DNA of 64,000 bases from a virus. Below the pieces are notes generated by a model. It was not told the DNA's origin and made no database searches. It saw nothing but the letters and a program-made list of their open reading frames with translations. The translations under genes were made by a program, and so were the position numbers. Position 1 is the stretch's first letter. Each line of letters starts with the position of its first letter. The stretch is from IMG/VR virus record IMGVR_UViG_3300035698_011365, positions 9,674 to 73,673 of that record, one strand, 5' to 3'. Positions 1 through 64,000 of this stretch are shown here, in pieces.

Positions 1-81
1 GAGGCATTATCTGGACTCTCTTACTGTTTAAATACTTAACAAAAAGAGAGCTTTAATCCGTCTAGGATTAAAACATTAACT

Positions 82-116
82 AAAAAATAGAGAGAGCTCA
101 CTTGAGCCCTCTCTAT
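82..116 (-). terminator. Rho-independent terminator after the gp2-like gene
   Basis: Minus strand ATAGAGAGGGCTC-aagt-GAGCTCTCTCTAT stem (one G-U) followed by a T run. Confidence 0.8.
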
Positions 117-142
117 GTAGTCGTAGTCGGTAGTGTTGAGGA

Positions 143-439
143 TTAGAATAAACCAGCTGTTGCTTCTTCTTTTTGATCATTCCATGTATATGAAATGTCA
201 AGTTCAACATCAGGATTCGCACGGATAAATTCAATGAATTTAACAATACGAGCTTGATGAGCAATAGCTTCAGATTTAGCAGTTGAAGGATCACGCAATT
301 CGTTAGCTAGTGGAATACCACCTAGACGCAATTTGTTAGCGCCTTTAGCTTTAACATCAATGTTGAACCAACCCTGCGTATCAGGAAGGGCTACTGCAGT
401 TACATTTGATTTCTTCGCGGCTTTATTTTGAACACTCAT
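143..439 (-). CDS. N4 gp2/Drc-like ssDNA-binding RNAP II cofactor
   Basis: GWFNID...LGGIPL resembles N4 gp2 FWLNIG...PTGIPL (recalled); ends in Phe; early region; AAGGA RBS. Confidence 0.65.
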   Translation of the reverse strand: MSVQNKAAKKSNVTAVALPDTQGWFNIDVKAKGANKLRLGGIPLANELRDPSTAKSEAIAHQARIVKFIEFIRANPDVELDISYTWNDQKEEATAGLF

Positions 440-493
440 AAGAGGTTCCTTTCTTCAGTTAAGATTAAAGTTATTTGACAAAATTGTCTTAGC

Positions 494-512
494 CTATGCG
501 CGGTGCGCATAG
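494..512 (-). promoter_or_regulatory. Putative virion RNAP hairpin promoter
   Basis: Template (+) strand CTATGCGC-GGT-GCGCATAG, 8-bp stem and 3-nt loop, ~55 nt upstream of ATG 439. Confidence 0.75.
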
Positions 513-577
513 CCAATCCTAACCACCCACACTACCGGTGAAGTATTAGTGCTGTCTTATGTGTTAAGAGGTGTGTT

Positions 578-606
578 AAAAATGAAGGGGAACCCGAAGG
601 TTCCCC
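578..606 (-). terminator. Rho-independent terminator with UUCG loop
   Basis: Minus strand GGGGAACC-TTCG-GGTTCCCC then TTCATTTTT. Confidence 0.85.
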
Positions 607-658
607 GAATGTGCTCTTTAGAGCTTACAATAATTTAAGCATGATCATTCTCCCCTTA

Positions 659-1054
659 TTATCCTGACACCATTATGATTTTGATATCAGATGCTTTGGC
701 TCTACGCACCATGTCTGCAGTGCCACGTCCACCGTCAAAGGCTACCAATACATTTGGGTTGCCTTCATCAATCATTCGCTGATTACGTTGGAAGCCTGCA
801 ATCACATTGTACCTGCCATAAGCACCATGTTTGATTACAGCACCCTCTACTTCAATGTTCTTCCAATCAGCAGGGTATTCTTCAATCTCAAGACCACGCT
901 CTTCAGCCCACTGATGACCGAGTATATCAGCACCAGATGCCATACCAGTAATGAGCGTAGTAATGAAATGAGTCTTCATTATTGAATCAAGGACAGCATA
1001 CAAGTTAGTTACGTTGTTGTATGTACGTCCACCAGTTATTAATAATTTAGTCAT
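659..1054 (-). CDS. YspA/SLOG-family protein (DUF2493-like)
   Basis: LLITGGR, GMASGAD, YPADW, AGFQRNQRM and GGRGTADMV motifs. Confidence 0.85.
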   Translation of the reverse strand: MTKLLITGGRTYNNVTNLYAVLDSIMKTHFITTLITGMASGADILGHQWAEERGLEIEEYPADWKNIEVEGAVIKHGAYGRYNVIAGFQRNQRMIDEGNPNVLVAFDGGRGTADMVRRAKASDIKIIMVSG

Positions 1055-1066
1055 GTCATTTCTCCT

Positions 1067-1174
1067 TTAAAATGGCCAGATGTTATACGCATCGCCAATG
1101 TTATAAATAATATACAAGTTCGTAACAGCTACAAATGCCACTGCTATCGAATAGATAAATGAAATCATTTTCAT
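1067..1174 (-). CDS. Small membrane protein (35 aa)
   Basis: Hand-translated MKMISFIYSIAVAFVAVTNLYII...; ATGA overlap with the upstream gene. Confidence 0.5.
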   Translation of the reverse strand: MKMISFIYSIAVAFVAVTNLYIIYNIGDAYNIWPF

Positions 1175-1731
1175 ATTTTAACTCCTTTAGATGTAAGTTT
1201 AGGTTTTAAATCACGATAACATTTGTGAATGATCTGACGAACACGTTCACGAGTTACGTTATGTTTTGCACCAATGTCTTCTAAGGTATAATTGTTATGG
1301 AGCATTTCAAGCATGTCTTGAGCTCTTTCAGGAAGAGTCTTAATAGCATCATCAATGATAGCAGATCTCTGATCATTTATCACTTTTTGTTCTAGATCAC
1401 TTTCACCGTTTTCAATGCTTACAAGCTCTTCTATGTTGACCTCCAGCTCTGCCATTTTCTTGTCTTTAGGTATAGTAAGCAGCCTTCTTGGAAATAGCTG
1501 TACAGGCATTACATTTAATGCTTCGCATATTGCTATTACTGATGGTTTGTAATCACCGTCAACCTTATAAGGAGAGGTCTTTAGAGCACATATTGCTCCA
1601 ACAGTTGTTGGGTTAACATTAGAAGCTCTAGCAAGGTCTGCTTGATTCATTCCTTTGCTTTTAAGAATACGCATAATATGTGCATTCTTGACTTTTATCT
1701 GTAATAGATAATCTTTTTCAGTATTACTCAT
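1171..1731 (-). CDS. XRE-type HTH fused to a sigma-70 region-4-like domain
   Basis: GMNQADLARASNVNPTTV at the N-terminus; TLEDIGAKHNVTRERVRQI at the C-terminus. Confidence 0.85.
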   Translation of the reverse strand: MSNTEKDYLLQIKVKNAHIMRILKSKGMNQADLARASNVNPTTVGAICALKTSPYKVDGDYKPSVIAICEALNVMPVQLFPRRLLTIPKDKKMAELEVNIEELVSIENGESDLEQKVINDQRSAIIDDAIKTLPERAQDMLEMLHNNYTLEDIGAKHNVTRERVRQIIHKCYRDLKPKLTSKGVKI

Positions 1732-1732
1732 A

Positions 1733-1858
1733 TCATTTGTCCCATAGTTTAGATGCTAAAGTAGCACCTGTTATTATTAAGCTGACTATCAAGACAGCGC
1801 CCATTCCTGTAGCCACTACAAATGTAATGACTGCAGGATCATTTATTAAATAGTCCAT
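1733..1858 (-). CDS. Small membrane protein (41 aa)
   Basis: MDYLINDPAVITFVVATGMGAVLIVSLII...; AGGAG RBS. Confidence 0.6.
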   Translation of the reverse strand: MDYLINDPAVITFVVATGMGAVLIVSLIITGATLASKLWDK

Positions 1859-1944
1859 AGTTAGTCTCCTGTTAATTAAGGTTAAGTTATTAGTTTACGT
1901 AATGTAGGCAGCATTATTACTGCCCACATATATATCTATTACTA

Positions 1945-2466
1945 TTACTCATAACCAATGCAGTACTGCATCTCATTATGAGTCATCTCAATACAACCAA
2001 AATCATGATCATCTTGAGCTCTTTTAGTTGGAGCAGTAAAACCCCATTTAGCACGAGGAACTCTATAACCCATGCCTTCACTCTTAGTATCAAGAGCAAT
2101 ACACGCAGCATAAGCCTCTTTATGATGCTCATACCAATCAGCATTAAAACTGACTTTACGAAGCTCACTTTTAGCAAAGTCCAAGATAGCAGTTCTTGTT
2201 TTACAAGCGCTCTTCCATACGACTTTATTAGTTACAAGACTCACAATTGAGTTCTTAGGAGTAACTAAATACAGCGTATAGTCATGACAAACCATTACAG
2301 CTTTATGACTAGTAGGAGTCACTTTACTGACTCTCACGCGCTTATTACTATTACTACCTTCTAAGGTAGGATTAATAATCTGCACGAGGTCTATCGTAGG
2401 CATGTCTACTACTAAATAAACAGCACCTAAATACTTAACGAATGAGCCTATAAGATTACCGGCCAT
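1945..2466 (-). CDS. Hypothetical early protein
   Basis: 173-aa ORF with GAGGAG RBS, downstream of a hairpin promoter. Confidence 0.75.
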   Translation of the reverse strand: MAGNLIGSFVKYLGAVYLVVDMPTIDLVQIINPTLEGSNSNKRVRVSKVTPTSHKAVMVCHDYTLYLVTPKNSIVSLVTNKVVWKSACKTRTAILDFAKSELRKVSFNADWYEHHKEAYAACIALDTKSEGMGYRVPRAKWGFTAPTKRAQDDHDFGCIEMTHNEMQYCIGYE

Positions 2467-2519
2467 GACACTTCTCCTCTATTGATATGTGCTAGGTTAA
2501 TCCCAACACTTCATGTCCT

Positions 2520-2534
2520 GTGCGCTGTGCGCAC
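2520..2534 (-). promoter_or_regulatory. Putative virion RNAP hairpin promoter
   Basis: GTGCGC-TGT-GCGCAC on the template strand, ~55 nt upstream of ATG 2466. Confidence 0.7.
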
Positions 2535-2685
2535 CTCACCTCTCAGGGAGCTCCATACAGGGCCCCTATGTGTGTACATGCTCATACTCTAGCGCCGCAG
2601 GCAGTATCACGCACTGTGCACCACTACAGGAGCTTCCTACAAGGTGCTATCTTACAGGTGTGTTAGGGTGTGTTAAGGTTGTGTT

Positions 2686-2721
2686 AAAAAATAAACCCCC
2701 TATATCTGTTAGGATATAGGG
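2686..2721 (-). terminator. Rho-independent terminator
   Basis: CCCTATATC/GATATAGGG stem followed on the minus strand by GGTTTATTTTTT. Confidence 0.8.
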
Positions 2722-2732
2722 AGCGTATGGTA

Positions 2733-2999
2733 TCAGTCTTTAGTGATCTCGGCTTGTGCCTCGATGTTGTCGTTGTCCATATCTTTAAGAAATGAATCAA
2801 CGGTCTTCTTACATCCAGTCTCATAGCCACGAGCTAAGTGATCAGTACCACCTACCACGTGCTTAGTGATAGATAGTAGTGATTGCGTGTCAGCAACGGT
2901 GAGGTTGATGGCAGCTGTACCAAGCAGGCCTAGACCAACACATGCAGCGTTGATAAGGGTGATTGGGCCAGTAATTGCAGGTAAAGTTGTAGTGGTCAT
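2733..2999 (-). CDS. Hypothetical protein, probable first early gene
   Basis: 88 aa, AAGGAG RBS, flanked by its own hairpin promoter and terminator. Confidence 0.75.
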   Translation of the reverse strand: MTTTTLPAITGPITLINAACVGLGLLGTAAINLTVADTQSLLSITKHVVGGTDHLARGYETGCKKTVDSFLKDMDNDNIEAQAEITKD

Positions 3000-3042
3000 A
3001 AGAGATCTCCTTTGTTAAATGACAGGCATGAAGCCCATACTG

Positions 3043-3057
3043 ATGCGTGGTACGCAT
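3043..3057 (-). promoter_or_regulatory. Putative virion RNAP hairpin promoter
   Basis: ATGCGT-GGT-ACGCAT on the template strand, ~45 nt upstream of ATG 2999. Confidence 0.7.
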
Positions 3058-3190
3058 GTGTGTGAATGAGTGATTCGAGTCGGGGGGGTTGTTTTGGGAT
3101 CCCCCTTCTCTACTACTGTTCTGAACTCGTCTGTATTTTATAAATTTATGAAAAAACCTGCTCTTAATAAAAAATAATATAATTTAAGTA

Positions 3191-3218
3191 TTGATCCAAT
3201 TTAAATAAGAGCTATAGT
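3191..3218 (+). promoter_or_regulatory. Sigma70-like promoter
   Basis: TTGATC-N16-TATAGT; same -35 as the promoter at 6001. Confidence 0.5.
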
Positions 3219-3277
3219 GATTAGGCTTTAATTAGTCATTTGAGCAATCCTATATTATGTTATGTTATGTGATTAAG

Positions 3278-3313
3278 ATCCCTCGGTAGTGTGATTCCTA
3301 CCGGGGGTTTTTT
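3278..3313 (+). terminator. Rho-independent terminator
   Basis: CCCTCGGTAG-loop-CTACCGGGGG-TTTTTT. Confidence 0.75.
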
Positions 3314-3564
3314 ATGTGTGTAAAATACATAGACTATCTTACCAATTAACTAGGGAGTTATAATTAGTATTTTAGGGCCTGTGTCGAATTACTAATGTGC
3401 TTTGCTCGCTTGCGCTCGCTGCACGTCGTAATTCTCCTCGGCCGGTAGTGTGAGGGGGAATAATGTATGTAGGTGCAGTGCAATTGAGGCGAGCGGAGCG
3501 GAGCCGATTGCAGTACGGGGTCACTTATATATATTATGAGCCCGGGAGCTGTGAAAATAATATT

Positions 3565-3768
3565 TTATAATATTATTGTTTTGGGAGTGGTTGGTGGGAG
3601 TTTGGCGGGGCCTTCATCGAAGATGGCGAAGTGGACTGTGATTCCTGTTTCATCTTGGTTTATTGTAACTCCGAAGGGCATGTCTTTAGTAATGGTCTCT
3701 ATTAGCTTACGGAGCTGAGTGGCATTCATCTGTGTTTGTGTTCTGGTTTGGTTTGGATTTATAGCCAT
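3565..3768 (-). CDS. Hypothetical protein (67 aa)
   Basis: ORF downstream of a near-consensus sigma70 promoter; weak RBS. Confidence 0.55.
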   Translation of the reverse strand: MAINPNQTRTQTQMNATQLRKLIETITKDMPFGVTINQDETGITVHFAIFDEGPAKLPPTTPKTIIL

Positions 3769-3881
3769 GGTAAGAGGTTCTTTTATAGTTATTGGTTTGA
3801 TGAAGCGCCCCCCGGATATATCCTTTGCGCTGAGGAATATACCGAAGGGGTTCCAGACATCTTATGGTGAGGTCAGGAGCC

Positions 3882-3911
3882 AGTATATAACAAATAATAT
3901 GGGTTTGTCAA
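3882..3911 (-). promoter_or_regulatory. Sigma70-like promoter
   Basis: Minus strand TTGACA-N18-TATACT. Confidence 0.6.
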
Positions 3912-4217
3912 AAGGGTTGGATTTAGGGGGAGATTTTAGTGGCCAGATTTTTGCTCTTAGTTGTCTTATATTACTTAGTCTTATATAGGGTATCATATAT
4001 GAGAGGCATACAGGGTGTCATATATGATAGGTCTCATAACCTCCCGCTGGTGATAGGTCACTTTGATTGAAGAAAGTTGAAATGAGGGGTTGATTTGTTG
4101 AAATAGTTGATGTAGAGTAGTGAAATAGTTAGGAAATCGAACTATCAGTGCAGTACAATAACAGAAAGTTATTGAATCTCGTTTAACAGAAAAGTTAATT
4201 AAAATAGGATTACTAAG

Positions 4218-4529
4218 ATGATTAGAAAATATAAGGCGATTATGCCGCCTGTAACAGCAGTGCAGTGGACAGGGGAAAATAAGAGAGAAGTGTATAGCTT
4301 TTTGGGTTCTGAAAAAATAGAGGGACAAGCCATTAAAAGTAAGAGTAAGTATTTTTATATTCAGTATGGTGATGTGACAGATAGCTTAATGCTAGTGAAC
4401 CAACATCCAAACAGTAATGATTCAAGAGTATCGGTAGGAAATATGATAGTGAAGATGGGTACCGGCCTATACGACCACTTCTCTAAAGATTACTTTGAAA
4501 CAATATATGAGGAAACATTAGATGACTGA
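4218..4529 (+). CDS. Conserved small phage protein (KY..P...AVQW.G.N / GD.I.K...F...YE family)
   Basis: Both terminal family motifs are recognisable; AGGA RBS. Confidence 0.75.
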   Translation: MIRKYKAIMPPVTAVQWTGENKREVYSFLGSEKIEGQAIKSKSKYFYIQYGDVTDSLMLVNQHPNSNDSRVSVGNMIVKMGTGLYDHFSKDYFETIYEETLDD

Positions 4530-4677
4530 ACATGAAGCCGTAAGTAGAATATATCAGCAGAAGGTTGATCATATTGAATCAGAGGGTGCAACACTCTCAA
4601 AAAGAAAAATCAAAATTGTGGTGGAGTTTCTAAACTCCCAAGGATTTGCGGATCTAGCAAAGGAGTTAGATACATAA
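4522..4677 (+). CDS. Hypothetical protein (51 aa)
   Basis: MTEHEAVSRIYQQKVDH...; GAGGA RBS; overlaps both neighbours. Confidence 0.6.
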   Translation: MTEHEAVSRIYQQKVDHIESEGATLSKRKIKIVVEFLNSQGFADLAKELDT

Positions 4678-4823
4678 TGCCTCTACTAGCAAAATATATG
4701 ATAATTGTATCAGCAGCACAAATGACCTATAAACTTTATACCATGGTTCGTAAAGATTATGAACAAAGGCAGCGAGTTAAACAATTCAAAGCAATAGAGG
4801 ATAACTACGATGGGTCAGAATAA
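4677..4823 (+). CDS. Hypothetical protein (48 aa)
   Basis: TAATG coupling; AAGGAG RBS. Confidence 0.6.
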   Translation: MPLLAKYMIIVSAAQMTYKLYTMVRKDYEQRQRVKQFKAIEDNYDGSE

Positions 4824-5079
4824 TTTCGACAGAACAGTGATATTACAGGAAGCGCGTACTTATTTAGGGACGATCGACAAGCATATTCTTGAAGGCTTTG
4901 ATAATTTATATGTGGCTTGGATGAATAGTAGAAGTGATGCGGGATATCACAGTATGATTAATTTAGCAGGGGCTTACGGCTATACCCATTATAACACATT
5001 AGGTGGTAAATATGATGTCAGCGACGATACAAATAAAAAGGATGGATACAGTGATCATACGCCACAATTTACCGACTAG
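4810..5079 (+). CDS. Hypothetical protein
   Basis: 89 aa, GAGGA RBS. Confidence 0.65.
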   Translation: MGQNNFDRTVILQEARTYLGTIDKHILEGFDNLYVAWMNSRSDAGYHSMINLAGAYGYTHYNTLGGKYDVSDDTNKKDGYSDHTPQFTD

Positions 5080-5392
5080 TAAATTCACTAAGCTTGATAG
5101 AAGAGTATTCGCCAATAAAGATATCAGTGACGGCGCTGTGAGATTGTATGGCTACTTGTGCGGATTAAGAAATGGTGCTAACTTCAGTGATACGTATATC
5201 AAGAAAGCACTTAACCTAAGTCAAGCAGTGCTATACCGGCGTAAGAAAGAACTTAAAAATTTGGATCTACTCCTAATTGACCAAGTAAGCCCAAGAGTTT
5301 ATATTGCTTATATTGGTTTCAGTAGTTTCGGAGCAACGCAGGTAAAGCATATGTGGAAGGATGAAGAGGATTTGCCTGATGAATGTCTTTGA
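5012..5392 (+). CDS. Winged-helix/HTH DNA-binding protein (HTH_36-like)
   Basis: FTKLDRRVFANKDISDGAVRLYGYL...LNLSQAVLYRRKKEL; exact start uncertain. Confidence 0.7.
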   Translation: MMSATIQIKRMDTVIIRHNLPTSKFTKLDRRVFANKDISDGAVRLYGYLCGLRNGANFSDTYIKKALNLSQAVLYRRKKELKNLDLLLIDQVSPRVYIAYIGFSSFGATQVKHMWKDEEDLPDECL

Positions 5393-5621
5393 TGAAGACT
5401 TCGATCCATATAAAACAGAATTAGAGCATACGAAGAGAGAGCTTCGTAGGCTAATAGATCCCCCAAAACCTACAACTACAAAGTATGTATTCAAGTTAAA
5501 AGAGTACCAAAGGAAGGTGTTACACGAAATGGATGAAGCATCCTTTTTCTCTGCAGGTCGTGGAGGTGGTAAGAGCAGACTAATGAATATGACTAGTCTA
5601 AAAACTAAATTAAAACCATAA
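5379..5621 (+). CDS. Small protein ending in YQ + Walker A motifs
   Basis: LKEYQ...SAGRGGGKS; GAGGA RBS before ATG 5379. Confidence 0.65.
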   Translation: MNVFDEDFDPYKTELEHTKRELRRLIDPPKPTTTKYVFKLKEYQRKVLHEMDEASFFSAGRGGGKSRLMNMTSLKTKLKP

Positions 5622-5630
5622 GGAACTAAG

Positions 5631-5939
5631 ATGACTAAAAAACTCACAGATGAAGAAAAGAAAATGAAGAAAGAAACTAAAGCCGAAGAGAAAGTGGTTT
5701 TAGGAAAGTATCAAGGCGATGATGGTAATGGTAATGACTTCTTAACTAAAGAGGATAGTGATGAGCATGTTGCTAGAGAAAAAACGAACAAAACGAAAAT
5801 AAAAACAAAAGCAGCAAAGCCTCGTAATTATGAATCTACGCCTAAATCAACACACGATATGAAGGTAGAGGCTACTCTTAAGGCCCGTGCCCTCAAGAAT
5901 GAACAGATTAAAATGTCTATGGGTAACGCAGCTAAATAA
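5631..5939 (+). CDS. Lysine-rich hypothetical protein
   Basis: 102 aa, AAGGA RBS, terminator downstream. Confidence 0.7.
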   Translation: MTKKLTDEEKKMKKETKAEEKVVLGKYQGDDGNGNDFLTKEDSDEHVAREKTNKTKIKTKAAKPRNYESTPKSTHDMKVEATLKARALKNEQIKMSMGNAAK

Positions 5940-5964
5940 TAAGATAACCATAATACCCCAATTT

Positions 5965-5997
5965 AAAAGCTCTTGTTTAATTACAGGGGCTTTTTTA
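5965..5997 (+). terminator. Rho-independent terminator
   Basis: AAAAGCTCTTGT-ttaatt-ACAGGGGCTTTTTT. Confidence 0.8.
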
Positions 5998-6000
5998 TTG

Positions 6001-6029
6001 TTGATCTCATGGGAAAACTAATCTATCCT
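6001..6029 (+). promoter_or_regulatory. Sigma70-like late promoter of the fibre cassette
   Basis: TTGATC-N17-TATCCT. Confidence 0.55.
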
Positions 6030-6061
6030 TTCGAATACACAAATAATTTCGAGGACTCGAT

Positions 6062-6457
6062 ATGGCCAATGGCGTTTTTACAGTAGCTAAAGAAGCATTT
6101 ATGAATGGTGATTTAGATATGAATACAAATACAATCAGAGCACGGTTGGTTAAGAGTACTTATACTCAAGATCTGGCTGATACTTCCATGACTCCAATCA
6201 CGAAGATTACGGGTACAACAGATCAGACACTAGGTTCCCCTACTATTGCTGATGGCGTGTTTGATGCAGCTGATCCAACATGGACAGCAGTAGCAGGTGG
6301 TGAAACAATTACAGCATGTGTTGTATTTAAGTTCGTGACAGATGACGCAGGATCAACCCCTATTGTATGGATTGAGCTTTCAGATACAGCCACCAACGGT
6401 TCTGATATTACAGTTAACATGGATTCAGGCGCTAATAAGATTTTCGCATTCACTTAA
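6062..6457 (+). CDS. Fibre-associated structural protein (mycobacteriophage gp80-like)
   Basis: KEAFMNGDLDMNTNTIRARLV...FDAADPTW...NGSDITV pattern. Confidence 0.6.
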   Translation: MANGVFTVAKEAFMNGDLDMNTNTIRARLVKSTYTQDLADTSMTPITKITGTTDQTLGSPTIADGVFDAADPTWTAVAGGETITACVVFKFVTDDAGSTPIVWIELSDTATNGSDITVNMDSGANKIFAFT

Positions 6458-6484
6458 TCTTCTCTAACGCATGGGAGAAGATGA

Positions 6485-6991
6485 ATGTGCAAAGTTCTTT
6501 TATTGAAACACAATAAAGATGTAGATAGAGAATCAGGTGATATCATTGCGGTGTTACCTGATACTCACCAATGGGGTATGCGTGAAAATAAAGAAGTATG
6601 GCTTAAAGCAGGAAAACCTGAGAAGGATTATCCTGATCATTTCCGTATTCTAGAATTTCCTGGATTATCAGAAGCAGACTTTAAAGCTAAAATGATAGCA
6701 GCAACTGGTGTGCCTCTTAAGAACAAGCACATGATTGATGTTACTAAATTAGATAAGAAATACAAAGATAAGGTTGATGCTGGTGAAGATGTAATCAGTA
6801 TCGCTGATCTTGATAATGATATACTTAAAAAAAGTAATATAGCTAAAATCAAAGCCTCTGGTGAAGAGAAGTCCAAGATAGAGCATCAAAAGACTAAAAG
6901 ATGGACTGACAAAGTGTCTGTCATTAAAGAAGTTAAAGGCTTCTCGGATGCTGAGATAGAAAAGACATATAAATATAAGAAACTAGTTTAA
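6485..6991 (+). CDS. Hypothetical protein in the fibre cassette (possible chaperone)
   Basis: Charged 168-aa ORF, GGGAG RBS, coupled to the next gene. Confidence 0.7.
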   Translation: MCKVLLLKHNKDVDRESGDIIAVLPDTHQWGMRENKEVWLKAGKPEKDYPDHFRILEFPGLSEADFKAKMIAATGVPLKNKHMIDVTKLDKKYKDKVDAGEDVISIADLDNDILKKSNIAKIKASGEEKSKIEHQKTKRWTDKVSVIKEVKGFSDAEIEKTYKYKKLV

Positions 6992-8073
6992 TGACAGATA
7001 TCGTATTCACAATAGGAACAGGCAAAGACTATAGCACTGTCTCTGCTTGTGCGAGTAATGAAGCCACTGACCTTCCAAGCGATGGCGACACACACACGTA
7101 TAAATGTGATGCTGGAACTTATACCGACAATACAGCTTTCTCTGGCTATACAGCAGACGCAACAAACTATTTAAGAATTACTTGCGCTGATGGTGATGAA
7201 CATCTTGGTCAGCTTTCTGGTGGTGTTATCTGGGATCAAGGCGGCGGCTCAACAGGTGTATGGCGACCCTTATCAGGCACTAGAATAACCTTTGACAATA
7301 TTCATTTTGAAGACAGCGTTTTCCCACATGACAATAATGGTGGTTCTATATTTGATTGTTATAATATCATTGTAACCAACAGTGGTGGTGACGGCATTCC
7401 ACCTTCTGAACTTCAGGGTGATGTTTATCATATCATGTCGATCAATGCGGGTGATGATGGGATGTTCCTAAATGGGGTAGATAGCGCGTGGGGATGTGCT
7501 TCTATCGGTGCGGGAAATCGCGGAATATACGGCGGTGCTTTAACAGATTGTTACTCAGTTGACAGCTCTGGCGATGATTTTAGTAATCCATCAAGTCAAA
7601 CTAAATGTTTTGCATCCGATACAACGGGGACAAACGATAACGCCACATTGTATGATGATGCGACAAAAGGCTCTGCTTCAAGTGGTGATATAATCGTTAC
7701 TGAAAGCGCATTGGCAACCTTTGATGGAACTTTGATTGATCACGCTAATAATGGTATTTTTGAAAGCGGAACAAACGCAGGAAAACCAACAAATGACATC
7801 GCGGGTGTTGCTAGGCCAAATCCTCCATCTGTTGGCCCTTTTGAAGGTGGTAGTGTTGTATTAACTCGTGAGCAAGATAGCTTCCGAATATATACTGATG
7901 GTACTGAATCTGGCTCAGTTGCTGAAGAAGCACAGAATACAGATGCAACTATAGTTCCGGAGACTCCTTTTCAAATAAGAATAGGGATGCAAACTGTAGG
8001 TGATGCACCGGCTGAAGCTGCTAAACTCCAGTACCGTAAAGTTGGTGAGTCAGTTTGGAGGGATGTTGATTAA
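6991..8073 (+). CDS. Parallel beta-helix (pectin-lyase-like) virion protein
   Basis: TIGTGKDYST start, repeated N.G.DG turns, DIAGVARP..PSVGPFE cap motif. Confidence 0.65.
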   Translation: MTDIVFTIGTGKDYSTVSACASNEATDLPSDGDTHTYKCDAGTYTDNTAFSGYTADATNYLRITCADGDEHLGQLSGGVIWDQGGGSTGVWRPLSGTRITFDNIHFEDSVFPHDNNGGSIFDCYNIIVTNSGGDGIPPSELQGDVYHIMSINAGDDGMFLNGVDSAWGCASIGAGNRGIYGGALTDCYSVDSSGDDFSNPSSQTKCFASDTTGTNDNATLYDDATKGSASSGDIIVTESALATFDGTLIDHANNGIFESGTNAGKPTNDIAGVARPNPPSVGPFEGGSVVLTREQDSFRIYTDGTESGSVAEEAQNTDATIVPETPFQIRIGMQTVGDAPAEAAKLQYRKVGESVWRDVD

Positions 8074-11000
8074 TGGCCATTCTAGGTAGATGGACAGCAG
8101 GAACAACCACGCTAGACCCGACTACAAGTTGGGCCGCTCCCGCTAGTCTATTCACTACTCAAGCCAGAAACGATAGCTCCACATATACGTACACTGCCGC
8201 TACTTCCTTGATAGCTTTGCCGACACCTGTTGTTGCGGATGGTTACTTATTAAGAGCATCATTTGAGTACGAAGATACCAGTAATGGTCGTCTTAACCCT
8301 GTTGGTCGATTTATTCAAGCAAGTGGTACTGGCAACTTTGTTAGTCAAACCGTATCTGGATATAACCGTGACACCTCAGAAGACAGATCGTATGTCCAAG
8401 TAACGGCTGTTGTTGATAGCCCGTCAGATGGTGCAACATTCCAGTTCCAATGGAAGCGTGATAGTGATGCTCCTACAGGCGGTACGGTTGATAGTGTTAT
8501 TGAAATCATACCGCTGTATTACTCCAATATTGGTATGTACAGCACTTCCACGAATACAAGCTTTGCTACGATCACGAAAACGCAAGTGCCTGTTACTTCG
8601 GTGTATCAATCTGATACTGCGGCGATTGAGGTTTCCGGTGGTGTTGTAACGATCAAAAGCGACAATAAGAAATACCTGATTATTGGCGGTGTTTATGGTG
8701 AGGGTTATGCCGATGGTTCTCGTACTCAAAGGCTGATGGGTCTTGAATACGATGGTGTGTTTGATCATTCAACAAAAGGCTACATGTATTGCCGTAATTC
8801 TGCGAACGCGATGAACGGTGCGCTATGTTGGGATATTAAAGAACGTGTTACAACGGACATTGCTATTGAGCTACAAGCTTGGTGTGCTGATAGTCAAACG
8901 TATGCTTCTGATAATGGTGCTTCTGATAACTTGGGACAAGCTCCTACTCTGTCCGCGCATAGTTTAGTTGTTATCGAACTTAATGACGATGCCGAAGCGT
9001 TTAAGACTTACGATAGTACAGGGCTTCAAAATGCCGCTTCATTGACTGATTTGAATGTGGTTCGTGATACTTCATTTGCTGATGCTGCTTCATTCGTAAA
9101 ATCAAGCAATACGGGTATGAATTGCGAAGTCTCTATGGATGGCTTCTTCGGTGGTACGGTTTATAATGCCCGTTACTCTACAACAGGTTTAAGAGAGACA
9201 GTAAAAACCCACATCACTGTTGATGGTGTTGAAGATGTAACAACGAAAGATGGTAGTTATTCTCGTGGTTTGCAATCCACAACATCTACGTATGCGGGTG
9301 GTAGTAATCCCGGTGGTTTCATTGCGATAACAGCCGACGAAGATGTTGGTATAAGTCACCAACGTATTACAGGTGGTGAAGCAGGAACGGGGCGAACAGG
9401 TGCAGGCGCTGTTGGCCTTTGGGGTCTTAACCTTGATACTCTTGAAGATGCTGGTGGTGGTGGCCCACAAACCCTAAATGCTACTGGTTTCGCTGTTCCC
9501 CTGCTTTTTGGTACTGCTACTATTACAGTTGCCACAGATGTAGAAATGGTACTTGGTTCAGCAACACCCGGAGGAACTACTTCTAGGCTTACTGGATTAA
9601 CAGGGACATTTAGTGGTGGACGTATTGAAGAGACTGCTGCACAAAACCCTTCAACAACTACAGTTGATGTTGCTTCAGACGGACATCGTGAGGATGTTTG
9701 GTCAATCCAGTTTACAGGTAATGCTGAAGCTGGAGCAGATTATGAATTCCGTGCCCTGTACGGAGCTGATCTTGTCCCAGACACTGTAACAAATACCCCT
9801 ACTGTTACTAATGCAGCTGCAACAGATCAAGATTTAAGCTCCACCTCCTTAGCTATATCAATAGCGGTAGGAACAGCTACTTTATCTGTAGGATCGGTTA
9901 GTTTAGCTGCTTCAAGTATATCAATACCTATAGTGATTGGGTCTGGTACTCTAACAGAAGGAGCAGTGTCCCTTGCCTCTTCTTCTGCTGCCATTCCTAT
10001 TGCTATTGGAGATGCGTCACTAAGTACAGGAGTCCTTGCCCTTAGCTCCTCATCTGTGATCTCGCCCATTGCAGTTGGTGACGCATCGCTAACACTCGGA
10101 GCTGTCAACCTAAGCGCAACATCACTGGAAATTCCTATAGTGATGGGAGACGCCTCTGCAGTATATGGCGCTTTATCTATATCAGCCACAAGTATAGATA
10201 TAAATATAAGCATAGGAGATGGCGGCTTAACAGTAAGTGGTGGAGTTGAGTTAACAACATCAAGCCTATTAATTCCTATTACCGTTGGTACTGGTAATAT
10301 ATATGCGGCGCCACAGAATTTATCCAGTAGTTCAGTATTAATTCCTATTTCTATAGGAACTGCTGATTACACCCTAGGAACGACTTCATTATCTTCCAGT
10401 AGCTTAACAATTCCAATAGCAATGGGTGATGGGAGCATTACAGTTGGTGGAGTGAACCTTTCAGGTTCCTCTGAAACAATTCCTATTGTTGTTGGTGATG
10501 GTTCTATAGATTTGGGAACCACAATATTAAATACATCTAGTGTAGAAATACCTATTGCAGTTGGCGGTGCAGCTATTGCGGCCGGAGATGGTGTATTAAA
10601 TGCTTTCTCTGTAACCCAAGTAATTACTGTTGGTGATGCGACCCTTGTTCAGGGTGATAACACACTCTCAGCAACCTCTGTAACCATGGATATAAATATT
10701 GGAGATGCTACTCTATCCAGCTCACTTACGTTATCAGCGACAAGTGTAGAGATTCCTATAGTATTTGGTTCAGCTGCTTTAGATCTTGGGGATGGGAGCC
10801 TTAATGCTTCCAGTGTAACTATTGATGTTTCCATGGGTGATGCGACCATAAGCGCAACTCCTATTAGTATATCTGGAGCAACCTCTTTAGAAATTCCGAT
10901 TATTCCTGGAGATGCAAATATAAACCTAGGTACACTAGGATTAGTAGCATCCTCTGCAGATATATCAGTTGAAGTAGGAAATGCCGGTATAACTGTAGGA

Positions 11001-11720
11001 GCTGTAACGCTGAGTGCAGCCTCTGCAGAGATCGTTATTGATTATGGTACTGCAACTCTTGATGCAGACAATGTTATAAGCGCTAGCAGCGTTGAAATGG
11101 CGATAGAAATAGGGAATGCAACCCTATCTACAAGTACAGTGTTCCTCGCAGCCACCAGCTTAGAGATAGATGTTGATATTGGTGATGCAGCTATAGTATT
11201 CCCACCTGTATTCTTATCTGTAGATGGTTTGAATATCCCAATTGTTGTTGGTAATGCTTCATTAACGCAGTCATTCCAAAATATAGATGCAACAGGTTTA
11301 GAAATAGACATTGTTGTAGGTAATGCAGACCTCACAATAGGTACAGCAATCCTTTCTGCGAGTAGTGTAGAGATTCCTATAGAGATTGGATCAATAACAC
11401 TATCCGGAGCCCTTAATGTATCTGCCTCAAGTGTAGTAATTCCGATAGTTGTTGGTGATGCTGACATAGATTACCACACCTTCTTAGCAGCTACCGGTAT
11501 TGAAATTCCTATTGTAGTCAGGGGCGGAAGACTCTTATCAGAATTAGCCGCTTCAGAAGACAGAGGTATTGAAATTGAAGCGATCGACAGGACTATAGAG
11601 ATTGAATTAATGGATAGGACGATTGAAATTGAGTCCTTGGATAGAACAATAGAGTATGATATTCAGGATAGGTGTATTGAAATACAATTACTGGATAGAA
11701 CAATCAATATAGGAAAGTAA
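8073..11720 (+). CDS. Long repeat-containing fibre protein
   Basis: Beta-rich N-terminus, ~25 x 23-aa repeats, 6 x 9-aa C-terminal repeats. Confidence 0.7.
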   Translation: MAILGRWTAGTTTLDPTTSWAAPASLFTTQARNDSSTYTYTAATSLIALPTPVVADGYLLRASFEYEDTSNGRLNPVGRFIQASGTGNFVSQTVSGYNRDTSEDRSYVQVTAVVDSPSDGATFQFQWKRDSDAPTGGTVDSVIEIIPLYYSNIGMYSTSTNTSFATITKTQVPVTSVYQSDTAAIEVSGGVVTIKSDNKKYLIIGGVYGEGYADGSRTQRLMGLEYDGVFDHSTKGYMYCRNSANAMNGALCWDIKERVTTDIAIELQAWCADSQTYASDNGASDNLGQAPTLSAHSLVVIELNDDAEAFKTYDSTGLQNAASLTDLNVVRDTSFADAASFVKSSNTGMNCEVSMDGFFGGTVYNARYSTTGLRETVKTHITVDGVEDVTTKDGSYSRGLQSTTSTYAGGSNPGGFIAITADEDVGISHQRITGGEAGTGRTGAGAVGLWGLNLDTLEDAGGGGPQTLNATGFAVPLLFGTATITVATDVEMVLGSATPGGTTSRLTGLTGTFSGGRIEETAAQNPSTTTVDVASDGHREDVWSIQFTGNAEAGADYEFRALYGADLVPDTVTNTPTVTNAAATDQDLSSTSLAISIAVGTATLSVGSVSLAASSISIPIVIGSGTLTEGAVSLASSSAAIPIAIGDASLSTGVLALSSSSVISPIAVGDASLTLGAVNLSATSLEIPIVMGDASAVYGALSISATSIDINISIGDGGLTVSGGVELTTSSLLIPITVGTGNIYAAPQNLSSSSVLIPISIGTADYTLGTTSLSSSSLTIPIAMGDGSITVGGVNLSGSSETIPIVVGDGSIDLGTTILNTSSVEIPIAVGGAAIAAGDGVLNAFSVTQVITVGDATLVQGDNTLSATSVTMDINIGDATLSSSLTLSATSVEIPIVFGSAALDLGDGSLNASSVTIDVSMGDATISATPISISGATSLEIPIIPGDANINLGTLGLVASSADISVEVGNAGITVGAVTLSAASAEIVIDYGTATLDADNVISASSVEMAIEIGNATLSTSTVFLAATSLEIDVDIGDAAIVFPPVFLSVDGLNIPIVVGNASLTQSFQNIDATGLEIDIVVGNADLTIGTAILSASSVEIPIEIGSITLSGALNVSASSVVIPIVVGDADIDYHTFLAATGIEIPIVVRGGRLLSELAASEDRGIEIEAIDRTIEIELMDRTIEIESLDRTIEYDIQDRCIEIQLLDRTINIGK
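9834..11527 (+). repeat. ~25 tandem 22-24-aa repeats, L[SA]xxS..IPI..G.A.L
   Basis: Counted by hand from the translation. Confidence 0.85.
11556..11717 (+). repeat. 6 tandem 9-aa repeats, xDRTIEIEx
   Basis: EDRGIEIEA/IDRTIEIEL/MDRTIEIES/LDRTIEYDI/QDRCIEIQL/LDRTINIGK. Confidence 0.9.
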
Positions 11721-11721
11721 T

Positions 11722-12042
11722 ATGAAGAAAACATGGAAGACTACGTTAGATCATGAGGGTGATCATACCTATAAAATAGATTTCAGTAAAGAAATGACGA
11801 ATTTAGGACACACCCTACAATCAGTAGCGTTAACATTAAGCACAGCAGCAACTGCTGCAGGGCTTGTGGTCTCTTCAGAAAATATTGTAGGTGATGTCTA
11901 TTACTGTAAATTCAGTATTCCGAATGTGTCTAATCAAGACTTTAGTTCAAAAGGACAGACCTTAGATATGGAAGTGATTTACACCTCTAGTGGGGGTGAG
12001 GTAGATGCATTTACTGCATCAATCCATATTAAAGATAAATAA
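11722..12042 (+). CDS. Fibre adaptor-like protein (mycobacteriophage gp77-like)
   Basis: D...DHTYKIDFS at the N-terminus; TSSGGEVD...IHIKD at the end; ~100 aa, beta-rich. Confidence 0.55.
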   Translation: MKKTWKTTLDHEGDHTYKIDFSKEMTNLGHTLQSVALTLSTAATAAGLVVSSENIVGDVYYCKFSIPNVSNQDFSSKGQTLDMEVIYTSSGGEVDAFTASIHIKDK

Positions 12043-12046
12043 TTAA

Positions 12047-12076
12047 TTGATTTTAACTATATAAAGCCTATATACT
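12047..12076 (+). promoter_or_regulatory. Sigma70-like late promoter
   Basis: TTGATT-N18-TATACT upstream of the gp69-like gene. Confidence 0.55.
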
Positions 12077-12097
12077 AAATTCTTTTAAAGGAATGGT

Positions 12098-12817
12098 ATG
12101 TCTACATTATTATCTGAAGAGCAGTTTATTAAGGTGCTCCCCCCTAAGATGAGAAAGTCTGTTAACCCGGGTTTAATGAAAGCCATTAACGGAGTTATTA
12201 GTGATCCAACTATAAGGGATTCTTTCAGAGAAAACTTATTAAGCTATACGAGTGTTATGGCTGACGGTAAGTTTAAAATGCCACAGTATTTAGAAGCCGT
12301 GCATTATGTCAGTTATAAATTATTTGGTTCAAGCAATATAGAGGCTTACTGTAAAACCTTTCCAGACAGATATCAAAGATTCTTAGATAACGGTGTAACT
12401 GATAAAGCTATATCCAGTTATGTTAACGCTTATAATAATGGTAAGCTTGTTAATCTTATTATGGAACAGACCATGGTTCCTACTTATATTCTTAATGCGG
12501 ATATATACCAAAAAGCTATTAATACCCAAGCAGAATTAATGACCACAGCTAATTCAGAGAAAGTTAGATCTGATGCGGCAAACAGCTTGCTTACTCATTT
12601 GAAGGCACCAGAGAATACTAAGGTAGAACTGGATGTCACAATCAAAGAAGACAAGTCAATTACTGATTTGCGTAAGACCACAATGGAATTAGTGGCCAAG
12701 CAGAGAGAGCTCATTAAAAATGGGGATATGAACGCTAAAGAAATAGCTCATTCTAAGCTATTGGTTCAAAATGATGCTGGAGAGTACGAGGAGAGCATGA
12801 TTGACGTATCCCCTTAG
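12098..12817 (+). CDS. N4 gp69-like protein (putative small terminase)
   Basis: FRENLLSYTSVM..GKFK, KVRSDAANSLLTHL; directly before TerL. Confidence 0.85.
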   Translation: MSTLLSEEQFIKVLPPKMRKSVNPGLMKAINGVISDPTIRDSFRENLLSYTSVMADGKFKMPQYLEAVHYVSYKLFGSSNIEAYCKTFPDRYQRFLDNGVTDKAISSYVNAYNNGKLVNLIMEQTMVPTYILNADIYQKAINTQAELMTTANSEKVRSDAANSLLTHLKAPENTKVELDVTIKEDKSITDLRKTTMELVAKQRELIKNGDMNAKEIAHSKLLVQNDAGEYEESMIDVSP

Positions 12818-14420
12818 TATTGAAACAGATCGTGATGATGATCATGTAAAAACTGTTGAAGAGCATGTTAATAGTATTGCTTATGGAACAGACGGAAACT
12901 ATATCCCTAGCGACTTTGCACTAGAGTTTATCACATTTATTAAATTAGTGAATGGTGAGGCCGGGGAAGAGAACTTAACACCTGTATTACATTATAGAAT
13001 GTTGGATCAAGTAAGAGGCAAGAGGAAGAACATCGTAAATATGTTGTTTCGTGGCGCCGCTAAGACTACTTTGTTGGGCGAATATCTGTTTTTATACTTG
13101 GGAGTTTATGGTTCTCTTCCCGACTTTGGTAAGATAGAGCTTGCTCTCTACGTATCTGACAGCATCGAAAACGGTGTTAAGAATATGCGTAAAAACTTAG
13201 AGTATCGCTGGGAGAATAGTGACTTCCTAAAAGAATATATACCACATACAAGGTTTACTGATGTCAGATGGGAATTTAAAAACAAAGCGGGCAATATATT
13301 TGTTGTCAAAGGATATGGAGCGAAAACTGGTGTACGGGGAAGTAAAGAAATGGGTGTTCGCCCTGTGCTTGCTGTCTTGGATGACTTGGTTTCTGATGAA
13401 GACGCTAGATCGCCTACAGTTATTGCCTCTATAGAAGATACAGTCTACAAAGCTATCGACTATGCGATGCATCCTACCAAATCCAAAGTGATATGGTCAG
13501 GTACCCCCTTCAACTCAAAAGATCCACTATACAAAGCGGTTGAGTCTGGTGCTTGGCACGTTAATGTGTACCCAGTGTGTGAGAACTTTCCTTGTTCTGA
13601 AGAAGACTTCAGAGGTGCGTGGGAAGATCGCTTCACATATGAGTATGTTAAAGAGAAATATGATAAAGCTTTCAAGGCAGGTAAGATTGATACATTCAAT
13701 CAGGAGCTTATGCTTCGAATTATGTCTGATGAAGATAGATTAGTCCAAGATACAGACATATCATGGTATTTACGTAAGACTGTTCTTGAAAATAAGAGCA
13801 GATTCAACTTTTACATCACCACTGACTTTGCTACGAGTGAGAAAACCTCTGCAGACTTTAGTGTGATATCAGTATGGGCTTATAATAATGTTGGTTCATG
13901 GCTCTGGGTGGATGGAATCTGCGCAAAGCAGCTTATGGATAAGAATGTTAATGATTTATTCAGATTGGCTCAGATCTACTCCCCTCAACAGGTAGGTGTA
14001 GAGGTATCAGGACAACAGGGGGGCTTTATTCCTTGGATCCAAAGAGAAATGATGACACGTAATCAATACTTCACGTTGGCAAGCGAGAATAACAATAATA
14101 AGCCGGGAATTAGACCTAATACTAACAAGATGGAGCGTTTTAATGTTATGCTCCCTATGTTCAAGCAAAATAAGGTCTATTTCCCTGAAGAACGTAAAAC
14201 CAGTCCTGAAATGGTTGAATGTATGACTGAACTCTCCCTAGCAGCCAAGGGAGGCTTCAAGAGTAAGCATGATGACTTTATTGATACAATTGCTATGCTC
14301 GGTGTACTTAGTCCATGGAAACCTACTCAAGCAGGGGATATGCATGATAAAGATAATACGGGTTTGTGGGACATTGAAGTAGAAGAATCAAAAAACAGCT
14401 TGGGTTCTTATATAGTTTAG
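12801..14420 (+). CDS. terL: Terminase large subunit (N4 gp68-like)
   Basis: FRGAAKTT, LAVLDDL, SGTPFN, TTDFATS and HDDFID motifs. Confidence 0.95.
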   Translation: MTYPLSIETDRDDDHVKTVEEHVNSIAYGTDGNYIPSDFALEFITFIKLVNGEAGEENLTPVLHYRMLDQVRGKRKNIVNMLFRGAAKTTLLGEYLFLYLGVYGSLPDFGKIELALYVSDSIENGVKNMRKNLEYRWENSDFLKEYIPHTRFTDVRWEFKNKAGNIFVVKGYGAKTGVRGSKEMGVRPVLAVLDDLVSDEDARSPTVIASIEDTVYKAIDYAMHPTKSKVIWSGTPFNSKDPLYKAVESGAWHVNVYPVCENFPCSEEDFRGAWEDRFTYEYVKEKYDKAFKAGKIDTFNQELMLRIMSDEDRLVQDTDISWYLRKTVLENKSRFNFYITTDFATSEKTSADFSVISVWAYNNVGSWLWVDGICAKQLMDKNVNDLFRLAQIYSPQQVGVEVSGQQGGFIPWIQREMMTRNQYFTLASENNNNKPGIRPNTNKMERFNVMLPMFKQNKVYFPEERKTSPEMVECMTELSLAAKGGFKSKHDDFIDTIAMLGVLSPWKPTQAGDMHDKDNTGLWDIEVEESKNSLGSYIV

Positions 14421-14462
14421 AGTAATAATTACTGATTAAATATTTAAGCAGAGGATTCAATC

Positions 14463-15164
14463 ATGCTACTTTCAGAAATCTTTGACCAGCTAACGTATGG
14501 TGAATTAAAGCAACTAGATATGGGTGGTGATGATGGTGGAGCTATAGATCAGAAAGATTATCCTCAAGTTGTTGCGCATGTTAACCTAGGTTTAACAGAA
14601 CTCTATAAACGATTTCCTATTAAAATGAGAACAGTAACAATTGAACAAGATGCTTCTATTGGGACTTACTTTTTAGATTCTACTTTTTCTGCGGTGGATG
14701 GAACAGCAAGCACCCTGTATCTAATAGATACTGTTGCTGATCGGTTTATAGATAATGTTTTAAAAGTAGAGAAAATCCGAGATGTAGACGGAGATCTACT
14801 GGATTTTAATGATGCTAACAGTATTACCTCCATTAATACTTATGATTATAATGCGATATCTATTCCTAACCCAGTTACCGGTACATTCATTAGTGTAGAG
14901 TACCGTGCAGATCATGATCCAATTTCACCAATTGAATTAGATCCAACAACTGTAGAAGTGAAGCTACCAAGAAGTCTACTTGCAAGCTTACTTCAGTATG
15001 TAGGCTATAGGGCGTATGCTACGACTCCACCTATTGATGGAGTTGACAGATCAGGGCAATATCTAGCTAAATTTGAGGCTGGACTCACAAAACTTGTTAA
15101 CCTTGATCTTATCAACGATGTTGAGAAAGAGAATCAGAAGCTGTGGAATAATGGATGGCCGTAA
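14463..15164 (+). CDS. Head-tail adaptor (N4 gp67-like)
   Basis: LTYGEL, VNLGLTELYKRF, C-terminal NGW; synteny. Confidence 0.8.
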   Translation: MLLSEIFDQLTYGELKQLDMGGDDGGAIDQKDYPQVVAHVNLGLTELYKRFPIKMRTVTIEQDASIGTYFLDSTFSAVDGTASTLYLIDTVADRFIDNVLKVEKIRDVDGDLLDFNDANSITSINTYDYNAISIPNPVTGTFISVEYRADHDPISPIELDPTTVEVKLPRSLLASLLQYVGYRAYATTPPIDGVDRSGQYLAKFEAGLTKLVNLDLINDVEKENQKLWNNGWP

Positions 15165-18100
15165 CCCCTAAAACCTCCAACGTCGGAGGTGTTCAAATAC
15201 ATGTTGATGCTGCCTATAATAATATTAAACAGGTAGCAGATAACCTAGAAGCATTACTAGCCTTAGAAAACTACTTCAGTAATATGAATGGAATTTATCT
15301 AGGGGAGTTTGCTTCTGCTCCTTCATTGAGAGGAGATACAACTGCTCTGCAGAATGGTGATCATTATTTTAATACTGATAACACCATTATGTACACTTAT
15401 TTAGATTCTGCTTGGATTTATAGTCCGGTGTTTTACACACAAGCTGCTTTAAACACTGCAGTAGGAGCAGGCCCCTTTCATACTTGGGTTGCTTATGCAG
15501 ATGATAACATCGGTACCGGTATATCAGAACAACCGGGAAGTAGAGAATATATAGGTTTTGCTTTAGGTAATTCAGTTGCTGCAGTTAGTATTTTAGATCC
15601 AGATATATTTAATTGGTCTAAGATCACCGGAGCTGACGGCATTGATGGTGTCGACGGCGCTGACGGTGCGCAAGGAATCCAAGGCGACGCAGGAGCCGCT
15701 GGGTTAGATGGAGCAGACGGAAGTGACGGAGCTAAAGGTGATCAGGGTGATCAAGGAATAAAAGGTGATACTGGAGACACGGGGGCTACCGGAGCCGCAG
15801 GCGGAACCGGTGCAACCGGTTCGCCGGGTATAACAGGAGATACGGGCCCTAAAGGGGATATCGGCTTAACTGGTTCTACTGGTTTAACAGGCCCTGCCGG
15901 AACTGATGGAGCTGATGGAGCAACAGGGCCTGCGGGTTCTGCAGGTGCTAAAGGTGATAAAGGTGATACTGGGTCTCAAGGAATCACTGGTGCAACAGGT
16001 CTCACAGGAGATAACGGAATTCCAGGGACTGCAGGCTTAAGCGGAATAGCTGGCCCTGCAGGAGCAACAGGTTCTAAGGGAGACAAAGGTGACACAGGGT
16101 TAACTGGGTCTACTGGTGCAGCAGGGATCGATGGAATAGACGGATCTGATGGCACAAATGGAACTAATGGAAGTACAGGAGCTACAGGAGCTACAGGTAC
16201 TACTGGCCCAACTGGGGCTAAAGGAGATACCGGAAGTACTGGTGCTACTGGTGCTGGAGGTTCAACTGGAGCTCAAGGCCCTCAAGGAATTCAGGGATTA
16301 ACTGGAGATACCGGAGCCCAAGGAATTAAGGGAGATAAAGGAGACACTGGTGATGCAGGAGCAGATGGTTCTGATGGAAATGTAGTTATACAAACTCCTG
16401 TAGAACCTTCAAGTATATCTGTATATCCTTTAAGCGAATCTATAAGAATTACATGGTCTGTACCTAATTACTCAGGGCACTGGTACACTAAAATATACAG
16501 AACCACATGGGATGGCATTACTCCCCCGACTTTTGATGAAGGAGACTTCCTGCAGTCAGTACAGGGAGATTACTTTGACTACGCCGTAACTCCGGATACT
16601 GATTATTATTATTGGCTTAAACATGTTAATTTAGATGGAACAGAGTCTACTGTAAGTGGGGGCAACGGAACCAAAACACTAATAGGTGTCTCAGATGATA
16701 TTGATTGGGTCACTCTATCTAATTTAGATGCAGTTTTAGAAGCTAGATTAAATCAAATAGATACAACATTGATTGATGGTGAAGCAGGCTTATTAGGGGC
16801 TATGGCAGCTATAAGAGGTGAATATGATATTCTTGACGCTGCTTTTGCTGATGTTGAGGATGATTTGATAGATGCATCAACAGGGTTATATAAACAGTTC
16901 AGTGATCTAAGTGAAGCTTATACCATTACCGCAGGAGTTGTCGGAGACAACAGTGCCGGACTTGTTTTTGATGTAGGAGCTCAAGGAGCTCACTTCTTCT
17001 TTAAAACCAATGTGAATGGGCATATAGCAGGTTATGGGTTATCTAATACACTTAACGAAGAGGGTAATGCTACAGCTCAATTTGCTGTTTTAGCTGATGA
17101 GTTTATAGTAGCGCACCCAGATAATACAGAGACTGTTCCATTTTATATATCTGGAGGAGTAACATATCTTACTGAAGCCTTTGTTAAAGAGTTAACTGCT
17201 AATAAAATAATTGCAGGTACTGTAGCCGCAAGCCAAATATATATTGGATCAGATCTCTTTGAACTTAAGGGAGATGTGAACTCTGAATCTAAAGGTGCGT
17301 TAATTATTCAGAATGTGGCCAAGACTACTGAGTTAGTTAGATTGGGTTATTCTGCAGATGGGGCCAGTGTAGGTCTCTTCTTAAAAGATCATGCCGGTAC
17401 AGATATTTTCACCGCAGGTACGACACTCGCAGGAGATATGTTAAACTCCGGAACGATATGGGCTGATGTATCAGGCACAACTGATGCTCCAGATGATAAC
17501 GCTACAAGAGATGTTTACCAAGGTAACTATGATGCTGGAACAGCATATATTGTAGGCGACACTGTTTTAGAGTCTGGTAACATATATAGAAATATTTTAG
17601 CCTCGACAGGTAATACACCGCCTAATGGGACATACTGGACGCTATTTATTACAGGTGGATTATTTAAAGATATTAAGTTTAAAGCAAGCGCCGCTGTACC
17701 AAGCACTCCTACAGGTGCTTCTCCGGTTGACTGGACAGATCATGTACCAGCAACAGGCGGAACAGTGTTCCAGTCATTCGCCCTTAAAGATCAAAATGGT
17801 TCTGTTATCGGGGCTTGGTCAACACCTACAGTATATATTGGTAGATTTAAGGGTGCGTACAGTGGTGGTACGGATTATTTCTTAGGAGACAGTGTAACGC
17901 AAGGAGGCTCGACATATATTTGTTTAGATGAAACTACTGATGGTATCTCTGGACAAGCCCCACCAACGGGAGCAGGAAGTAATACATATTGGGATCCTTT
18001 AGCTATTAAAGGCGATCAAGGTGATGAGCCAACGACATTTAATGAAACATTAACATGGTCTTCAGGAGCAAACCTAAATCTGAGAGATCAAGCAGATATT

Positions 18101-18778
18101 CTTGGTTATGATGGTGTCGGTGATGCAACATTTGCAGTAACAGTATCTGCAGACATTATATCAAGTACCACTGCTAGTGCTGCTATTGATACAGGAAGCT
18201 GGCCGGGAGTTACTCTTGATCTTGATATTATCGTAAATTCCGGTGTCGTTGTAAGAGGACGAGGGGGTAACGGGGGTGCGGGTGGTAATGGAGATATTAC
18301 AGGTAATGGTGGTGGAGCTGGTGGTATCGGTATCAAACTTAACGAAGATTGTAATATTTCTCTTGGTTCTACAGCTCGTGTCTCCGGTGGAGCAGGAGGA
18401 GGCGGCGGCGGAGGTGGTTATGAAGATCCTGAAGGTGCTGGTGTTGGTTATGGTGGCGGAGGAGGAGGAGGTTGGCCTCTAGGAGCTGCAGGTAATGGCC
18501 CGGGAAGTGCTACTAACGGTACAGCAGGTACTGCAACAGAAGGCGGTGCTAATGGTACTGGCTTTAATTTCGGTGGTAATGGTGGTGCAGGTGGTGACAG
18601 AATATCCACATACAGCCCTGAAGCAGGAACAAATGGTGTAACAGGAGCAGCAGGTGATCCGAACACCAATAGCGGCGGGCCGGGAGGCGCTGAAGGTGAC
18701 GCTATTGATAAAAATGGGTATTCGTGTACTATATCCGGTGCAGGCTCATCAAATACATATGATGTAGTTTCAACTTAA
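15155..18778 (+). CDS. Tail fibre: collagen shaft, FN3, J-like region, CBM5/12-like repeats, gp38-like Gly-rich tip
   Basis: 83 GXY triplets; YYYWLKHVN; NGHIAGYGL..FAVLADEF; Y.VGDTV...G..Y twice; VRGRGGNGG poly-Gly tip. Confidence 0.85.
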   Translation: MAVTPKTSNVGGVQIHVDAAYNNIKQVADNLEALLALENYFSNMNGIYLGEFASAPSLRGDTTALQNGDHYFNTDNTIMYTYLDSAWIYSPVFYTQAALNTAVGAGPFHTWVAYADDNIGTGISEQPGSREYIGFALGNSVAAVSILDPDIFNWSKITGADGIDGVDGADGAQGIQGDAGAAGLDGADGSDGAKGDQGDQGIKGDTGDTGATGAAGGTGATGSPGITGDTGPKGDIGLTGSTGLTGPAGTDGADGATGPAGSAGAKGDKGDTGSQGITGATGLTGDNGIPGTAGLSGIAGPAGATGSKGDKGDTGLTGSTGAAGIDGIDGSDGTNGTNGSTGATGATGTTGPTGAKGDTGSTGATGAGGSTGAQGPQGIQGLTGDTGAQGIKGDKGDTGDAGADGSDGNVVIQTPVEPSSISVYPLSESIRITWSVPNYSGHWYTKIYRTTWDGITPPTFDEGDFLQSVQGDYFDYAVTPDTDYYYWLKHVNLDGTESTVSGGNGTKTLIGVSDDIDWVTLSNLDAVLEARLNQIDTTLIDGEAGLLGAMAAIRGEYDILDAAFADVEDDLIDASTGLYKQFSDLSEAYTITAGVVGDNSAGLVFDVGAQGAHFFFKTNVNGHIAGYGLSNTLNEEGNATAQFAVLADEFIVAHPDNTETVPFYISGGVTYLTEAFVKELTANKIIAGTVAASQIYIGSDLFELKGDVNSESKGALIIQNVAKTTELVRLGYSADGASVGLFLKDHAGTDIFTAGTTLAGDMLNSGTIWADVSGTTDAPDDNATRDVYQGNYDAGTAYIVGDTVLESGNIYRNILASTGNTPPNGTYWTLFITGGLFKDIKFKASAAVPSTPTGASPVDWTDHVPATGGTVFQSFALKDQNGSVIGAWSTPTVYIGRFKGAYSGGTDYFLGDSVTQGGSTYICLDETTDGISGQAPPTGAGSNTYWDPLAIKGDQGDEPTTFNETLTWSSGANLNLRDQADILGYDGVGDATFAVTVSADIISSTTASAAIDTGSWPGVTLDLDIIVNSGVVVRGRGGNGGAGGNGDITGNGGGAGGIGIKLNEDCNISLGSTARVSGGAGGGGGGGGYEDPEGAGVGYGGGGGGGWPLGAAGNGPGSATNGTAGTATEGGANGTGFNFGGNGGAGGDRISTYSPEAGTNGVTGAAGDPNTNSGGPGGAEGDAIDKNGYSCTISGAGSSNTYDVVST
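15629..16375 (+). repeat. Collagen-like (Gly-X-Y)83
   Basis: 83 uninterrupted triplets, counted by hand. Confidence 0.95.
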
Positions 18779-18795
18779 CAACTTAAGGGTACAAT

Positions 18796-19206
18796 ATGAC
18801 TGATAAGAAAAAGAAGATAATTAAAAAAACTCCTGCTAAAAAAGCAGCAGTTAAGAAAACTAAACCTAAGAAAGTAGGCCTACCTAAGCCAGTGATGAAA
18901 CCAAAGAACATTGGTAAAGTAGCTGGAGTTAAGAAACCGGTTAAGAAGCCAGTTACTAAACCTACAGTAAAAAAAGCCGCACCTAAACCTAAAGCGGCTG
19001 TTAAACCTAAACCAGCACCTAAGCAGGTTTATAAACCAGTAGCTCCTACAGCTACTCCTATAATCGAGGAGAAGACCGTGAAGAGTAATAAAAAAGTAAT
19101 CTTTTTAGTAGCCGGACTAGCACTACTAATTGCAGTGTTCCTAGTGGTTCGCTCTACTGATGACGATGTCATTGATAACAGTTCCATTGCTGAAGGCGAT
19201 CTTTAA
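18796..19206 (+). CDS. Lys/Pro/Ala-rich protein with a C-terminal transmembrane helix
   Basis: KKPVKK/KPK low-complexity region then VIFLVAGLALLIAVFLVV. Confidence 0.75.
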   Translation: MTDKKKKIIKKTPAKKAAVKKTKPKKVGLPKPVMKPKNIGKVAGVKKPVKKPVTKPTVKKAAPKPKAAVKPKPAPKQVYKPVAPTATPIIEEKTVKSNKKVIFLVAGLALLIAVFLVVRSTDDDVIDNSSIAEGDL

Positions 19207-19355
19207 TGAAAAGCCTTCTGGTAATATGCTGTTTAGCTTTATCAGCGTGTGGAGGAGGTAATACTCCTCCTACCGATAAAGGCTTGAGTATTCCGTCTGG
19301 TAAGGCTTTCTGTGAAGATTACCCTGACCACGAATTCTGTAATTTAGAGGAATAG
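19206..19355 (+). CDS. Small lipoprotein (49 aa; below the ORF-track cutoff)
   Basis: MKSLLVICCLALSA-C lipobox; TAATG coupling; ends PSGKAFCEDYPDHEFC. Confidence 0.75.
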   Translation: MKSLLVICCLALSACGGGNTPPTDKGLSIPSGKAFCEDYPDHEFCNLEE

Positions 19356-19359
19356 GATC

Positions 19360-19758
19360 ATGAGCCGTAAAGCATTAGGCCCAATATTCAGAGAGATGAA
19401 ACGCATCTTCATATGGACATCAGACAAGAAGCAGTACAAACGTATTGATGATTGGCGTGTACCTGAGCTCAGTAAAGATGGTAAGCTTAGAGATGATTGT
19501 GATGGTTTTATCACTTATGCACATAAGTTAATAAGAAAAGTTTTGCCTGATAAAGACAAAGTTAAAATGTTTCCTATATACTGTAAGACACCTGAAGGTG
19601 GACACGTAATTCTTGCTGTAGAGTGTGACGATCGACAGTATATATTTGATAACAGACAGGCTCGTATAGTAAGCTTGGACTTCTTAAAACGTAGAGAATA
19701 CTCCGATTTTAGAAAACCCAAAGGCTCAATATCAGGTAAGTGGTATCCACTGGATTAG
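19360..19758 (+). CDS. Transglutaminase-like cysteine protease (BTLCP/peptidase C93, LapG-like)
   Basis: SD..QY...DDW..P, DCDGF (Cys), GHVIL (His), YIFDN (Asp). Confidence 0.8.
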   Translation: MSRKALGPIFREMKRIFIWTSDKKQYKRIDDWRVPELSKDGKLRDDCDGFITYAHKLIRKVLPDKDKVKMFPIYCKTPEGGHVILAVECDDRQYIFDNRQARIVSLDFLKRREYSDFRKPKGSISGKWYPLD

Positions 19759-19779
19759 ATATATCCATTTTAAATCTAA

Positions 19780-19808
19780 TTGACGGAAGCTGTATATTTA
19801 CATACACT
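19780..19808 (+). promoter_or_regulatory. Sigma70-like promoter of the lysis/portal block
   Basis: TTGACG-N17-TACACT. Confidence 0.6.
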
Positions 19809-19837
19809 TCCGTTATTAATGTGTACAGGAGGCTTAA

Positions 19838-20260
19838 ATGCCTGAAACAATTCTAGAGAAAGCATCAAAAAACTTAAAGATGTTAGCAACAGTGTTTACT
19901 AGTGCAGGTATATTAATAGCGGGTAGTGTAAGCATGTGGGCTTATAACAGCTGGGCTGCAGATGATGTAGATTTAGAAGAAAGATTTAAATCCCTTTTAA
20001 TTAGTCAACAAGCTTTTGATAGTGTAAGTCGTATGAGACTTAAGAGAGACATCGAAAAAGACCAGTTAGAAGATATTGAGGATGATATAAGAGATCTCAA
20101 AAGAGAGAGAAATTTAAATATAAGACAAGGAATTGCTCCGGAGCCCTCACTTGAAGACGATATTGAAGATCTTGAAGAAGAGAGAGATGAGCAAGAACGG
20201 CAGCTTGAATCAATAGAACGCGACTTAAATTACATATTGGATACACCCCCTGATGTCTGA
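19838..20260 (+). CDS. Membrane-anchored coiled-coil protein
   Basis: N-terminal TM, acidic heptads, AGGAGG RBS. Confidence 0.75.
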   Translation: MPETILEKASKNLKMLATVFTSAGILIAGSVSMWAYNSWAADDVDLEERFKSLLISQQAFDSVSRMRLKRDIEKDQLEDIEDDIRDLKRERNLNIRQGIAPEPSLEDDIEDLEEERDEQERQLESIERDLNYILDTPPDV

Positions 20261-20699
20261 ATATTTCGAAGCAGAGCACCCTGATCTAGTAAACCATGTA
20301 GAATTTAAAAAGAGATGGCCTGATTTTATTCCATCTGAATTGGCTTGCTCATGTTGTAACAAGATTAAGATACAATATACATTTATGGATAACATTCAAA
20401 AGATTAGAGATGAGTCAGGGATTGTGATGGCTATTTCTAGCGCTTATAGATGTCCTAAGCACAATGCTTCTGTATCAGCCACTAAGAGCACCACAGGGCC
20501 TCATACAACAGGCCATTCAGTAGATATAGTAGTTTCTAGTGCTGCAGCGAGAAAGCTTACCCGTGTGGCTCTTAAAAGAGAGTATAGAATGACAGGTATA
20601 GGTATTAAGCAAAAAGGTGACTATAAGAAGAGATTCCTTCACTTTGATAACTTGCCTAAAGGAAAAAACCAACCCCGGCCGCATATGTGGTCATACTAG
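20253..20699 (+). CDS. Endolysin, peptidase M15A
   Basis: SAYRCPKHN, HTTGHSVD and LHFD Zn-peptidase motifs. Confidence 0.9.
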   Translation: MSEYFEAEHPDLVNHVEFKKRWPDFIPSELACSCCNKIKIQYTFMDNIQKIRDESGIVMAISSAYRCPKHNASVSATKSTTGPHTTGHSVDIVVSSAAARKLTRVALKREYRMTGIGIKQKGDYKKRFLHFDNLPKGKNQPRPHMWSY

Positions 20700-20708
20700 G
20701 AGAAGACA

Positions 20709-20852
20709 ATGTTAGATCTATTAGCTTATCTACTTGCAGTTCTTTGGCTTGCTGAACGAGTCGGTAAATGGATTCCAGACGATGCTACTGGTGTTCTTGG
20801 ATGGATTCGCAAAGCAGGTAAAACTATTTCTATGTACACAGAGAATAAGTAA
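20709..20852 (+). CDS. Small membrane protein, holin/antiholin candidate (47 aa)
   Basis: MLDLLAYLLAVLWLAERVGKWIPD...; AGGAG RBS; TAATG coupling. Confidence 0.65.
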   Translation: MLDLLAYLLAVLWLAERVGKWIPDDATGVLGWIRKAGKTISMYTENK

Positions 20853-21184
20853 TGCTTGCGCCTAAAACCACAAAACAAAACAAAAGCAGAGGAACCCGCC
20901 GTGCCATACTTAAAGGTGCGGCTGGTATGCTTTGTGGAATATTCTGTATTGTTCTTGTTGGTTTGGCTAATGAAGATGTAGCGAATCGAGCAGTGTTAAT
21001 GTTTGGTATTATATCTCTTATTGGAGGCTGTGCAGTAACAGTTATCATTACATATATGAGTGCAGCAGCACATGAAGACAAAGGCTCAGAAGTAGAACCT
21101 GATCCAATTCCAGAAGAGAAGTGTGAAGAAATTACAGTCAGTGTAAAAAAGCACAGCCATACATCATGGGAGGACGAATTGTAA
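20852..21184 (+). CDS. Putative holin with two TM helices
   Basis: Basic N-terminus, two hydrophobic segments, between endolysin and spanins. Confidence 0.6.
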   Translation: MLAPKTTKQNKSRGTRRAILKGAAGMLCGIFCIVLVGLANEDVANRAVLMFGIISLIGGCAVTVIITYMSAAAHEDKGSEVEPDPIPEEKCEEITVSVKKHSHTSWEDEL

Positions 21185-21708
21185 TGTTTGCTTTTCTAGC
21201 AAGTCCATTAGTAAAGTGGGTAGCCATAGCCGGAGCAGCTACAGTAGCTATTTGGTATGGCTCAGTACAGGTTAAAAGTGCCCTTATGACATGGAACCAA
21301 ATGAATAAGAATATTGGTGAATACCAGCAAAAAGAAAAACAAAATACTGACGATCTTAATGCTTTACAAGGCTTGTTAACTGCAAAGAATATAGAACTAT
21401 TAGATATGCAGGTAAAGTTCGTTAAGAACGAGACAGCCCTTAATGCGATAATGGAGAGATATGACGATGTTAATCAAACTTTACAAGAGCATCAGCTCAA
21501 TACTCTTATGGTTCGTAAACCCGGCCTTATGGAGGGTGTCTATAATCGTGGCACTGATAAGTATTATCGGATGCGCGAAGAGTCAAGAGCCGCCCCTTAC
21601 AACCATTACATTACCCCAAGAACTGAGTTGCCCAATACCATTAGAATTGATCCCCCCGAAACCAGAGCAATTGGCACCGGTGGAGTGGACGATCCTAGTA
21701 GTAACTGA
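21184..21708 (+). CDS. Inner-membrane spanin (Rz-like)
   Basis: N-terminal TM plus coiled coil; TAATG start at 21184. Confidence 0.75.
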   Translation: MFAFLASPLVKWVAIAGAATVAIWYGSVQVKSALMTWNQMNKNIGEYQQKEKQNTDDLNALQGLLTAKNIELLDMQVKFVKNETALNAIMERYDDVNQTLQEHQLNTLMVRKPGLMEGVYNRGTDKYYRMREESRAAPYNHYITPRTELPNTIRIDPPETRAIGTGGVDDPSSN

Positions 21709-21880
21709 TCAGGAAACAGGAGAAGTAAAAGGATATGCTGCTTTAGACGAAGCTAATTATAGGAATTGGGTCTTCAATAATGTAGCAGCGAGTAAATGGG
21801 AAGACTTAGCATCCTCTCAATTGATACAGTACTTAGATGAAAAACAAACAATTTATAAAATTCCCGGATCAGAACAATAA
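21461..21880 (+). CDS. Outer-membrane spanin (Rz1-like lipoprotein)
   Basis: Overlaps the i-spanin in the +1 frame; IIG-C lipobox then Pro-rich; start may be 21467. Confidence 0.75.
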   Translation: MTMLIKLYKSISSILLWFVNPALWRVSIIVALISIIGCAKSQEPPLTTITLPQELSCPIPLELIPPKPEQLAPVEWTILVVTDQETGEVKGYAALDEANYRNWVFNNVAASKWEDLASSQLIQYLDEKQTIYKIPGSEQ

Positions 21881-21889
21881 GGAAATGCA

Positions 21890-22372
21890 ATGAGTACAGA
21901 TAAACCAGAGCACATGGCGGATAGCTCCAAGTATATGTTTGGTCTTTTAATAACTTGCCTGATTGGGATGGTAAGTTATGTATGGGTAAGCCGAGACAGT
22001 GATGTAAACATACTTGCTGAAAAAGTAGGTGAACTGGCTGTATCTACCGGAGCATTGAATGCTAACTTTGCTATTATGCTTGATACAAACAGAATGAACA
22101 ATAAACAGCTAACTGCAGCGATTATAGACCTAAGAACAACTGTTGCTGATCAAGCTCCTGCTTCTATAATCTCAATAAATAACAAAGAAGCTGTTGAAAA
22201 AATACAAGATACTATGTGGTCAAGTGCTGATCATGAAGCCTACGCAGCCAGAACAGATGTACGCAAAGATCAGTTAGAAGAGACAACAAACAGAATTAAG
22301 TTTGAGATAGAGAAAATAAAAAATTATCTCAAACTAGTTCACGATGAGAACCCACCACAATTTGAAGATTAA
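21890..22372 (+). CDS. Membrane-anchored coiled-coil protein
   Basis: N-terminal TM and helical body. Confidence 0.7.
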   Translation: MSTDKPEHMADSSKYMFGLLITCLIGMVSYVWVSRDSDVNILAEKVGELAVSTGALNANFAIMLDTNRMNNKQLTAAIIDLRTTVADQAPASIISINNKEAVEKIQDTMWSSADHEAYAARTDVRKDQLEETTNRIKFEIEKIKNYLKLVHDENPPQFED

Positions 22373-22386
22373 TATAAAGGTGTTAC

Positions 22387-24564
22387 ATGGATATTCTAGA
22401 AAAAGCCGAAGATGTGGGTAAAGAGGGGTTCTCTGGAGATGAGAGCAAAGCCCTTACAGATTGGGCTAATGAGCCTACTGTAGCCGATCTTAAGATGGAT
22501 CTTACCGATGCTAAGAGTGATGTAGATGATCACATCAGCAAAGTAGATACATGGCTTGAGAATCTGAACATAACCGGTCAGGCTGTTGTAAATAACGGTA
22601 AGACCCGGTCAAGTATTGTTCCTAAGCTTATCCGTAAACAAGCTGAGTGGAGATATGCTTCTCTATCTGAACCTTTTCTAAGTACAGCAGATGTATTCAA
22701 TGTAGATCCAGTAACGTATGAAGATAAACAAGCCGCCTATCAAAATGCCCTTATTCTTAATAACCAGTTTAATACTAAAATAGATAAAGTACGTTTTATT
22801 GATGAATATATCCGTACAGCAGTGGATGAAGGTACTGTTATCGTCAGGACTGGATGGGAATTTGAAGAAGGTGAAGTAGAAGAAGAAGTTGCTGATTGGG
22901 ATTACGAAGTAACAGAAGATCCTAAGCAAGCTCAAGAAGTAATGCAGCAAGTACAACAGTTCCAGGAGAATCCTCAAATGCTTGAGGAACTCCCAGAAGA
23001 AATGAAAAGAGCTGTAGAACTAACCCAAGAAAACGGGATGCCTATTGTTCCTGTTCAAGTTGGTTCGCATATGGAAACACGTAATAGGACTATTAAGAAC
23101 CATCCAACTGTTGAAATATGTAATTACAAGAATATCGTTATTGATCCTACCTGTATGGGGGATCTAGATAAAGCAAGCTTTATGTCATATAGCTTCGAAA
23201 GTTCTAAAGCAGAGCTTAAGAGGGATGGCAAATATTCGAATCTAGATAAGATAGTAGTTGATGCTAATTCAGTATTAGCAACACCAGACCACCAAACCAA
23301 TGATGAAAGTAATTTTGCTTTCCGGGATGAGCCTAGAAAGAAAGTAGTAGTCTATGAATATTGGGGTTATTGGGATATCGACGGAGAAGGTGTAGTAGTT
23401 CCTGTTGTTGCTGCATGGATCGGTGACACTATGATTCGATTGGATAAGAATCCATTTCCAGATAAGAAGATTCCATTTGTAACTGCTCAGTACCTACCGG
23501 TACGTAGATCTATCTATGGTGAACCAGATGGTGAGCTTTTAGAAGACAACCAGAAGATTGTAGGTGCCGTTACTCGTGGTATGATCGATATCATGGGTAG
23601 AAGCGCCAATGGCCAACAGGGAGTGCGTAAAGACGCTCTGGACGTTACAAACAAGCGTAAGTTTGATAACGGCGATGATTACGAGTTTAATAGCGGTATG
23701 AACGCTAAAGACGCTTTTTATATGCATACATATCCTGAGATTCCTCAATCAGCTCAGTTTATGCTGGGAATGCAGAACAACGAAGCTGAAAGCCTTACCG
23801 GTGTCAAAGCTTTCTCAGGGCCTTCAGGCCTAACAGGACAAGCCCTAGGAGATAGTGTAGGTGGTATTAAATCAGCTATGGATGCTGCTTCTAAAAGAGA
23901 GCTTGGAATTCTAAGAAGGCTTTCTGCAGGTATCAACGAAATAGGTCGTAAGATCATTGCTATGAATGGTGCATGGCTCGAAGAAGATGAAGTAGTTCGT
24001 ATTACGAATGAAGAGTTTGTACCAATCAGTAAAGATGATCTAGAAGGTAACTTTGATTTAAGACTGTCCATAAGTACTCCTGAAGCAGATGAAGCTAAAG
24101 CTAAAGAATTAGCATTTATGCTTCAAACCACAGGACAAACTATGGGCCCAGAATTTAGTCAGATTATATTATCTGATATAGCCAAATTACGTAAGATGCC
24201 TGAATTAGCTGCTAAGATTAAGGATTTTGCTCCACAACCTAATCCTATCGAGCAGAAGAAAGCAGAACTAGAAGTAGCTCTGTTAGAGGCTCAAATCGAA
24301 ACTGAAAAATCCAAAGCTAGAGAGAACAATGCTGAAGCTGGGCTTGATGAAGCCAAGACAAGTAATATCAATAGTGATACGGATCTAAAAGATCTAGACT
24401 TCCTTGAACAGGAGTCAGGAACCAAGCAGGAGAGAGACCTGCAGAAGCAAGACCGAGGAGCTCAAGCAAATATGGACAGTAAACTAGTAGATCACGAACT
24501 AAATAAAGATATTAAACGTGAAGAAGCTAAGTTTGCCGGAAATACTTCGAGTAATTCTCAGTAA
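22387..24564 (+). CDS. Portal protein (N4 gp59-like)
   Basis: LTDW.NEP, PKLIRKQAEWRY, YGEPDGELLEDNQ, AASKRE. Confidence 0.95.
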   Translation: MDILEKAEDVGKEGFSGDESKALTDWANEPTVADLKMDLTDAKSDVDDHISKVDTWLENLNITGQAVVNNGKTRSSIVPKLIRKQAEWRYASLSEPFLSTADVFNVDPVTYEDKQAAYQNALILNNQFNTKIDKVRFIDEYIRTAVDEGTVIVRTGWEFEEGEVEEEVADWDYEVTEDPKQAQEVMQQVQQFQENPQMLEELPEEMKRAVELTQENGMPIVPVQVGSHMETRNRTIKNHPTVEICNYKNIVIDPTCMGDLDKASFMSYSFESSKAELKRDGKYSNLDKIVVDANSVLATPDHQTNDESNFAFRDEPRKKVVVYEYWGYWDIDGEGVVVPVVAAWIGDTMIRLDKNPFPDKKIPFVTAQYLPVRRSIYGEPDGELLEDNQKIVGAVTRGMIDIMGRSANGQQGVRKDALDVTNKRKFDNGDDYEFNSGMNAKDAFYMHTYPEIPQSAQFMLGMQNNEAESLTGVKAFSGPSGLTGQALGDSVGGIKSAMDAASKRELGILRRLSAGINEIGRKIIAMNGAWLEEDEVVRITNEEFVPISKDDLEGNFDLRLSISTPEADEAKAKELAFMLQTTGQTMGPEFSQIILSDIAKLRKMPELAAKIKDFAPQPNPIEQKKAELEVALLEAQIETEKSKARENNAEAGLDEAKTSNINSDTDLKDLDFLEQESGTKQERDLQKQDRGAQANMDSKLVDHELNKDIKREEAKFAGNTSSNSQ

Positions 24565-24613
24565 CTTTTAATCTATCTCTATCCCACAGGGAAGAGGACA
24601 CAAAGGAATAACT

Positions 24614-24952
24614 ATGTCTAATGATCTACAACAAGTCGAAATCTCTATCAAACAAGCTAGAGACATGATTAAGAAAGCCAAACTCCTAGAACGTCTTTAT
24701 AAGAACCCTCAGTTTAAAGAGCTTATCGTAGAAGGCTATTTAAAAGACGAAGCGGTACGACTTGTACTACTAAAGTCTGATCCACAAATGGAATCAGAGG
24801 AACGCCAGAAGCAGGTTGATATTGGTATTGAAGGTATTGGTTCATTCTACCAACATCTAAACACTATTAGAATGCTAGGTAATAGGGCAAAACAAGATTT
24901 AGATGCACATGAAAACACTCGTGATGAGCTCCACGCTGAGGAAATCAACTAA
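24614..24952 (+). CDS. N4 gp58-like protein
   Basis: LERL..NP.FKELI.EGY..DEAVRLV; synteny. Confidence 0.85.
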   Translation: MSNDLQQVEISIKQARDMIKKAKLLERLYKNPQFKELIVEGYLKDEAVRLVLLKSDPQMESEERQKQVDIGIEGIGSFYQHLNTIRMLGNRAKQDLDAHENTRDELHAEEIN

Positions 24953-26163
24953 TGTCAGATGTGCATGAAAAGGAAGAGGTCGAAGAAGAAACTTTTCTAG
25001 ACCTATCGGATGAAGAAATTTTAAACATGGCTCCTCCAAAAGAGGAGCCTACACCCGAACCTGAAGCAAAAGCTGAAGAAGAACGGGGATCTGAAGAGAA
25101 GAAAGAAGAGGAAGAACAGCCGGAGCCTGAGCTCGAAGCTGAACAAAAAGAGGAAGAAGACGAAGGTGAGGAAGAAGAAAAAACCTCACCACTGGGTGCT
25201 TCTGATGATGATGCTGGAGACCCCCCTCCTGCAGAAGAAGAACCTAAACGTGAAAAACTTACTTTAGAGAAACCGGAAGCGGATAAAGAAAAAGAAGCTA
25301 AACCGGACGATAAAGAAGCTGAAGTTGCTATAGATTATGAAGCTGAATATAAGAAAATCATGGCTCCGTTTAAAGCTAACGGTAAAATGATGTCTCTTAA
25401 TAAAGCTGAAGAAGCGGTGTCCTTAATGTCTATGGGCGCTAACTATAACTTAAAGATGCAGGCTATTAAACCACACCTTAAAGTTATTAAAATGCTTGAC
25501 AATAATAACTTACTTGACGAAAGTAAGATAAGTTATGTAATTGATTTGGTTAAACACAATCCAGATGCTATTACAAAGCTGCTCAAGGATAGTGGTATAG
25601 ACCCACTCAATGTTGATGTAGAAGAAGATTCTAAATATAAGACTACTGCCGCTTACACTGTTACTGATAAAGAAGTAGAACTTGATTCTGTCCTAGATGA
25701 CATACAGCATACCGAAAGCTATCAAGAAACAATCGACATCATTAGCAATAAATGGGATGAGCCTAGTAAAAGAATCATTATAGATAACCCCAATGTTATA
25801 ACTTCAATAAATGAGCAAGTAGGCAGCGGTGTCTATTCTCAAATTAAAGATGTAATGGAGAGGGAACGAGTCTTAGGCAACTTAAAAGGCCTTTCTGACA
25901 TCGAAGCATATCAACAAGTTGGTATATATATGCAGGAGAACCACTTATTCAAAGAAGATGAACAAAGTCCTCCACCTCCACAAAAGAATGCAGATACTCC
26001 CCCAGCCAAAAAAGATAAGCCAATCGATCCAGAGCTCAAAAAGAATAAACTAGCCGCAGGTGGCACTAAAAATGCTCCGTCTAAAGCTCCTAAAAAAGAA
26101 TATGATATTCTTAATATGAGCGACGAGGAGATTGAGAAGTTATCTGCAAATGATTTTAATTAA
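24952..26163 (+). CDS. N4 gp57-like protein (probable scaffold)
   Basis: Acidic N-terminus; PFKANGK, MGANY, MSDEE; directly before the MCP. Confidence 0.85.
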   Translation: MSDVHEKEEVEEETFLDLSDEEILNMAPPKEEPTPEPEAKAEEERGSEEKKEEEEQPEPELEAEQKEEEDEGEEEEKTSPLGASDDDAGDPPPAEEEPKREKLTLEKPEADKEKEAKPDDKEAEVAIDYEAEYKKIMAPFKANGKMMSLNKAEEAVSLMSMGANYNLKMQAIKPHLKVIKMLDNNNLLDESKISYVIDLVKHNPDAITKLLKDSGIDPLNVDVEEDSKYKTTAAYTVTDKEVELDSVLDDIQHTESYQETIDIISNKWDEPSKRIIIDNPNVITSINEQVGSGVYSQIKDVMERERVLGNLKGLSDIEAYQQVGIYMQENHLFKEDEQSPPPPQKNADTPPAKKDKPIDPELKKNKLAAGGTKNAPSKAPKKEYDILNMSDEEIEKLSANDFN

Positions 26164-26179
26164 CTAAGGAGCCCCAATA

Positions 26180-27691
26180 ATGGTGCAAATTTATAACGAT
26201 CCCGCAGGTGGATCAGCCTCTACGATTGGTACTCAGTTCCGTACTGACTACTACAAAAAGAAAGCCCTCATTGAAGCACGTAAAGAAACGTACTTCGGTC
26301 AACTAGCTGATGTGACTAACATGCCTAAGAACATGGGTAAAACCATTAAGTGTTATCACTATCTTCCTTTGCTCGATGATGCCAACATCAACGATCAGGG
26401 TCTAGATGCTGCTGGTGCAGCGGTCACACAATCAGTAACTATTGTTGTTACCCGCGCTGATGGCGGTATTCCTAACATCCCTAATAACGGCCGTTCAGTA
26501 GGTAATGCTGTTCACTTCGTTGGTGATGGTGCAAATGCTGCCGCTGCTGAAGATGCAGCTGTTAATCTATTTATGGATTGGGCTACTTCTGATGTTCTTG
26601 GTGGCGGTCTTGCTGCTAGTGAAGCAAACTCAGATGGTGGCTTTGCTACTGCTGTTCAATCAGGTGGTACAGTCTATGATGCAGGATACCGTGCTTCACA
26701 ACCTAATGGCACATTGATTACTGTTGCTGCTTCTGCTCTAGAAGCTCAGTCAGTACCTCAAACTGGTAATCTTTATGGTTCAAGTAAAGACATCGGTGCT
26801 ATCGCTGCTAAACTTCCAGTTCTTTCAGAAACTGGTGGTCGTGTTAACCGTGTAGGCTTTAAACGCCGTGAGATTGAAGGAACTATTGCTAAGTTTGGTT
26901 TCTTTGATGAATACACACAGGAAAGCATGGACTTTGATACAGACTCCGAATTGCAAATGCACATTAATCGTGAAATGGTAAGCGGTGCTAACCAGATGAC
27001 CGAAGCTGCACTTCAAATCGATCTACTTAACGGTGCCGGTGTTGTACGTTTTGGTGGTTCAGCCACTTCAACAGCAACTGTTACTGGTGTGTCAGGCCCA
27101 TCGATCATTACTTATAATGATCTTCTACGTATGAATATCGATCTCGATAACAACCGTACTCCTAAGAATACTAAGATTATATCTGGTACTCGTATGGTAG
27201 ATACTCGCGTTGTTAATGCTGCTCGTTATATGTATGTAGGTGCTGAATTGACACCATCTCTTAAAGCTCTAGCTGACACATTCAGTAATCAAGCATTCAT
27301 CTCTGTTGAGAAGTATGCTAATGCTGGTATGGTAGCTGTTGGTGAGATTGGTTCAATTGATCAGTTCCGTGTCATCGTAGTTCCTGAAATGCTCCATTGG
27401 GCAGGTGCAGGTGCTGCAGAAGGTACTAACACAGGTTATCGCACAACTGGCGGCAACTACGACGTATATCCAATGCTTATTGTTGGTTCAGAATCCTTTA
27501 CTACTATTGGTTTCCAAACTGACGGTAAGACCGTTAAGTTCAGTATTAAACATGCTAAACCGGGTTCTACCGAATCATTTGCGAATGATCCATACGGTGA
27601 GACTGGCTTCATGTCTATTAAGTGGTACTACGGATCAATGATCCTACGTCCAGAACGTATCGGTCTATTTAAAGTGGCTTGCCCTTGGTAA
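26180..27691 (+). CDS. Major capsid protein (N4 gp56-like) with an insertion
   Basis: [53 protein letters not shown]. Confidence 0.95.
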
Positions 27692-27712
27692 GCGCTTATA
27701 GCTAACTAAATT

Positions 27713-27750
27713 AGGAGAGGGCTGAATAAGCTCTCTCCTTCTTACCTTTC
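27713..27750 (+). terminator. Terminator-like hairpin after the MCP gene
   Basis: AGGAGAGGGCT-gaata-AGCTCTCTCCT with an interrupted T tail. Confidence 0.65.
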
Positions 27751-27774
27751 AATTAAATAAAGAGAATAACTCCA

Positions 27775-28347
27775 ATGACAGACCAAAACGCAGAAACAAC
27801 TGTACCTGCTCCTAGCGAATTAGAAGTACTTAAAGCTAGGGCAGTTACTCTCGGAATATCCCATCACCCAATGATAGGCGTAGACAAGCTTAGAGAAAAG
27901 ATTAATAGTCAGATCTCTGAAACACTTCCAGAACCGGAAGTAGTAGCTGTCAAAGTCAACCCAAAAGAAGAAACAGAACTGGAACGAATTAATAGGCTCC
28001 GTCGTGAGTCTAATAAGTTGGTTCGTGTTGTTGTTACTTGCAGGAATCCTCAAAAAAGTGAGTGGGAAGGTGAAATCTTTACAGCAGGTAATAATGTTAT
28101 CGGCAGTGTTAAGAAATATGTCCCATTCAATAATACAGAAGGCTGGCATGTACCTCAGATCATTCTAGATATGATGTATGACCGTAAGTGCCAACTCTTT
28201 GTTAATGGTAAAAATTCCAAAGGGCACGATATCAAAGTGGCTAAACATATCCCTGAGTTCTCAATAGAAGTATTGCGATCTCTTACAGTAAATGAACTGG
28301 ATGATCTAGCTAAGAGACAGGCTATGTCTCATTCTATAGATAAATAA
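27775..28347 (+). CDS. N4 gp55-like protein
   Basis: ELEVLKARA..LGI, LVRV.VTCRNP.K, GWHVP. Confidence 0.9.
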   Translation: MTDQNAETTVPAPSELEVLKARAVTLGISHHPMIGVDKLREKINSQISETLPEPEVVAVKVNPKEETELERINRLRRESNKLVRVVVTCRNPQKSEWEGEIFTAGNNVIGSVKKYVPFNNTEGWHVPQIILDMMYDRKCQLFVNGKNSKGHDIKVAKHIPEFSIEVLRSLTVNELDDLAKRQAMSHSIDK

Positions 28348-28368
28348 TAATAATAAGGTATAATCACT

Positions 28369-30702
28369 ATGACCACTATTGCATTAACAGACCTGACTAC
28401 TAAAGACCTCGAAGGTACTGGTATCTTCGATGAATTAATGTACTCAGTAGATCTCCACATCCACAGAGAGTTTAAAGCAAATAGAATTACAGGTAGTGAT
28501 TATGCTAAAGCTTATGAGGGTGCAGTGGGTGTTGTGTTACAGCAATCCATTGCATTCCTTATGGGGAAAGATACAGCTGCTGCACAGACAGACCTATTAG
28601 TAGCTCAGACAGCTACTGAGGCTTTACAAGCTTCTCTGGTAACTGCACAGGTTTCCAAGATGGGTAAAGAAGAGACTCTCATTGATGGACAGATTACAAA
28701 ACTTGAAGCAGATGAAGAGTTAGTGGATCAAACCAAAGCTAACGCCATACTCGAAGGTGTTAACATTCCTATTGAAGGAGCCAACCTTACTAAAGAAGGT
28801 TTGAAGACTCTGGAAGAAACATTACTTGTTACAGCTCAGAAAACCAAACTTGCTGGTGCCGATACAGCCTTGGCAGTGACCCAAGAACTTAAACTAGATG
28901 CTGACATCGCTCTAACAGGGGCACAGCAGACGAAACTAGCCGGAGCTGATACAAACGACGTTGTAGCCGCAACAGCGCTTAAAACAGCTCAGACAGCTAA
29001 TACGACTGCAGAGACTACTAAGATTGATGAAGAGACTGATTTGATTACTGCTCAAACCGGTAAGACAGATGCAGAAGCATCAGTGTCTACACAACAGGCT
29101 CTTAAGATTGTTAAAGATACTCTTCTTGTTGAAGCTCAAACATCTAAAGTAGCTGATGAAGAATTGTTAGTGGTTCAACAAATTCAGAATGCATTAGCAG
29201 AAGAGTCCAAAATAGATAACGAATCTGCTACTGAATTAGTTAAAGCTCTTAATATTGGTGCTGAAACTACTAAGCTTGCCGGTGTAGATACAGTTAATAT
29301 GACGGCTCAAACAGCTAGACTAACAGCAGATACTGCGAAACTTGGTCAAGATGTTCTTGAAAGCCAAGCTCAGGTAACTAAACTATCTGGTGTTGATACT
29401 GCTCTGGTTACAGCCCAAACAGCTAAAATAGGTAAAGATGAGGATCTAATAGATCAAGAGATACTTGTTAAGCAACAGGATGTGTTGGTAGCACAACAAG
29501 AAGTGCTGAACATGGCTCAAGAGGTATTACTATCAACAGCTAAAGTTTCTAAGATGACAGAGGACACTGCACTTGTAGTAGCTCAAACAACTCAGTCAAC
29601 TGCGACATCTGCAAACATTGCTGCAGAGACCCTTAAAACAACTGAAGAAAAAGATCTTCTTGTTCTTGAGCAGACTAAATTAGCAGGCCCAGATACTAAC
29701 TTAGTTAACGCACAGGTATCAAAATTAGGTAAAGACGAAGATCTAGTTGATGCATCAATTACCAAGATGGCTGATGAAGAGTTACTTGTGGTTCAAAAGA
29801 TCGCAGAGAGTGTTGCCCAGACTGCAGCTATTTCTGCTGAAGCAGGCAAGATCGCTGAAGAAGAAGCCCTTCTTACAGCACAAACTGCTAATGTATCTGC
29901 TAAGACAACTACAGAAGCGTCTACTAAACTAAACATAGAAGCAGATACTTCACTTAAAGGAGCTCAACAAACTAAATTAGCAGGAGCAGAGACCAGCTTA
30001 ATTACTGCTCAGATTAGTAAATTAAATGATGAAGAGCTTCTAACAGTACAACAAACAGCTAAGACCTTAGCTGAAGTTGGATTGATCAGTAAAACTGAAG
30101 ACAAGATGGATCAAGAGATCCTCAATATGGTTCAGGAAGTGGCACTCTCCACAGCTAAAGTTGTGAAGATGGGTCATGAGGGAACTGTAATGTTAGCACA
30201 GTCTCTTAAAGTACCTGCTGAGACTGCACTGCTTGAAGCACAAGAGCTCAGAACAGATGCTGAGACTCTGTTGATTGGTGAACAGACTGATAAGACAACT
30301 GCAGAAGAGCTCTTACTAGTACAAGAGAAAACCAATGCAATTACTCAGAACACGTTGATTACAAACCAATCAACTAAAGCTCTTTCTGAAGTGGCTCTAC
30401 TTAATCAGAAAAAAGTATCTGAGGCAGCTCAAACAGTTGATACCACCACTTCAGGAGCTACTGCTCAAGTTGGTGCGGTTGCCGGTGTGATTGGTAAGCA
30501 AAAAGGACTGTACACTGCACAGACAGACGGTTTCGCTAGGGATGCTGAACAGAAGCTCTCTAAGATTATGGCAGACATGTGGGCAGTGGGTGCATCCATT
30601 GAAGGTACAGGCTTTGCTTGGCCGGATGCTTATAACCCTGCAACTACTTCAGGTAATGTTGTTGATGTTCTTAATAAAGCCAAAACAGGAATTGGCGCAT
30701 AG
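28369..30702 (+). CDS. N4 gp54-like structural protein (probable tail tube), greatly elongated
   Basis: GTGIFDELM...EFKANRITGSDY start; GVIGKQKGLY.AQTDGF.RDAE end; long heptad insert. Confidence 0.85.
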   Translation: MTTIALTDLTTKDLEGTGIFDELMYSVDLHIHREFKANRITGSDYAKAYEGAVGVVLQQSIAFLMGKDTAAAQTDLLVAQTATEALQASLVTAQVSKMGKEETLIDGQITKLEADEELVDQTKANAILEGVNIPIEGANLTKEGLKTLEETLLVTAQKTKLAGADTALAVTQELKLDADIALTGAQQTKLAGADTNDVVAATALKTAQTANTTAETTKIDEETDLITAQTGKTDAEASVSTQQALKIVKDTLLVEAQTSKVADEELLVVQQIQNALAEESKIDNESATELVKALNIGAETTKLAGVDTVNMTAQTARLTADTAKLGQDVLESQAQVTKLSGVDTALVTAQTAKIGKDEDLIDQEILVKQQDVLVAQQEVLNMAQEVLLSTAKVSKMTEDTALVVAQTTQSTATSANIAAETLKTTEEKDLLVLEQTKLAGPDTNLVNAQVSKLGKDEDLVDASITKMADEELLVVQKIAESVAQTAAISAEAGKIAEEEALLTAQTANVSAKTTTEASTKLNIEADTSLKGAQQTKLAGAETSLITAQISKLNDEELLTVQQTAKTLAEVGLISKTEDKMDQEILNMVQEVALSTAKVVKMGHEGTVMLAQSLKVPAETALLEAQELRTDAETLLIGEQTDKTTAEELLLVQEKTNAITQNTLITNQSTKALSEVALLNQKKVSEAAQTVDTTTSGATAQVGAVAGVIGKQKGLYTAQTDGFARDAEQKLSKIMADMWAVGASIEGTGFAWPDAYNPATTSGNVVDVLNKAKTGIGA

Positions 30703-30710
30703 GATAATTC

Positions 30711-32966
30711 ATGGTTCAGGTAATTGGAGTCTCAGTATCTGCACAGCCCTTGTTACAAGATACAGGGACTACCAGAAACATACTGGCTGAATATGTAATT
30801 AGTGCTGTTCGTACCGGTGGCTCTATTCCTGCAGCTGTTGTACAAGCCTCCAAAGTATCTTTCGATAATGATCTCGATGCTTTCTATGATTATGGGGAGG
30901 TCAATACTATCATTGGATTACCTATATCTTTTAACTTTTCTGCAAGTGATGCTTTTGCAAACAGTAAAAGAACAGACGTAATTCAGCAAATAGCTGCAGA
31001 CGAGGGAACCTCTACAGGCAACATAATAATAAAAACGATTGATATTAAGTATGTAGATCAGACTATGTTATTTTTAGGGATAGTCTCTGAAGCAGGTCAG
31101 TGGAATTACAATACAAACTCTTTTCAAATAGACGGAGGGTATTACCCAGTACCTAGAGCTTTTTGGAGAGGTACATTAGGCTCCGGAGGATTAGGAGGAA
31201 TATATTATAATAGTGAAGACTCTTTTGGAGGTATAGAACCCTATATCTTTCACTATATTACTACTGATTATAAAAGCCCTAATACAGTGTTCTACCATAT
31301 TAGGTATAGATTTAGGAGCGATGGTAATAATACCACTAGATACTGGAACTATGAAAACGAATCCTTATCAGGAGGTAACTATGATGATCTAAATATAGAT
31401 GCTTCTCTCGTTATAGGCGGAAGATATTTTCCTGTGGTTCCAATAAGAGTAAACAAAGTATGGTCTGATGCCAGCGCCTACTTAAAAAATAACATAGCAG
31501 ATATTAATAATATCCTTGCTTTCATTGGATTAGAGTATGAAAACCTAAAGACTGCAGTATCAGAAATAGACAGTGATGATCTAGCCAATGTAGATGATGT
31601 CGTTGTTATGCTTGCTTTGGATCTATACTCAACTAATGATCATTCATTAGGGTACTTGTTTGAGCAGTTCAAAAGATATCATTATACTATTGATGGCGCC
31701 ACTGAAGCTGAATGGTGGGCATGGAAGAATGAAACAGGTATCTGGGCTGCAGCAGGTGGTTGGGAATATACGGATAGACCTCGTAATGTAATTGATGTGA
31801 GATCTGCAGTTATAAAAATGAGGCTGGAATACCAGTATTCCACTGTTAGATCTATTACAGGAAATATTAATAGCTACGCTATACCTACTTTTGCAAACCA
31901 CAGTTTACCGAATCAACCGGGAGGTATTGAAAATCTGGCTGTACCGGTGATAGGGGAAGTAGTTCGTAAGATTAGATATGGTACAGAGATTATAGCAGGA
32001 GTGCAGAGTGGGCCCTACAGAACAGACGTATTAGTCTACAGAATGCCCACATCAGGTAGCACATTCATTGAAGTAGCCATATTTGGGCCTAAAGCTATCT
32101 TTGATGTGCAAAGAGAAGGTTGGGGTACCGATGGCCAGTTCTATAGGAAGATGGTCACAGGAGGCCCTGAAGAGGAGAGCTGGACTGATGGAGGTATGCT
32201 TGTTCCTATTTCACAGGATATATGTAAACTTTTTAATAGTACTGATGAGTCAGCCCTATACAGAGAATCAGTAAGACTTGTTGTAACAGCTTATGAGATT
32301 GTTGATCTTGGTTTCTTTGCTAGTAATATATTTGCCTTTATATCTTTTGTTATATCTGTAGTATTTGTATTTATACCGGGAATTCAACAACTTGGATTAG
32401 CGTTAAGAGCTGCAGCTTTAGCCGGTACATCTGCCTTCCTTGCTTTAAGTACTTATGCATTAACAGTAGTACTTAAGACAATTATAACCAGTGTTGTGAT
32501 AGCAGGACTTGTTGAAATTATAAACATTCTGGGAATAGATGCTGGATTAGTCTTAGCAGCTATGGCTCTTGTAGCTACTGTGGTTATGCAAGGTACGGGA
32601 GCTAATCTGGGTATGATGAATGCAGGTGATATGTTTGCATTAGCTGATTCACTAAATAAAGCCAATCAACAAGTAATTGCTAATAAAACCGGTGAACTCT
32701 ATGAAGAGATAGAAGAATGGAATGATTATGTTAGAACTGAGGAAGAAAGCTTTAGAGATGCTGCTGAAGCCCTTGATACAGGCAGCGTTAACTACAATCT
32801 TTATGATCTTATCACCCCACAAAGAACTCTAAGTGTTGTAGAAGATCCCAGTTCTTTTTATAATAGGACTATACATAACACCAATCCGGGAGTATTATCT
32901 CTGGAAGTGGTGTCAATATATCATACCGATGCTCTGATATTACCAAAGCCAGAGAACGATTTTTAA
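30711..32966 (+). CDS. N4 gp53-like structural protein
   Basis: YFPVVPIR motif, hydrophobic C-terminal segments, E.PSSFYNRT; synteny. Confidence 0.75.
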   Translation: MVQVIGVSVSAQPLLQDTGTTRNILAEYVISAVRTGGSIPAAVVQASKVSFDNDLDAFYDYGEVNTIIGLPISFNFSASDAFANSKRTDVIQQIAADEGTSTGNIIIKTIDIKYVDQTMLFLGIVSEAGQWNYNTNSFQIDGGYYPVPRAFWRGTLGSGGLGGIYYNSEDSFGGIEPYIFHYITTDYKSPNTVFYHIRYRFRSDGNNTTRYWNYENESLSGGNYDDLNIDASLVIGGRYFPVVPIRVNKVWSDASAYLKNNIADINNILAFIGLEYENLKTAVSEIDSDDLANVDDVVVMLALDLYSTNDHSLGYLFEQFKRYHYTIDGATEAEWWAWKNETGIWAAAGGWEYTDRPRNVIDVRSAVIKMRLEYQYSTVRSITGNINSYAIPTFANHSLPNQPGGIENLAVPVIGEVVRKIRYGTEIIAGVQSGPYRTDVLVYRMPTSGSTFIEVAIFGPKAIFDVQREGWGTDGQFYRKMVTGGPEEESWTDGGMLVPISQDICKLFNSTDESALYRESVRLVVTAYEIVDLGFFASNIFAFISFVISVVFVFIPGIQQLGLALRAAALAGTSAFLALSTYALTVVLKTIITSVVIAGLVEIINILGIDAGLVLAAMALVATVVMQGTGANLGMMNAGDMFALADSLNKANQQVIANKTGELYEEIEEWNDYVRTEEESFRDAAEALDTGSVNYNLYDLITPQRTLSVVEDPSSFYNRTIHNTNPGVLSLEVVSIYHTDALILPKPENDF

Positions 32967-32984
32967 TAGGAGACTATAGAAGCC

Positions 32985-33713
32985 ATGAAGAATTACATCC
33001 CACCATCTCAGAGCACCTCAACAGGCTTTCAGCCTATGGACTTTAACTTTAGTCCCAATAAGATGAGCTTTGGAGCTAATAAAAATATTTTTGATTCTAG
33101 TAAGTTTCTAGAGGATTTTAGAAGTTCAAGTGCTAGTGCGGGTTTTGGACTCACAGATGCAGTCAATGGTGGAATTGGCGGTGGAACAGCACTTAAGAAC
33201 TTAAGTAGTATGTACACAGGTAATAGTGTTAACTCAGCTGTACAGCCGGGAGCTGGGGGCTTCTCACTTAATCCAAGTAGATCAGATGTTTTTAATCCTT
33301 CAGGTAGTCAAATCAGTAGTATGATTAGACCACCACAAACAGGAGGAGGTAAAGGTTTATTTGGTAGTTTAGCTGATGGCTTCAAAACAGATGGTAAATT
33401 AGACTTTGGTAAAATAAACGCATTTGGTCAATTGGCTATAGGAGGTTTTGGGGCGTATCTTTCTGCTAAACAGCTTGGATTGATGAAGAAACAGTTTGAA
33501 TTCCAGAAGAGCTTTGACAAAACAAACCTTCAGAACTCTGCTCTTGCCTCTAACGTCAATAAAGCAGACAAACAGACAGGACAACTGAACAGAGACTATG
33601 CCGGAGGCATTACCAAAAAGTATAGTAATGGTTTCGATGGTGATGCTTTTGCTGACCTAGGCCCTGCAAAAGGTAGCAGGTCTAACGAAGAGAAGATGAA
33701 AGCAAAAGGTTAA
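32985..33713 (+). CDS. N4 gp52-like ejection protein
   Basis: Gly/Ser-rich; GAYLSAKQLGLMKKQFEFQK; synteny. Confidence 0.7.
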   Translation: MKNYIPPSQSTSTGFQPMDFNFSPNKMSFGANKNIFDSSKFLEDFRSSSASAGFGLTDAVNGGIGGGTALKNLSSMYTGNSVNSAVQPGAGGFSLNPSRSDVFNPSGSQISSMIRPPQTGGGKGLFGSLADGFKTDGKLDFGKINAFGQLAIGGFGAYLSAKQLGLMKKQFEFQKSFDKTNLQNSALASNVNKADKQTGQLNRDYAGGITKKYSNGFDGDAFADLGPAKGSRSNEEKMKAKG

Positions 33714-33731
33714 TCCAAGGAGATAACGCAC

Positions 33732-36713
33732 ATGGCTTATCAACCACTAACATATAGAACAGTAGGGCTCTCAAACTATGGCGGTATCGCTGATGGTATG
33801 AGTGATGCCATTAAAGGCTTTAAATCAAGTGCTACGACTATTACTGATCAACTTGGGGAGATGGAAGCAAACCAAGAGGCAGATACTCTAGCAGCCTTCC
33901 AGAACTCCCTACGTGGACGTAGTGCTGAAGAAACTGAAGCACTTATTAATGATCCAAATCAATTAGGTCAATTCAATCTTGGTTTAGCTGATCAAACAGC
34001 TGTACAGGGTGTACTAGGCAGTGCAGTTGCACAAGCACGTACACAAGATACAGCTAACTTTAATTATGCACGTACACAAGAAGACCAAAGAGATGCTCCT
34101 CTATTAGATGTGCTACGTAATTCAGTACTTGAAGGAAGCACTGATCAAGATGAAGCAGCCTATAAAAGTTATTTAGATAGTGGTGGTACTGTTCGAGGTG
34201 CTTCTGAGATATTTGCAGGTATCAATAAAGAAAAACAAGGGAATATATTAGCTGATCATGAGAGCAGCTTTTTACAGAACAGATATGATACTGCACTGGC
34301 TGAAGGCGGTAACGCTGATGCTGCTGTTGGTAAAGCCGCTGAAAAAGATTACATAGATAAGTATGTTGAATTAAATAACGGAAGTAGAGCAGGTGCTCAA
34401 GATTCTTGGGATAGGGCTCAAGCCAAAGAAAAAGCTAAATATAAAGTTGGTGAAATTGTTCAAGGCGAGTGGGATAAACAACTCAAAACATACGCTATTG
34501 AGTATGAAGCTGAAACCGGTACACAGAAATCACAATTAGATGCTGCAAATAAATTACTAGCTCCTGATAGTGTATTATCTGATGATGAAATAGCAAAACA
34601 ATTAACAGACGTGCTTGTTGCTGCAGACGGTAAATCAGAGGACTGGGGTCTATCAATAAAAAGTTTAATCTCAGATTCTTGGACTAATAAATATGTAGAA
34701 ATTGGCGGGAAAAGGATATCTATTGAAGGTGTTAGACCTGCTGACTTTATGTATGCAGCTCAAGGTGCTGCGGATAAAGGAGATGAAGCTAAATGGTATA
34801 CATTATTTGTATCTGTTGATGGCGAAGTGGATGAAGAGAAATTTAAAGCTGCTTTGGTTCAAAGAGCACGAGATAGGCAAGCAAGCCCTAACGCTGTTGA
34901 TAAAAAAATTGAGAATGCTGCACTACTTGAAAAGTATAACCAGAGAGTTATTGATAAAGAGGCCCATTTTAATGCCAAAAGGCTGCAACTAGAGAATGAT
35001 TATAAAGCTGATACCAGAAACGGTGTCCGTGCTTTTGGTGCTACTACTCCTCAAGGGGTAGCAAATAATCTTAGAAACGGAGCTAATGGTGTTGGTGGAG
35101 ATATTTCTACAGGCACTCCTAGTGGTGTATTAGAGACCCCACCAGCAGCTGTAACAGTTAATACGCCTGAAGCGACTGGAACCGTTATTGAGACTGCTCC
35201 TGCAGTAACTCCTGCAGTAACTCCTGAAATAACCGCAGTAAGAGAGCGATTGTCTGCTCTTGATCAAGCTGCTTTAGATAATCCGTACACCCCGCCTACA
35301 GAAATACCTGCAGAAATAGGTACAGGGATAGAACAGTCAGTTAAGGATGTATCCGATCTTGCAAACACTTTAGATGAGAATTCAAGTCCAGAAGAGGTAG
35401 CAGCAGTTCGGGATCAAGGTAACAAATTAATATCTGACTATGTTGGAGTGGTTGGTACTGATGCTATTAAAAATAGTCTGAGAAAAGACGGAAATGAAAC
35501 CCTTACACGAGCAGATCTTTTGAGAATAGCTACGGATATATTATCAGTAGAAGACAGCCCAATAAAAGATTTACGGGGAGGAAGGGCATTAGTAGAGGAT
35601 AAACCAACTGTTGACTATGTTGTAAGTGAACTTTCAGAAATGGTTGGTGAAGTTGTATCTACTCAAAGAGCAGAAGCTAAATCAGCATCTGATGCTGAGA
35701 ACAAAAGAAAAGCTCTTGTAGAGCAGGTCAAAAATAGTGACAGAACTGCAGGTAGAACTGAAAGAGCAGGCATTCTTTCAGAAGGCAATACTCGTATTGA
35801 ACGAGAGAATACCCTTAACAGTCTCAGAGGAAGTAGAAGAAACCCGAATGGTTTAACCATAGAGCAGGAAGTTCAAAATGAGCGGAGAGCAGCTCAAGAA
35901 GCCCTTTTGACTAATGCTCAAAATCAAGGGGGAGAGCAAAGCTTTTTCTCAGGAATTTTTCCAACTTCTCGGGCTGATCAAGACGCAGCTACTTTATCTA
36001 ATGCAGGATTAGGCCAATATAATCCTGAAGGCACCGCCATACCCACAGAAACAAAGAGTGCTGGTGTGCAGAGAGCAGAGGATCTTGCTAAAATGAGACA
36101 GTTGGGGGAAATTCCTCAACAGCCTGCTGATGACCTAATAAATGGGTCTTCTGGCGATACAGGCCCAATCGATAACTTAAGTGTAAAAGCCACTACTTCA
36201 CGAAGAGCAAAGGAAATCACAGGAGAAGAAGGTAATTTACTGGATGGTGCTAAACCTGATCCGGGGAATGGAGCAAGTAATATTAGTGCAGGTCTTCCCT
36301 ATAAGACTAAACGTATTAAAGATCATATAGGTAAATTATTCAATAAAATAGATGCAGCATCAATTAATATAACAGGCAAGCTTACTGCTGCACAAAGCAC
36401 TAAACTTACAGAGTCTGTAGTTAAACAGACAGAAGGTGAGCTTAAAGGCTATCTGAACAACTGGGGAAAGTTATCAACCTTGGTTCAAGATGTTCTTGTA
36501 GACAAGACTTATAATAAAGGTCTTACAAAATTAGATGAAAAATCTAAGAAATTTGTTGATGCTATTCGTTCAAATAATTTACCTTTAGCTCTATCAGAGA
36601 TGTCTGATAAGTCTCCAAGAGATAAAAGAAATATTAAAAAAATGAAGCAAGCTATATTAGAGTCTGGTGTTGATACTGCACTGGAATCCGGTGTAAATAA
36701 TATAACTGATTAA
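33732..36713 (+). CDS. N4 gp51-like ejection protein with a C-terminal lysozyme-like domain
   Basis: PLTYRTV start; directly before vRNAP; C-terminal EEG...DVLVDKTYNKG...A.SEM. Confidence 0.7.
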   Translation: MAYQPLTYRTVGLSNYGGIADGMSDAIKGFKSSATTITDQLGEMEANQEADTLAAFQNSLRGRSAEETEALINDPNQLGQFNLGLADQTAVQGVLGSAVAQARTQDTANFNYARTQEDQRDAPLLDVLRNSVLEGSTDQDEAAYKSYLDSGGTVRGASEIFAGINKEKQGNILADHESSFLQNRYDTALAEGGNADAAVGKAAEKDYIDKYVELNNGSRAGAQDSWDRAQAKEKAKYKVGEIVQGEWDKQLKTYAIEYEAETGTQKSQLDAANKLLAPDSVLSDDEIAKQLTDVLVAADGKSEDWGLSIKSLISDSWTNKYVEIGGKRISIEGVRPADFMYAAQGAADKGDEAKWYTLFVSVDGEVDEEKFKAALVQRARDRQASPNAVDKKIENAALLEKYNQRVIDKEAHFNAKRLQLENDYKADTRNGVRAFGATTPQGVANNLRNGANGVGGDISTGTPSGVLETPPAAVTVNTPEATGTVIETAPAVTPAVTPEITAVRERLSALDQAALDNPYTPPTEIPAEIGTGIEQSVKDVSDLANTLDENSSPEEVAAVRDQGNKLISDYVGVVGTDAIKNSLRKDGNETLTRADLLRIATDILSVEDSPIKDLRGGRALVEDKPTVDYVVSELSEMVGEVVSTQRAEAKSASDAENKRKALVEQVKNSDRTAGRTERAGILSEGNTRIERENTLNSLRGSRRNPNGLTIEQEVQNERRAAQEALLTNAQNQGGEQSFFSGIFPTSRADQDAATLSNAGLGQYNPEGTAIPTETKSAGVQRAEDLAKMRQLGEIPQQPADDLINGSSGDTGPIDNLSVKATTSRRAKEITGEEGNLLDGAKPDPGNGASNISAGLPYKTKRIKDHIGKLFNKIDAASINITGKLTAAQSTKLTESVVKQTEGELKGYLNNWGKLSTLVQDVLVDKTYNKGLTKLDEKSKKFVDAIRSNNLPLALSEMSDKSPRDKRNIKKMKQAILESGVDTALESGVNNITD

Positions 36714-36730
36714 AATAGGAAATACTTCTT

Positions 36731-39700
36731 ATGAGTGATACTGCTTCTGCACAAATTAACAATATATTAGCCAGTAGAGGAGAAACAGCGACTCCTACTA
36801 CAGATACTCCTCAAGCACCTGATGCCTTAGAGAGAGCTATAGCTCGTAGACCTGAAGCACCTATGTCTCCTTTGGATCTCCGTATAGCCGCAAGGGATGC
36901 TGAAGCACGTAATGTAACCACTCCTGCCCTCAATGAGAGAGTAGCTGCCAGAGATGCACAAGACAGCGGTGTATCATCTTTAAATGAGCGTATAGCCGCT
37001 AGAGAAGCCCCTACTGTTACTGAAACCAAAGCAGCTACTATTACAGCTAAGGCACAAGATAAAGTAAATAATTTTGGCGGTAAAACCCCTTCTCCAGAAG
37101 AGGCACAACCACAAAGAAGTATGGAACAAGCCGTACAAGAAAAGGCTCAAAAACTAGGGTTAGAGAAACCTGTTCCTATTAATATGTCTGATGTGGGTGA
37201 TGAATCTATATTCAGAGAAATAGCTGATATCCCTATCAAAACCGGTCAAGGTGCGGTTATGGGTGTTCGCATGATTGCTGATGCTATGGGTGCAGATAAT
37301 GAATTATCTCAATCATTACGAGGTGTTGAAGACTACTTAGGTGCTCTAGTAAGTGCACAATCTAAAGAAGATTCTGCAGAAGTCTCTCGTATAATGGAAG
37401 AAGCTAAAAATAAAGGTGTGTGGGAGCAACTGAAAGCAGGTGCAGAAGCATTTGCTGTGGCTCCTATAGATTTATTAAGTAATGCTTTTGGTACCTCTGT
37501 TCCCATAATTCTTGCAGGTATGGCTACTGTAGCCTCTGGAGGTGGTACTGTTGCAGTAGGCGCCTCAGGTGTGGCTCTTGGTGGATTAACCGGTGTAGGT
37601 GTTACAAAGGGATCTATATATGATGCAACTAAAGAAGTTCTATTAGAACAGGGAAAGGTTACTCCTGAGCAGGCTGAGAAGATGGCTGTAGAAGCTCAAG
37701 CATACGATGGTGAGAATCTGGATATGATTCTTACTGGGGGTGCATTAGGAATATTAGCATCTAGATCGGGTATTGAGCCCGGACTAATAACAGGTATGGG
37801 TAAAAAGCTGGCTCAGAGACTAGGTAAAGAAGTATCAAGAGACATTGCTGAAGGCACAATTAAAGAAGGTGGTAAGAGCGTAGCTAAAAGAAGTGCTTTA
37901 AAAAATATAACTGAAGAAACTGTTACTGAAGCAGCTCAGGGATCTCATGAACAACTTTCAGCTAACGTAGCTAAAAATAGAATTGGAATTGATACTCCAT
38001 TAATGGAAGGTGTAGTCAGTTCAGGTGTTCTTGAAGGATTAGGTGGTTTAGGTGTCAGTGGAGTAGCTGATGCTAAGAATATAGTTGGAAAGACAGCAGC
38101 TAAAAGTGTACTAAATCTAGATAAGAAGCTTAAAGAAAGAGATGCTAAAAAAGCAGAAGCAGTAGCCAATGGTGAAGAACCAGCCCCTGCCGGGACTATA
38201 AAACAAGAGCTTAAAAACCTTAAGAATGATGTTGTTGAAAAGTTCAGCAAAGCTAAACAAACAGTTACATCACAAAAGAAAGCAGTAGATGCACTAAAAG
38301 AGCCAGCTAAAGTAGCTGAGGCCCTTCAACCAGATAATGAGAAGTTCACTAAGGAAGAGAAAGTAATTCTTGCTACTGATAAGTCACGCAGGCCTGCAGC
38401 AGATGCAAGCCCTGAAGAGATACAAAAGTATCAAGGGGAAGTACAGAATGCTCTAGTCGGTTGGTACACTGAGGTACACACAGAATTTAATGAACTTGTA
38501 GCCAAGAGCCCTAAAGAAGAGCGCTCACCTGCGGATCAAAAAAGAGTTAATGAGCTTTTTGAAATCAAAAGGGAAATAGGTGCCAAGATTAAAAACATTA
38601 TTGAAGTTGCCAGAGATGACTCTAAAACTCTAAAAGATTTTACAAATGCTGTAGACGATGTGAAGAAAAACTCATCACCTCCGGACGCTATTGTTAGAAT
38701 TCTTGGTTCAACCGGCGGTAAGAACATTCCTAATGCAGATCTCAAAAGCTTACAAGAAAGTGATATTAAGCTTCCTGAAAGAGAGAAGGCTATTCTTGAT
38801 ACTCAAATTGAGATCAATAACAAAGTAGAGGCCCTAGAAAAGAGAGCAACCAGTACTAAAAGTTCTGACTATGTTCATATGGAAGTGGTCAATGGTACTG
38901 AAGATAATCTTGGTTTCAAAAACTATCTCGATAACATTACCATAAGTGTAGAGAGCCAAGAAACAACTACAGTAAAGAAATCAGTCGGAAACTTTAATAA
39001 GTTCCTCAAAGGACATAAAGATAAAGCTGTTGATTTTGCTAATACGATCAAACTCGATAATGCTAATGAAAAAAGTAATACCGAAGAAAGTAAAGCAGCT
39101 TTGGATAAATCCGTAGAGCTTTTGAAAACCAAATATGATTGGGATCATGAGTTTGCGGGTGCAACAATGAATGTGCTCAAGTTAATCAAGGATGAGGTGG
39201 CCATAGGAGAGGCGTACAGCACACAAATACAAAATGTGGTGAATACTGGCGCCAAATCAACTGCAGTCCCTACATCAACGCCTAATACTGTTATAGACGA
39301 TACTGTAATCTCACAGGAAGAGTTTGAACAAAGTAATCAAGAAGCACCATTACCAACACCCGATGATTATGCAGGAACATCCGGGCAGGATGCCCCCCTT
39401 GGGGAGAGTGCCGGAGTGACCAGCCCAACATCGGAAGTTCCTCTTAATCAATCCCCTCCGGATAATGCGGGAACATCTGGGTTAGAGACAGGGTCTTTGA
39501 GCGAGGCTTCTTTAGCCGAGTCGAACAAGACTGGGTCTATAACCGAAGATGAGACAAGCCTATCGGAGGGTCTAAAGACAGAATTAAAAGAGTCGTTGGC
39601 TGCTTTGAAAGAAAACAAAGAGAATGGTGGTACAATTACACCTCAACAAGAACAACTTCTTAAATTAAGTGAAAAGAGAATAAACGGCTTAACAGATACA

Positions 39701-42700
39701 TCTTTAAAACAAAGACTAGTAGAAGCCAATACTGCTACTGCTACTGCTACTGCTACTGATAATGGCGCCACTACCACTAAAACCAGACCACTTAAGAAAA
39801 GAGCTGAAGGACAAAACAATAGACTTAGAGAATTCTATAAGGATATTGAATATGTAAAGAAGGCTCGTAAAGCTATTGCTAAGAAACAAGGTAGGCGTAA
39901 AGTAACTCAATATACTCCTATTGAAGCCGTAACAAATGCTATTATTAATAGCGGTAAAAAGATTGTTATGTCTAAAAAAGGTGCATATGACAAAATAAAT
40001 AATAAGCCTACTAACAAAGAAATTAGAGGGCTGTTTGTAAGTGAAAAAGCAGCTTCTAAGATGAATCCTGACAGCCTTATAGATGCTGCTGACAATTTAG
40101 AACCAGATATCTTTAGGGATGCTGGTATAGAACCTGAGATGGATGGTAATTACGTAAAAGCTTCGTGGTTAGCCAAAGTATTTAACGAAGGTACTTTTGA
40201 TGTTAGAGAAGGCTCAGAACTTGCAGCAGATAGAGTAGTTGAAGAAGAGATAAAAAGAATAGAAGAGTTTGTTACTGTAACTGTAGGTACAGATGTAGAT
40301 GCCCCTTCTGTTGATATCATTGAAGCCTTTAGAAATTATGATAATAATCTAGAAGGTGTCGTACAAGAAGAAGCTTCACAAGAAGAGGACGATGCTGGAG
40401 TGCAAGAGGATTCCCTTCGGGAATCCGATGGAACGAATAAGCCGTCCGATACTACTCTGCAGGATAGGTTAATGGAAGATACAGGAGCACTCTTTAAGTC
40501 TGAAGAGGGTAAGCCTGTACATGTGAAAGATAACCATCTCAAGAAGCTGTTTAAAGTCAAAGAGCTTAAAAATAGTCTTAATAATGTACTACATAATATA
40601 GTGAGCTGGGCAGAGAACTATACTGAAGTGAACTCTAAACTTAATGACGAAGAGAAGGCTATGGTGAAAAACTTCATAGCTTTTGATAAAGGTATTAATA
40701 GAATTCTCACTCAAGGTACATTCACTAGAGAAGACGGAGTAACTACACAAACTCATAGTCCACTTCTTGCGGCTAATGAGGGTAGAGCATTAGCTTTCAA
40801 AAACGATTCGCTTATTAACTTCTTCTACAATAAAGAATACGACAAAGAGAATCCGGATACTGACGTACCTCTGCTAGATCCAAATATGGTAACAGCAATG
40901 TCCTCTGTTCTTTATGAGTGGTTAGCAGTACACGGTGCAGGCACCCTGAGCATGGACTCAACCACTGTTGCCAGAACCATAATGGGTTCCGGTAATTCTA
41001 AAATTACACCTACAAAAGAGATGTTTGATCTCTTAGGGGATAAAGGCACAAACCAGTCTCTATTAGCTGAACAACTAGGTACGAAGCTTATTTCATCACT
41101 TGGGTTAAGTGTTTCAGAAAACAATCCAAACAACTATGTGAGCAAGGCTGCAGTAGATCTGGGTAATGTAATATTGGCTGCAGGGTTCCAATCAGGAATG
41201 ATTGAGAGAACTGTGGTGTTCACTGAAGATGTAAACAAACTTAAGGAAGAATACAGGCTTGCTGTAAAAGAAGCAGACGGCACTAAAAAGAAAGTCGATA
41301 ATGAAGACTTTGATGAAGGTGACGAAAATAGTGATTTTACTGATTTCACGGATCTTAGTGAAAGTGCGGCCGAAGGACAAGTATTCTATGTTCGAGTTAA
41401 ACCTCATACTGTAGAAACCAAGCTTGGAAGTAAAATACTCCCTAGTCCCTATATACAAGACATAAGAAAGAAATATAAAGGAGGCCAACGAGCATTCCAT
41501 AATCTATTTGGATCAGTAAGCCCGGACAGAGCCCCTTCTTTCGAGAAGCCTAAAGAGAATACTGTTTCTCCTACAATTAAGAAGACAGACTTAAATGTAG
41601 CTGAAGAAATTCAAGAGATTCTTCATAAGAAGGCTCAAGAACCACATCAAATGAGTGACTCTTTTGGTGTTATAAAAGATTTTTCTGATGCTGAACTGTT
41701 TGAGTTGTTTGGTGGTATCAATGATGTAGATAAGAAACAAATAAAACTACAAGCCAAATATAACGCACAGAATACAGAAATTAATAAATTCATAGAAGAC
41801 ATGAGATTCTTCATAGATGGCGCCCCTAAAGATGACTCAGGGAACCTAACTAAAGATTTCTATTATGATTACGAAATATGGCGTAACAGCCGTATTGGTA
41901 TGAAAAATAACATCATGAACTACCAGAGCAGTAAGCTTGCAAGACAGCTGGTTGCTCTTAAGTCTATGAAGGTTGATATCCCAACTGTTAATGAAGACTC
42001 CAATAATACTGACATGAGTGAAATACTTACACTATTTCATATGGCAGTGGCTCAGGGAATGGGCATAGATGAAGGTCTCTCATCAAATGAGATAATCGGT
42101 GAGCTTGAAGAACTAATGAGTCCAAAAGGCCTCTACGGAGGTATAATAGACCTATTGGTTCAGCAAGAACAGGGATATGAGTTAGAACCTAAAGACAGAG
42201 CTAGACTTATTAAGGCTACAGCCAAAGGCGGTCTTCATAAGATATCTGCTATTACGGCATGGGCTAAATACATGCAAGCAAAAGAGACCGGTTCATCTTT
42301 CTCTACTAATCTAACAAGAGAGATTGATGGTAAAGTGAATGGTGTTGCACATGCATCTTTCCAGTCTACTTTTGATCAAGAAGGTAATCCTGTACGTACT
42401 AACTTCATGAATAAGACCGGCATATTCAGGAATAAGAAGCAGTACAAAACATCTAATGAATACTTCAATGATCCAAAGAATAAAGATGTTTATCAGGATG
42501 TGGCTACTGTTGTGGGAGCTAATGTAACTGAGGCAGGTAATAAACTTAAAAAAGATCCTAAAAAAGCTAGAGCGTATCAAGTACATCAAGGAGCTTTAGG
42601 ACTAGTAGGCTCTTTCTTTGAAGTTATTGATGGTAAGAATACAGATACTGTTACTAAAGATGGTCGAGAATTCGCTAAAGATCCTGTGATCAAATTCATA

Positions 42701-45700
42701 TACGGTGCTGAAATTTCCAGTATTACTTCTGGGGTTGTGGCTGTATCTATGAATAAACTCTATACAGATATAGAAAATACCCTAGGTGATCCAGCAAAAC
42801 TAAAGATTATAAATAATAGCTTATCCAATATACTTGGTAAGGATGCTAAACTTAATAGTGATAACTATTTAACTTATGAACTTAATAACGTGAGTATAAC
42901 TGCTGAAAGAGATGTAAGAGAGGCATTAGCCAACACATATAAAGAACCATTAAGAGCTGCTCTTAATGATACCTTCTGGCAGATTAAAGCTGCTAAGAAG
43001 AAAATAGTTGAAGCACATCAATTTGCTTATGAATTGTTTGAAGGAGCTTACTATACAAAAGCCGCCAATGTACTTATAGGAAACAATGGTCAACCTCTTA
43101 CAATCAAGCAAGAGGAGGATATCCTCAAGGAGCTTGCTCCATTACTTCCACGTATTGATACTGCGATATCAGACAACAGTGGGAAGAGTGGTGCCTACCT
43201 CTGGACTAAAGAGTTAACAAAAGATTACGACAGAGTACACATGCAAAAACAGATAGCTGCTCTAGAGAATAGTGGAAGAGATCCTGCTGAAATCAAGATA
43301 TTTGTTGCAGCTCTTAAAAAAGGATATAAGAAACTTAAGTCCAACAGTACAACAAGGAATGAATTCTTTGCTAGAGGCAGTAAAGAGAAGATCCGTAACA
43401 CCGGTTATGAGAGTAGACTAAATAAAGGTTCTGAAGACGGTGTAGGTAAACTAGCGGGATTTGCTCGTCACTACGAGATCTTCGAAAGCACTAATAAAGC
43501 ATTTGTAAATGGTATTCATTCCCTTGATAGTATGAACATGCTTGAGATATATGCTGAACTTGAAGCCATGGGTATTCATGATGCTATTATGGTTCCACTT
43601 AATACTGAGATTAAAGATGTTGCTTTTGCTAACCAAGCATTCTTGAAAGTAAATAATAACTACAACCTCAGAGCTGAGAGTATTAATAGGCTTGAGTCTA
43701 CTATAGAGGCTTACGAGAAGCTTAGAGATAACAAGAATAATAAGAAAATACCTTATGGTGTTGTTGTTACTCCTGCTCGTATTGCTGCTATGAAAGCTTG
43801 GATGAATGAAGGAGCTAAAGGAAGTGATTTTGGCCCTAAAAAACAAGCTGCAGCGAGCCAAAAAACAATACAGAAAGATGTTACTAATCTTGCTAAGAAT
43901 GGTTTAGTGGATCAATTCCAAGCTAACCATACAAGTTATTCAGATAATGTTGATGGTGTAGCTCAAGGTGAGAGCATTAAGACTAAAGACTTAGATAAAG
44001 CCACTGCTAAAGATCAAGAGAAGCTTGAAAAGAAAGTAGATATGGATACTGCTATAGGAATTATAACTGAATTCCGTAGAATAGGTGGTAGCACCAAAGC
44101 AGGTATCAAAACTTCTGATCAATCAGCAGATGCTCAAATATATATGGGAATCCATAAACAAGACCTGAAGCAGGCTGTGGAAGTACTTAAATCTAGTGAA
44201 GAAGGTAAAGACTTCTTGGCTGAGGATTTTGATAGTTTCCTTGGTTCAGGCCCTAGTGATTATGATGAGAATAACTTCAATCCAAATAAAATATGGGAAG
44301 TTAATGGTCAAGGTGCTTTAGACCTGTTTGATATGTTAGGAACTAAAGGTTTTGGTAACAAGCCTGAGAATGCAGAGCATTCAAAATATTTAAGAGATTT
44401 GCTTGTTAGTTTTGGTGTAACTGAATCAATAGATAACTTGATTATTAAGCTTGAAGAGACCGGTACAGAGAGTGCAGGCTATGCCGTAACAAGAAGTAAC
44501 GGTAAGAAAGAGATTCATATGCTCTCTGCTTCCAAGGCCTCTGCTAATGGCATCCGTATGTCAGTACAGGAAACCTATGCTCATGAACTACTTCACATCT
44601 TGTCTGAGTCTGTAATTAATACAAGCAGCAAAGCCCGGGCAGAGCTCGATCGATTATTTAATGAAGTCAGGGATGATCCTACAGTAGATTATAGAGCCTT
44701 CTTGAATGATCCAAATGATTTAAGCAATCAAGCAGAGAACGACGCTGCTAAAGCCAGATATGACTATATATTTGAGAATACTGAGACAAGACAAGAATCC
44801 ATCAGAGATGACTCCACAGGTGAAATACACACTCATGATCGTAATGACTTCCTTCATGAGTTTTTTGCACTTGGTTTATCTAATGAGAACTTTGTTAAAG
44901 CTCTTGCAGGCAGGTTCTCTACTAAAGAAACTAAACCAGATAATAAGACCCTTTATGATAAAGTGGTTCATATTCTCGTAAAGACTATGGGTTTATTTGA
45001 TAAGAAGTATAATGATATCCGTAAGGATAACATGAGTAATCAGCTTAAGTTTATAGCTAAAAGACTTCTACAAAACAAAGAAGTTTCCAAAAGCAAAGTT
45101 CAAACTTTTAATGCTATTACTCAACAGATAAATGAGCAGGTACTTTATCCGGCTGTACGTTTTGTTATCGGAAGCATCAAAGGTGCTGCACGGAGTAAAT
45201 ACGTAAAGAACAACAAAAACAGAGTTGTACGTGATGTTGGTGAAATAATTGATAAAGCTCAATTCAAATATTTCTCTACATATTTTGCTTTCTTGAGTGA
45301 TGTACGTAAAAGAATGGGTATCAGCGCTAATAACATCCTAAGCTCTATGTTTAGAGAGGTTGCCGGTACTACTTTTGGAATGCGTTTCTGGCATCGGATG
45401 TTGATCTTATCTAATAGAAAGATGGATCAAAACCATAAAGCAGTGGATAATCATGTTAGAGCAGAGGCTCTGGGAGCCTATTTGGAGCTCACTGAGGCCG
45501 AAAACGTATCAATTACTAAAGGTGGTATCAGAACAGACTTCTCCGTGCTGGATGACTCTTATACGCTTGCTGAGATAGCTGAGTTCTATAATACAAGTAA
45601 CAAAGCAGCTTTGAATAGTGAAATTCAATCTATTATGCAAAGGCTTCAGAATGCTTATGACCCTGAAGTTTATAACTTTTACTGGAAGATGTCTGAGAGC

Positions 45701-47890
45701 CTCGCTAATGTGATGGTTGAGGGCAGAGCACTGGAAGAAGATACTTTTGGTTCAGCTTACAGTATTGTTAATATGCATGGCGCCGACTATGAAAAGACTG
45801 TGACCCATGAAGATATAAATGATACTGAGAGATTGATTGATATCCTCACTACGTTGAATGCTATCAAAAAGACCTCTGACAAAACCAAGAATGATCTTCA
45901 TGGAGTAATGCTTCGTGAGAATGCTCGTGGAGATGTAGAGGGTGGTATTGATTTCACTATGAAGCTCTTGAAGAAGAATAAAGAAGAGGCACTAAATAAT
46001 AAGGAATTGTTTAATGGTAACAAAGCAGAGGTTCGTAAAGGCTTTTCTAAAGAGCTCTATGCTCCTAATGTAACTTTTAAGTACGGTACTGCAGAGGAAG
46101 AAGGGGAAATGTTTAAAGATGGTTTCTTACCTATATCAAACAAGAGCCATGGAGTTGCATTAGACGCTGCTCATGTAGCTGAAAAAAGAATAATGTATGT
46201 GAATACAAATTCAGAAATTACTACATTTCAAAGGGGTATAGTAGCTCTTCAACAAGAAGCAACTATTGGAACCAATGTCTTAGACTTTAATAGTCAGAGA
46301 GGTAACAACAGTGTAAATAAAGCAGCTAAAGATGTAAGAAATATCCAAGCAGCTAAGAAAGCCAATAAGAAAAAGATTTTTGATAGTGCTCCTAGCAGAG
46401 TGCTTGATACAGATGCCAATAACTTATTGATTCCTATTAATGCTCCTGACGGTACAATTACTGGGTACCGGTATATTATGAAAGAATCTACTAAAGATGA
46501 GATTTTGAATAGAGACAACTCTTTTGAGAAGGTTCTTGGTAAAATGGAAGCCGGTATTGATGATAAAATCAATGCTCGTATGATCAACAAGAAAGTGATT
46601 AAAGGGCTCCATACTGAATATACAACCATGTTCAGTACAGCTACTCCTAATCACTTTGTTAAGTTGGGCCCTGATTCCAAGAATCCAAGGTATAAAGAGA
46701 TCTGGCAAATGATGCCTGAGCCAATGCGTAGAGAGATTAAAGCTGTCTGGGGAACTGACGGAATCTATGTGCGTGAAGAGATAGTAGAATTGGTTTTCGG
46801 AAGAAGAAAGTTCTCTATAGCTGATTACGGCCGTGAGTCTGTTAAAGCAGGTAATAAGCCGGGTATGATCAATCATACTCTAGGTATGCTGCTCAATAGA
46901 CCTAATGTTCGTAGGGTAGAGGCTTTCGTACAGGATCTTGTTAAAATAATAAAAGACATTATTGTTATTAAATCTGTAGCTGTTCTAATAGATAACGTGA
47001 TTAGTAACTATGTTATTCTTCTTATGAGGGGAATGTCTATACAGGATATCTTTAAATACAAGAAAGAGGCCCTTATTGATGCTAAAAAGTATAAGGAGCT
47101 TCTTACTAAAGAGAGTACGTTGGTTCAAAAGATAGCCCTTAAAGAACAAAGTAGAACCTCTAAAGGTGCTCCTACTAAAACTGTTATTGATGCTCAGATT
47201 AAAAAGATCGAAGGCGACTTAACTATTGTAAGAGAATCAATAGCAATCAATGCTGTAAGGGATTTGAGTGAAGCAGGAGTGCATCAAACGATTGTGGAAG
47301 ATGTGTCTCTTGAAGATAATGACAACAGGCTTCGTGGAAATATTGAAGACTTAATAACTCCTGCTAAGAAATTTGTACCTGAAATAGTACAAGGAGGACT
47401 TAAAAACGTATTTCTTACACGAGATACGCAAATGTATAAGGCTTTAAGAGATGTCACTCAAATGAGTGATTTTGTTGGAAGATACGCTTTACATCAACAT
47501 AATACTAAAGTTATGAAGATGAAGCGAGAAGACTCAATTGAGGATATATTTGCTGCCTTCATTCATTATGATTTGCCTACCCATAAAGGCATTCAATACT
47601 TAAATGATGTGGGTATATGGATGTTTACTAAATTCTTCTTTAGAATTCAAAAAGAGATATTTAGATCAATATTTGGAGCCCCTAATAGAGATGGCTCAAG
47701 AAGAGCAGGTAATCCTACTGCCTCTGCAGCTGTACTGGCTTCTCAGATATTTGTTGGTGATTTTGCTGATATATATGAAAGTGGTGTTGTTACTGGCTCA
47801 GGAAGTCATACATTTGATGTTAATATTCTTCATACAATATATAAGAATCTTTTATCAGGTGCGTTTACTTCGGCGGCTGTTTCGTATTAG
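36731..47890 (+). CDS. Virion-encapsidated RNA polymerase (N4 gp50-like)
   Basis: 3719 aa; motif A EIDGKVNG, B REFAKDPVIKFIYG, C IHDA; HELLH zincin motif; no Cys seen on reading. Confidence 0.95.
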   Translation: MSDTASAQINNILASRGETATPTTDTPQAPDALERAIARRPEAPMSPLDLRIAARDAEARNVTTPALNERVAARDAQDSGVSSLNERIAAREAPTVTETKAATITAKAQDKVNNFGGKTPSPEEAQPQRSMEQAVQEKAQKLGLEKPVPINMSDVGDESIFREIADIPIKTGQGAVMGVRMIADAMGADNELSQSLRGVEDYLGALVSAQSKEDSAEVSRIMEEAKNKGVWEQLKAGAEAFAVAPIDLLSNAFGTSVPIILAGMATVASGGGTVAVGASGVALGGLTGVGVTKGSIYDATKEVLLEQGKVTPEQAEKMAVEAQAYDGENLDMILTGGALGILASRSGIEPGLITGMGKKLAQRLGKEVSRDIAEGTIKEGGKSVAKRSALKNITEETVTEAAQGSHEQLSANVAKNRIGIDTPLMEGVVSSGVLEGLGGLGVSGVADAKNIVGKTAAKSVLNLDKKLKERDAKKAEAVANGEEPAPAGTIKQELKNLKNDVVEKFSKAKQTVTSQKKAVDALKEPAKVAEALQPDNEKFTKEEKVILATDKSRRPAADASPEEIQKYQGEVQNALVGWYTEVHTEFNELVAKSPKEERSPADQKRVNELFEIKREIGAKIKNIIEVARDDSKTLKDFTNAVDDVKKNSSPPDAIVRILGSTGGKNIPNADLKSLQESDIKLPEREKAILDTQIEINNKVEALEKRATSTKSSDYVHMEVVNGTEDNLGFKNYLDNITISVESQETTTVKKSVGNFNKFLKGHKDKAVDFANTIKLDNANEKSNTEESKAALDKSVELLKTKYDWDHEFAGATMNVLKLIKDEVAIGEAYSTQIQNVVNTGAKSTAVPTSTPNTVIDDTVISQEEFEQSNQEAPLPTPDDYAGTSGQDAPLGESAGVTSPTSEVPLNQSPPDNAGTSGLETGSLSEASLAESNKTGSITEDETSLSEGLKTELKESLAALKENKENGGTITPQQEQLLKLSEKRINGLTDTSLKQRLVEANTATATATATDNGATTTKTRPLKKRAEGQNNRLREFYKDIEYVKKARKAIAKKQGRRKVTQYTPIEAVTNAIINSGKKIVMSKKGAYDKINNKPTNKEIRGLFVSEKAASKMNPDSLIDAADNLEPDIFRDAGIEPEMDGNYVKASWLAKVFNEGTFDVREGSELAADRVVEEEIKRIEEFVTVTVGTDVDAPSVDIIEAFRNYDNNLEGVVQEEASQEEDDAGVQEDSLRESDGTNKPSDTTLQDRLMEDTGALFKSEEGKPVHVKDNHLKKLFKVKELKNSLNNVLHNIVSWAENYTEVNSKLNDEEKAMVKNFIAFDKGINRILTQGTFTREDGVTTQTHSPLLAANEGRALAFKNDSLINFFYNKEYDKENPDTDVPLLDPNMVTAMSSVLYEWLAVHGAGTLSMDSTTVARTIMGSGNSKITPTKEMFDLLGDKGTNQSLLAEQLGTKLISSLGLSVSENNPNNYVSKAAVDLGNVILAAGFQSGMIERTVVFTEDVNKLKEEYRLAVKEADGTKKKVDNEDFDEGDENSDFTDFTDLSESAAEGQVFYVRVKPHTVETKLGSKILPSPYIQDIRKKYKGGQRAFHNLFGSVSPDRAPSFEKPKENTVSPTIKKTDLNVAEEIQEILHKKAQEPHQMSDSFGVIKDFSDAELFELFGGINDVDKKQIKLQAKYNAQNTEINKFIEDMRFFIDGAPKDDSGNLTKDFYYDYEIWRNSRIGMKNNIMNYQSSKLARQLVALKSMKVDIPTVNEDSNNTDMSEILTLFHMAVAQGMGIDEGLSSNEIIGELEELMSPKGLYGGIIDLLVQQEQGYELEPKDRARLIKATAKGGLHKISAITAWAKYMQAKETGSSFSTNLTREIDGKVNGVAHASFQSTFDQEGNPVRTNFMNKTGIFRNKKQYKTSNEYFNDPKNKDVYQDVATVVGANVTEAGNKLKKDPKKARAYQVHQGALGLVGSFFEVIDGKNTDTVTKDGREFAKDPVIKFIYGAEISSITSGVVAVSMNKLYTDIENTLGDPAKLKIINNSLSNILGKDAKLNSDNYLTYELNNVSITAERDVREALANTYKEPLRAALNDTFWQIKAAKKKIVEAHQFAYELFEGAYYTKAANVLIGNNGQPLTIKQEEDILKELAPLLPRIDTAISDNSGKSGAYLWTKELTKDYDRVHMQKQIAALENSGRDPAEIKIFVAALKKGYKKLKSNSTTRNEFFARGSKEKIRNTGYESRLNKGSEDGVGKLAGFARHYEIFESTNKAFVNGIHSLDSMNMLEIYAELEAMGIHDAIMVPLNTEIKDVAFANQAFLKVNNNYNLRAESINRLESTIEAYEKLRDNKNNKKIPYGVVVTPARIAAMKAWMNEGAKGSDFGPKKQAAASQKTIQKDVTNLAKNGLVDQFQANHTSYSDNVDGVAQGESIKTKDLDKATAKDQEKLEKKVDMDTAIGIITEFRRIGGSTKAGIKTSDQSADAQIYMGIHKQDLKQAVEVLKSSEEGKDFLAEDFDSFLGSGPSDYDENNFNPNKIWEVNGQGALDLFDMLGTKGFGNKPENAEHSKYLRDLLVSFGVTESIDNLIIKLEETGTESAGYAVTRSNGKKEIHMLSASKASANGIRMSVQETYAHELLHILSESVINTSSKARAELDRLFNEVRDDPTVDYRAFLNDPNDLSNQAENDAAKARYDYIFENTETRQESIRDDSTGEIHTHDRNDFLHEFFALGLSNENFVKALAGRFSTKETKPDNKTLYDKVVHILVKTMGLFDKKYNDIRKDNMSNQLKFIAKRLLQNKEVSKSKVQTFNAITQQINEQVLYPAVRFVIGSIKGAARSKYVKNNKNRVVRDVGEIIDKAQFKYFSTYFAFLSDVRKRMGISANNILSSMFREVAGTTFGMRFWHRMLILSNRKMDQNHKAVDNHVRAEALGAYLELTEAENVSITKGGIRTDFSVLDDSYTLAEIAEFYNTSNKAALNSEIQSIMQRLQNAYDPEVYNFYWKMSESLANVMVEGRALEEDTFGSAYSIVNMHGADYEKTVTHEDINDTERLIDILTTLNAIKKTSDKTKNDLHGVMLRENARGDVEGGIDFTMKLLKKNKEEALNNKELFNGNKAEVRKGFSKELYAPNVTFKYGTAEEEGEMFKDGFLPISNKSHGVALDAAHVAEKRIMYVNTNSEITTFQRGIVALQQEATIGTNVLDFNSQRGNNSVNKAAKDVRNIQAAKKANKKKIFDSAPSRVLDTDANNLLIPINAPDGTITGYRYIMKESTKDEILNRDNSFEKVLGKMEAGIDDKINARMINKKVIKGLHTEYTTMFSTATPNHFVKLGPDSKNPRYKEIWQMMPEPMRREIKAVWGTDGIYVREEIVELVFGRRKFSIADYGRESVKAGNKPGMINHTLGMLLNRPNVRRVEAFVQDLVKIIKDIIVIKSVAVLIDNVISNYVILLMRGMSIQDIFKYKKEALIDAKKYKELLTKESTLVQKIALKEQSRTSKGAPTKTVIDAQIKKIEGDLTIVRESIAINAVRDLSEAGVHQTIVEDVSLEDNDNRLRGNIEDLITPAKKFVPEIVQGGLKNVFLTRDTQMYKALRDVTQMSDFVGRYALHQHNTKVMKMKREDSIEDIFAAFIHYDLPTHKGIQYLNDVGIWMFTKFFFRIQKEIFRSIFGAPNRDGSRRAGNPTASAAVLASQIFVGDFADIYESGVVTGSGSHTFDVNILHTIYKNLLSGAFTSAAVSY

Positions 47891-48059
47891 TACCGTTCTC
47901 TTCAACGATTGCGGCTACCACAATATATACAATAAATATTAATGCTGCTACTGCACCTAATACTGAAAGGACAGCTCCTAACATTATTATACCTGCAGCG
48001 GCAGCTCCGAGCAGCAATACTGCTACTATAGTTATAAAAGCTACTCGGAGTTTATGCAT
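47865..48059 (-). CDS. Small membrane protein
   Basis: Very hydrophobic 64 aa; converges on the end of vRNAP. Confidence 0.7.
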   Translation of the reverse strand: MHKLRVAFITIVAVLLLGAAAAGIIMLGAVLSVLGAVAALIFIVYIVVAAIVEENGTNTKQPPK

Positions 48060-48061
48060 TA

Positions 48062-48472
48062 CTATGAACCAAATAGATTAGAATTATCTGCAAGTTCTTT
48101 TTCAGGAGTGCCTTCAAGTAGGGCATCTTCTTCTGGATCTGGGTCAGCAATTTCTTCAGTGACCGGTAGTTCCAGTTGTTTATCGTCTACAGGTGCCTTA
48201 TCTACATGCACTTCTGCAGCAGGTGCGGCTTCTGTAGCTTCAGCAGCTCTTCTAGCTGCCATTTCTGCTCTAGTAGCCCGTTTACGCTTAACAGGAGCTG
48301 TAGCGGTTGCTAGAGCGGGTTTAGTAGTCTCTTCGACAATAACAACTTCTGCTATATCATCAATGATTACAATGTCGGTTAAACGACCTTGAAAAGATGG
48401 ATTATGTTTCTCAATATAATCCATTACAGCTTGCTCCATTTCAATAGGAGATAGGTTTACTTTAATTTGCAT
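48062..48472 (-). CDS. Acidic hypothetical protein
   Basis: GAGGA RBS; KRKRATRAEM motif; ends NLFGS. Confidence 0.75.
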   Translation of the reverse strand: MQIKVNLSPIEMEQAVMDYIEKHNPSFQGRLTDIVIIDDIAEVVIVEETTKPALATATAPVKRKRATRAEMAARRAAEATEAAPAAEVHVDKAPVDDKQLELPVTEEIADPDPEEDALLEGTPEKELADNSNLFGS

Positions 48473-48479
48473 AATATCC

Positions 48480-48956
48480 TCATACTATAAATGTTTGAGA
48501 GGCATAATGAGCTAACATTAGTGCATCTGATTTACCATCCTTCAATCCGCCTTTAGGCCCTCTGATATTTACATCAGGGTAAAGCCTTTCACATATTACT
48601 GCTACGTCTTGCTTGATGGTTTTGCTTTTGGCTTTGATTCCTATAAATCTCTGCCATACTTTAGGCTGAACTAAGTCAATTGATAATCCTACTATAGAGG
48701 GGATTACATTGATCTTTTCTACATTACGCCCAAATGTAAAATTAGACTTTGCCGACATTCCAAAGAGAGTATGTACGTCCTCGATCATCACTATAGCTAT
48801 GGAATACTTCTTTTTCTGTACACTAAGCCATTGAGCAATTTCTCTAGGCTTAGTGTTATTGGGGTAGAACTCTACATATTTGGTAGAGGGAACTACAAGA
48901 CAGTAATATCCTGTAGCTCCCGGATCACACCCAATAAATGCAGTAGGCTCAATCAT
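48480..48956 (-). CDS. RuvC-like Holliday junction resolvase
   Basis: IGCDPG, IEDVH, F.FG, P.VWQ and DGKSDALMLA motifs. Confidence 0.85.
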   Translation of the reverse strand: MIEPTAFIGCDPGATGYYCLVVPSTKYVEFYPNNTKPREIAQWLSVQKKKYSIAIVMIEDVHTLFGMSAKSNFTFGRNVEKINVIPSIVGLSIDLVQPKVWQRFIGIKAKSKTIKQDVAVICERLYPDVNIRGPKGGLKDGKSDALMLAHYASQTFIV

Positions 48957-49699
48957 TAACCAAATAGATTGGCGTTTACGGCAGCGTCTGCTTCTGGAGC
49001 TGCAGCTGCTTTAGGAGTACCTGCGGTAGCACCAGAAGAACCAGCATGTTTAGCTAGTTGCTTTGTAACGCCTGTCCACTTATCTGCCCATTTGTGAATG
49101 AATACTGCTTCAGTTGCACTGGCTTTGATTTCAGTTTGGCTTAGGCTATCAGCTGCACGAAAGAATCGATCAGCTTTATTTTCTTCACGGGTTTCACCAG
49201 TAGGAGCATAGCCATTATCACCAAGAGCTGTTTTATCAACAACTTGCTTGATCATGCCAACTTTAACTGGTTGATTGATGAGTTCATTAAGAACATTAGT
49301 TTTCTGAGAAAGCTCACCTTTAGTGTCTTTGTCCCAGCGCTTAACGACCTTTTCAGTTTCTGTAAGGTCTTCAAGGTTCATACCAGCAACTACTTGTGCT
49401 AATGAAGTAGCTAGAGCAAAGTCAGCTAAAACAAATTCTTTACCAGTTTTCTTATCAGTATAAGTAGTTTTGTTGCCTTTAGAATCACCAGAGATAGGGT
49501 AAGTAGTTAGGCGAACCAAAGCATTACTACTAACATCACGAAGATGTAGAGTTAAGCTTTTGGCACCAGATGCTGTTGTATCTGAGTAAGCCATTTCGAT
49601 CATCATATCGTAAAGGCCGCTCTCAACCATAAATCCACCGCCAACTGTATCTTTAGTTACGGCTTCATCAGTAGTTTTTGCATTAGCGAATGTGGTCAT
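48956..49699 (-). CDS. ssb: ssDNA-binding protein (N4 gp45-like)
   Basis: DTVGGG...ESGLY, AY...ASGA.SL, PTGETREEN, C-terminal LFG; start moved to the ATG after AAGGA. Confidence 0.9.
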   Translation of the reverse strand: MTTFANAKTTDEAVTKDTVGGGFMVESGLYDMMIEMAYSDTTASGAKSLTLHLRDVSSNALVRLTTYPISGDSKGNKTTYTDKKTGKEFVLADFALATSLAQVVAGMNLEDLTETEKVVKRWDKDTKGELSQKTNVLNELINQPVKVGMIKQVVDKTALGDNGYAPTGETREENKADRFFRAADSLSQTEIKASATEAVFIHKWADKWTGVTKQLAKHAGSSGATAGTPKAAAAPEADAAVNANLFG

Positions 49700-49721
49700 A
49701 TTATTATCGTCCTTATTAAAA

Positions 49722-50438
49722 TTAATCGTAATATTCATGTAACCGGTCAGTAACCAGTTGCACATCGTTGTCGATGAAGGTTTCACTCACATCCCACATA
49801 GACATAGGGCTGCGAATAGCTTCATCAATAGTGTTCCGAGTCAATTGAGTCTGGAATACATATTTAAAACCTAACGCTTCTTCTTGAGGCGTTATGTTTA
49901 ATAGTTTGGATTTATATGGCTCTAAATCCGTGATAGGTACTTTTTTGGTGCTGATAACAGTAGAGAAATGACTTTCAATACCGGTATTCATTAATGAGCC
50001 TTTCACTTTAACTCTGGTTTCCACGTCCAGAGTCTTTTCATTAGTGATGCTCAAAGTATGTCCTGTGAAAATGACATTCTTGGTTGAGTTAGCCACATAC
50101 TGACTCAATAATACTTTAAAGAATTGGGCATAATCTCCCCAAGCCTTCATAGTATTTGGAGAAGTCAGTACATGGATAGACTCATACATGTCCATCATAA
50201 ATGTTAAGCTATCTATGACGATAGTATGTATAGCGGGGTGGTTTTCAGCTTCAACAAAGATACCTTCTATTTTCTTTGGATCAGTGATTGTTTGCTCACG
50301 GAATCCAGACTTAAATGGAAGTTTCTTGTTGTTTTCACAATTGAGGTAGATAACTCCAGCAGGGTCTTTAAGATTTCTAAAGGCTGCTGATTTACCAGTG
50401 GCTGATTTACCACTGATTAATACTAAATGGTCGTTCAT
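49722..50438 (-). CDS. AAA_24/Sak4-like ATPase (N4 gp44-like)
   Basis: GKSATGKS, YLNCE, IDSLTF, IRSP. Confidence 0.9.
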   Translation of the reverse strand: MNDHLVLISGKSATGKSAAFRNLKDPAGVIYLNCENNKKLPFKSGFREQTITDPKKIEGIFVEAENHPAIHTIVIDSLTFMMDMYESIHVLTSPNTMKAWGDYAQFFKVLLSQYVANSTKNVIFTGHTLSITNEKTLDVETRVKVKGSLMNTGIESHFSTVISTKKVPITDLEPYKSKLLNITPQEEALGFKYVFQTQLTRNTIDEAIRSPMSMWDVSETFIDNDVQLVTDRLHEYYD

Positions 50439-50461
50439 TATTATTCCTTATGGAGTTTACG

Positions 50462-50480
50462 AAAACCTGCCGAAGGCAGG
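50462..50480 (-). terminator. Terminator-like hairpin after primase
   Basis: CCTGCC-GAA-GGCAGG on +; followed by TTTT on -. Confidence 0.55.
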
Positions 50481-50481
50481 A

Positions 50482-52629
50482 CTATATATCCCTTTTATGA
50501 ATGGCTTTAGAAGCTGAGACCATGATAGTACTGAGGATCTCATTTTCATTCATTTTATCTGGGAGCTTATTATTTAATCCTATAACACTGTTCTGCACTG
50601 CGTTTAGATCCATACCGGAATCCACAAGCATTAGAGCGTATTTGATTAGTTGGTTGCTTCTGTTGCCTGCAGAAGTATTATTTACAAACCAGCGTTCTAC
50701 ATTGTTTAGTGATTGCTGACTGTCGATAATTCTCTTTCTCTCTTCATTCTTAGTAGTCTGAGGAATGAATAAGAGAGAATTAAGCAAATCACCGGTATTA
50801 TAGAAATAACTTCCATTATGAGACATCCACTTCCTTGATCGTTGGATTGTTTGTGCATCAGCTTCGAATGGAAGCCATTCTAATACATTAGTCATGAATC
50901 CCTTAAATTCATTAGCTGATAGTTTTAGGGTATGTGACATAGGCATTATAATCCTAAACCTGTTCGTTGTAGTACTGTGCCGTTTAGTAGTATAAATAAG
51001 GGATGTGTAGTCCTTTAACAGCAGTCTCGCTGTGTCTAGACTTACTCCGCCATCTATGTCCAATACTACCAGATTAAAGCCCGGAAGTACATTTTCTTCT
51101 TTACGATAATCATCAATTAAATGATGAGAAACCCAATGATAATTAGGGGCTTGAGTGAGTTTATGTAGCTCAGAAAACACACCTTTTTTTGGTACATAGC
51201 CTTCTGCTAATTTAGTACTATATGCTACAATTACTTCTTTAAGATCGGTCTCTGCTAGAGACTCACCTCTAAGAAACTCAATACCATCTGTTATCTGTTT
51301 CTTGATGATAATATTGTTTTTATAGCCATGGGCAATGGCCAGAGTCATCATTTCTCTCTTTTGGTTTTCAGATCCCTTATAGAAAGGGAGATCCTCAACC
51401 ATATCAACATGAGTGACCTCACGGCCTGTATTAGCTATGTAGTTAGCTAGTTTCACATAATTACGCTCTCTGGTAAGTAAATCACCAAAGGCCTCTCCTG
51501 AGTCCTCTACAAGCTTAATAGCGCTATAGAGATGATCTTCAGTGACTTCCGGAGATCCATCAATAAATGCATAGGTTCCTGCAAGCTTAAGAGCTTTAAA
51601 GTAACGGTGATCTAGTTCAGCTTTCTTAATCTCTTCGTGATCAGAAAGACTAGCTGCTATTTTCTCACAACGCTGTTTATATTCAATGAGAAGTAAACTT
51701 ACATCTTTATCAATATCCAGTGTGGTACCAAAGCAGATAGGATGAGCCAAATTACCTAAATCATTAGCCAGAGTCTGTAGAAAAGTACTTGCTGTATTAT
51801 CAGTAAGCATATCATAGATCTGTTCTGGAGTTAGATTGGTTTCTTTAGTGGAGAGTTTAGTATATCCAAAGAGACATCGACGGGCGTATCCTGTTTCTAA
51901 CATGCTATAGAATTCTTCTTCCACTCTGCCGCCATTTAACAATTTAGCAGGTGTTCCGAAGAGCATCATATTAGTAGGAGTCTTCCCGTCGATTTCTTCG
52001 CCACGAAGATTCTCTTGGGTATTTTTGGTTAGTTTTTGTTTGACTTTACCGACATCAAATAGTTCCAGAAATGTATTGAGAACATCAACATTACCTAAAA
52101 GATTTGAACCAATTTCATCAATTTCCATATTCATAGAACCGCAATCTGCCATAAGCAGTTTGTGCCTCATTTGTTTTACGGCTGCAGTAGTTCCACTATC
52201 AAATGAGAAGGCTAGGTTTCCGAGCTGTTCAAATTCTTTCTCTACTCGAAGAAGCTCTTCACCTTCATCACAATTTTTCTTAGTGGCTCGCTTGATAGCC
52301 AGCTTTGCTAGATTGCCTTCACTAATCTTAATAAAGGTTTCTTCTAGGAAGCGCTCTTTAAATACATTAATGACTTGCTCTTCAACAATATTAGTAGAGT
52401 GGCCTTTACCTTCACCAGATGAGGCTAGATTGAGAGCATATACATTTACAGGGATCTGGCCTCTATCATGTGTTTTGATTGTGGTTCGCATCATAGATGC
52501 TACTTTGGTAAAGTAATAAGATACAAGTACTCTGAAAAAGAGTCTATTTGTGCTCTGTGTTTTTTGACAAAGAACATCAACCAACTGGTCAGAAGTTTTA
52601 TGATAATCCATTAAATCATAAGTTTTCAT
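50482..52629 (-). CDS. DNA primase (N4 gp43-like)
   Basis: SGEGKG, IDEIGSNL, LDIDG, YTTKRH...RFR and GNRSNQL motifs. Confidence 0.9.
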   Translation of the reverse strand: MKTYDLMDYHKTSDQLVDVLCQKTQSTNRLFFRVLVSYYFTKVASMMRTTIKTHDRGQIPVNVYALNLASSGEGKGHSTNIVEEQVINVFKERFLEETFIKISEGNLAKLAIKRATKKNCDEGEELLRVEKEFEQLGNLAFSFDSGTTAAVKQMRHKLLMADCGSMNMEIDEIGSNLLGNVDVLNTFLELFDVGKVKQKLTKNTQENLRGEEIDGKTPTNMMLFGTPAKLLNGGRVEEEFYSMLETGYARRCLFGYTKLSTKETNLTPEQIYDMLTDNTASTFLQTLANDLGNLAHPICFGTTLDIDKDVSLLLIEYKQRCEKIAASLSDHEEIKKAELDHRYFKALKLAGTYAFIDGSPEVTEDHLYSAIKLVEDSGEAFGDLLTRERNYVKLANYIANTGREVTHVDMVEDLPFYKGSENQKREMMTLAIAHGYKNNIIIKKQITDGIEFLRGESLAETDLKEVIVAYSTKLAEGYVPKKGVFSELHKLTQAPNYHWVSHHLIDDYRKEENVLPGFNLVVLDIDGGVSLDTARLLLKDYTSLIYTTKRHSTTTNRFRIIMPMSHTLKLSANEFKGFMTNVLEWLPFEADAQTIQRSRKWMSHNGSYFYNTGDLLNSLLFIPQTTKNEERKRIIDSQQSLNNVERWFVNNTSAGNRSNQLIKYALMLVDSGMDLNAVQNSVIGLNNKLPDKMNENEILSTIMVSASKAIHKRDI

Positions 52630-53006
52630 TTATCATCCTTGCGTATAACTATTGGTGTACCTTTAGGGAGCATATCTCTGTCAATCTTACCTGACCATAC
52701 TCTAGCTAAAGCAGTGCGAGATTTATTAGTACCAAGTTGCTCATTGATTTTATCAGTGAGATCCCAACCAGTAAGTCTCTTGACTCCACGTTCTTTTGCA
52801 GTGTTGTTCCAGACTAGGAACTGTCTATGAGCTTCTATAATGAAGTCATACATATACTGTGTGAGCTTAGTGGTGTCTCTTCTCTTACGAGGTCTCCGAG
52901 GAGCAAAAGATTTCTCTTTAGTGAAGAATCTATTATGGACTAGTGAAACAGGATTATAAATCCTTATCAGGCGGGATGCTCCACCTAATTTTTTACGAAT
53001 ATTCAT
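52626..53006 (-). CDS. Basic hypothetical protein, possibly DNA-binding
   Basis: 126 aa; AAGGA RBS; INEQLGTNKSRTALARVW. Confidence 0.65.
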   Translation of the reverse strand: MNIRKKLGGASRLIRIYNPVSLVHNRFFTKEKSFAPRRPRKRRDTTKLTQYMYDFIIEAHRQFLVWNNTAKERGVKRLTGWDLTDKINEQLGTNKSRTALARVWSGKIDRDMLPKGTPIVIRKDDK

Positions 53007-53016
53007 TTTGGTTTCC

Positions 53017-54003
53017 TTAAAGTGTTAAAGTGCCATCGAGAATATAAATGTCTTTTTGCTGACAGATAGAGGTTGCATCACAATATCTACATTTCATTAC
53101 CATACCTTTAACGGTATCGACTACACCCACATTACCATCTTGATGAAGACGGCTTAAAGCGTCATTCATATTATCGAAGTTCTTAGTGCTTCTAGCTTTC
53201 TTTTGTGGGTTTTTGTAATATTTGTAAGTAGGAGCAGATCTCCATAGATCTTCATCATTACACTCAGGCATTTTCTCTTCTGGTTCATTCTGATATTTAG
53301 CAATATCATCGATTTTATCTTCAACAAATCTTTGAACATCAGCAACAGGCATCAGTTCCATTTCAACTTGCTCAATCTTATTCTTAGGATACTTAGGATT
53401 AATAAGAACCTGTGATTGAGTCCAGTTAGTGAAGATATATTGAACGGCCATCCGGTTATTAGTGATAATTGTTGGATTGAGCCATCTGTATATGCTGCCT
53501 TGCATGGCAAACTTCTTGTTATAGGGGTCTTTTACATAAGCAAAGGTACTGGTTGATTTAAAATCTTCCAGTCTACCTTGCATTACTAAGTCGAATTGAC
53601 CGGTAACAATCACACCTTTGACTATTTTACTTGATCTCTTCTCCATATAGACAGGGATGAGGCTTGGATCGGCTTTTAAAGCTTCCTCAGAGGGGTTAAG
53701 TACCACTTTTGATGCAACTGACTTAGGATAACCTAAATCAAGCATAGTGGCCTCTATATCGCCTTCCCAAGCATTTTCAATACCTGAATGGATTGCTTGA
53801 CCAATACGACTAGCTGCAAGTGAGTTCACATTGATAGCTGTGTCTTCTGGTTTAACTCTACCAGAGAGTATAATTTGCTTAGTAGAATTAAGTAAAGTAG
53901 TAGCACTTATAGAGTTTGGATCGGGATGCGCATCATAGCCACTAGAAGCAAGCCAAACTTTCATAGAGAGGGGTACGTTAGAAGGTAAATTAATTAATGC
54001 CAT
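53017..54003 (-). CDS. PD-(D/E)XK exonuclease (N4 gp42-like)
   Basis: ISATTLL, G.AIH, GQFD...DFKSTS, QGSIY, CRYC. Confidence 0.9.
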   Translation of the reverse strand: MALINLPSNVPLSMKVWLASSGYDAHPDPNSISATTLLNSTKQIILSGRVKPEDTAINVNSLAASRIGQAIHSGIENAWEGDIEATMLDLGYPKSVASKVVLNPSEEALKADPSLIPVYMEKRSSKIVKGVIVTGQFDLVMQGRLEDFKSTSTFAYVKDPYNKKFAMQGSIYRWLNPTIITNNRMAVQYIFTNWTQSQVLINPKYPKNKIEQVEMELMPVADVQRFVEDKIDDIAKYQNEPEEKMPECNDEDLWRSAPTYKYYKNPQKKARSTKNFDNMNDALSRLHQDGNVGVVDTVKGMVMKCRYCDATSICQQKDIYILDGTLTL

Positions 54004-54012
54004 TATTTGTCC

Positions 54013-54474
54013 TTAGTTGTCGAACCAGAATATTGCCCTTATTTTTTCTGGGTCATTGTCTGTTTTTGATAGGAGTTTCTCCATAATATCATAGGCGTCT
54101 TTTAAGCCAAATAATAGAGATTTCTTACCTTTTCCCTCTGGAAGAAGAGTTGTTCTTAATAGTTCTTCCTTAAGCTCTTTCATGGTGATCCAAGAAGGAC
54201 TATGAGCATCTTCCTTCCATGACTGATAATACTTATATATACGAGGATCACAATCTTTAGGGATTCCTCTACGATCTCTAGCGTGGATGTTATCAACACG
54301 AACTCCGGCTAATAAACCAAATAATTCATAGTTCCTTACGAGAGCAGTCTGTGCCCAATCAGCGGGAATAAGATCAAAAGGGGGTTCCTCATCAAATAAC
54401 CATCTATAGTGGGATTGCCATTTATCCGCCCCTTCTTCAAGAGTTTCAGTATAGAAATGTATATCACATCCCAT
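54013..54474 (-). CDS. Conserved phage protein (MGCDIH...WFDN family)
   Basis: MGCDIH, RNYELFGLLAGVR, RGIP.D, HSPSW, FWFDN. Confidence 0.8.
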   Translation of the reverse strand: MGCDIHFYTETLEEGADKWQSHYRWLFDEEPPFDLIPADWAQTALVRNYELFGLLAGVRVDNIHARDRRGIPKDCDPRIYKYYQSWKEDAHSPSWITMKELKEELLRTTLLPEGKGKKSLLFGLKDAYDIMEKLLSKTDNDPEKIRAIFWFDN

Positions 54475-54475
54475 T

Positions 54476-54667
54476 TTATTTATTCCGCATGTTTAAAGCT
54501 TCTAGCGCCATTACATTGCCTTCACTGTTGCCGTATGCACTTCCATTGTCTAACCTAGCTAACGCTTCCAGAGCTTGTTCATAAAGAGCTATTTTCTTTT
54601 CTAACTTCTCTATTTTATTTATAAGATCAAGGCCTTCAAACTGATCAGGAGCCATTTTATCTATCAT
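54476..54667 (-). CDS. Hypothetical protein
   Basis: 63 aa, coupled to neighbours. Confidence 0.65.
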   Translation of the reverse strand: MIDKMAPDQFEGLDLINKIEKLEKKIALYEQALEALARLDNGSAYGNSEGNVMALEALNMRNK

Positions 54668-54900
54668 CCTTTTGTATCTACAAGAGCTTCTCTATAGAGT
54701 GTGGGTAAATGTTGGTAATCAGGTATGCGTGGCAACTCTGTTATTGTTTCCATATCTAATGTACATATAATATGCTTTTGTTTTGGGTATCTTTCATCCC
54801 AAGTTTCTTTAATCTGTACTAATTCTTCATAATTATAATTATTATAATAACCGTCAAATACACCTGTGGTTAACTGTAATATTATTTGTACATTTCTCAT
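54664..54900 (-). CDS. Hypothetical protein
   Basis: 78 aa, ATGA overlap. Confidence 0.6.
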   Translation of the reverse strand: MRNVQIILQLTTGVFDGYYNNYNYEELVQIKETWDERYPKQKHIICTLDMETITELPRIPDYQHLPTLYREALVDTKG

Positions 54901-54915
54901 TATGAAAAGCTTTCT

Positions 54916-57540
54916 TTATGTGTCTTTAATTAAATTCTTAGCTATATTATAAATTTGAGCCTTACTAGTATTATTAGGTATAGGTGTGCTGTAGGCCCAA
55001 GATGGATAGAACAGTTCTACCTCACCTCCTAATTTAACTGTTGGGTGCTGTATTTCAGGTAGTTCCTGCCATTCCATACATTCTATTAAATTCTTATTAA
55101 ACCATGTAACACAAGCAAGATGATCCTTCACTAAAAAGTAAAGTGAGTCATGAATCTGAGCTATAGGTCTAATCATGGTTTTGTATTCAGATGCGAGCAC
55201 TCTTTCTTGAAATTCAATACCTGCACGAGCATTAAGGAGTCCATAGGATTGTCCCAAAGCATTACCTGCAGTCCTTGCTTCAGACTGAGCTTCATAAGGC
55301 GTTGATTGCTTTCCTAGATAGACTTGTTTTAGTATGGGAGTCCTGACTCTCAAACCAAAAGCACAAGTAACGTAGCCATCAATAGTGGCTTGGTTAACTT
55401 TTTGTGCTACCCAGTCATCAGATACTTTATACATTTTATGATAATTGGTTTCAATTTTGAGAGCATCTTCTTTAGTAAGTCCTACAGTCTTTTCTAGTCC
55501 GTAGGCTTTACCACCATATGTAAGTAGAAAAGTAGGGGCCTTAGAGTCCTGTCGTAATTCAGGATATTTAAGGGCAATACTATTGATACTGGTTACAGTA
55601 TCTACTATGCCTTTCATTTGTTCTCCGAAGTAATAAAACGCCCTTAAACAGTGTCCGTCATAGCCGTCAGTATAGACCTTTAGCTTATTTGGATCCTTGG
55701 TTGTAAGTGCAGAAATACGATCTTCTAGAGATGCAAAATCCGCCCCCATGAGTAGCCACCCGGAGGGTGGTTCAAAACAGTTTTTAATAAGTTTAGCGTA
55801 AGGTGTACCGGTACTAGGTATTTGCTGCATGTTAGGATCAGAGCAAGAAAGTCTTCCACTGACTGTACCACCTATATTATGATTACCATGAAGATAATAT
55901 AATCCATCAGCTTTCCTTATACTTTTTGTGAGGAAATTCTTTAGGAAGTTATTAAGAATAATAGATACGTCTGAAAGCTCCATAAGAAGCTGTAGAATGT
56001 CTTTTTGTGCTTGAGTTGTTGCTGTATGTAATACCTCTGCAAGTACCTTATTTCCTGTAGCTGGTTCACCTGTAGGAGTGTACTCAGTGCATTCCAGTTT
56101 TAGATTATCAAATAGTAGCTTACCTATTTGAGTAGAGCTATTTGGATTAAAAAATACATCTTGAAACTCATCAATAGCCTTTACCTTCTTTTTAAGGAGA
56201 AGGTTGGCTTTGATGCAGGCTTCCATACGAAGTTGTTCTTGAAAAGATATTACTTCAGGTAAACTGAAGAGCCTATTAATAATATCCTTTTTTATTGTAG
56301 ACAATTTGTTTCTGGCACTTCTGACTTTATCTATATTCAGAGGCATACCTGTTAATTCAATTTGGAGTATATTCTTTACACTGGGAAGTAGGATCTCATT
56401 ATATATTTCTTGCTGGTCATCATCTATCATGGTTTGATGATATTTCTCTTTCACGTACCATGTTGAAAGACAATCAACTAAGTTATATTCTAGAAGCTCC
56501 ATAAGAGGGATTCTTGTAATATCTGTGATACTTTCTACAGCATAATTACCTGCAAATTCTTGAGCAAGTTCTTTAAGACTTAAGTTTACTCTTGCAGTAC
56601 TGTTAGTAGCTAGAAAGCTAATTAATTTAATATCATCAAAGTTTTTAGTCAGAACTTCAAGACCCTCAAGAATTCCAGTGTAATCAAGAGGATTCTCATA
56701 AGCAAATAGCGTAAAGATTAGTATTTTGACATCAAAATTAGCGTTATGATATGTGAGCTTACCTTTATAAGTAAGTAAAAAATTCCTAAGTATTCCTCTT
56801 CTTAAAGGGGAGTGTTTGTACCTAGTATGTTGTTGATTTTTCACTCCGGGTATTATTTCTAAAGCGTCAGGTGAAAGTTGGTGAAGATCTATAGGCATTG
56901 CTATGCCGTTATTCTTGTCCCATGCGAATGCTACAGAACCTAGATGGGCTTTATGAAGCATAAGAGAGAAAGTTTCTATATCACACACAAGTTCTGGATA
57001 TTGATGAAGTTGTTTATAAGCATCCCTCATATCATTAATAGATAGGGGATAGCTGGCGCTATGAATTATATCGCTCCCAGGAGTTATGTAAATACCTGAG
57101 AGATGCTGCTCTATGGAACTAATACCTCGTAATATTTTTTCTTTTAGAATTGGATTATAGAATAATCTTTGATGGTTTAGTCCTAAGACTACACCTATAT
57201 GTTCGAATCCCTCTATAACGCAGTCCATTATATAACCTGAATAAGGCTCTGCTACTGCCTTACCTGAGAGAGTCTTAAAGTACTCTGTGTCACATACGTA
57301 TAGAATTTTCACTTTCAGGCTGTCAGCGGCCTTTAAAACGCTCTTTAAGTGCTCTCTACGTAGTGATGCAGGTGCTTTGTTGTCCTCATTGTATTTGAGA
57401 CTCAATCCAATGAAAGCATTGGTTGGAAGACTGGATTCATCAATATAGTTTTCTTGAAGATCTTTTTTCCTGAAAGCAGCGTTTTTGATGAGAATAGCTA
57501 CGTCGTAAGTATCATTTTCTTCAAAAATAATATGATGCAT
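54916..57540 (-). CDS. Family A DNA polymerase (N4 gp39-like)
   Basis: Exo DIET, HNANFD, YNLVD; TVSGRL; motif A DFASLE, B RQDSKAPTFLLTYG, C IHDS. Confidence 0.95.
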   Translation of the reverse strand: MHHIIFEENDTYDVAILIKNAAFRKKDLQENYIDESSLPTNAFIGLSLKYNEDNKAPASLRREHLKSVLKAADSLKVKILYVCDTEYFKTLSGKAVAEPYSGYIMDCVIEGFEHIGVVLGLNHQRLFYNPILKEKILRGISSIEQHLSGIYITPGSDIIHSASYPLSINDMRDAYKQLHQYPELVCDIETFSLMLHKAHLGSVAFAWDKNNGIAMPIDLHQLSPDALEIIPGVKNQQHTRYKHSPLRRGILRNFLLTYKGKLTYHNANFDVKILIFTLFAYENPLDYTGILEGLEVLTKNFDDIKLISFLATNSTARVNLSLKELAQEFAGNYAVESITDITRIPLMELLEYNLVDCLSTWYVKEKYHQTMIDDDQQEIYNEILLPSVKNILQIELTGMPLNIDKVRSARNKLSTIKKDIINRLFSLPEVISFQEQLRMEACIKANLLLKKKVKAIDEFQDVFFNPNSSTQIGKLLFDNLKLECTEYTPTGEPATGNKVLAEVLHTATTQAQKDILQLLMELSDVSIILNNFLKNFLTKSIRKADGLYYLHGNHNIGGTVSGRLSCSDPNMQQIPSTGTPYAKLIKNCFEPPSGWLLMGADFASLEDRISALTTKDPNKLKVYTDGYDGHCLRAFYYFGEQMKGIVDTVTSINSIALKYPELRQDSKAPTFLLTYGGKAYGLEKTVGLTKEDALKIETNYHKMYKVSDDWVAQKVNQATIDGYVTCAFGLRVRTPILKQVYLGKQSTPYEAQSEARTAGNALGQSYGLLNARAGIEFQERVLASEYKTMIRPIAQIHDSLYFLVKDHLACVTWFNKNLIECMEWQELPEIQHPTVKLGGEVELFYPSWAYSTPIPNNTSKAQIYNIAKNLIKDT

Positions 57541-57543
57541 TTT

Positions 57544-57867
57544 TTAATACTCTATTCTAGTAGTGGTGTACATGTCGAACTCATCTGGATTACCACGAAT
57601 TTCTATGTCATTAATACCTTCACCTACTCGTATGAAACCATAAGAGATATTATCATCATCCATTTGATCCATAAAATCATTTACTGTACGGATATCTTCA
57701 TAAGAATCGTACCACTTAATGTCTGTAAAGGGATAGTAAATAAATTCCCCGTAGGTGGTTGCACTTGCCCCATCCTGTAATAGACAAGGAAGGCCCTTTT
57801 TTAAGACTTTCTCTACGAATAGGGTTTTCTTATCTATTACTAAAACTACTTCTGATCTATAGCCCAC
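57544..57867 (-). CDS. Conserved phage hypothetical protein
   Basis: MGYRSEV...KWYDSY...FIRVGE...DIE pattern. Confidence 0.75.
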   Translation of the reverse strand: MGYRSEVVLVIDKKTLFVEKVLKKGLPCLLQDGASATTYGEFIYYPFTDIKWYDSYEDIRTVNDFMDQMDDDNISYGFIRVGEGINDIEIRGNPDEFDMYTTTRIEY

Positions 57868-58408
57868 CGGTCAATAACTTTCTCATTAAATGTTTTTTAA
57901 AATAATTCATTCCAGATTCATTGTCTTCAAGGAAGGTGTCCACCTCATCTTGAGTAAAAGATAATGCAGTATTCTTTACATAATGATAGCCTGAAGATTT
58001 TTCGAGAATAGGCTGAAAAGATGCAGGAGTAAGTGTCTCTATATCTTTGAAGCTACTCGCTTTTATAAACACTTTCCTGAGATAGTATTCAACATGCTTT
58101 GTGGTTATTCGTACTTCCTCTGCTTTTTTAAGTATCTCATTCATTTCTTCATGGAGAGAAGGATCTAGTGCATTTCTTGAATACCAGCTTGGAAATACTT
58201 CAGGGTAGACAGCATCATAAGTACCTGCTTTATAAAAAAAGCCTTGTACTACTGGAGTAAGGTGATTTTGACCAGAAAGATGTTTATAAACCATTCTTCT
58301 GATGTCTTTTTCTTCAGCTAACTGATGGATTTCTTTTAAATCTAGAGTGACATGATTATAAAGATGTTCTCTATCAGATCTGGAAAGTGTGTTGTAACTG
58401 TGAGACAT
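57857..58408 (-). CDS. N4 gp38-position protein (possibly Nmad5-like)
   Basis: Between helicase and polymerase; weak motif recall. Confidence 0.55.
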   Translation of the reverse strand: MSHSYNTLSRSDREHLYNHVTLDLKEIHQLAEEKDIRRMVYKHLSGQNHLTPVVQGFFYKAGTYDAVYPEVFPSWYSRNALDPSLHEEMNEILKKAEEVRITTKHVEYYLRKVFIKASSFKDIETLTPASFQPILEKSSGYHYVKNTALSFTQDEVDTFLEDNESGMNYFKKHLMRKLLTGGL

Positions 58409-59685
58409 TATAATCCTCTATATTTTGGAGGCAATTCACCATATAAATAAACTTTATCAGATGCTCTAGTAACTGCAACATGTAGCATACGGGCTACTAC
58501 ATTTGGTTGATTACATTTACCTATATCAGATAGGTTAATGAATACCTTTTTGTATGTGGAGCCTTGAGCTTTATATACAGTAGAAGCATGAGTAGGTCTT
58601 AAATCTGCAAAGTGCTCTTTAAGCATGAAATACATAGCCCAACTCCCAGATTTTTTAGCATCTGAAGCTGCTTGCCTCAAGAAGTTTTTTAATTGTATTT
58701 GGTTTGAAGGGACGAAGCATTTAATAACCCCTCTAATCATTACCCAATAACCATCTAAACCATATTCATTACCGGGAGAAGAACTTGATACTTTTCCTGT
58801 TGATTCAGTAGTCATTAGGGATTTACCAGATCCATCAGGAGACATTACAGGGCTACTAGCTACTAAAACTTCACCTGCTTGAGGAGCTGGATCACTATAG
58901 AAAAGTTTCCTGATATGTGTGTTATATTGTTTGACTGTGGCATTACTCCATGCAACTACTTTAGCATCATTTCTTTGGAATCCGGGCTTTGAGTAAGCGC
59001 TCTCCACTTCCATTTGGAATTCTGGGCCTGTGCAGTGTTTAATCACTTGGCCATCAGGCACGATAGGCTCGAATATACCAGTATCAATTGTTTTTCTAAG
59101 CTGTATCGCTAGATCAGCAATAGGCCCTGAAGCAGCAAATCTCTTGGAGCTTGTTAATTCACCTTGCAGTTTTACTTTAGTGAATACAGGGCAAGTAGTC
59201 TCATTAACATTAGTTAATTGATAAGGGTCTCCGATGTGGACTGTCTTACAATCCATTGTGGATGCTTTTATCATCTCGTAGAGCTGAGTGTTTTCTTGAC
59301 TGGCTTCATCAACGAAAACAATACTGTTATGGACTACAGTATAGTTAGTAGTTTTTTTCAGGGAGGTTTTGCCATTTGTTATATTGTTTGAAACCTTAAG
59401 GCCTAGGAGGGAATGAATGGTATTAGCTTGCATACCTGATGCATTGCTTAAGACCTCTGCAGCTTTATTTGTGGTAGCTGTACAGAATATTTTAGTTCCT
59501 GAATGATCAGGAGAGATTAATCCCTTGATTTTGTTAGAAGCTCTAACTGAATCAATTAGATATCTGGTTAGATAGCTTTTACCACATCCGGGATAGCCTT
59601 TAATAACCATTTCACTGTGATCAGGTGTTCTAAGGAACTTGTTGAACATATCTGCAACAGTTTGCTGATCTGTAGTTAATGGCAT
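58408..59685 (-). CDS. Dda-like SF1 helicase (N4 gp37-like)
   Basis: GYPGCGKS, TTNKAA, VDEAS, GDPYQL, TVYKAQGSTY, VAVTRA. Confidence 0.95.
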   Translation of the reverse strand: MPLTTDQQTVADMFNKFLRTPDHSEMVIKGYPGCGKSYLTRYLIDSVRASNKIKGLISPDHSGTKIFCTATTNKAAEVLSNASGMQANTIHSLLGLKVSNNITNGKTSLKKTTNYTVVHNSIVFVDEASQENTQLYEMIKASTMDCKTVHIGDPYQLTNVNETTCPVFTKVKLQGELTSSKRFAASGPIADLAIQLRKTIDTGIFEPIVPDGQVIKHCTGPEFQMEVESAYSKPGFQRNDAKVVAWSNATVKQYNTHIRKLFYSDPAPQAGEVLVASSPVMSPDGSGKSLMTTESTGKVSSSSPGNEYGLDGYWVMIRGVIKCFVPSNQIQLKNFLRQAASDAKKSGSWAMYFMLKEHFADLRPTHASTVYKAQGSTYKKVFINLSDIGKCNQPNVVARMLHVAVTRASDKVYLYGELPPKYRGL

Positions 59686-59696
59686 AAAGTAATCCT

Positions 59697-59867
59697 TTAA
59701 GGGAATAGGTTTAAATGTTTGATTAATATATCACATTCATCAATAGGGTTGTTATCTAATTTACATAACATGATGGTGTTCGGTAATGAGTGGTAATACT
59801 TGCAGCTCTTGCATTTCTCATTACTCATATTTTTTTGTCTGAGCTCGCTGAGGTCTTCATTATTCAT
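59697..59867 (-). CDS. Small Cys-containing protein (56 aa)
   Basis: CKSC...C...C; fills the intergenic gap; weak RBS. Confidence 0.45.
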   Translation of the reverse strand: MNNEDLSELRQKNMSNEKCKSCKYYHSLPNTIMLCKLDNNPIDECDILIKHLNLFP

Positions 59868-59891
59868 TGGGTCGATTACTTTCTTCCCCTG

Positions 59892-61019
59892 TTACTGATC
59901 GAATACTAGATCATAGTGAATGAGAGTGCCGAAGTTAACTTCAGCATTAGGGTTATTTACAGATATCCATACTACAGGGTATCCGGGGTCTTTTTGTATT
60001 TTACTACACCAAAAATCACTAAATACTATTAATATTGTAGGTGCCCCATGTTTCTCAAAATACTTAAAGACAGGAGTTAAATCCGTACCGCCACCACCAG
60101 TGAACTTGACATCATCCATAGTGTCTTCTTTTGATAATTCATACACGTTATTGATTTGAGTATCAAATTCAAGAATGGTGGTTTTAGTAGGTTTAAGGTT
60201 GTCTCTCATATACTTTGTTTCACCAAAATAAAGAGAGAACTCCTCTGGACTAACAGAACCACTAGCATCAAATGCTAGAGCTAATTCACCCATACTTTCA
60301 CCGTGTAGTCCCGGTAAATAATAGTCTGGGAAGAATCTTCTGTTAGGTTTTCTGAAACTATAGTCAGTTTTGTCGAAAGCAGTCATATAGTTTTGGAGGA
60401 TAGTAAACCAATTAAGCTTAGGATTAGTAAGCTCATTGATCATTCTAGCAATATCACCAGGGATTGTTCCCGGGTCATCACCATCCATTTTAGATTTTTG
60501 GGATGCTTTAGTTAGAATCTGTTGAATATTTTGTTGTATTTGGGCTTTGTCAGCGTCGCTCATGCCCTCTCCGTAAGGATCAACAAGATCTCCCTGAAAG
60601 TCTTCCGGAGGGTCTGGAAGGAGCTTATAGACCTCTTCTGTGGACATACCCCTATATTGAGAATCTACACACCCTCCTTCAGGGAGTTCATAATTATTAT
60701 CTTTGAGCATAATATTAATGACGTAGTCAGCCGCAACATTATACTTCTTTTTGTTAAGATACTGTCCACGAGTTACATGATCAAAAGCAACGTGCCATGC
60801 TTCATGCGCTAATAAGGCAATTCTTTGCTTTGGGTTGAGATCCATAAACCAATTAGGATTTATAGTTAGGTTTGCCCCGTCCGTTTGTGCGGTGGGTACT
60901 TTATCATCCCAAGCATGTCTTAATGAAAATAGAATAGTGCAAATAAATGCACTATTATGTAAGGTCATCAAGGCTACCTTGGCACGATTGAAACCTTTTT
61001 CAAGTTCTTTATCGTCCAT
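59892..61019 (-). CDS. Metallopeptidase-like + vWA protein (N4 gp25-like, DUF2201)
   Basis: TAQTDG, HEAWH, DASGS, GGGGTD, FSD. Confidence 0.9.
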   Translation of the reverse strand: MDDKELEKGFNRAKVALMTLHNSAFICTILFSLRHAWDDKVPTAQTDGANLTINPNWFMDLNPKQRIALLAHEAWHVAFDHVTRGQYLNKKKYNVAADYVINIMLKDNNYELPEGGCVDSQYRGMSTEEVYKLLPDPPEDFQGDLVDPYGEGMSDADKAQIQQNIQQILTKASQKSKMDGDDPGTIPGDIARMINELTNPKLNWFTILQNYMTAFDKTDYSFRKPNRRFFPDYYLPGLHGESMGELALAFDASGSVSPEEFSLYFGETKYMRDNLKPTKTTILEFDTQINNVYELSKEDTMDDVKFTGGGGTDLTPVFKYFEKHGAPTILIVFSDFWCSKIQKDPGYPVVWISVNNPNAEVNFGTLIHYDLVFDQ

Positions 61020-61027
61020 GATACTTC

Positions 61028-62071
61028 CTACATTAAGTCTTTAGCGTTTCTAGAAATCCAAGCATCAACACTAGGAGTTGTTGTGAGTGCGCTGTTACGA
61101 ATAATAGCACCCTTAAGACTGTAAATTTGGAATTCCAGTGGAAGACGTTCCATAGCCTGCATAAGAGTATCTACATTGGTTTCAGTGATATGTTTAGCAA
61201 TCAAACCAGACATAGCATACATGATGCTTGGTTCGGCATCCCACTGAACTGTCTTAGGCGCTGCTAAGATGTTCTCAATAGTAGGAATACGGCCGTAAAT
61301 TTGGCAGAACGAGGTGAATTCCATAGCCGTACCTTCACCGATAGTACCAGCAACAATAGCCATTTTATCAGCAGGAATATCAGACCATGGACTGACAATT
61401 CTAGATAAGAATTCCCATGTACGAGGACAAGGAAATGTTTTATCTGCATGATCAGGGCTGAAGTAATGAAGTAGTTCAGGTCGAAAGGCTACAAATGACA
61501 TAATACGATGATCAATGTTTTCTTTACCGGCCCAAGCCATCCAATCAGATAGATCTGGTTCCATTTCAAAGTGGATCAGTCTTGACTGCATTGCTGTAGA
61601 CATGCGGTTAACAATAGCCCTATCTGTAGCTAAGTTACCTGCACAAATGATGTGAACATCTTTATGAAGCTTGTGTAAACCAACTTCTTTATCCAATACT
61701 ATCTTATAGGCTGCTGCCTGTACTGAAGGAGGTGCTGAATTAAATTCATCCATCAATAGGAGCCAACCATTATAATGCTTACCTTTTTCGTTAAGAGGAA
61801 TTTCATCCCCTTCAATTGGGAAAGTATTCATAGGCACATAGCTCGCTTTAGTGCGCTCATTATTGATCATAGGGAATCCACCGAGGTCGGTAGGATCACA
61901 CTGAGATAAACGAAGATCTATTACTTTCAGATTTTTATCTGAAGCGATCTTACGTGCAATTGTAGACTTACCTAATCCGGGTGATGATACCAGCATTGGT
62001 ACTAGGCCAGCTCTAAGGGCATCTTGTAATAATACAGGAGCTTTAGAGGGGGTTATTGTAATTGTACTCAT
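61028..62071 (-). CDS. MoxR-like AAA+ ATPase (N4 gp24-like)
   Basis: SPGLGKS, DEFN, AGN, PRTWE. Confidence 0.9.
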   Translation of the reverse strand: MSTITITPSKAPVLLQDALRAGLVPMLVSSPGLGKSTIARKIASDKNLKVIDLRLSQCDPTDLGGFPMINNERTKASYVPMNTFPIEGDEIPLNEKGKHYNGWLLLMDEFNSAPPSVQAAAYKIVLDKEVGLHKLHKDVHIICAGNLATDRAIVNRMSTAMQSRLIHFEMEPDLSDWMAWAGKENIDHRIMSFVAFRPELLHYFSPDHADKTFPCPRTWEFLSRIVSPWSDIPADKMAIVAGTIGEGTAMEFTSFCQIYGRIPTIENILAAPKTVQWDAEPSIMYAMSGLIAKHITETNVDTLMQAMERLPLEFQIYSLKGAIIRNSALTTTPSVDAWISRNAKDLM

Positions 62072-62128
62072 TCTTTTCTTCCTTGTTTATGATTAAATTA
62101 TATCATAGACAACAGCCGGAGGCTGCTG

Positions 62129-62296
62129 TTAATGAACCCAAGGCGTTCCAAGCCATGTAGAAATACCATGGAGAATTGCTACTGGGAAGATGAGGGCACC
62201 GGCAATCATAAGTAACCAAGCAGATGCTTGAATACAGGTTACGATATGTGTGAGCCATGCTCCTATTGTTAGCAGGAGTAATACTAATTGGATCAT
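62129..62296 (-). CDS. Small membrane protein (55 aa)
   Basis: AWLTHIVTCI...GALIFPVAILHG; AAGGA RBS. Confidence 0.7.
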   Translation of the reverse strand: MIQLVLLLLTIGAWLTHIVTCIQASAWLLMIAGALIFPVAILHGISTWLGTPWVH

Positions 62297-62305
62297 TTTA
62301 TTTCC

Positions 62306-62554
62306 TTAATTTAGTTTTTTGAGTGATTCGTTCTTAATAGGATATTGAAGAACTTCTTTTTTGATTTCGTTAGTGGTAATGTCCTCTTTAGGGACTCCAC
62401 AAACTGAAGCTATCAAGGTAGCTAACATATCTAAATAATCTTTTAGAGATGATTTGGTTATATCCACATTTTTCTCACCGGCATTTCTAAATTTAATGCT
62501 GAGGTTCCATGTGACTACTGTTTCTTTTTTAAACTTTTGGTTTGAATCTGCCAT
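62306..62554 (-). CDS. Hypothetical protein
   Basis: Start moved to MADSNQKF to reduce overlap. Confidence 0.55.
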   Translation of the reverse strand: MADSNQKFKKETVVTWNLSIKFRNAGEKNVDITKSSLKDYLDMLATLIASVCGVPKEDITTNEIKKEVLQYPIKNESLKKLN

Positions 62555-62879
62555 GAGCTTCTTTCGCTTCTTCCATGCTGTCATAAGTTTCATTTTTTGG
62601 GTCAAATGCATCAAGATCTAAGGTATAGGACGGAGTAGCTAAGGCTATTTTCATGATTACGTTAGGCCTCTTTTCTTTTGCAAGTATAGCCATTAATCCA
62701 GCACATTGTTGTGGGTTCTCTGCTTCAGCAGTACCATGAGATTCATGTGGTAATGTCTTATGGCATTGAAAAGCTTTAGCAAAAAATATTTCATCTAAAC
62801 GCTCTTGTTTCAATTGGTAGAGGTGTCCCTGTCCTTTTCTAAAGGGACAGGAAACACAAGGTCTCTTCAGATCAAAGAT
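62529..62879 (-). CDS. Cys-rich phage protein (CxxC...CH...C) with an apparent ATC start
   Basis: Frame is open upstream of the TTG call: (I)FDLKRPCVSCPFRK...FQCHKT...QQCAG. Confidence 0.6.
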   Translation of the reverse strand: MFDLKRPCVSCPFRKGQGHLYQLKQERLDEIFFAKAFQCHKTLPHESHGTAEAENPQQCAGLMAILAKEKRPNVIMKIALATPSYTLDLDAFDPKNETYDSMEEAKEAHGRFKPKV

Positions 62880-63385
62880 TACTCTGAAACCTTAAATTCT
62901 ACGCCTGCAGCTACTAGAGCTGTAAGTATCTCTAGAGCCAGATTATTAATAGGTTTGGTTGCCTGTACTAAAGCATAATCACCAATTACCTTGTCGAGTA
63001 CATCACAAACAACATCCATACCAAGAGGTTTAGGTTCTTCTTGCTCTTGCTTACTCTTATACATAACAGTAATTATTTCAGCATATGCTTCTGTTTTAAT
63101 AGCCATTTGATCAGAGGCTTGCTTCATTACTGTTGCAAGTTTTTGATGACGATTGAAGATAAACATATTTGTTAGTACTTGGATCGGATACTCAAATGGC
63201 GCCATCTCGAACTCTAAGTTCATTGGGACTGGTATCTCTGTATAGGTAATAGGATTAGTGTCAGGATCAAAAGATACAAATACTATTTCTTTTTCCACAT
63301 TTTGCTGAAAAGCATAATAGTTAGAGTCTTCGCCTATATAAATTAGGCGTTGATCTGTGACATTAGTTGTTGAATATTTTATCAT
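62879..63385 (-). CDS. Hypothetical protein
   Basis: 168-aa coupled ORF. Confidence 0.7.
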   Translation of the reverse strand: MIKYSTTNVTDQRLIYIGEDSNYYAFQQNVEKEIVFVSFDPDTNPITYTEIPVPMNLEFEMAPFEYPIQVLTNMFIFNRHQKLATVMKQASDQMAIKTEAYAEIITVMYKSKQEQEEPKPLGMDVVCDVLDKVIGDYALVQATKPINNLALEILTALVAAGVEFKVSE

Positions 63386-63513
63386 GGTTTTCTCATTTCT
63401 GTTTCATAGCCTTTAATCATTTTGCCGTAAGTTAAGCCATACACCTCTGGAAATGCAAACCATATAGAGATATAAACTACCACTAAAAATAAAAGATAAT
63501 TTTTCATTGTCAT
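63382..63513 (-). CDS. Small membrane protein (43 aa)
   Basis: MTMKNYLLFLVVVYISIWFAF...; ATGA overlap. Confidence 0.55.
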   Translation of the reverse strand: MTMKNYLLFLVVVYISIWFAFPEVYGLTYGKMIKGYETEMRKP

Positions 63514-63516
63514 TTT

Positions 63517-63768
63517 TTAGAAATAACTCCTTAAATTACGTATGTAGCAAGGTGCTCCACAGAATTCACCACCACCAGAGGGTAGAAAGGTATCTAGGTT
63601 GTCTGTAACGTCCATAGAGCAGCCCTTACAGGCTACTTTAGCATCTTTGGCTCTGTTCATAGCTCTAAGCCTTTTATTGTTGTCTAGAGCCTGTGCTACG
63701 CCTTTATTAGCACCGTGATAGAAGGCTTTGGCTACATCAATTTTGTTCATTACTATGGAACCTTTCAA
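63517..63768 (-). CDS. Small zinc-finger-like protein
   Basis: CKGC...FCGAPC; real start may be ATG 63750. Confidence 0.6.
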   Translation of the reverse strand: MKGSIVMNKIDVAKAFYHGANKGVAQALDNNKRLRAMNRAKDAKVACKGCSMDVTDNLDTFLPSGGGEFCGAPCYIRNLRSYF

Positions 63769-63830
63769 TTTAAAAATTCAAACATTATTTCATTAGTGCT
63801 TTCTGTTCGTCACTGAATATCATTTTAACA

Positions 63831-64000
63831 TTACTCATTTGAGACGCCTTTCAGGGGAACGGGTGGTTGTTGCATAACCTCATACTCATCTTCTGATATT
63901 GCTTTAACAAAAATGGATGGGTTGCGGCTAAGGCACTCCATAAAAGATGGTTCTAAGTTTAATTCTTTCGCCCATTCATTAACTAATTTTGAAAATCTAT
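63831..64000 (-). CDS. Partial hypothetical protein (5' end outside the window)
   Basis: Open frame RFSKLVNEWAKELNLEPSF...SNE*. Confidence 0.5.
   Translation of the reverse strand, partial: RFSKLVNEWAKELNLEPSFMECLSRNPSIFVKAISEDEYEVMQQPPVPLKGVSNE

Follow-up and report, generated by a model that had tools for sequence, protein, structure and literature searches.

Tail length in the tailed phages is usually explained by tape-measure proteins, and podophages are regarded as short-tailed, with a fixed architecture. An N4-like genome in which the tail-tube gene encodes a protein of 777 aa, some 2.5 times the usual length (family median ~290–315 aa), raises the question of what kind of tail so long a subunit builds. 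The sequence analysed here, which we refer to as the window, is a stretch of 64,000 nt (positions 9,674 to 73,673) of the metagenome-assembled virus record IMGVR_UViG_3300035698_011365. The reading towards which we lean is that this uncultivated phage possesses an N4-like tail tube made of a repeat-expanded subunit, arranged as a twelve-copy, single-pass ring and probably 80–100 nm in length.

Genome and structural genes

The genome, complete and carrying terminal repeats, has the features of the Schitoviridae: a giant virion RNA polymerase, the N4-type structural order, and recognizable portal, adaptor, terminase and capsid families (Table 1). The structural genes are arranged as in N4 gp69-gp50; the tube gene sits between the gp55-like and the plug (gp53-like) genes, in the order of N4 gp59-gp50. 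The role of the gp53-type protein as a plug has been described previously (PMC13434306, PMC12892993), and its size is constant at 741–788 aa whatever the length of the tube. The gp57-like protein does not scale with the tube, since its 403 aa compare with 405 aa in N4. In the larger ORFs between 6991 and 47890, PHROG and Pfam revealed no tube, sheath or baseplate family of siphoviruses or myoviruses.

Table 1. Features of the window discussed in the text, in order of position
Feature	Position	Strand	Evidence
Head-to-tail adaptor, N4 gp67-like, 233 aa	14463..15164	+	PHROG 2125, Pfam SU10_adaptor
Neck fibre, N4 gp66 position, 1207 aa, collagen-like	15155..18778	+	Pfam Collagen E 2.5e-16, tail-fibre PHROGs
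Uninterrupted 252-residue GXY run, fibre aa 159–410, ~72 nm as a triple helix	15629..16384	+	
Portal protein, gp59-like	22387..24564	+	PHROG 1216, Pfam SU10_portal
gp57-like protein, 403 aa, "tape measure" in databases	24952..26163	+	PHROG 2120
Major capsid protein, 503 aa, used for the tree	26180..27691	+	PHROG 1357
gp55-like protein, 190 aa	27775..28347	+	PHROG 2130
Tail-tube gene, N4 gp54 / DEV gp75 orthologue, 777 aa	28369..30702	+	PHROG 2050, PDB sequence matches, Foldseek/VIA, synteny
N-terminal domain, aa 1–66, predicted head-to-tail-adaptor contact	28369..28566	+	44–64% identity to orthologues, superposition
Central helical repeat region, aa 67–700, ~45 14-residue family repeats, five +1 register skips	28567..30468	+	Periodicity, autocorrelation, register tracking, all-helix AF2 models
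C-terminal conserved domain, aa 701–777, predicted distal tip and plug contact	30469..30702	+	Near-invariant columns
Tail plug, N4 gp53 / DEV gp74-like, 751 aa	30711..32966	+	PHROG 2220, synteny
gp52-like (242 aa) and gp51-like (993 aa) ejection proteins	32985..36713	+	Position relative to N4; weak PHROG match, first only
Virion RNA polymerase, 3719 aa	36731..47890	+	PHROG 2206, 1040 bits

Identity of the 777-aa protein

The gene starts with ATG, and its product matches PHROG 2050, a profile of 303 positions, with an E value of 1e-42. A sequence search of the PDB paired both of its ends (query residues 4–113/120 and 646/662–758/777; E 1e-21 to 1e-24) with four solved Schitoviridae tube proteins: DEV gp75, deposited as "tail tube" (9BGM, 321 aa), N4 Gp54 (9LC0/9YF4, 299 aa), B2 Gp34 (9D83, 206 aa) and the Moo19 tail protein (9D80, 279 aa). 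The conserved gp54-type termini that the initial annotation had recognized are thereby confirmed. The first of these matches shows that the conserved N-terminal adaptor-binding domain is present; within it G16, G18, F20 and D21 are invariant in family alignments. At the other end the motif GKQKxLYxxQxxGFxRDAEQK (residues 709–729) aligns to the C-termini of DEV, N4 and B2, and the columns of its longer form, GKQKxLYxAQxxGFxRDAEQKxxKI, are nearly invariant in three family alignments. From the DEV topology this C-terminal domain is predicted to lie distally.

By sequence, synteny and fold the protein is an orthologue of the Schitoviridae tail tube (N4 gp54, DEV gp75, B2 gp34, Moo19 gp71). Its two termini, its gene position and its all-alpha heptad wall are those of the tail-tube family; its 777 aa lie outside the typical ~200–330 aa. 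Length is not really a defining property of this family, since the natural range is 168–971 aa. Identification as a tape measure protein was considered and rejected, the protein being homologous to the tube itself.

Central repeat region

Between the two conserved ends lie ~635 residues (66–700) that contain only three prolines, at positions 134, 441 and 616. Hydrophobicity in this region has a period of 7.08 residues with a normalised power of 45.1, compared with a mean of 5.4 and a maximum of 13.0 in 1000 shuffled sequences, as the description of a nearly proline-free heptad region had anticipated. BLOSUM autocorrelation peaks at a lag of 14 residues (z 12.8), and the phase is kept past 300 residues. 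The register, tracked from ~70 to 690, is continuous and does not jump where the helix is predicted to break; it contains only five skips, each of +1. Two stretches, at about 190–240 and 280–345, show a weaker heptad amplitude together with low pLDDT. The recurring units first picked out by eye were recovered, TKLAG five times (159, 188, 301, 436 and 535, with TKLSG at 337) and E.LNM.QEV.LSTAKV.KM twice (378 and 583). In family alignments the consensus of the 14-residue unit is LxxxQxxKxxxExx.

The internal duplication to which these units had been attributed holds at the protein level, 70-aa windows matching one another at up to z 12.8 over shuffles (Smith-Waterman). Self-comparison of the protein by blastp gave no off-diagonal matches, and window-wise Smith-Waterman and autocorrelation were needed to reveal it. 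The DNA of these copies is only 60–73% identical, and TRF found no tandem array; the duplications are therefore old, rather than the product of a recent slip or an artefact of assembly.

The heptad profile is h-h-h-s-p-p-s, with three consecutive hydrophobic and two small-residue positions. This suggests that the hydrophobic face is a wide arc and not an a/d stripe, and fits a helix with two neighbours. The wall region of DEV is also periodic, at ~7.0. The value of 7.08 was considered as a mark of 12-helix barrel geometry, an idea dropped because the relatives span 6.98 to 7.18. In-register heptads could also stem simply from duplication in multiples of a heptad.

Length variation in the family

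Word-index searches for homologues, hampered by the swamping effect of repeat words or by low sensitivity, returned five and one matches, and the whole 777-aa protein as an IMG/VR query did not recover a close relative; the IMG/VR search that worked used an alignment of 10 sequences as the query. The 73 orthologues surveyed, out of roughly 360 in IMG/VR, are 168–971 aa long and ~10% of them reach 600 aa, so that 777 aa is unusual, not unique. The figure of about 300 aa given for homologues in the initial annotation agrees with this survey. Heptad-rich orthologues of 610–911 aa with the same anatomy occur on independent IMG/VR contigs; the orthologue of 971 aa has a different type of repeat, and in other lineages (L069 and P0006) the same position is expanded by non-heptad repeats of ~95 aa with GYGYN loops. 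Among cultured relatives the Alteromonas schitoviruses A5, V19 and R22Y encode proteins of 513, 509 and 398 aa at this locus, shorter than that of the window and with more diverged repeats. The nearest kin of the window (76% identity in the capsid protein, 50–60% in the adaptor) have tubes of 261–303 aa, and the window protein exceeds its closest relatives by 474–484 residues. Lengths like 777 aa arose at least 3–4 times in the family.

The record is metagenome-assembled and repeats are prone to mis-assembly, so that the gene might be a chimera of repeats created in assembly; it might also be a decaying, non-functional expansion. Against such an origin stand the modest identity of the DNA copies, the lack of a tandem array, an open frame with intact register and both conserved termini, the orthologues of matching anatomy on independent contigs, and the completeness of the genome; we regard it as highly improbable.

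Architecture and topology of the tube

Tubes of this family consist of one ring with 12 subunits (PMC11445570, PMC13434306), and the length of the subunit therefore sets that of the tube; by analogy, this supports the earlier suggestion that the same would apply to the window. In DEV the gp75 dodecamer measures 330 Å in length, with outer and inner diameters of 63 and 36 Å; its residues 2–157 adjoin the adaptor at the proximal end of the tube, its N-terminal helix-turn-helix is the sole adaptor contact, and the authors liken the structure to an upside-down portal barrel (PMC11445570). In N4 the tube comprises twelve gp54 subunits, with gp53 as the plug that closes it (PMC13434306). The role as a helical tail tube that had been assigned to this position from cryo-EM thus holds in both phages. 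Since a hairpin of 321 aa would span at most ~240 Å of the 330-Å DEV tube, the DEV chain is single-pass and a hairpin is excluded there; the hairpin option once entertained for the window protein, worth an additional 35 nm, is accordingly unlikely.

A single-sequence AlphaFold model of the 777-aa protein was too poor for use (pLDDT 44). The MSA-based monomer (pLDDT 64, pTM 0.25) is all helix, split into 7–8 segments at the TKLAGxDT motifs. The first six Foldseek ranks for it are all Schitoviridae tube chains, and VIA gave Z scores of 9.3–10.4 to the solved ones. Model residues 1–126/135 superpose on the proximal tube chains of B2 and DEV with an rmsd of 5.8–6.9 Å, B2 gp34 being the best structural match (Z 10.4, 5.8 Å over 126 residues) and the N-terminal 135 residues fitting DEV gp75 at 6.8–6.9 Å. 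The whole model deviates from the solved N4 and DEV chains by 56–83 Å rmsd and hence does not reproduce the assembled state; it was used for secondary structure only, and the topology was chosen without its tertiary packing.

The helix breaks in the model, which fall with low pLDDT at each TKLAG motif, may be read differently, as points at which the extra helices reverse (at the Gly-containing TKLAGxDT, or at NIPxxG, motifs) to leave a tube of near-normal length. Model residues 439–611 do superpose on antiparallel coiled-coil hairpins (EnvC, PcsB, Rad50) with an rmsd of 3.7–5.9 Å, and seven long helices, being an odd number, would still put the C-terminal domain distally. The segments are, however, unequal (90, 87, 43, 128, 87, 72 and 73 residues) and fit a zigzag poorly, the heptad register continues across all of the breaks although hairpin loops need not keep it, and the fold-backs are probably artefacts of the monomer, given the distance of the model from the extended N4 and DEV chains. 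We consider reversal of the helices unlikely. Equally doubtful is its corollary, that hairpins or bundles produce a thicker or externally decorated wall, a built-in sheath replacing N4 gp64/gp65, with which the absence of gp65/gp64-like sheath genes between the fibre and lysis genes of the window would agree.

In the single-pass arrangement that we prefer, twelve subunits would form one ring, by analogy with the solved tubes, each chain passing once along the tube with its N-terminal domain at the adaptor and its C-terminal domain at the plug, and a channel ~3.5 nm wide would be walled by the central helix. In the window lineage this wall-forming helix would have been lengthened from ~130–170 to ~635 residues through repeated duplication of a 14-residue (two-heptad) unit in one continuous register, and the evidence supports the original view that the extra length is a repeat expansion of this helix. 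The outcome would be a thin single-ring tube, ~6 nm wide and ~80–100 nm long compared with the usual ~25–33 nm, whose ruler is the repeat count in the subunit, with neither a tape measure nor stacked rings involved. At its tip the plug would gate the release of the giant RNA polymerase and DNA.

Published TEM tail lengths proved too noisy for calibration. In favour of a long tube, R22Y, with a tube protein of 398 aa, has a tail of 60 ± 5 nm by TEM and a 50-nm head. Against it, the paper on A5 (513 aa) describes a "typical" podoviral morphology and gives no tail measurement, and no published analysis of tail length was found for A5, V19 or R22Y. The tube proteins of phiAxp-3 and N4 are both 299 aa long, yet the reported tail lengths are 20 nm (TEM) and 45 nm (cryo-EM, whole tail), respectively.

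The neck fibre

The N-terminal motif of the neck fibre resembles residues 46–70 of N4 gp66, and the collagen shaft, put at ~70 nm in the initial annotation, is the long GXY run of Table 1. At the same site orthologous fibres carry 0–36 GXY residues in short-tube relatives and 21–36 in the nearest kin. The latter share the N-terminal 158-aa domain of the window fibre (51–57% identity over 158 aa) and are 44–51% identical to it across the aligned N-terminal parts. Compared with the closest relatives the collagen has gained 216–231 residues, which at 0.286 nm each amount to 62–66 nm, while the 474–484 residues gained by the tube amount to 50–73 nm at 0.103–0.15 nm each. In the window's own clade, as one event, the tube and the collagen shaft thus appear to have grown by about the same physical amount. 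The neck-anchored fibres would have been lengthened in step by means of the collagen triple helix, so that their distal receptor-binding domains would stay near the tip of the tube.

Reversal of the tube helices would leave this collagen gain, and the very long fibres of long-tube genomes, unexplained. The same gain bears on a third reading, by which only part of the repeats lengthens the channel, for a tail of ~45–60 nm, and the remainder is flexible or distal, for example a needle-like bundle past the plug site or a collapsible segment. The two stretches of weak heptads and low pLDDT could serve as joints, and the position does tolerate more than plain wall modules, since L069 and P0006 carry their GYGYN-loop repeats there. 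Against this reading, neither the C-terminal domain nor the plug gene has changed in size and both are conserved; in addition, the collagen gain matches the full tube gain quantitatively, which favours full extension; we hold partial extension to be quite improbable.

The survey of orthologue length against fibre length that had been proposed for this locus was carried out on 24 genomes. It upheld co-lengthening in the clade and in the long-tube class; the correlation of tube with fibre protein length over all 24 genomes is weak (Spearman rho 0.25, p 0.24). Where the tube reaches 600 aa, which is so in five genomes, the fibre is without exception 1207 aa or longer; among the 19 genomes with shorter tubes this applies to one. 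The signal sits in the long-tube class and the matched clade, without a global trend. In three phylogenetically independent contrasts the fibre moves the same way in two to three and the opposite way in none (p 0.25), a number of contrasts at which the sign test cannot reach significance. The length of the fibre protein is by itself a noisy measure, as one short-tube relative (G001) combines a tube of 293 aa with a fibre of 1921 aa. A 1215-aa protein of the second fibre operon was rejected as a long shaft; its 25 repeats of 23 aa are beta-solenoid-like and correspond to ~12 nm.

Comparison with known tails

DEV gp75 (PDB 9BGM, 9ZDW, 9ZE4) resembles the window protein in its homologous termini (E 1e-24), its helical heptad wall and the location of its gene upstream of the plug gene, but has 321 aa, ~190 wall residues and a 33-nm tube against 777 aa and ~635 wall residues. 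On the fibre side DEV has gp53, a long fibre, together with a receptor-binding fibre mounted laterally, in place of a collagen fibre. N4 gp54 (PDB 9LC0, 9YF4, 9YFT), dodecameric and gp53-plugged, is an orthologue by sequence and synteny (gp55-gp54-gp53); it differs in its 299 aa, which include an N-terminal extension of ~48 aa, and in the gp64/gp65 sheath around the tube, within a whole tail of 45 nm, sheath genes not being seen at the corresponding locus of the window. The tube proteins of Shigella phages B2 (gp34) and Moo19 (gp71) belong to the same family, in which the solved structures already vary in length; their lengths lie towards its lower limit, and, unlike in the window, the adaptor bears tailspikes instead of long fibres.

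Should the prediction be correct, the window tail would resemble those of siphophages and myophages in conducting DNA through a long, non-contractile structure of defined length; the latter are stacked hexameric beta-sandwich rings built on a tape-measure ruler, whereas the former would be one 12-helix ring acting as its own ruler. The P22 portal barrel and the 12-helix TolC tunnel likewise enclose a lumen within ~12 supercoiled helices and are ~10–20 nm long. They have no homology to the window tube, and its predicted ~80–100 nm is well beyond their length.

Implications

The family range of 168–971 aa would imply tubes from ~15 to over 100 nm. On balance, by a narrow margin, we favour the view that schitoviruses have an undescribed route to a long tail, in which repeat number is a digital length code, retuned at least 3–4 times with the fibres compensating, and which would give the window phage its tail of ~80–100 nm. 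If the tube tracks repeat count, tail length would be readable from sequence and predictable for thousands of uncultivated schitoviruses. While the window genome is uncultivated, the cultured R22Y, V19 and A5, with tube proteins of 398–513 aa, open the scaling law to direct test. The 14-residue unit may also offer a natural tunable module for engineered helical nanotubes. If the tube does follow the repeat count, tail length would be an evolvable host-range trait coupled to the fibres, and could help these phages to reach through capsules, sheaths or exopolymer. A channel of 80–100 nm by 3.5 nm would be an extreme test of the translocation of a megadalton virion RNA polymerase and DNA, and the window phage would be a "podovirus" with a tail of siphovirus length, through which an RNA polymerase of 3719 residues would have to be threaded.

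Identity of the 777-aa protein

The ORF at 28369-30702 encodes a protein which belongs to the known tail tube family of the Schitoviridae by sequence, synteny and fold, its oligomeric state being taken by analogy. PHROG 2050 matched with an E-value of 1e-42, its 303-position profile aligning partly with one end of the query and partly with the other. A sequence search of the PDB returned just four proteins, every one of them a Schitoviridae tail tube: DEV gp75 (321 aa), B2 gp34 (206 aa), N4 gp54 (299 aa) and its Moo19 equivalent (279 aa). Each covers query residues from about 4-115 and about 650-777. The same tube chains made up the top six PDB hits when an MSA-based AlphaFold model (pLDDT 64) was submitted to Foldseek, and in VIA-align the model fitted the proximal portions of the B2 and DEV chains over its residues 1-126/135 (rmsd 5.8-6.9 Å, Z 9.3-10.4). 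DEV gp75 forms a dodecameric, all-helical tube 330 Å long, with outer and inner diameters of 63 and 36 Å, which contacts the adaptor solely through an N-terminal helix-turn-helix (PMC11445570). The N4 tube consists of 12 copies of gp54 and is closed by gp53, the product of the next gene (PMC13434306), to which the DEV plug gp74 is equivalent (PMC12892993). The initial annotation, according to which cryo-EM assigns this position to the helical tail tube, was therefore correct.

The window comes from an uncultivated virus record of 73.7 kb that is complete and has terminal repeats, and each gene around the ORF has its counterpart, in order, in the N4 structural module from gp69 to gp50. Across the genomes compared the plug is of constant length (741-788 aa) whatever the length of the tube, and the gp57-like protein is likewise constant between the window and N4; both are components expected to be independent of tube length. 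The gp57-like protein carries the label "tail length tape measure protein" (PHROG 2120 and GenBank records). Since its size is almost equal in N4 despite a 2.6-fold difference in tube-protein length, this label is probably wrong for the family.

Features of the structural module, the second fibre operon and the comparison contigs
Feature	Location	Remarks
P0160 (second fibre operon)	8073-11720	1215 aa
gp69-like gene and large terminase		first in module
Head-to-tail adaptor	14463-15164	
Collagen-like fibre	15155-18778	1207 aa; gp66 position
Gly-rich C-terminus of fibre	18200-18778	aa about 1015-1207
Small genes including lysis genes		between fibre and portal
Portal	22387-24564	
gp58-like gene		after portal
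gp57-like gene	24952-26163	after portal; 403 aa (N4, 405 aa)
Capsid protein	26180-27691	after portal; 503 aa (N4, 401 aa)
gp55-like gene		before tube ORF
Tube ORF	28369-30702 (+)	777 aa; ATG start; gp54 position
gp53-like plug		751 aa; after tube ORF
gp52-like protein	32985-33713	after tube ORF; 242 aa (short-tube relatives, 171-197 aa; N4, 150 aa)
gp51-like protein		after tube ORF
Virion RNA polymerase		3719 aa; end of module
Extra ORF between gp55-like and tube genes of four long-tube contigs	L019:3651-3992; L026:3638-3991; L029:3641-3991; L018:3657-3989	110-117 aa
Longest of 73 complete IMG/VR tube orthologues	L069:3944-6859	971 aa
Alteromonas phage R22Y tube orthologue	L123/L124 (PP212876) 22591-23787	398 aa; located by tblastn in unannotated record

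The capsid PHROG profile, of 356 positions, stretches over residues 1-502 of the window's capsid protein, indicating an insertion of about 100-150 aa which is common to the window's clade and that of contigs L019, L026 and L029 (500-512 aa). The extra ORF of the four long-tube contigs is missing from the window and from its short-tube relatives. As the N-termini of N4 gp52 line the tail lumen, a modest co-variation of the gp52-like protein with tube length is conceivable. The second fibre operon specifies P0160, with approximately 25 tandem 23-residue repeats (S.SL.IPI..G.A.L..G), probably a beta-solenoid, and six 9-residue "DRTIEIE" repeats at its C-terminus; it had no match in Pfam or PHROG families.

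Repeat structure of the central region

Residues 66-700 include three prolines and an abundance of Ala, Thr, Leu, Glu and Gln; acidic side chains outnumber basic ones (100 D+E versus 53 K+R). Their hydrophobic periodicity peaks at 7.08 residues with a normalised power of 45.1, compared with a mean of 5.4 and a maximum of 13.0 in 1000 shuffles; the DEV wall region has a period of likewise about 7.0. Substitution-matrix autocorrelation peaks at a lag of 14 (z 12.8) and is phase-coherent past lag 300. The basic unit is 14 residues long, approximately [DE]-x-x-L-[LI]-V-x-A-Q-x-x-K-[LIM]-x, and its L-x3-Q-x2-K-x3-E-x2 pattern is also the consensus across the tube family as a whole. Both motifs noted in the initial annotation were recovered, TKLAG five times and E.LNM.QEV.LSTAKV.KM twice. 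Each heptad has three consecutive hydrophobic, two small-residue and two polar positions, an apolar arc which would be wider than the classical a/d stripe. At the DNA level the repeat copies are 60-73% identical and form no tandem array, which argues that the expansion is old and makes an assembly artefact exceedingly improbable.

Similar repeats occur in P0004, a 749-aa JGI metagenome protein of the T7 gp11-like "Tail tubular protein" type (Pfam PF17212), where about 25 near-perfect 14-residue copies (ETKLITAQELKVD) lie between two gp11-like N-terminal segments. They closely resemble the window's unit, and a podophage tail protein unrelated to the tube may be extended by the same helical module.

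Predicted length of the tube

A hairpin of 321 aa spans at most about 240 Å, short of the 330 Å of the DEV tube, and it is DEV residues 2-157 which are resolved beside the adaptor (PMC11445570). The chain should therefore be single-pass, running from proximal to distal, and its conserved C-terminal domain would lie at the tip, the binding site of the conserved plug. With the overall value from DEV, 0.103 nm per residue, and a ceiling of 0.15 nm per residue if the helix is straight, the 777-aa protein is predicted to give a tube of about 80-100 nm.

The added residues might instead fold back to give a thick-walled or self-sheathed short tube. In the AlphaFold model the helix is interrupted at the TKLAGxDT motifs, which contain Gly, leaving segments of 43-128 residues, and model residues 439-611 resemble antiparallel coiled-coil hairpins. 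However, over the 215-281 residues that are homologous the model deviates by 56-83 Å rmsd from the solved chains of N4 and DEV, so that the monomer prediction misses the assembled conformation. Moreover, the segments are unequal, and local register tracking gave one heptad frame, unbroken between about residues 70 and 690, with five single-residue skips and no jump at any predicted helix break. Folding back would also leave the gain in fibre collagen, described below, without a reason. We consider this arrangement unlikely, and a tube that is extended in part quite improbable; a fully extended tube appears the probable outcome.

Among cultured phages R22Y has a reported TEM tail of 60 ± 5 nm and a head of 50 nm. 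This tail length points in the direction expected of a longer tube, but TEM values are unreliable for calibration, since phiAxp-3 and N4, both with 299-aa proteins, are reported at 20 nm (TEM) and 45 nm (whole tail, cryo-EM; PMC13434306), respectively. It is unusual for the tail of a "podovirus" to exceed the diameter of the head.

Co-extension of the neck fibre

In N4 (PMC13434306), DEV (PMC11445570), Moo19 and B2 the adaptor is the anchoring point of the fibres or spikes, and a longer tube consequently demands a longer fibre. The N-terminus of the window's fibre has a motif similar to residues 46-70 of N4 gp66, and residues 159-410 are an uninterrupted GXY run of 252 residues, or 72 nm at 0.286 nm per residue. 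Relatives with the same 158-aa N-terminal domain (51-57% identity in the domain itself, 44-51% over the aligned N-terminal parts) have GXY runs of 36, 21, 15+12 or 0-12 residues at this site, and tubes of 255-331 aa. The survey of tube against fibre length proposed in the initial annotation thus yields comparable gains for the window: 216-231 collagen residues, or 62-66 nm, versus 474-484 wall residues, or 50-73 nm at 0.103-0.15 nm per residue. Each of the five genomes whose tube protein reaches 600 aa has an adaptor-adjacent fibre of 1207-1884 aa, as against only one of 19 with shorter tubes. In three independent contrasts on the adaptor tree the fibre changes with the tube in two or three cases and never in the opposite direction (p 0.25), three contrasts placing significance out of reach.

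Glycine is extremely abundant in the C-terminal part of the window's fibre, which has many GxG repeats and stretches like GGGGGGGG; elsewhere there is a weak CBM5/12 match at residues 791-826.

Distribution of tube-protein length

The best 150 representatives from 1.8 billion proteins have a median length of 301 aa and a maximum of 606 aa, and word-index searches added orthologues of 455-648 aa. The 73 complete IMG/VR orthologues extend up to 971 aa, with a median of 281 aa and a 90th percentile of 486 aa. Lengths of at least 600 aa occur in seven (about 10%), namely 610, 621 (two contigs), 735, 807, 911 and 971 aa. Six of these seven display heptad expansion, several with the window's QEVLN..QEV.LS.AKV motif, while the longest has repeats of about 95 aa bearing GYGYN loops in place of plain heptads. 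P0006, a comparison protein of 653 aa, has similar repeats, each with a non-helical "GYGYN / DGN" loop. With such loop-bearing repeats the tube protein has been enlarged by another, structurally distinct route. Cultured phages are represented at 398 (R22Y), 509 (V19) and 513 aa (A5).

At least four changes are needed on the capsid-protein tree to account for the tubes of 600 aa or more, and all other members of the window's clade (98% support), at 76% identity in the capsid protein, have tubes of 261-303 aa. In pairwise alignments these relatives keep both termini (56-67% identity) around only about 100-130 central residues, with single copies of the SKLAGADT..LVTAQ and ELKLDAE motifs which the window has multiplied. 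Given this spread and the short tubes of close relatives, tube-protein length is a labile character and the expansion is specific to the window's lineage.

In the full texts of the literature library searched there was no description of length variation or repeat architecture of the Schitoviridae tube; the novelty lies in how far the protein has expanded, in the proposed repeat-count "ruler" and in the accompanying change of the fibre. The window is neither the sole nor the longest example, which renders it less surprising individually and the phenomenon general.
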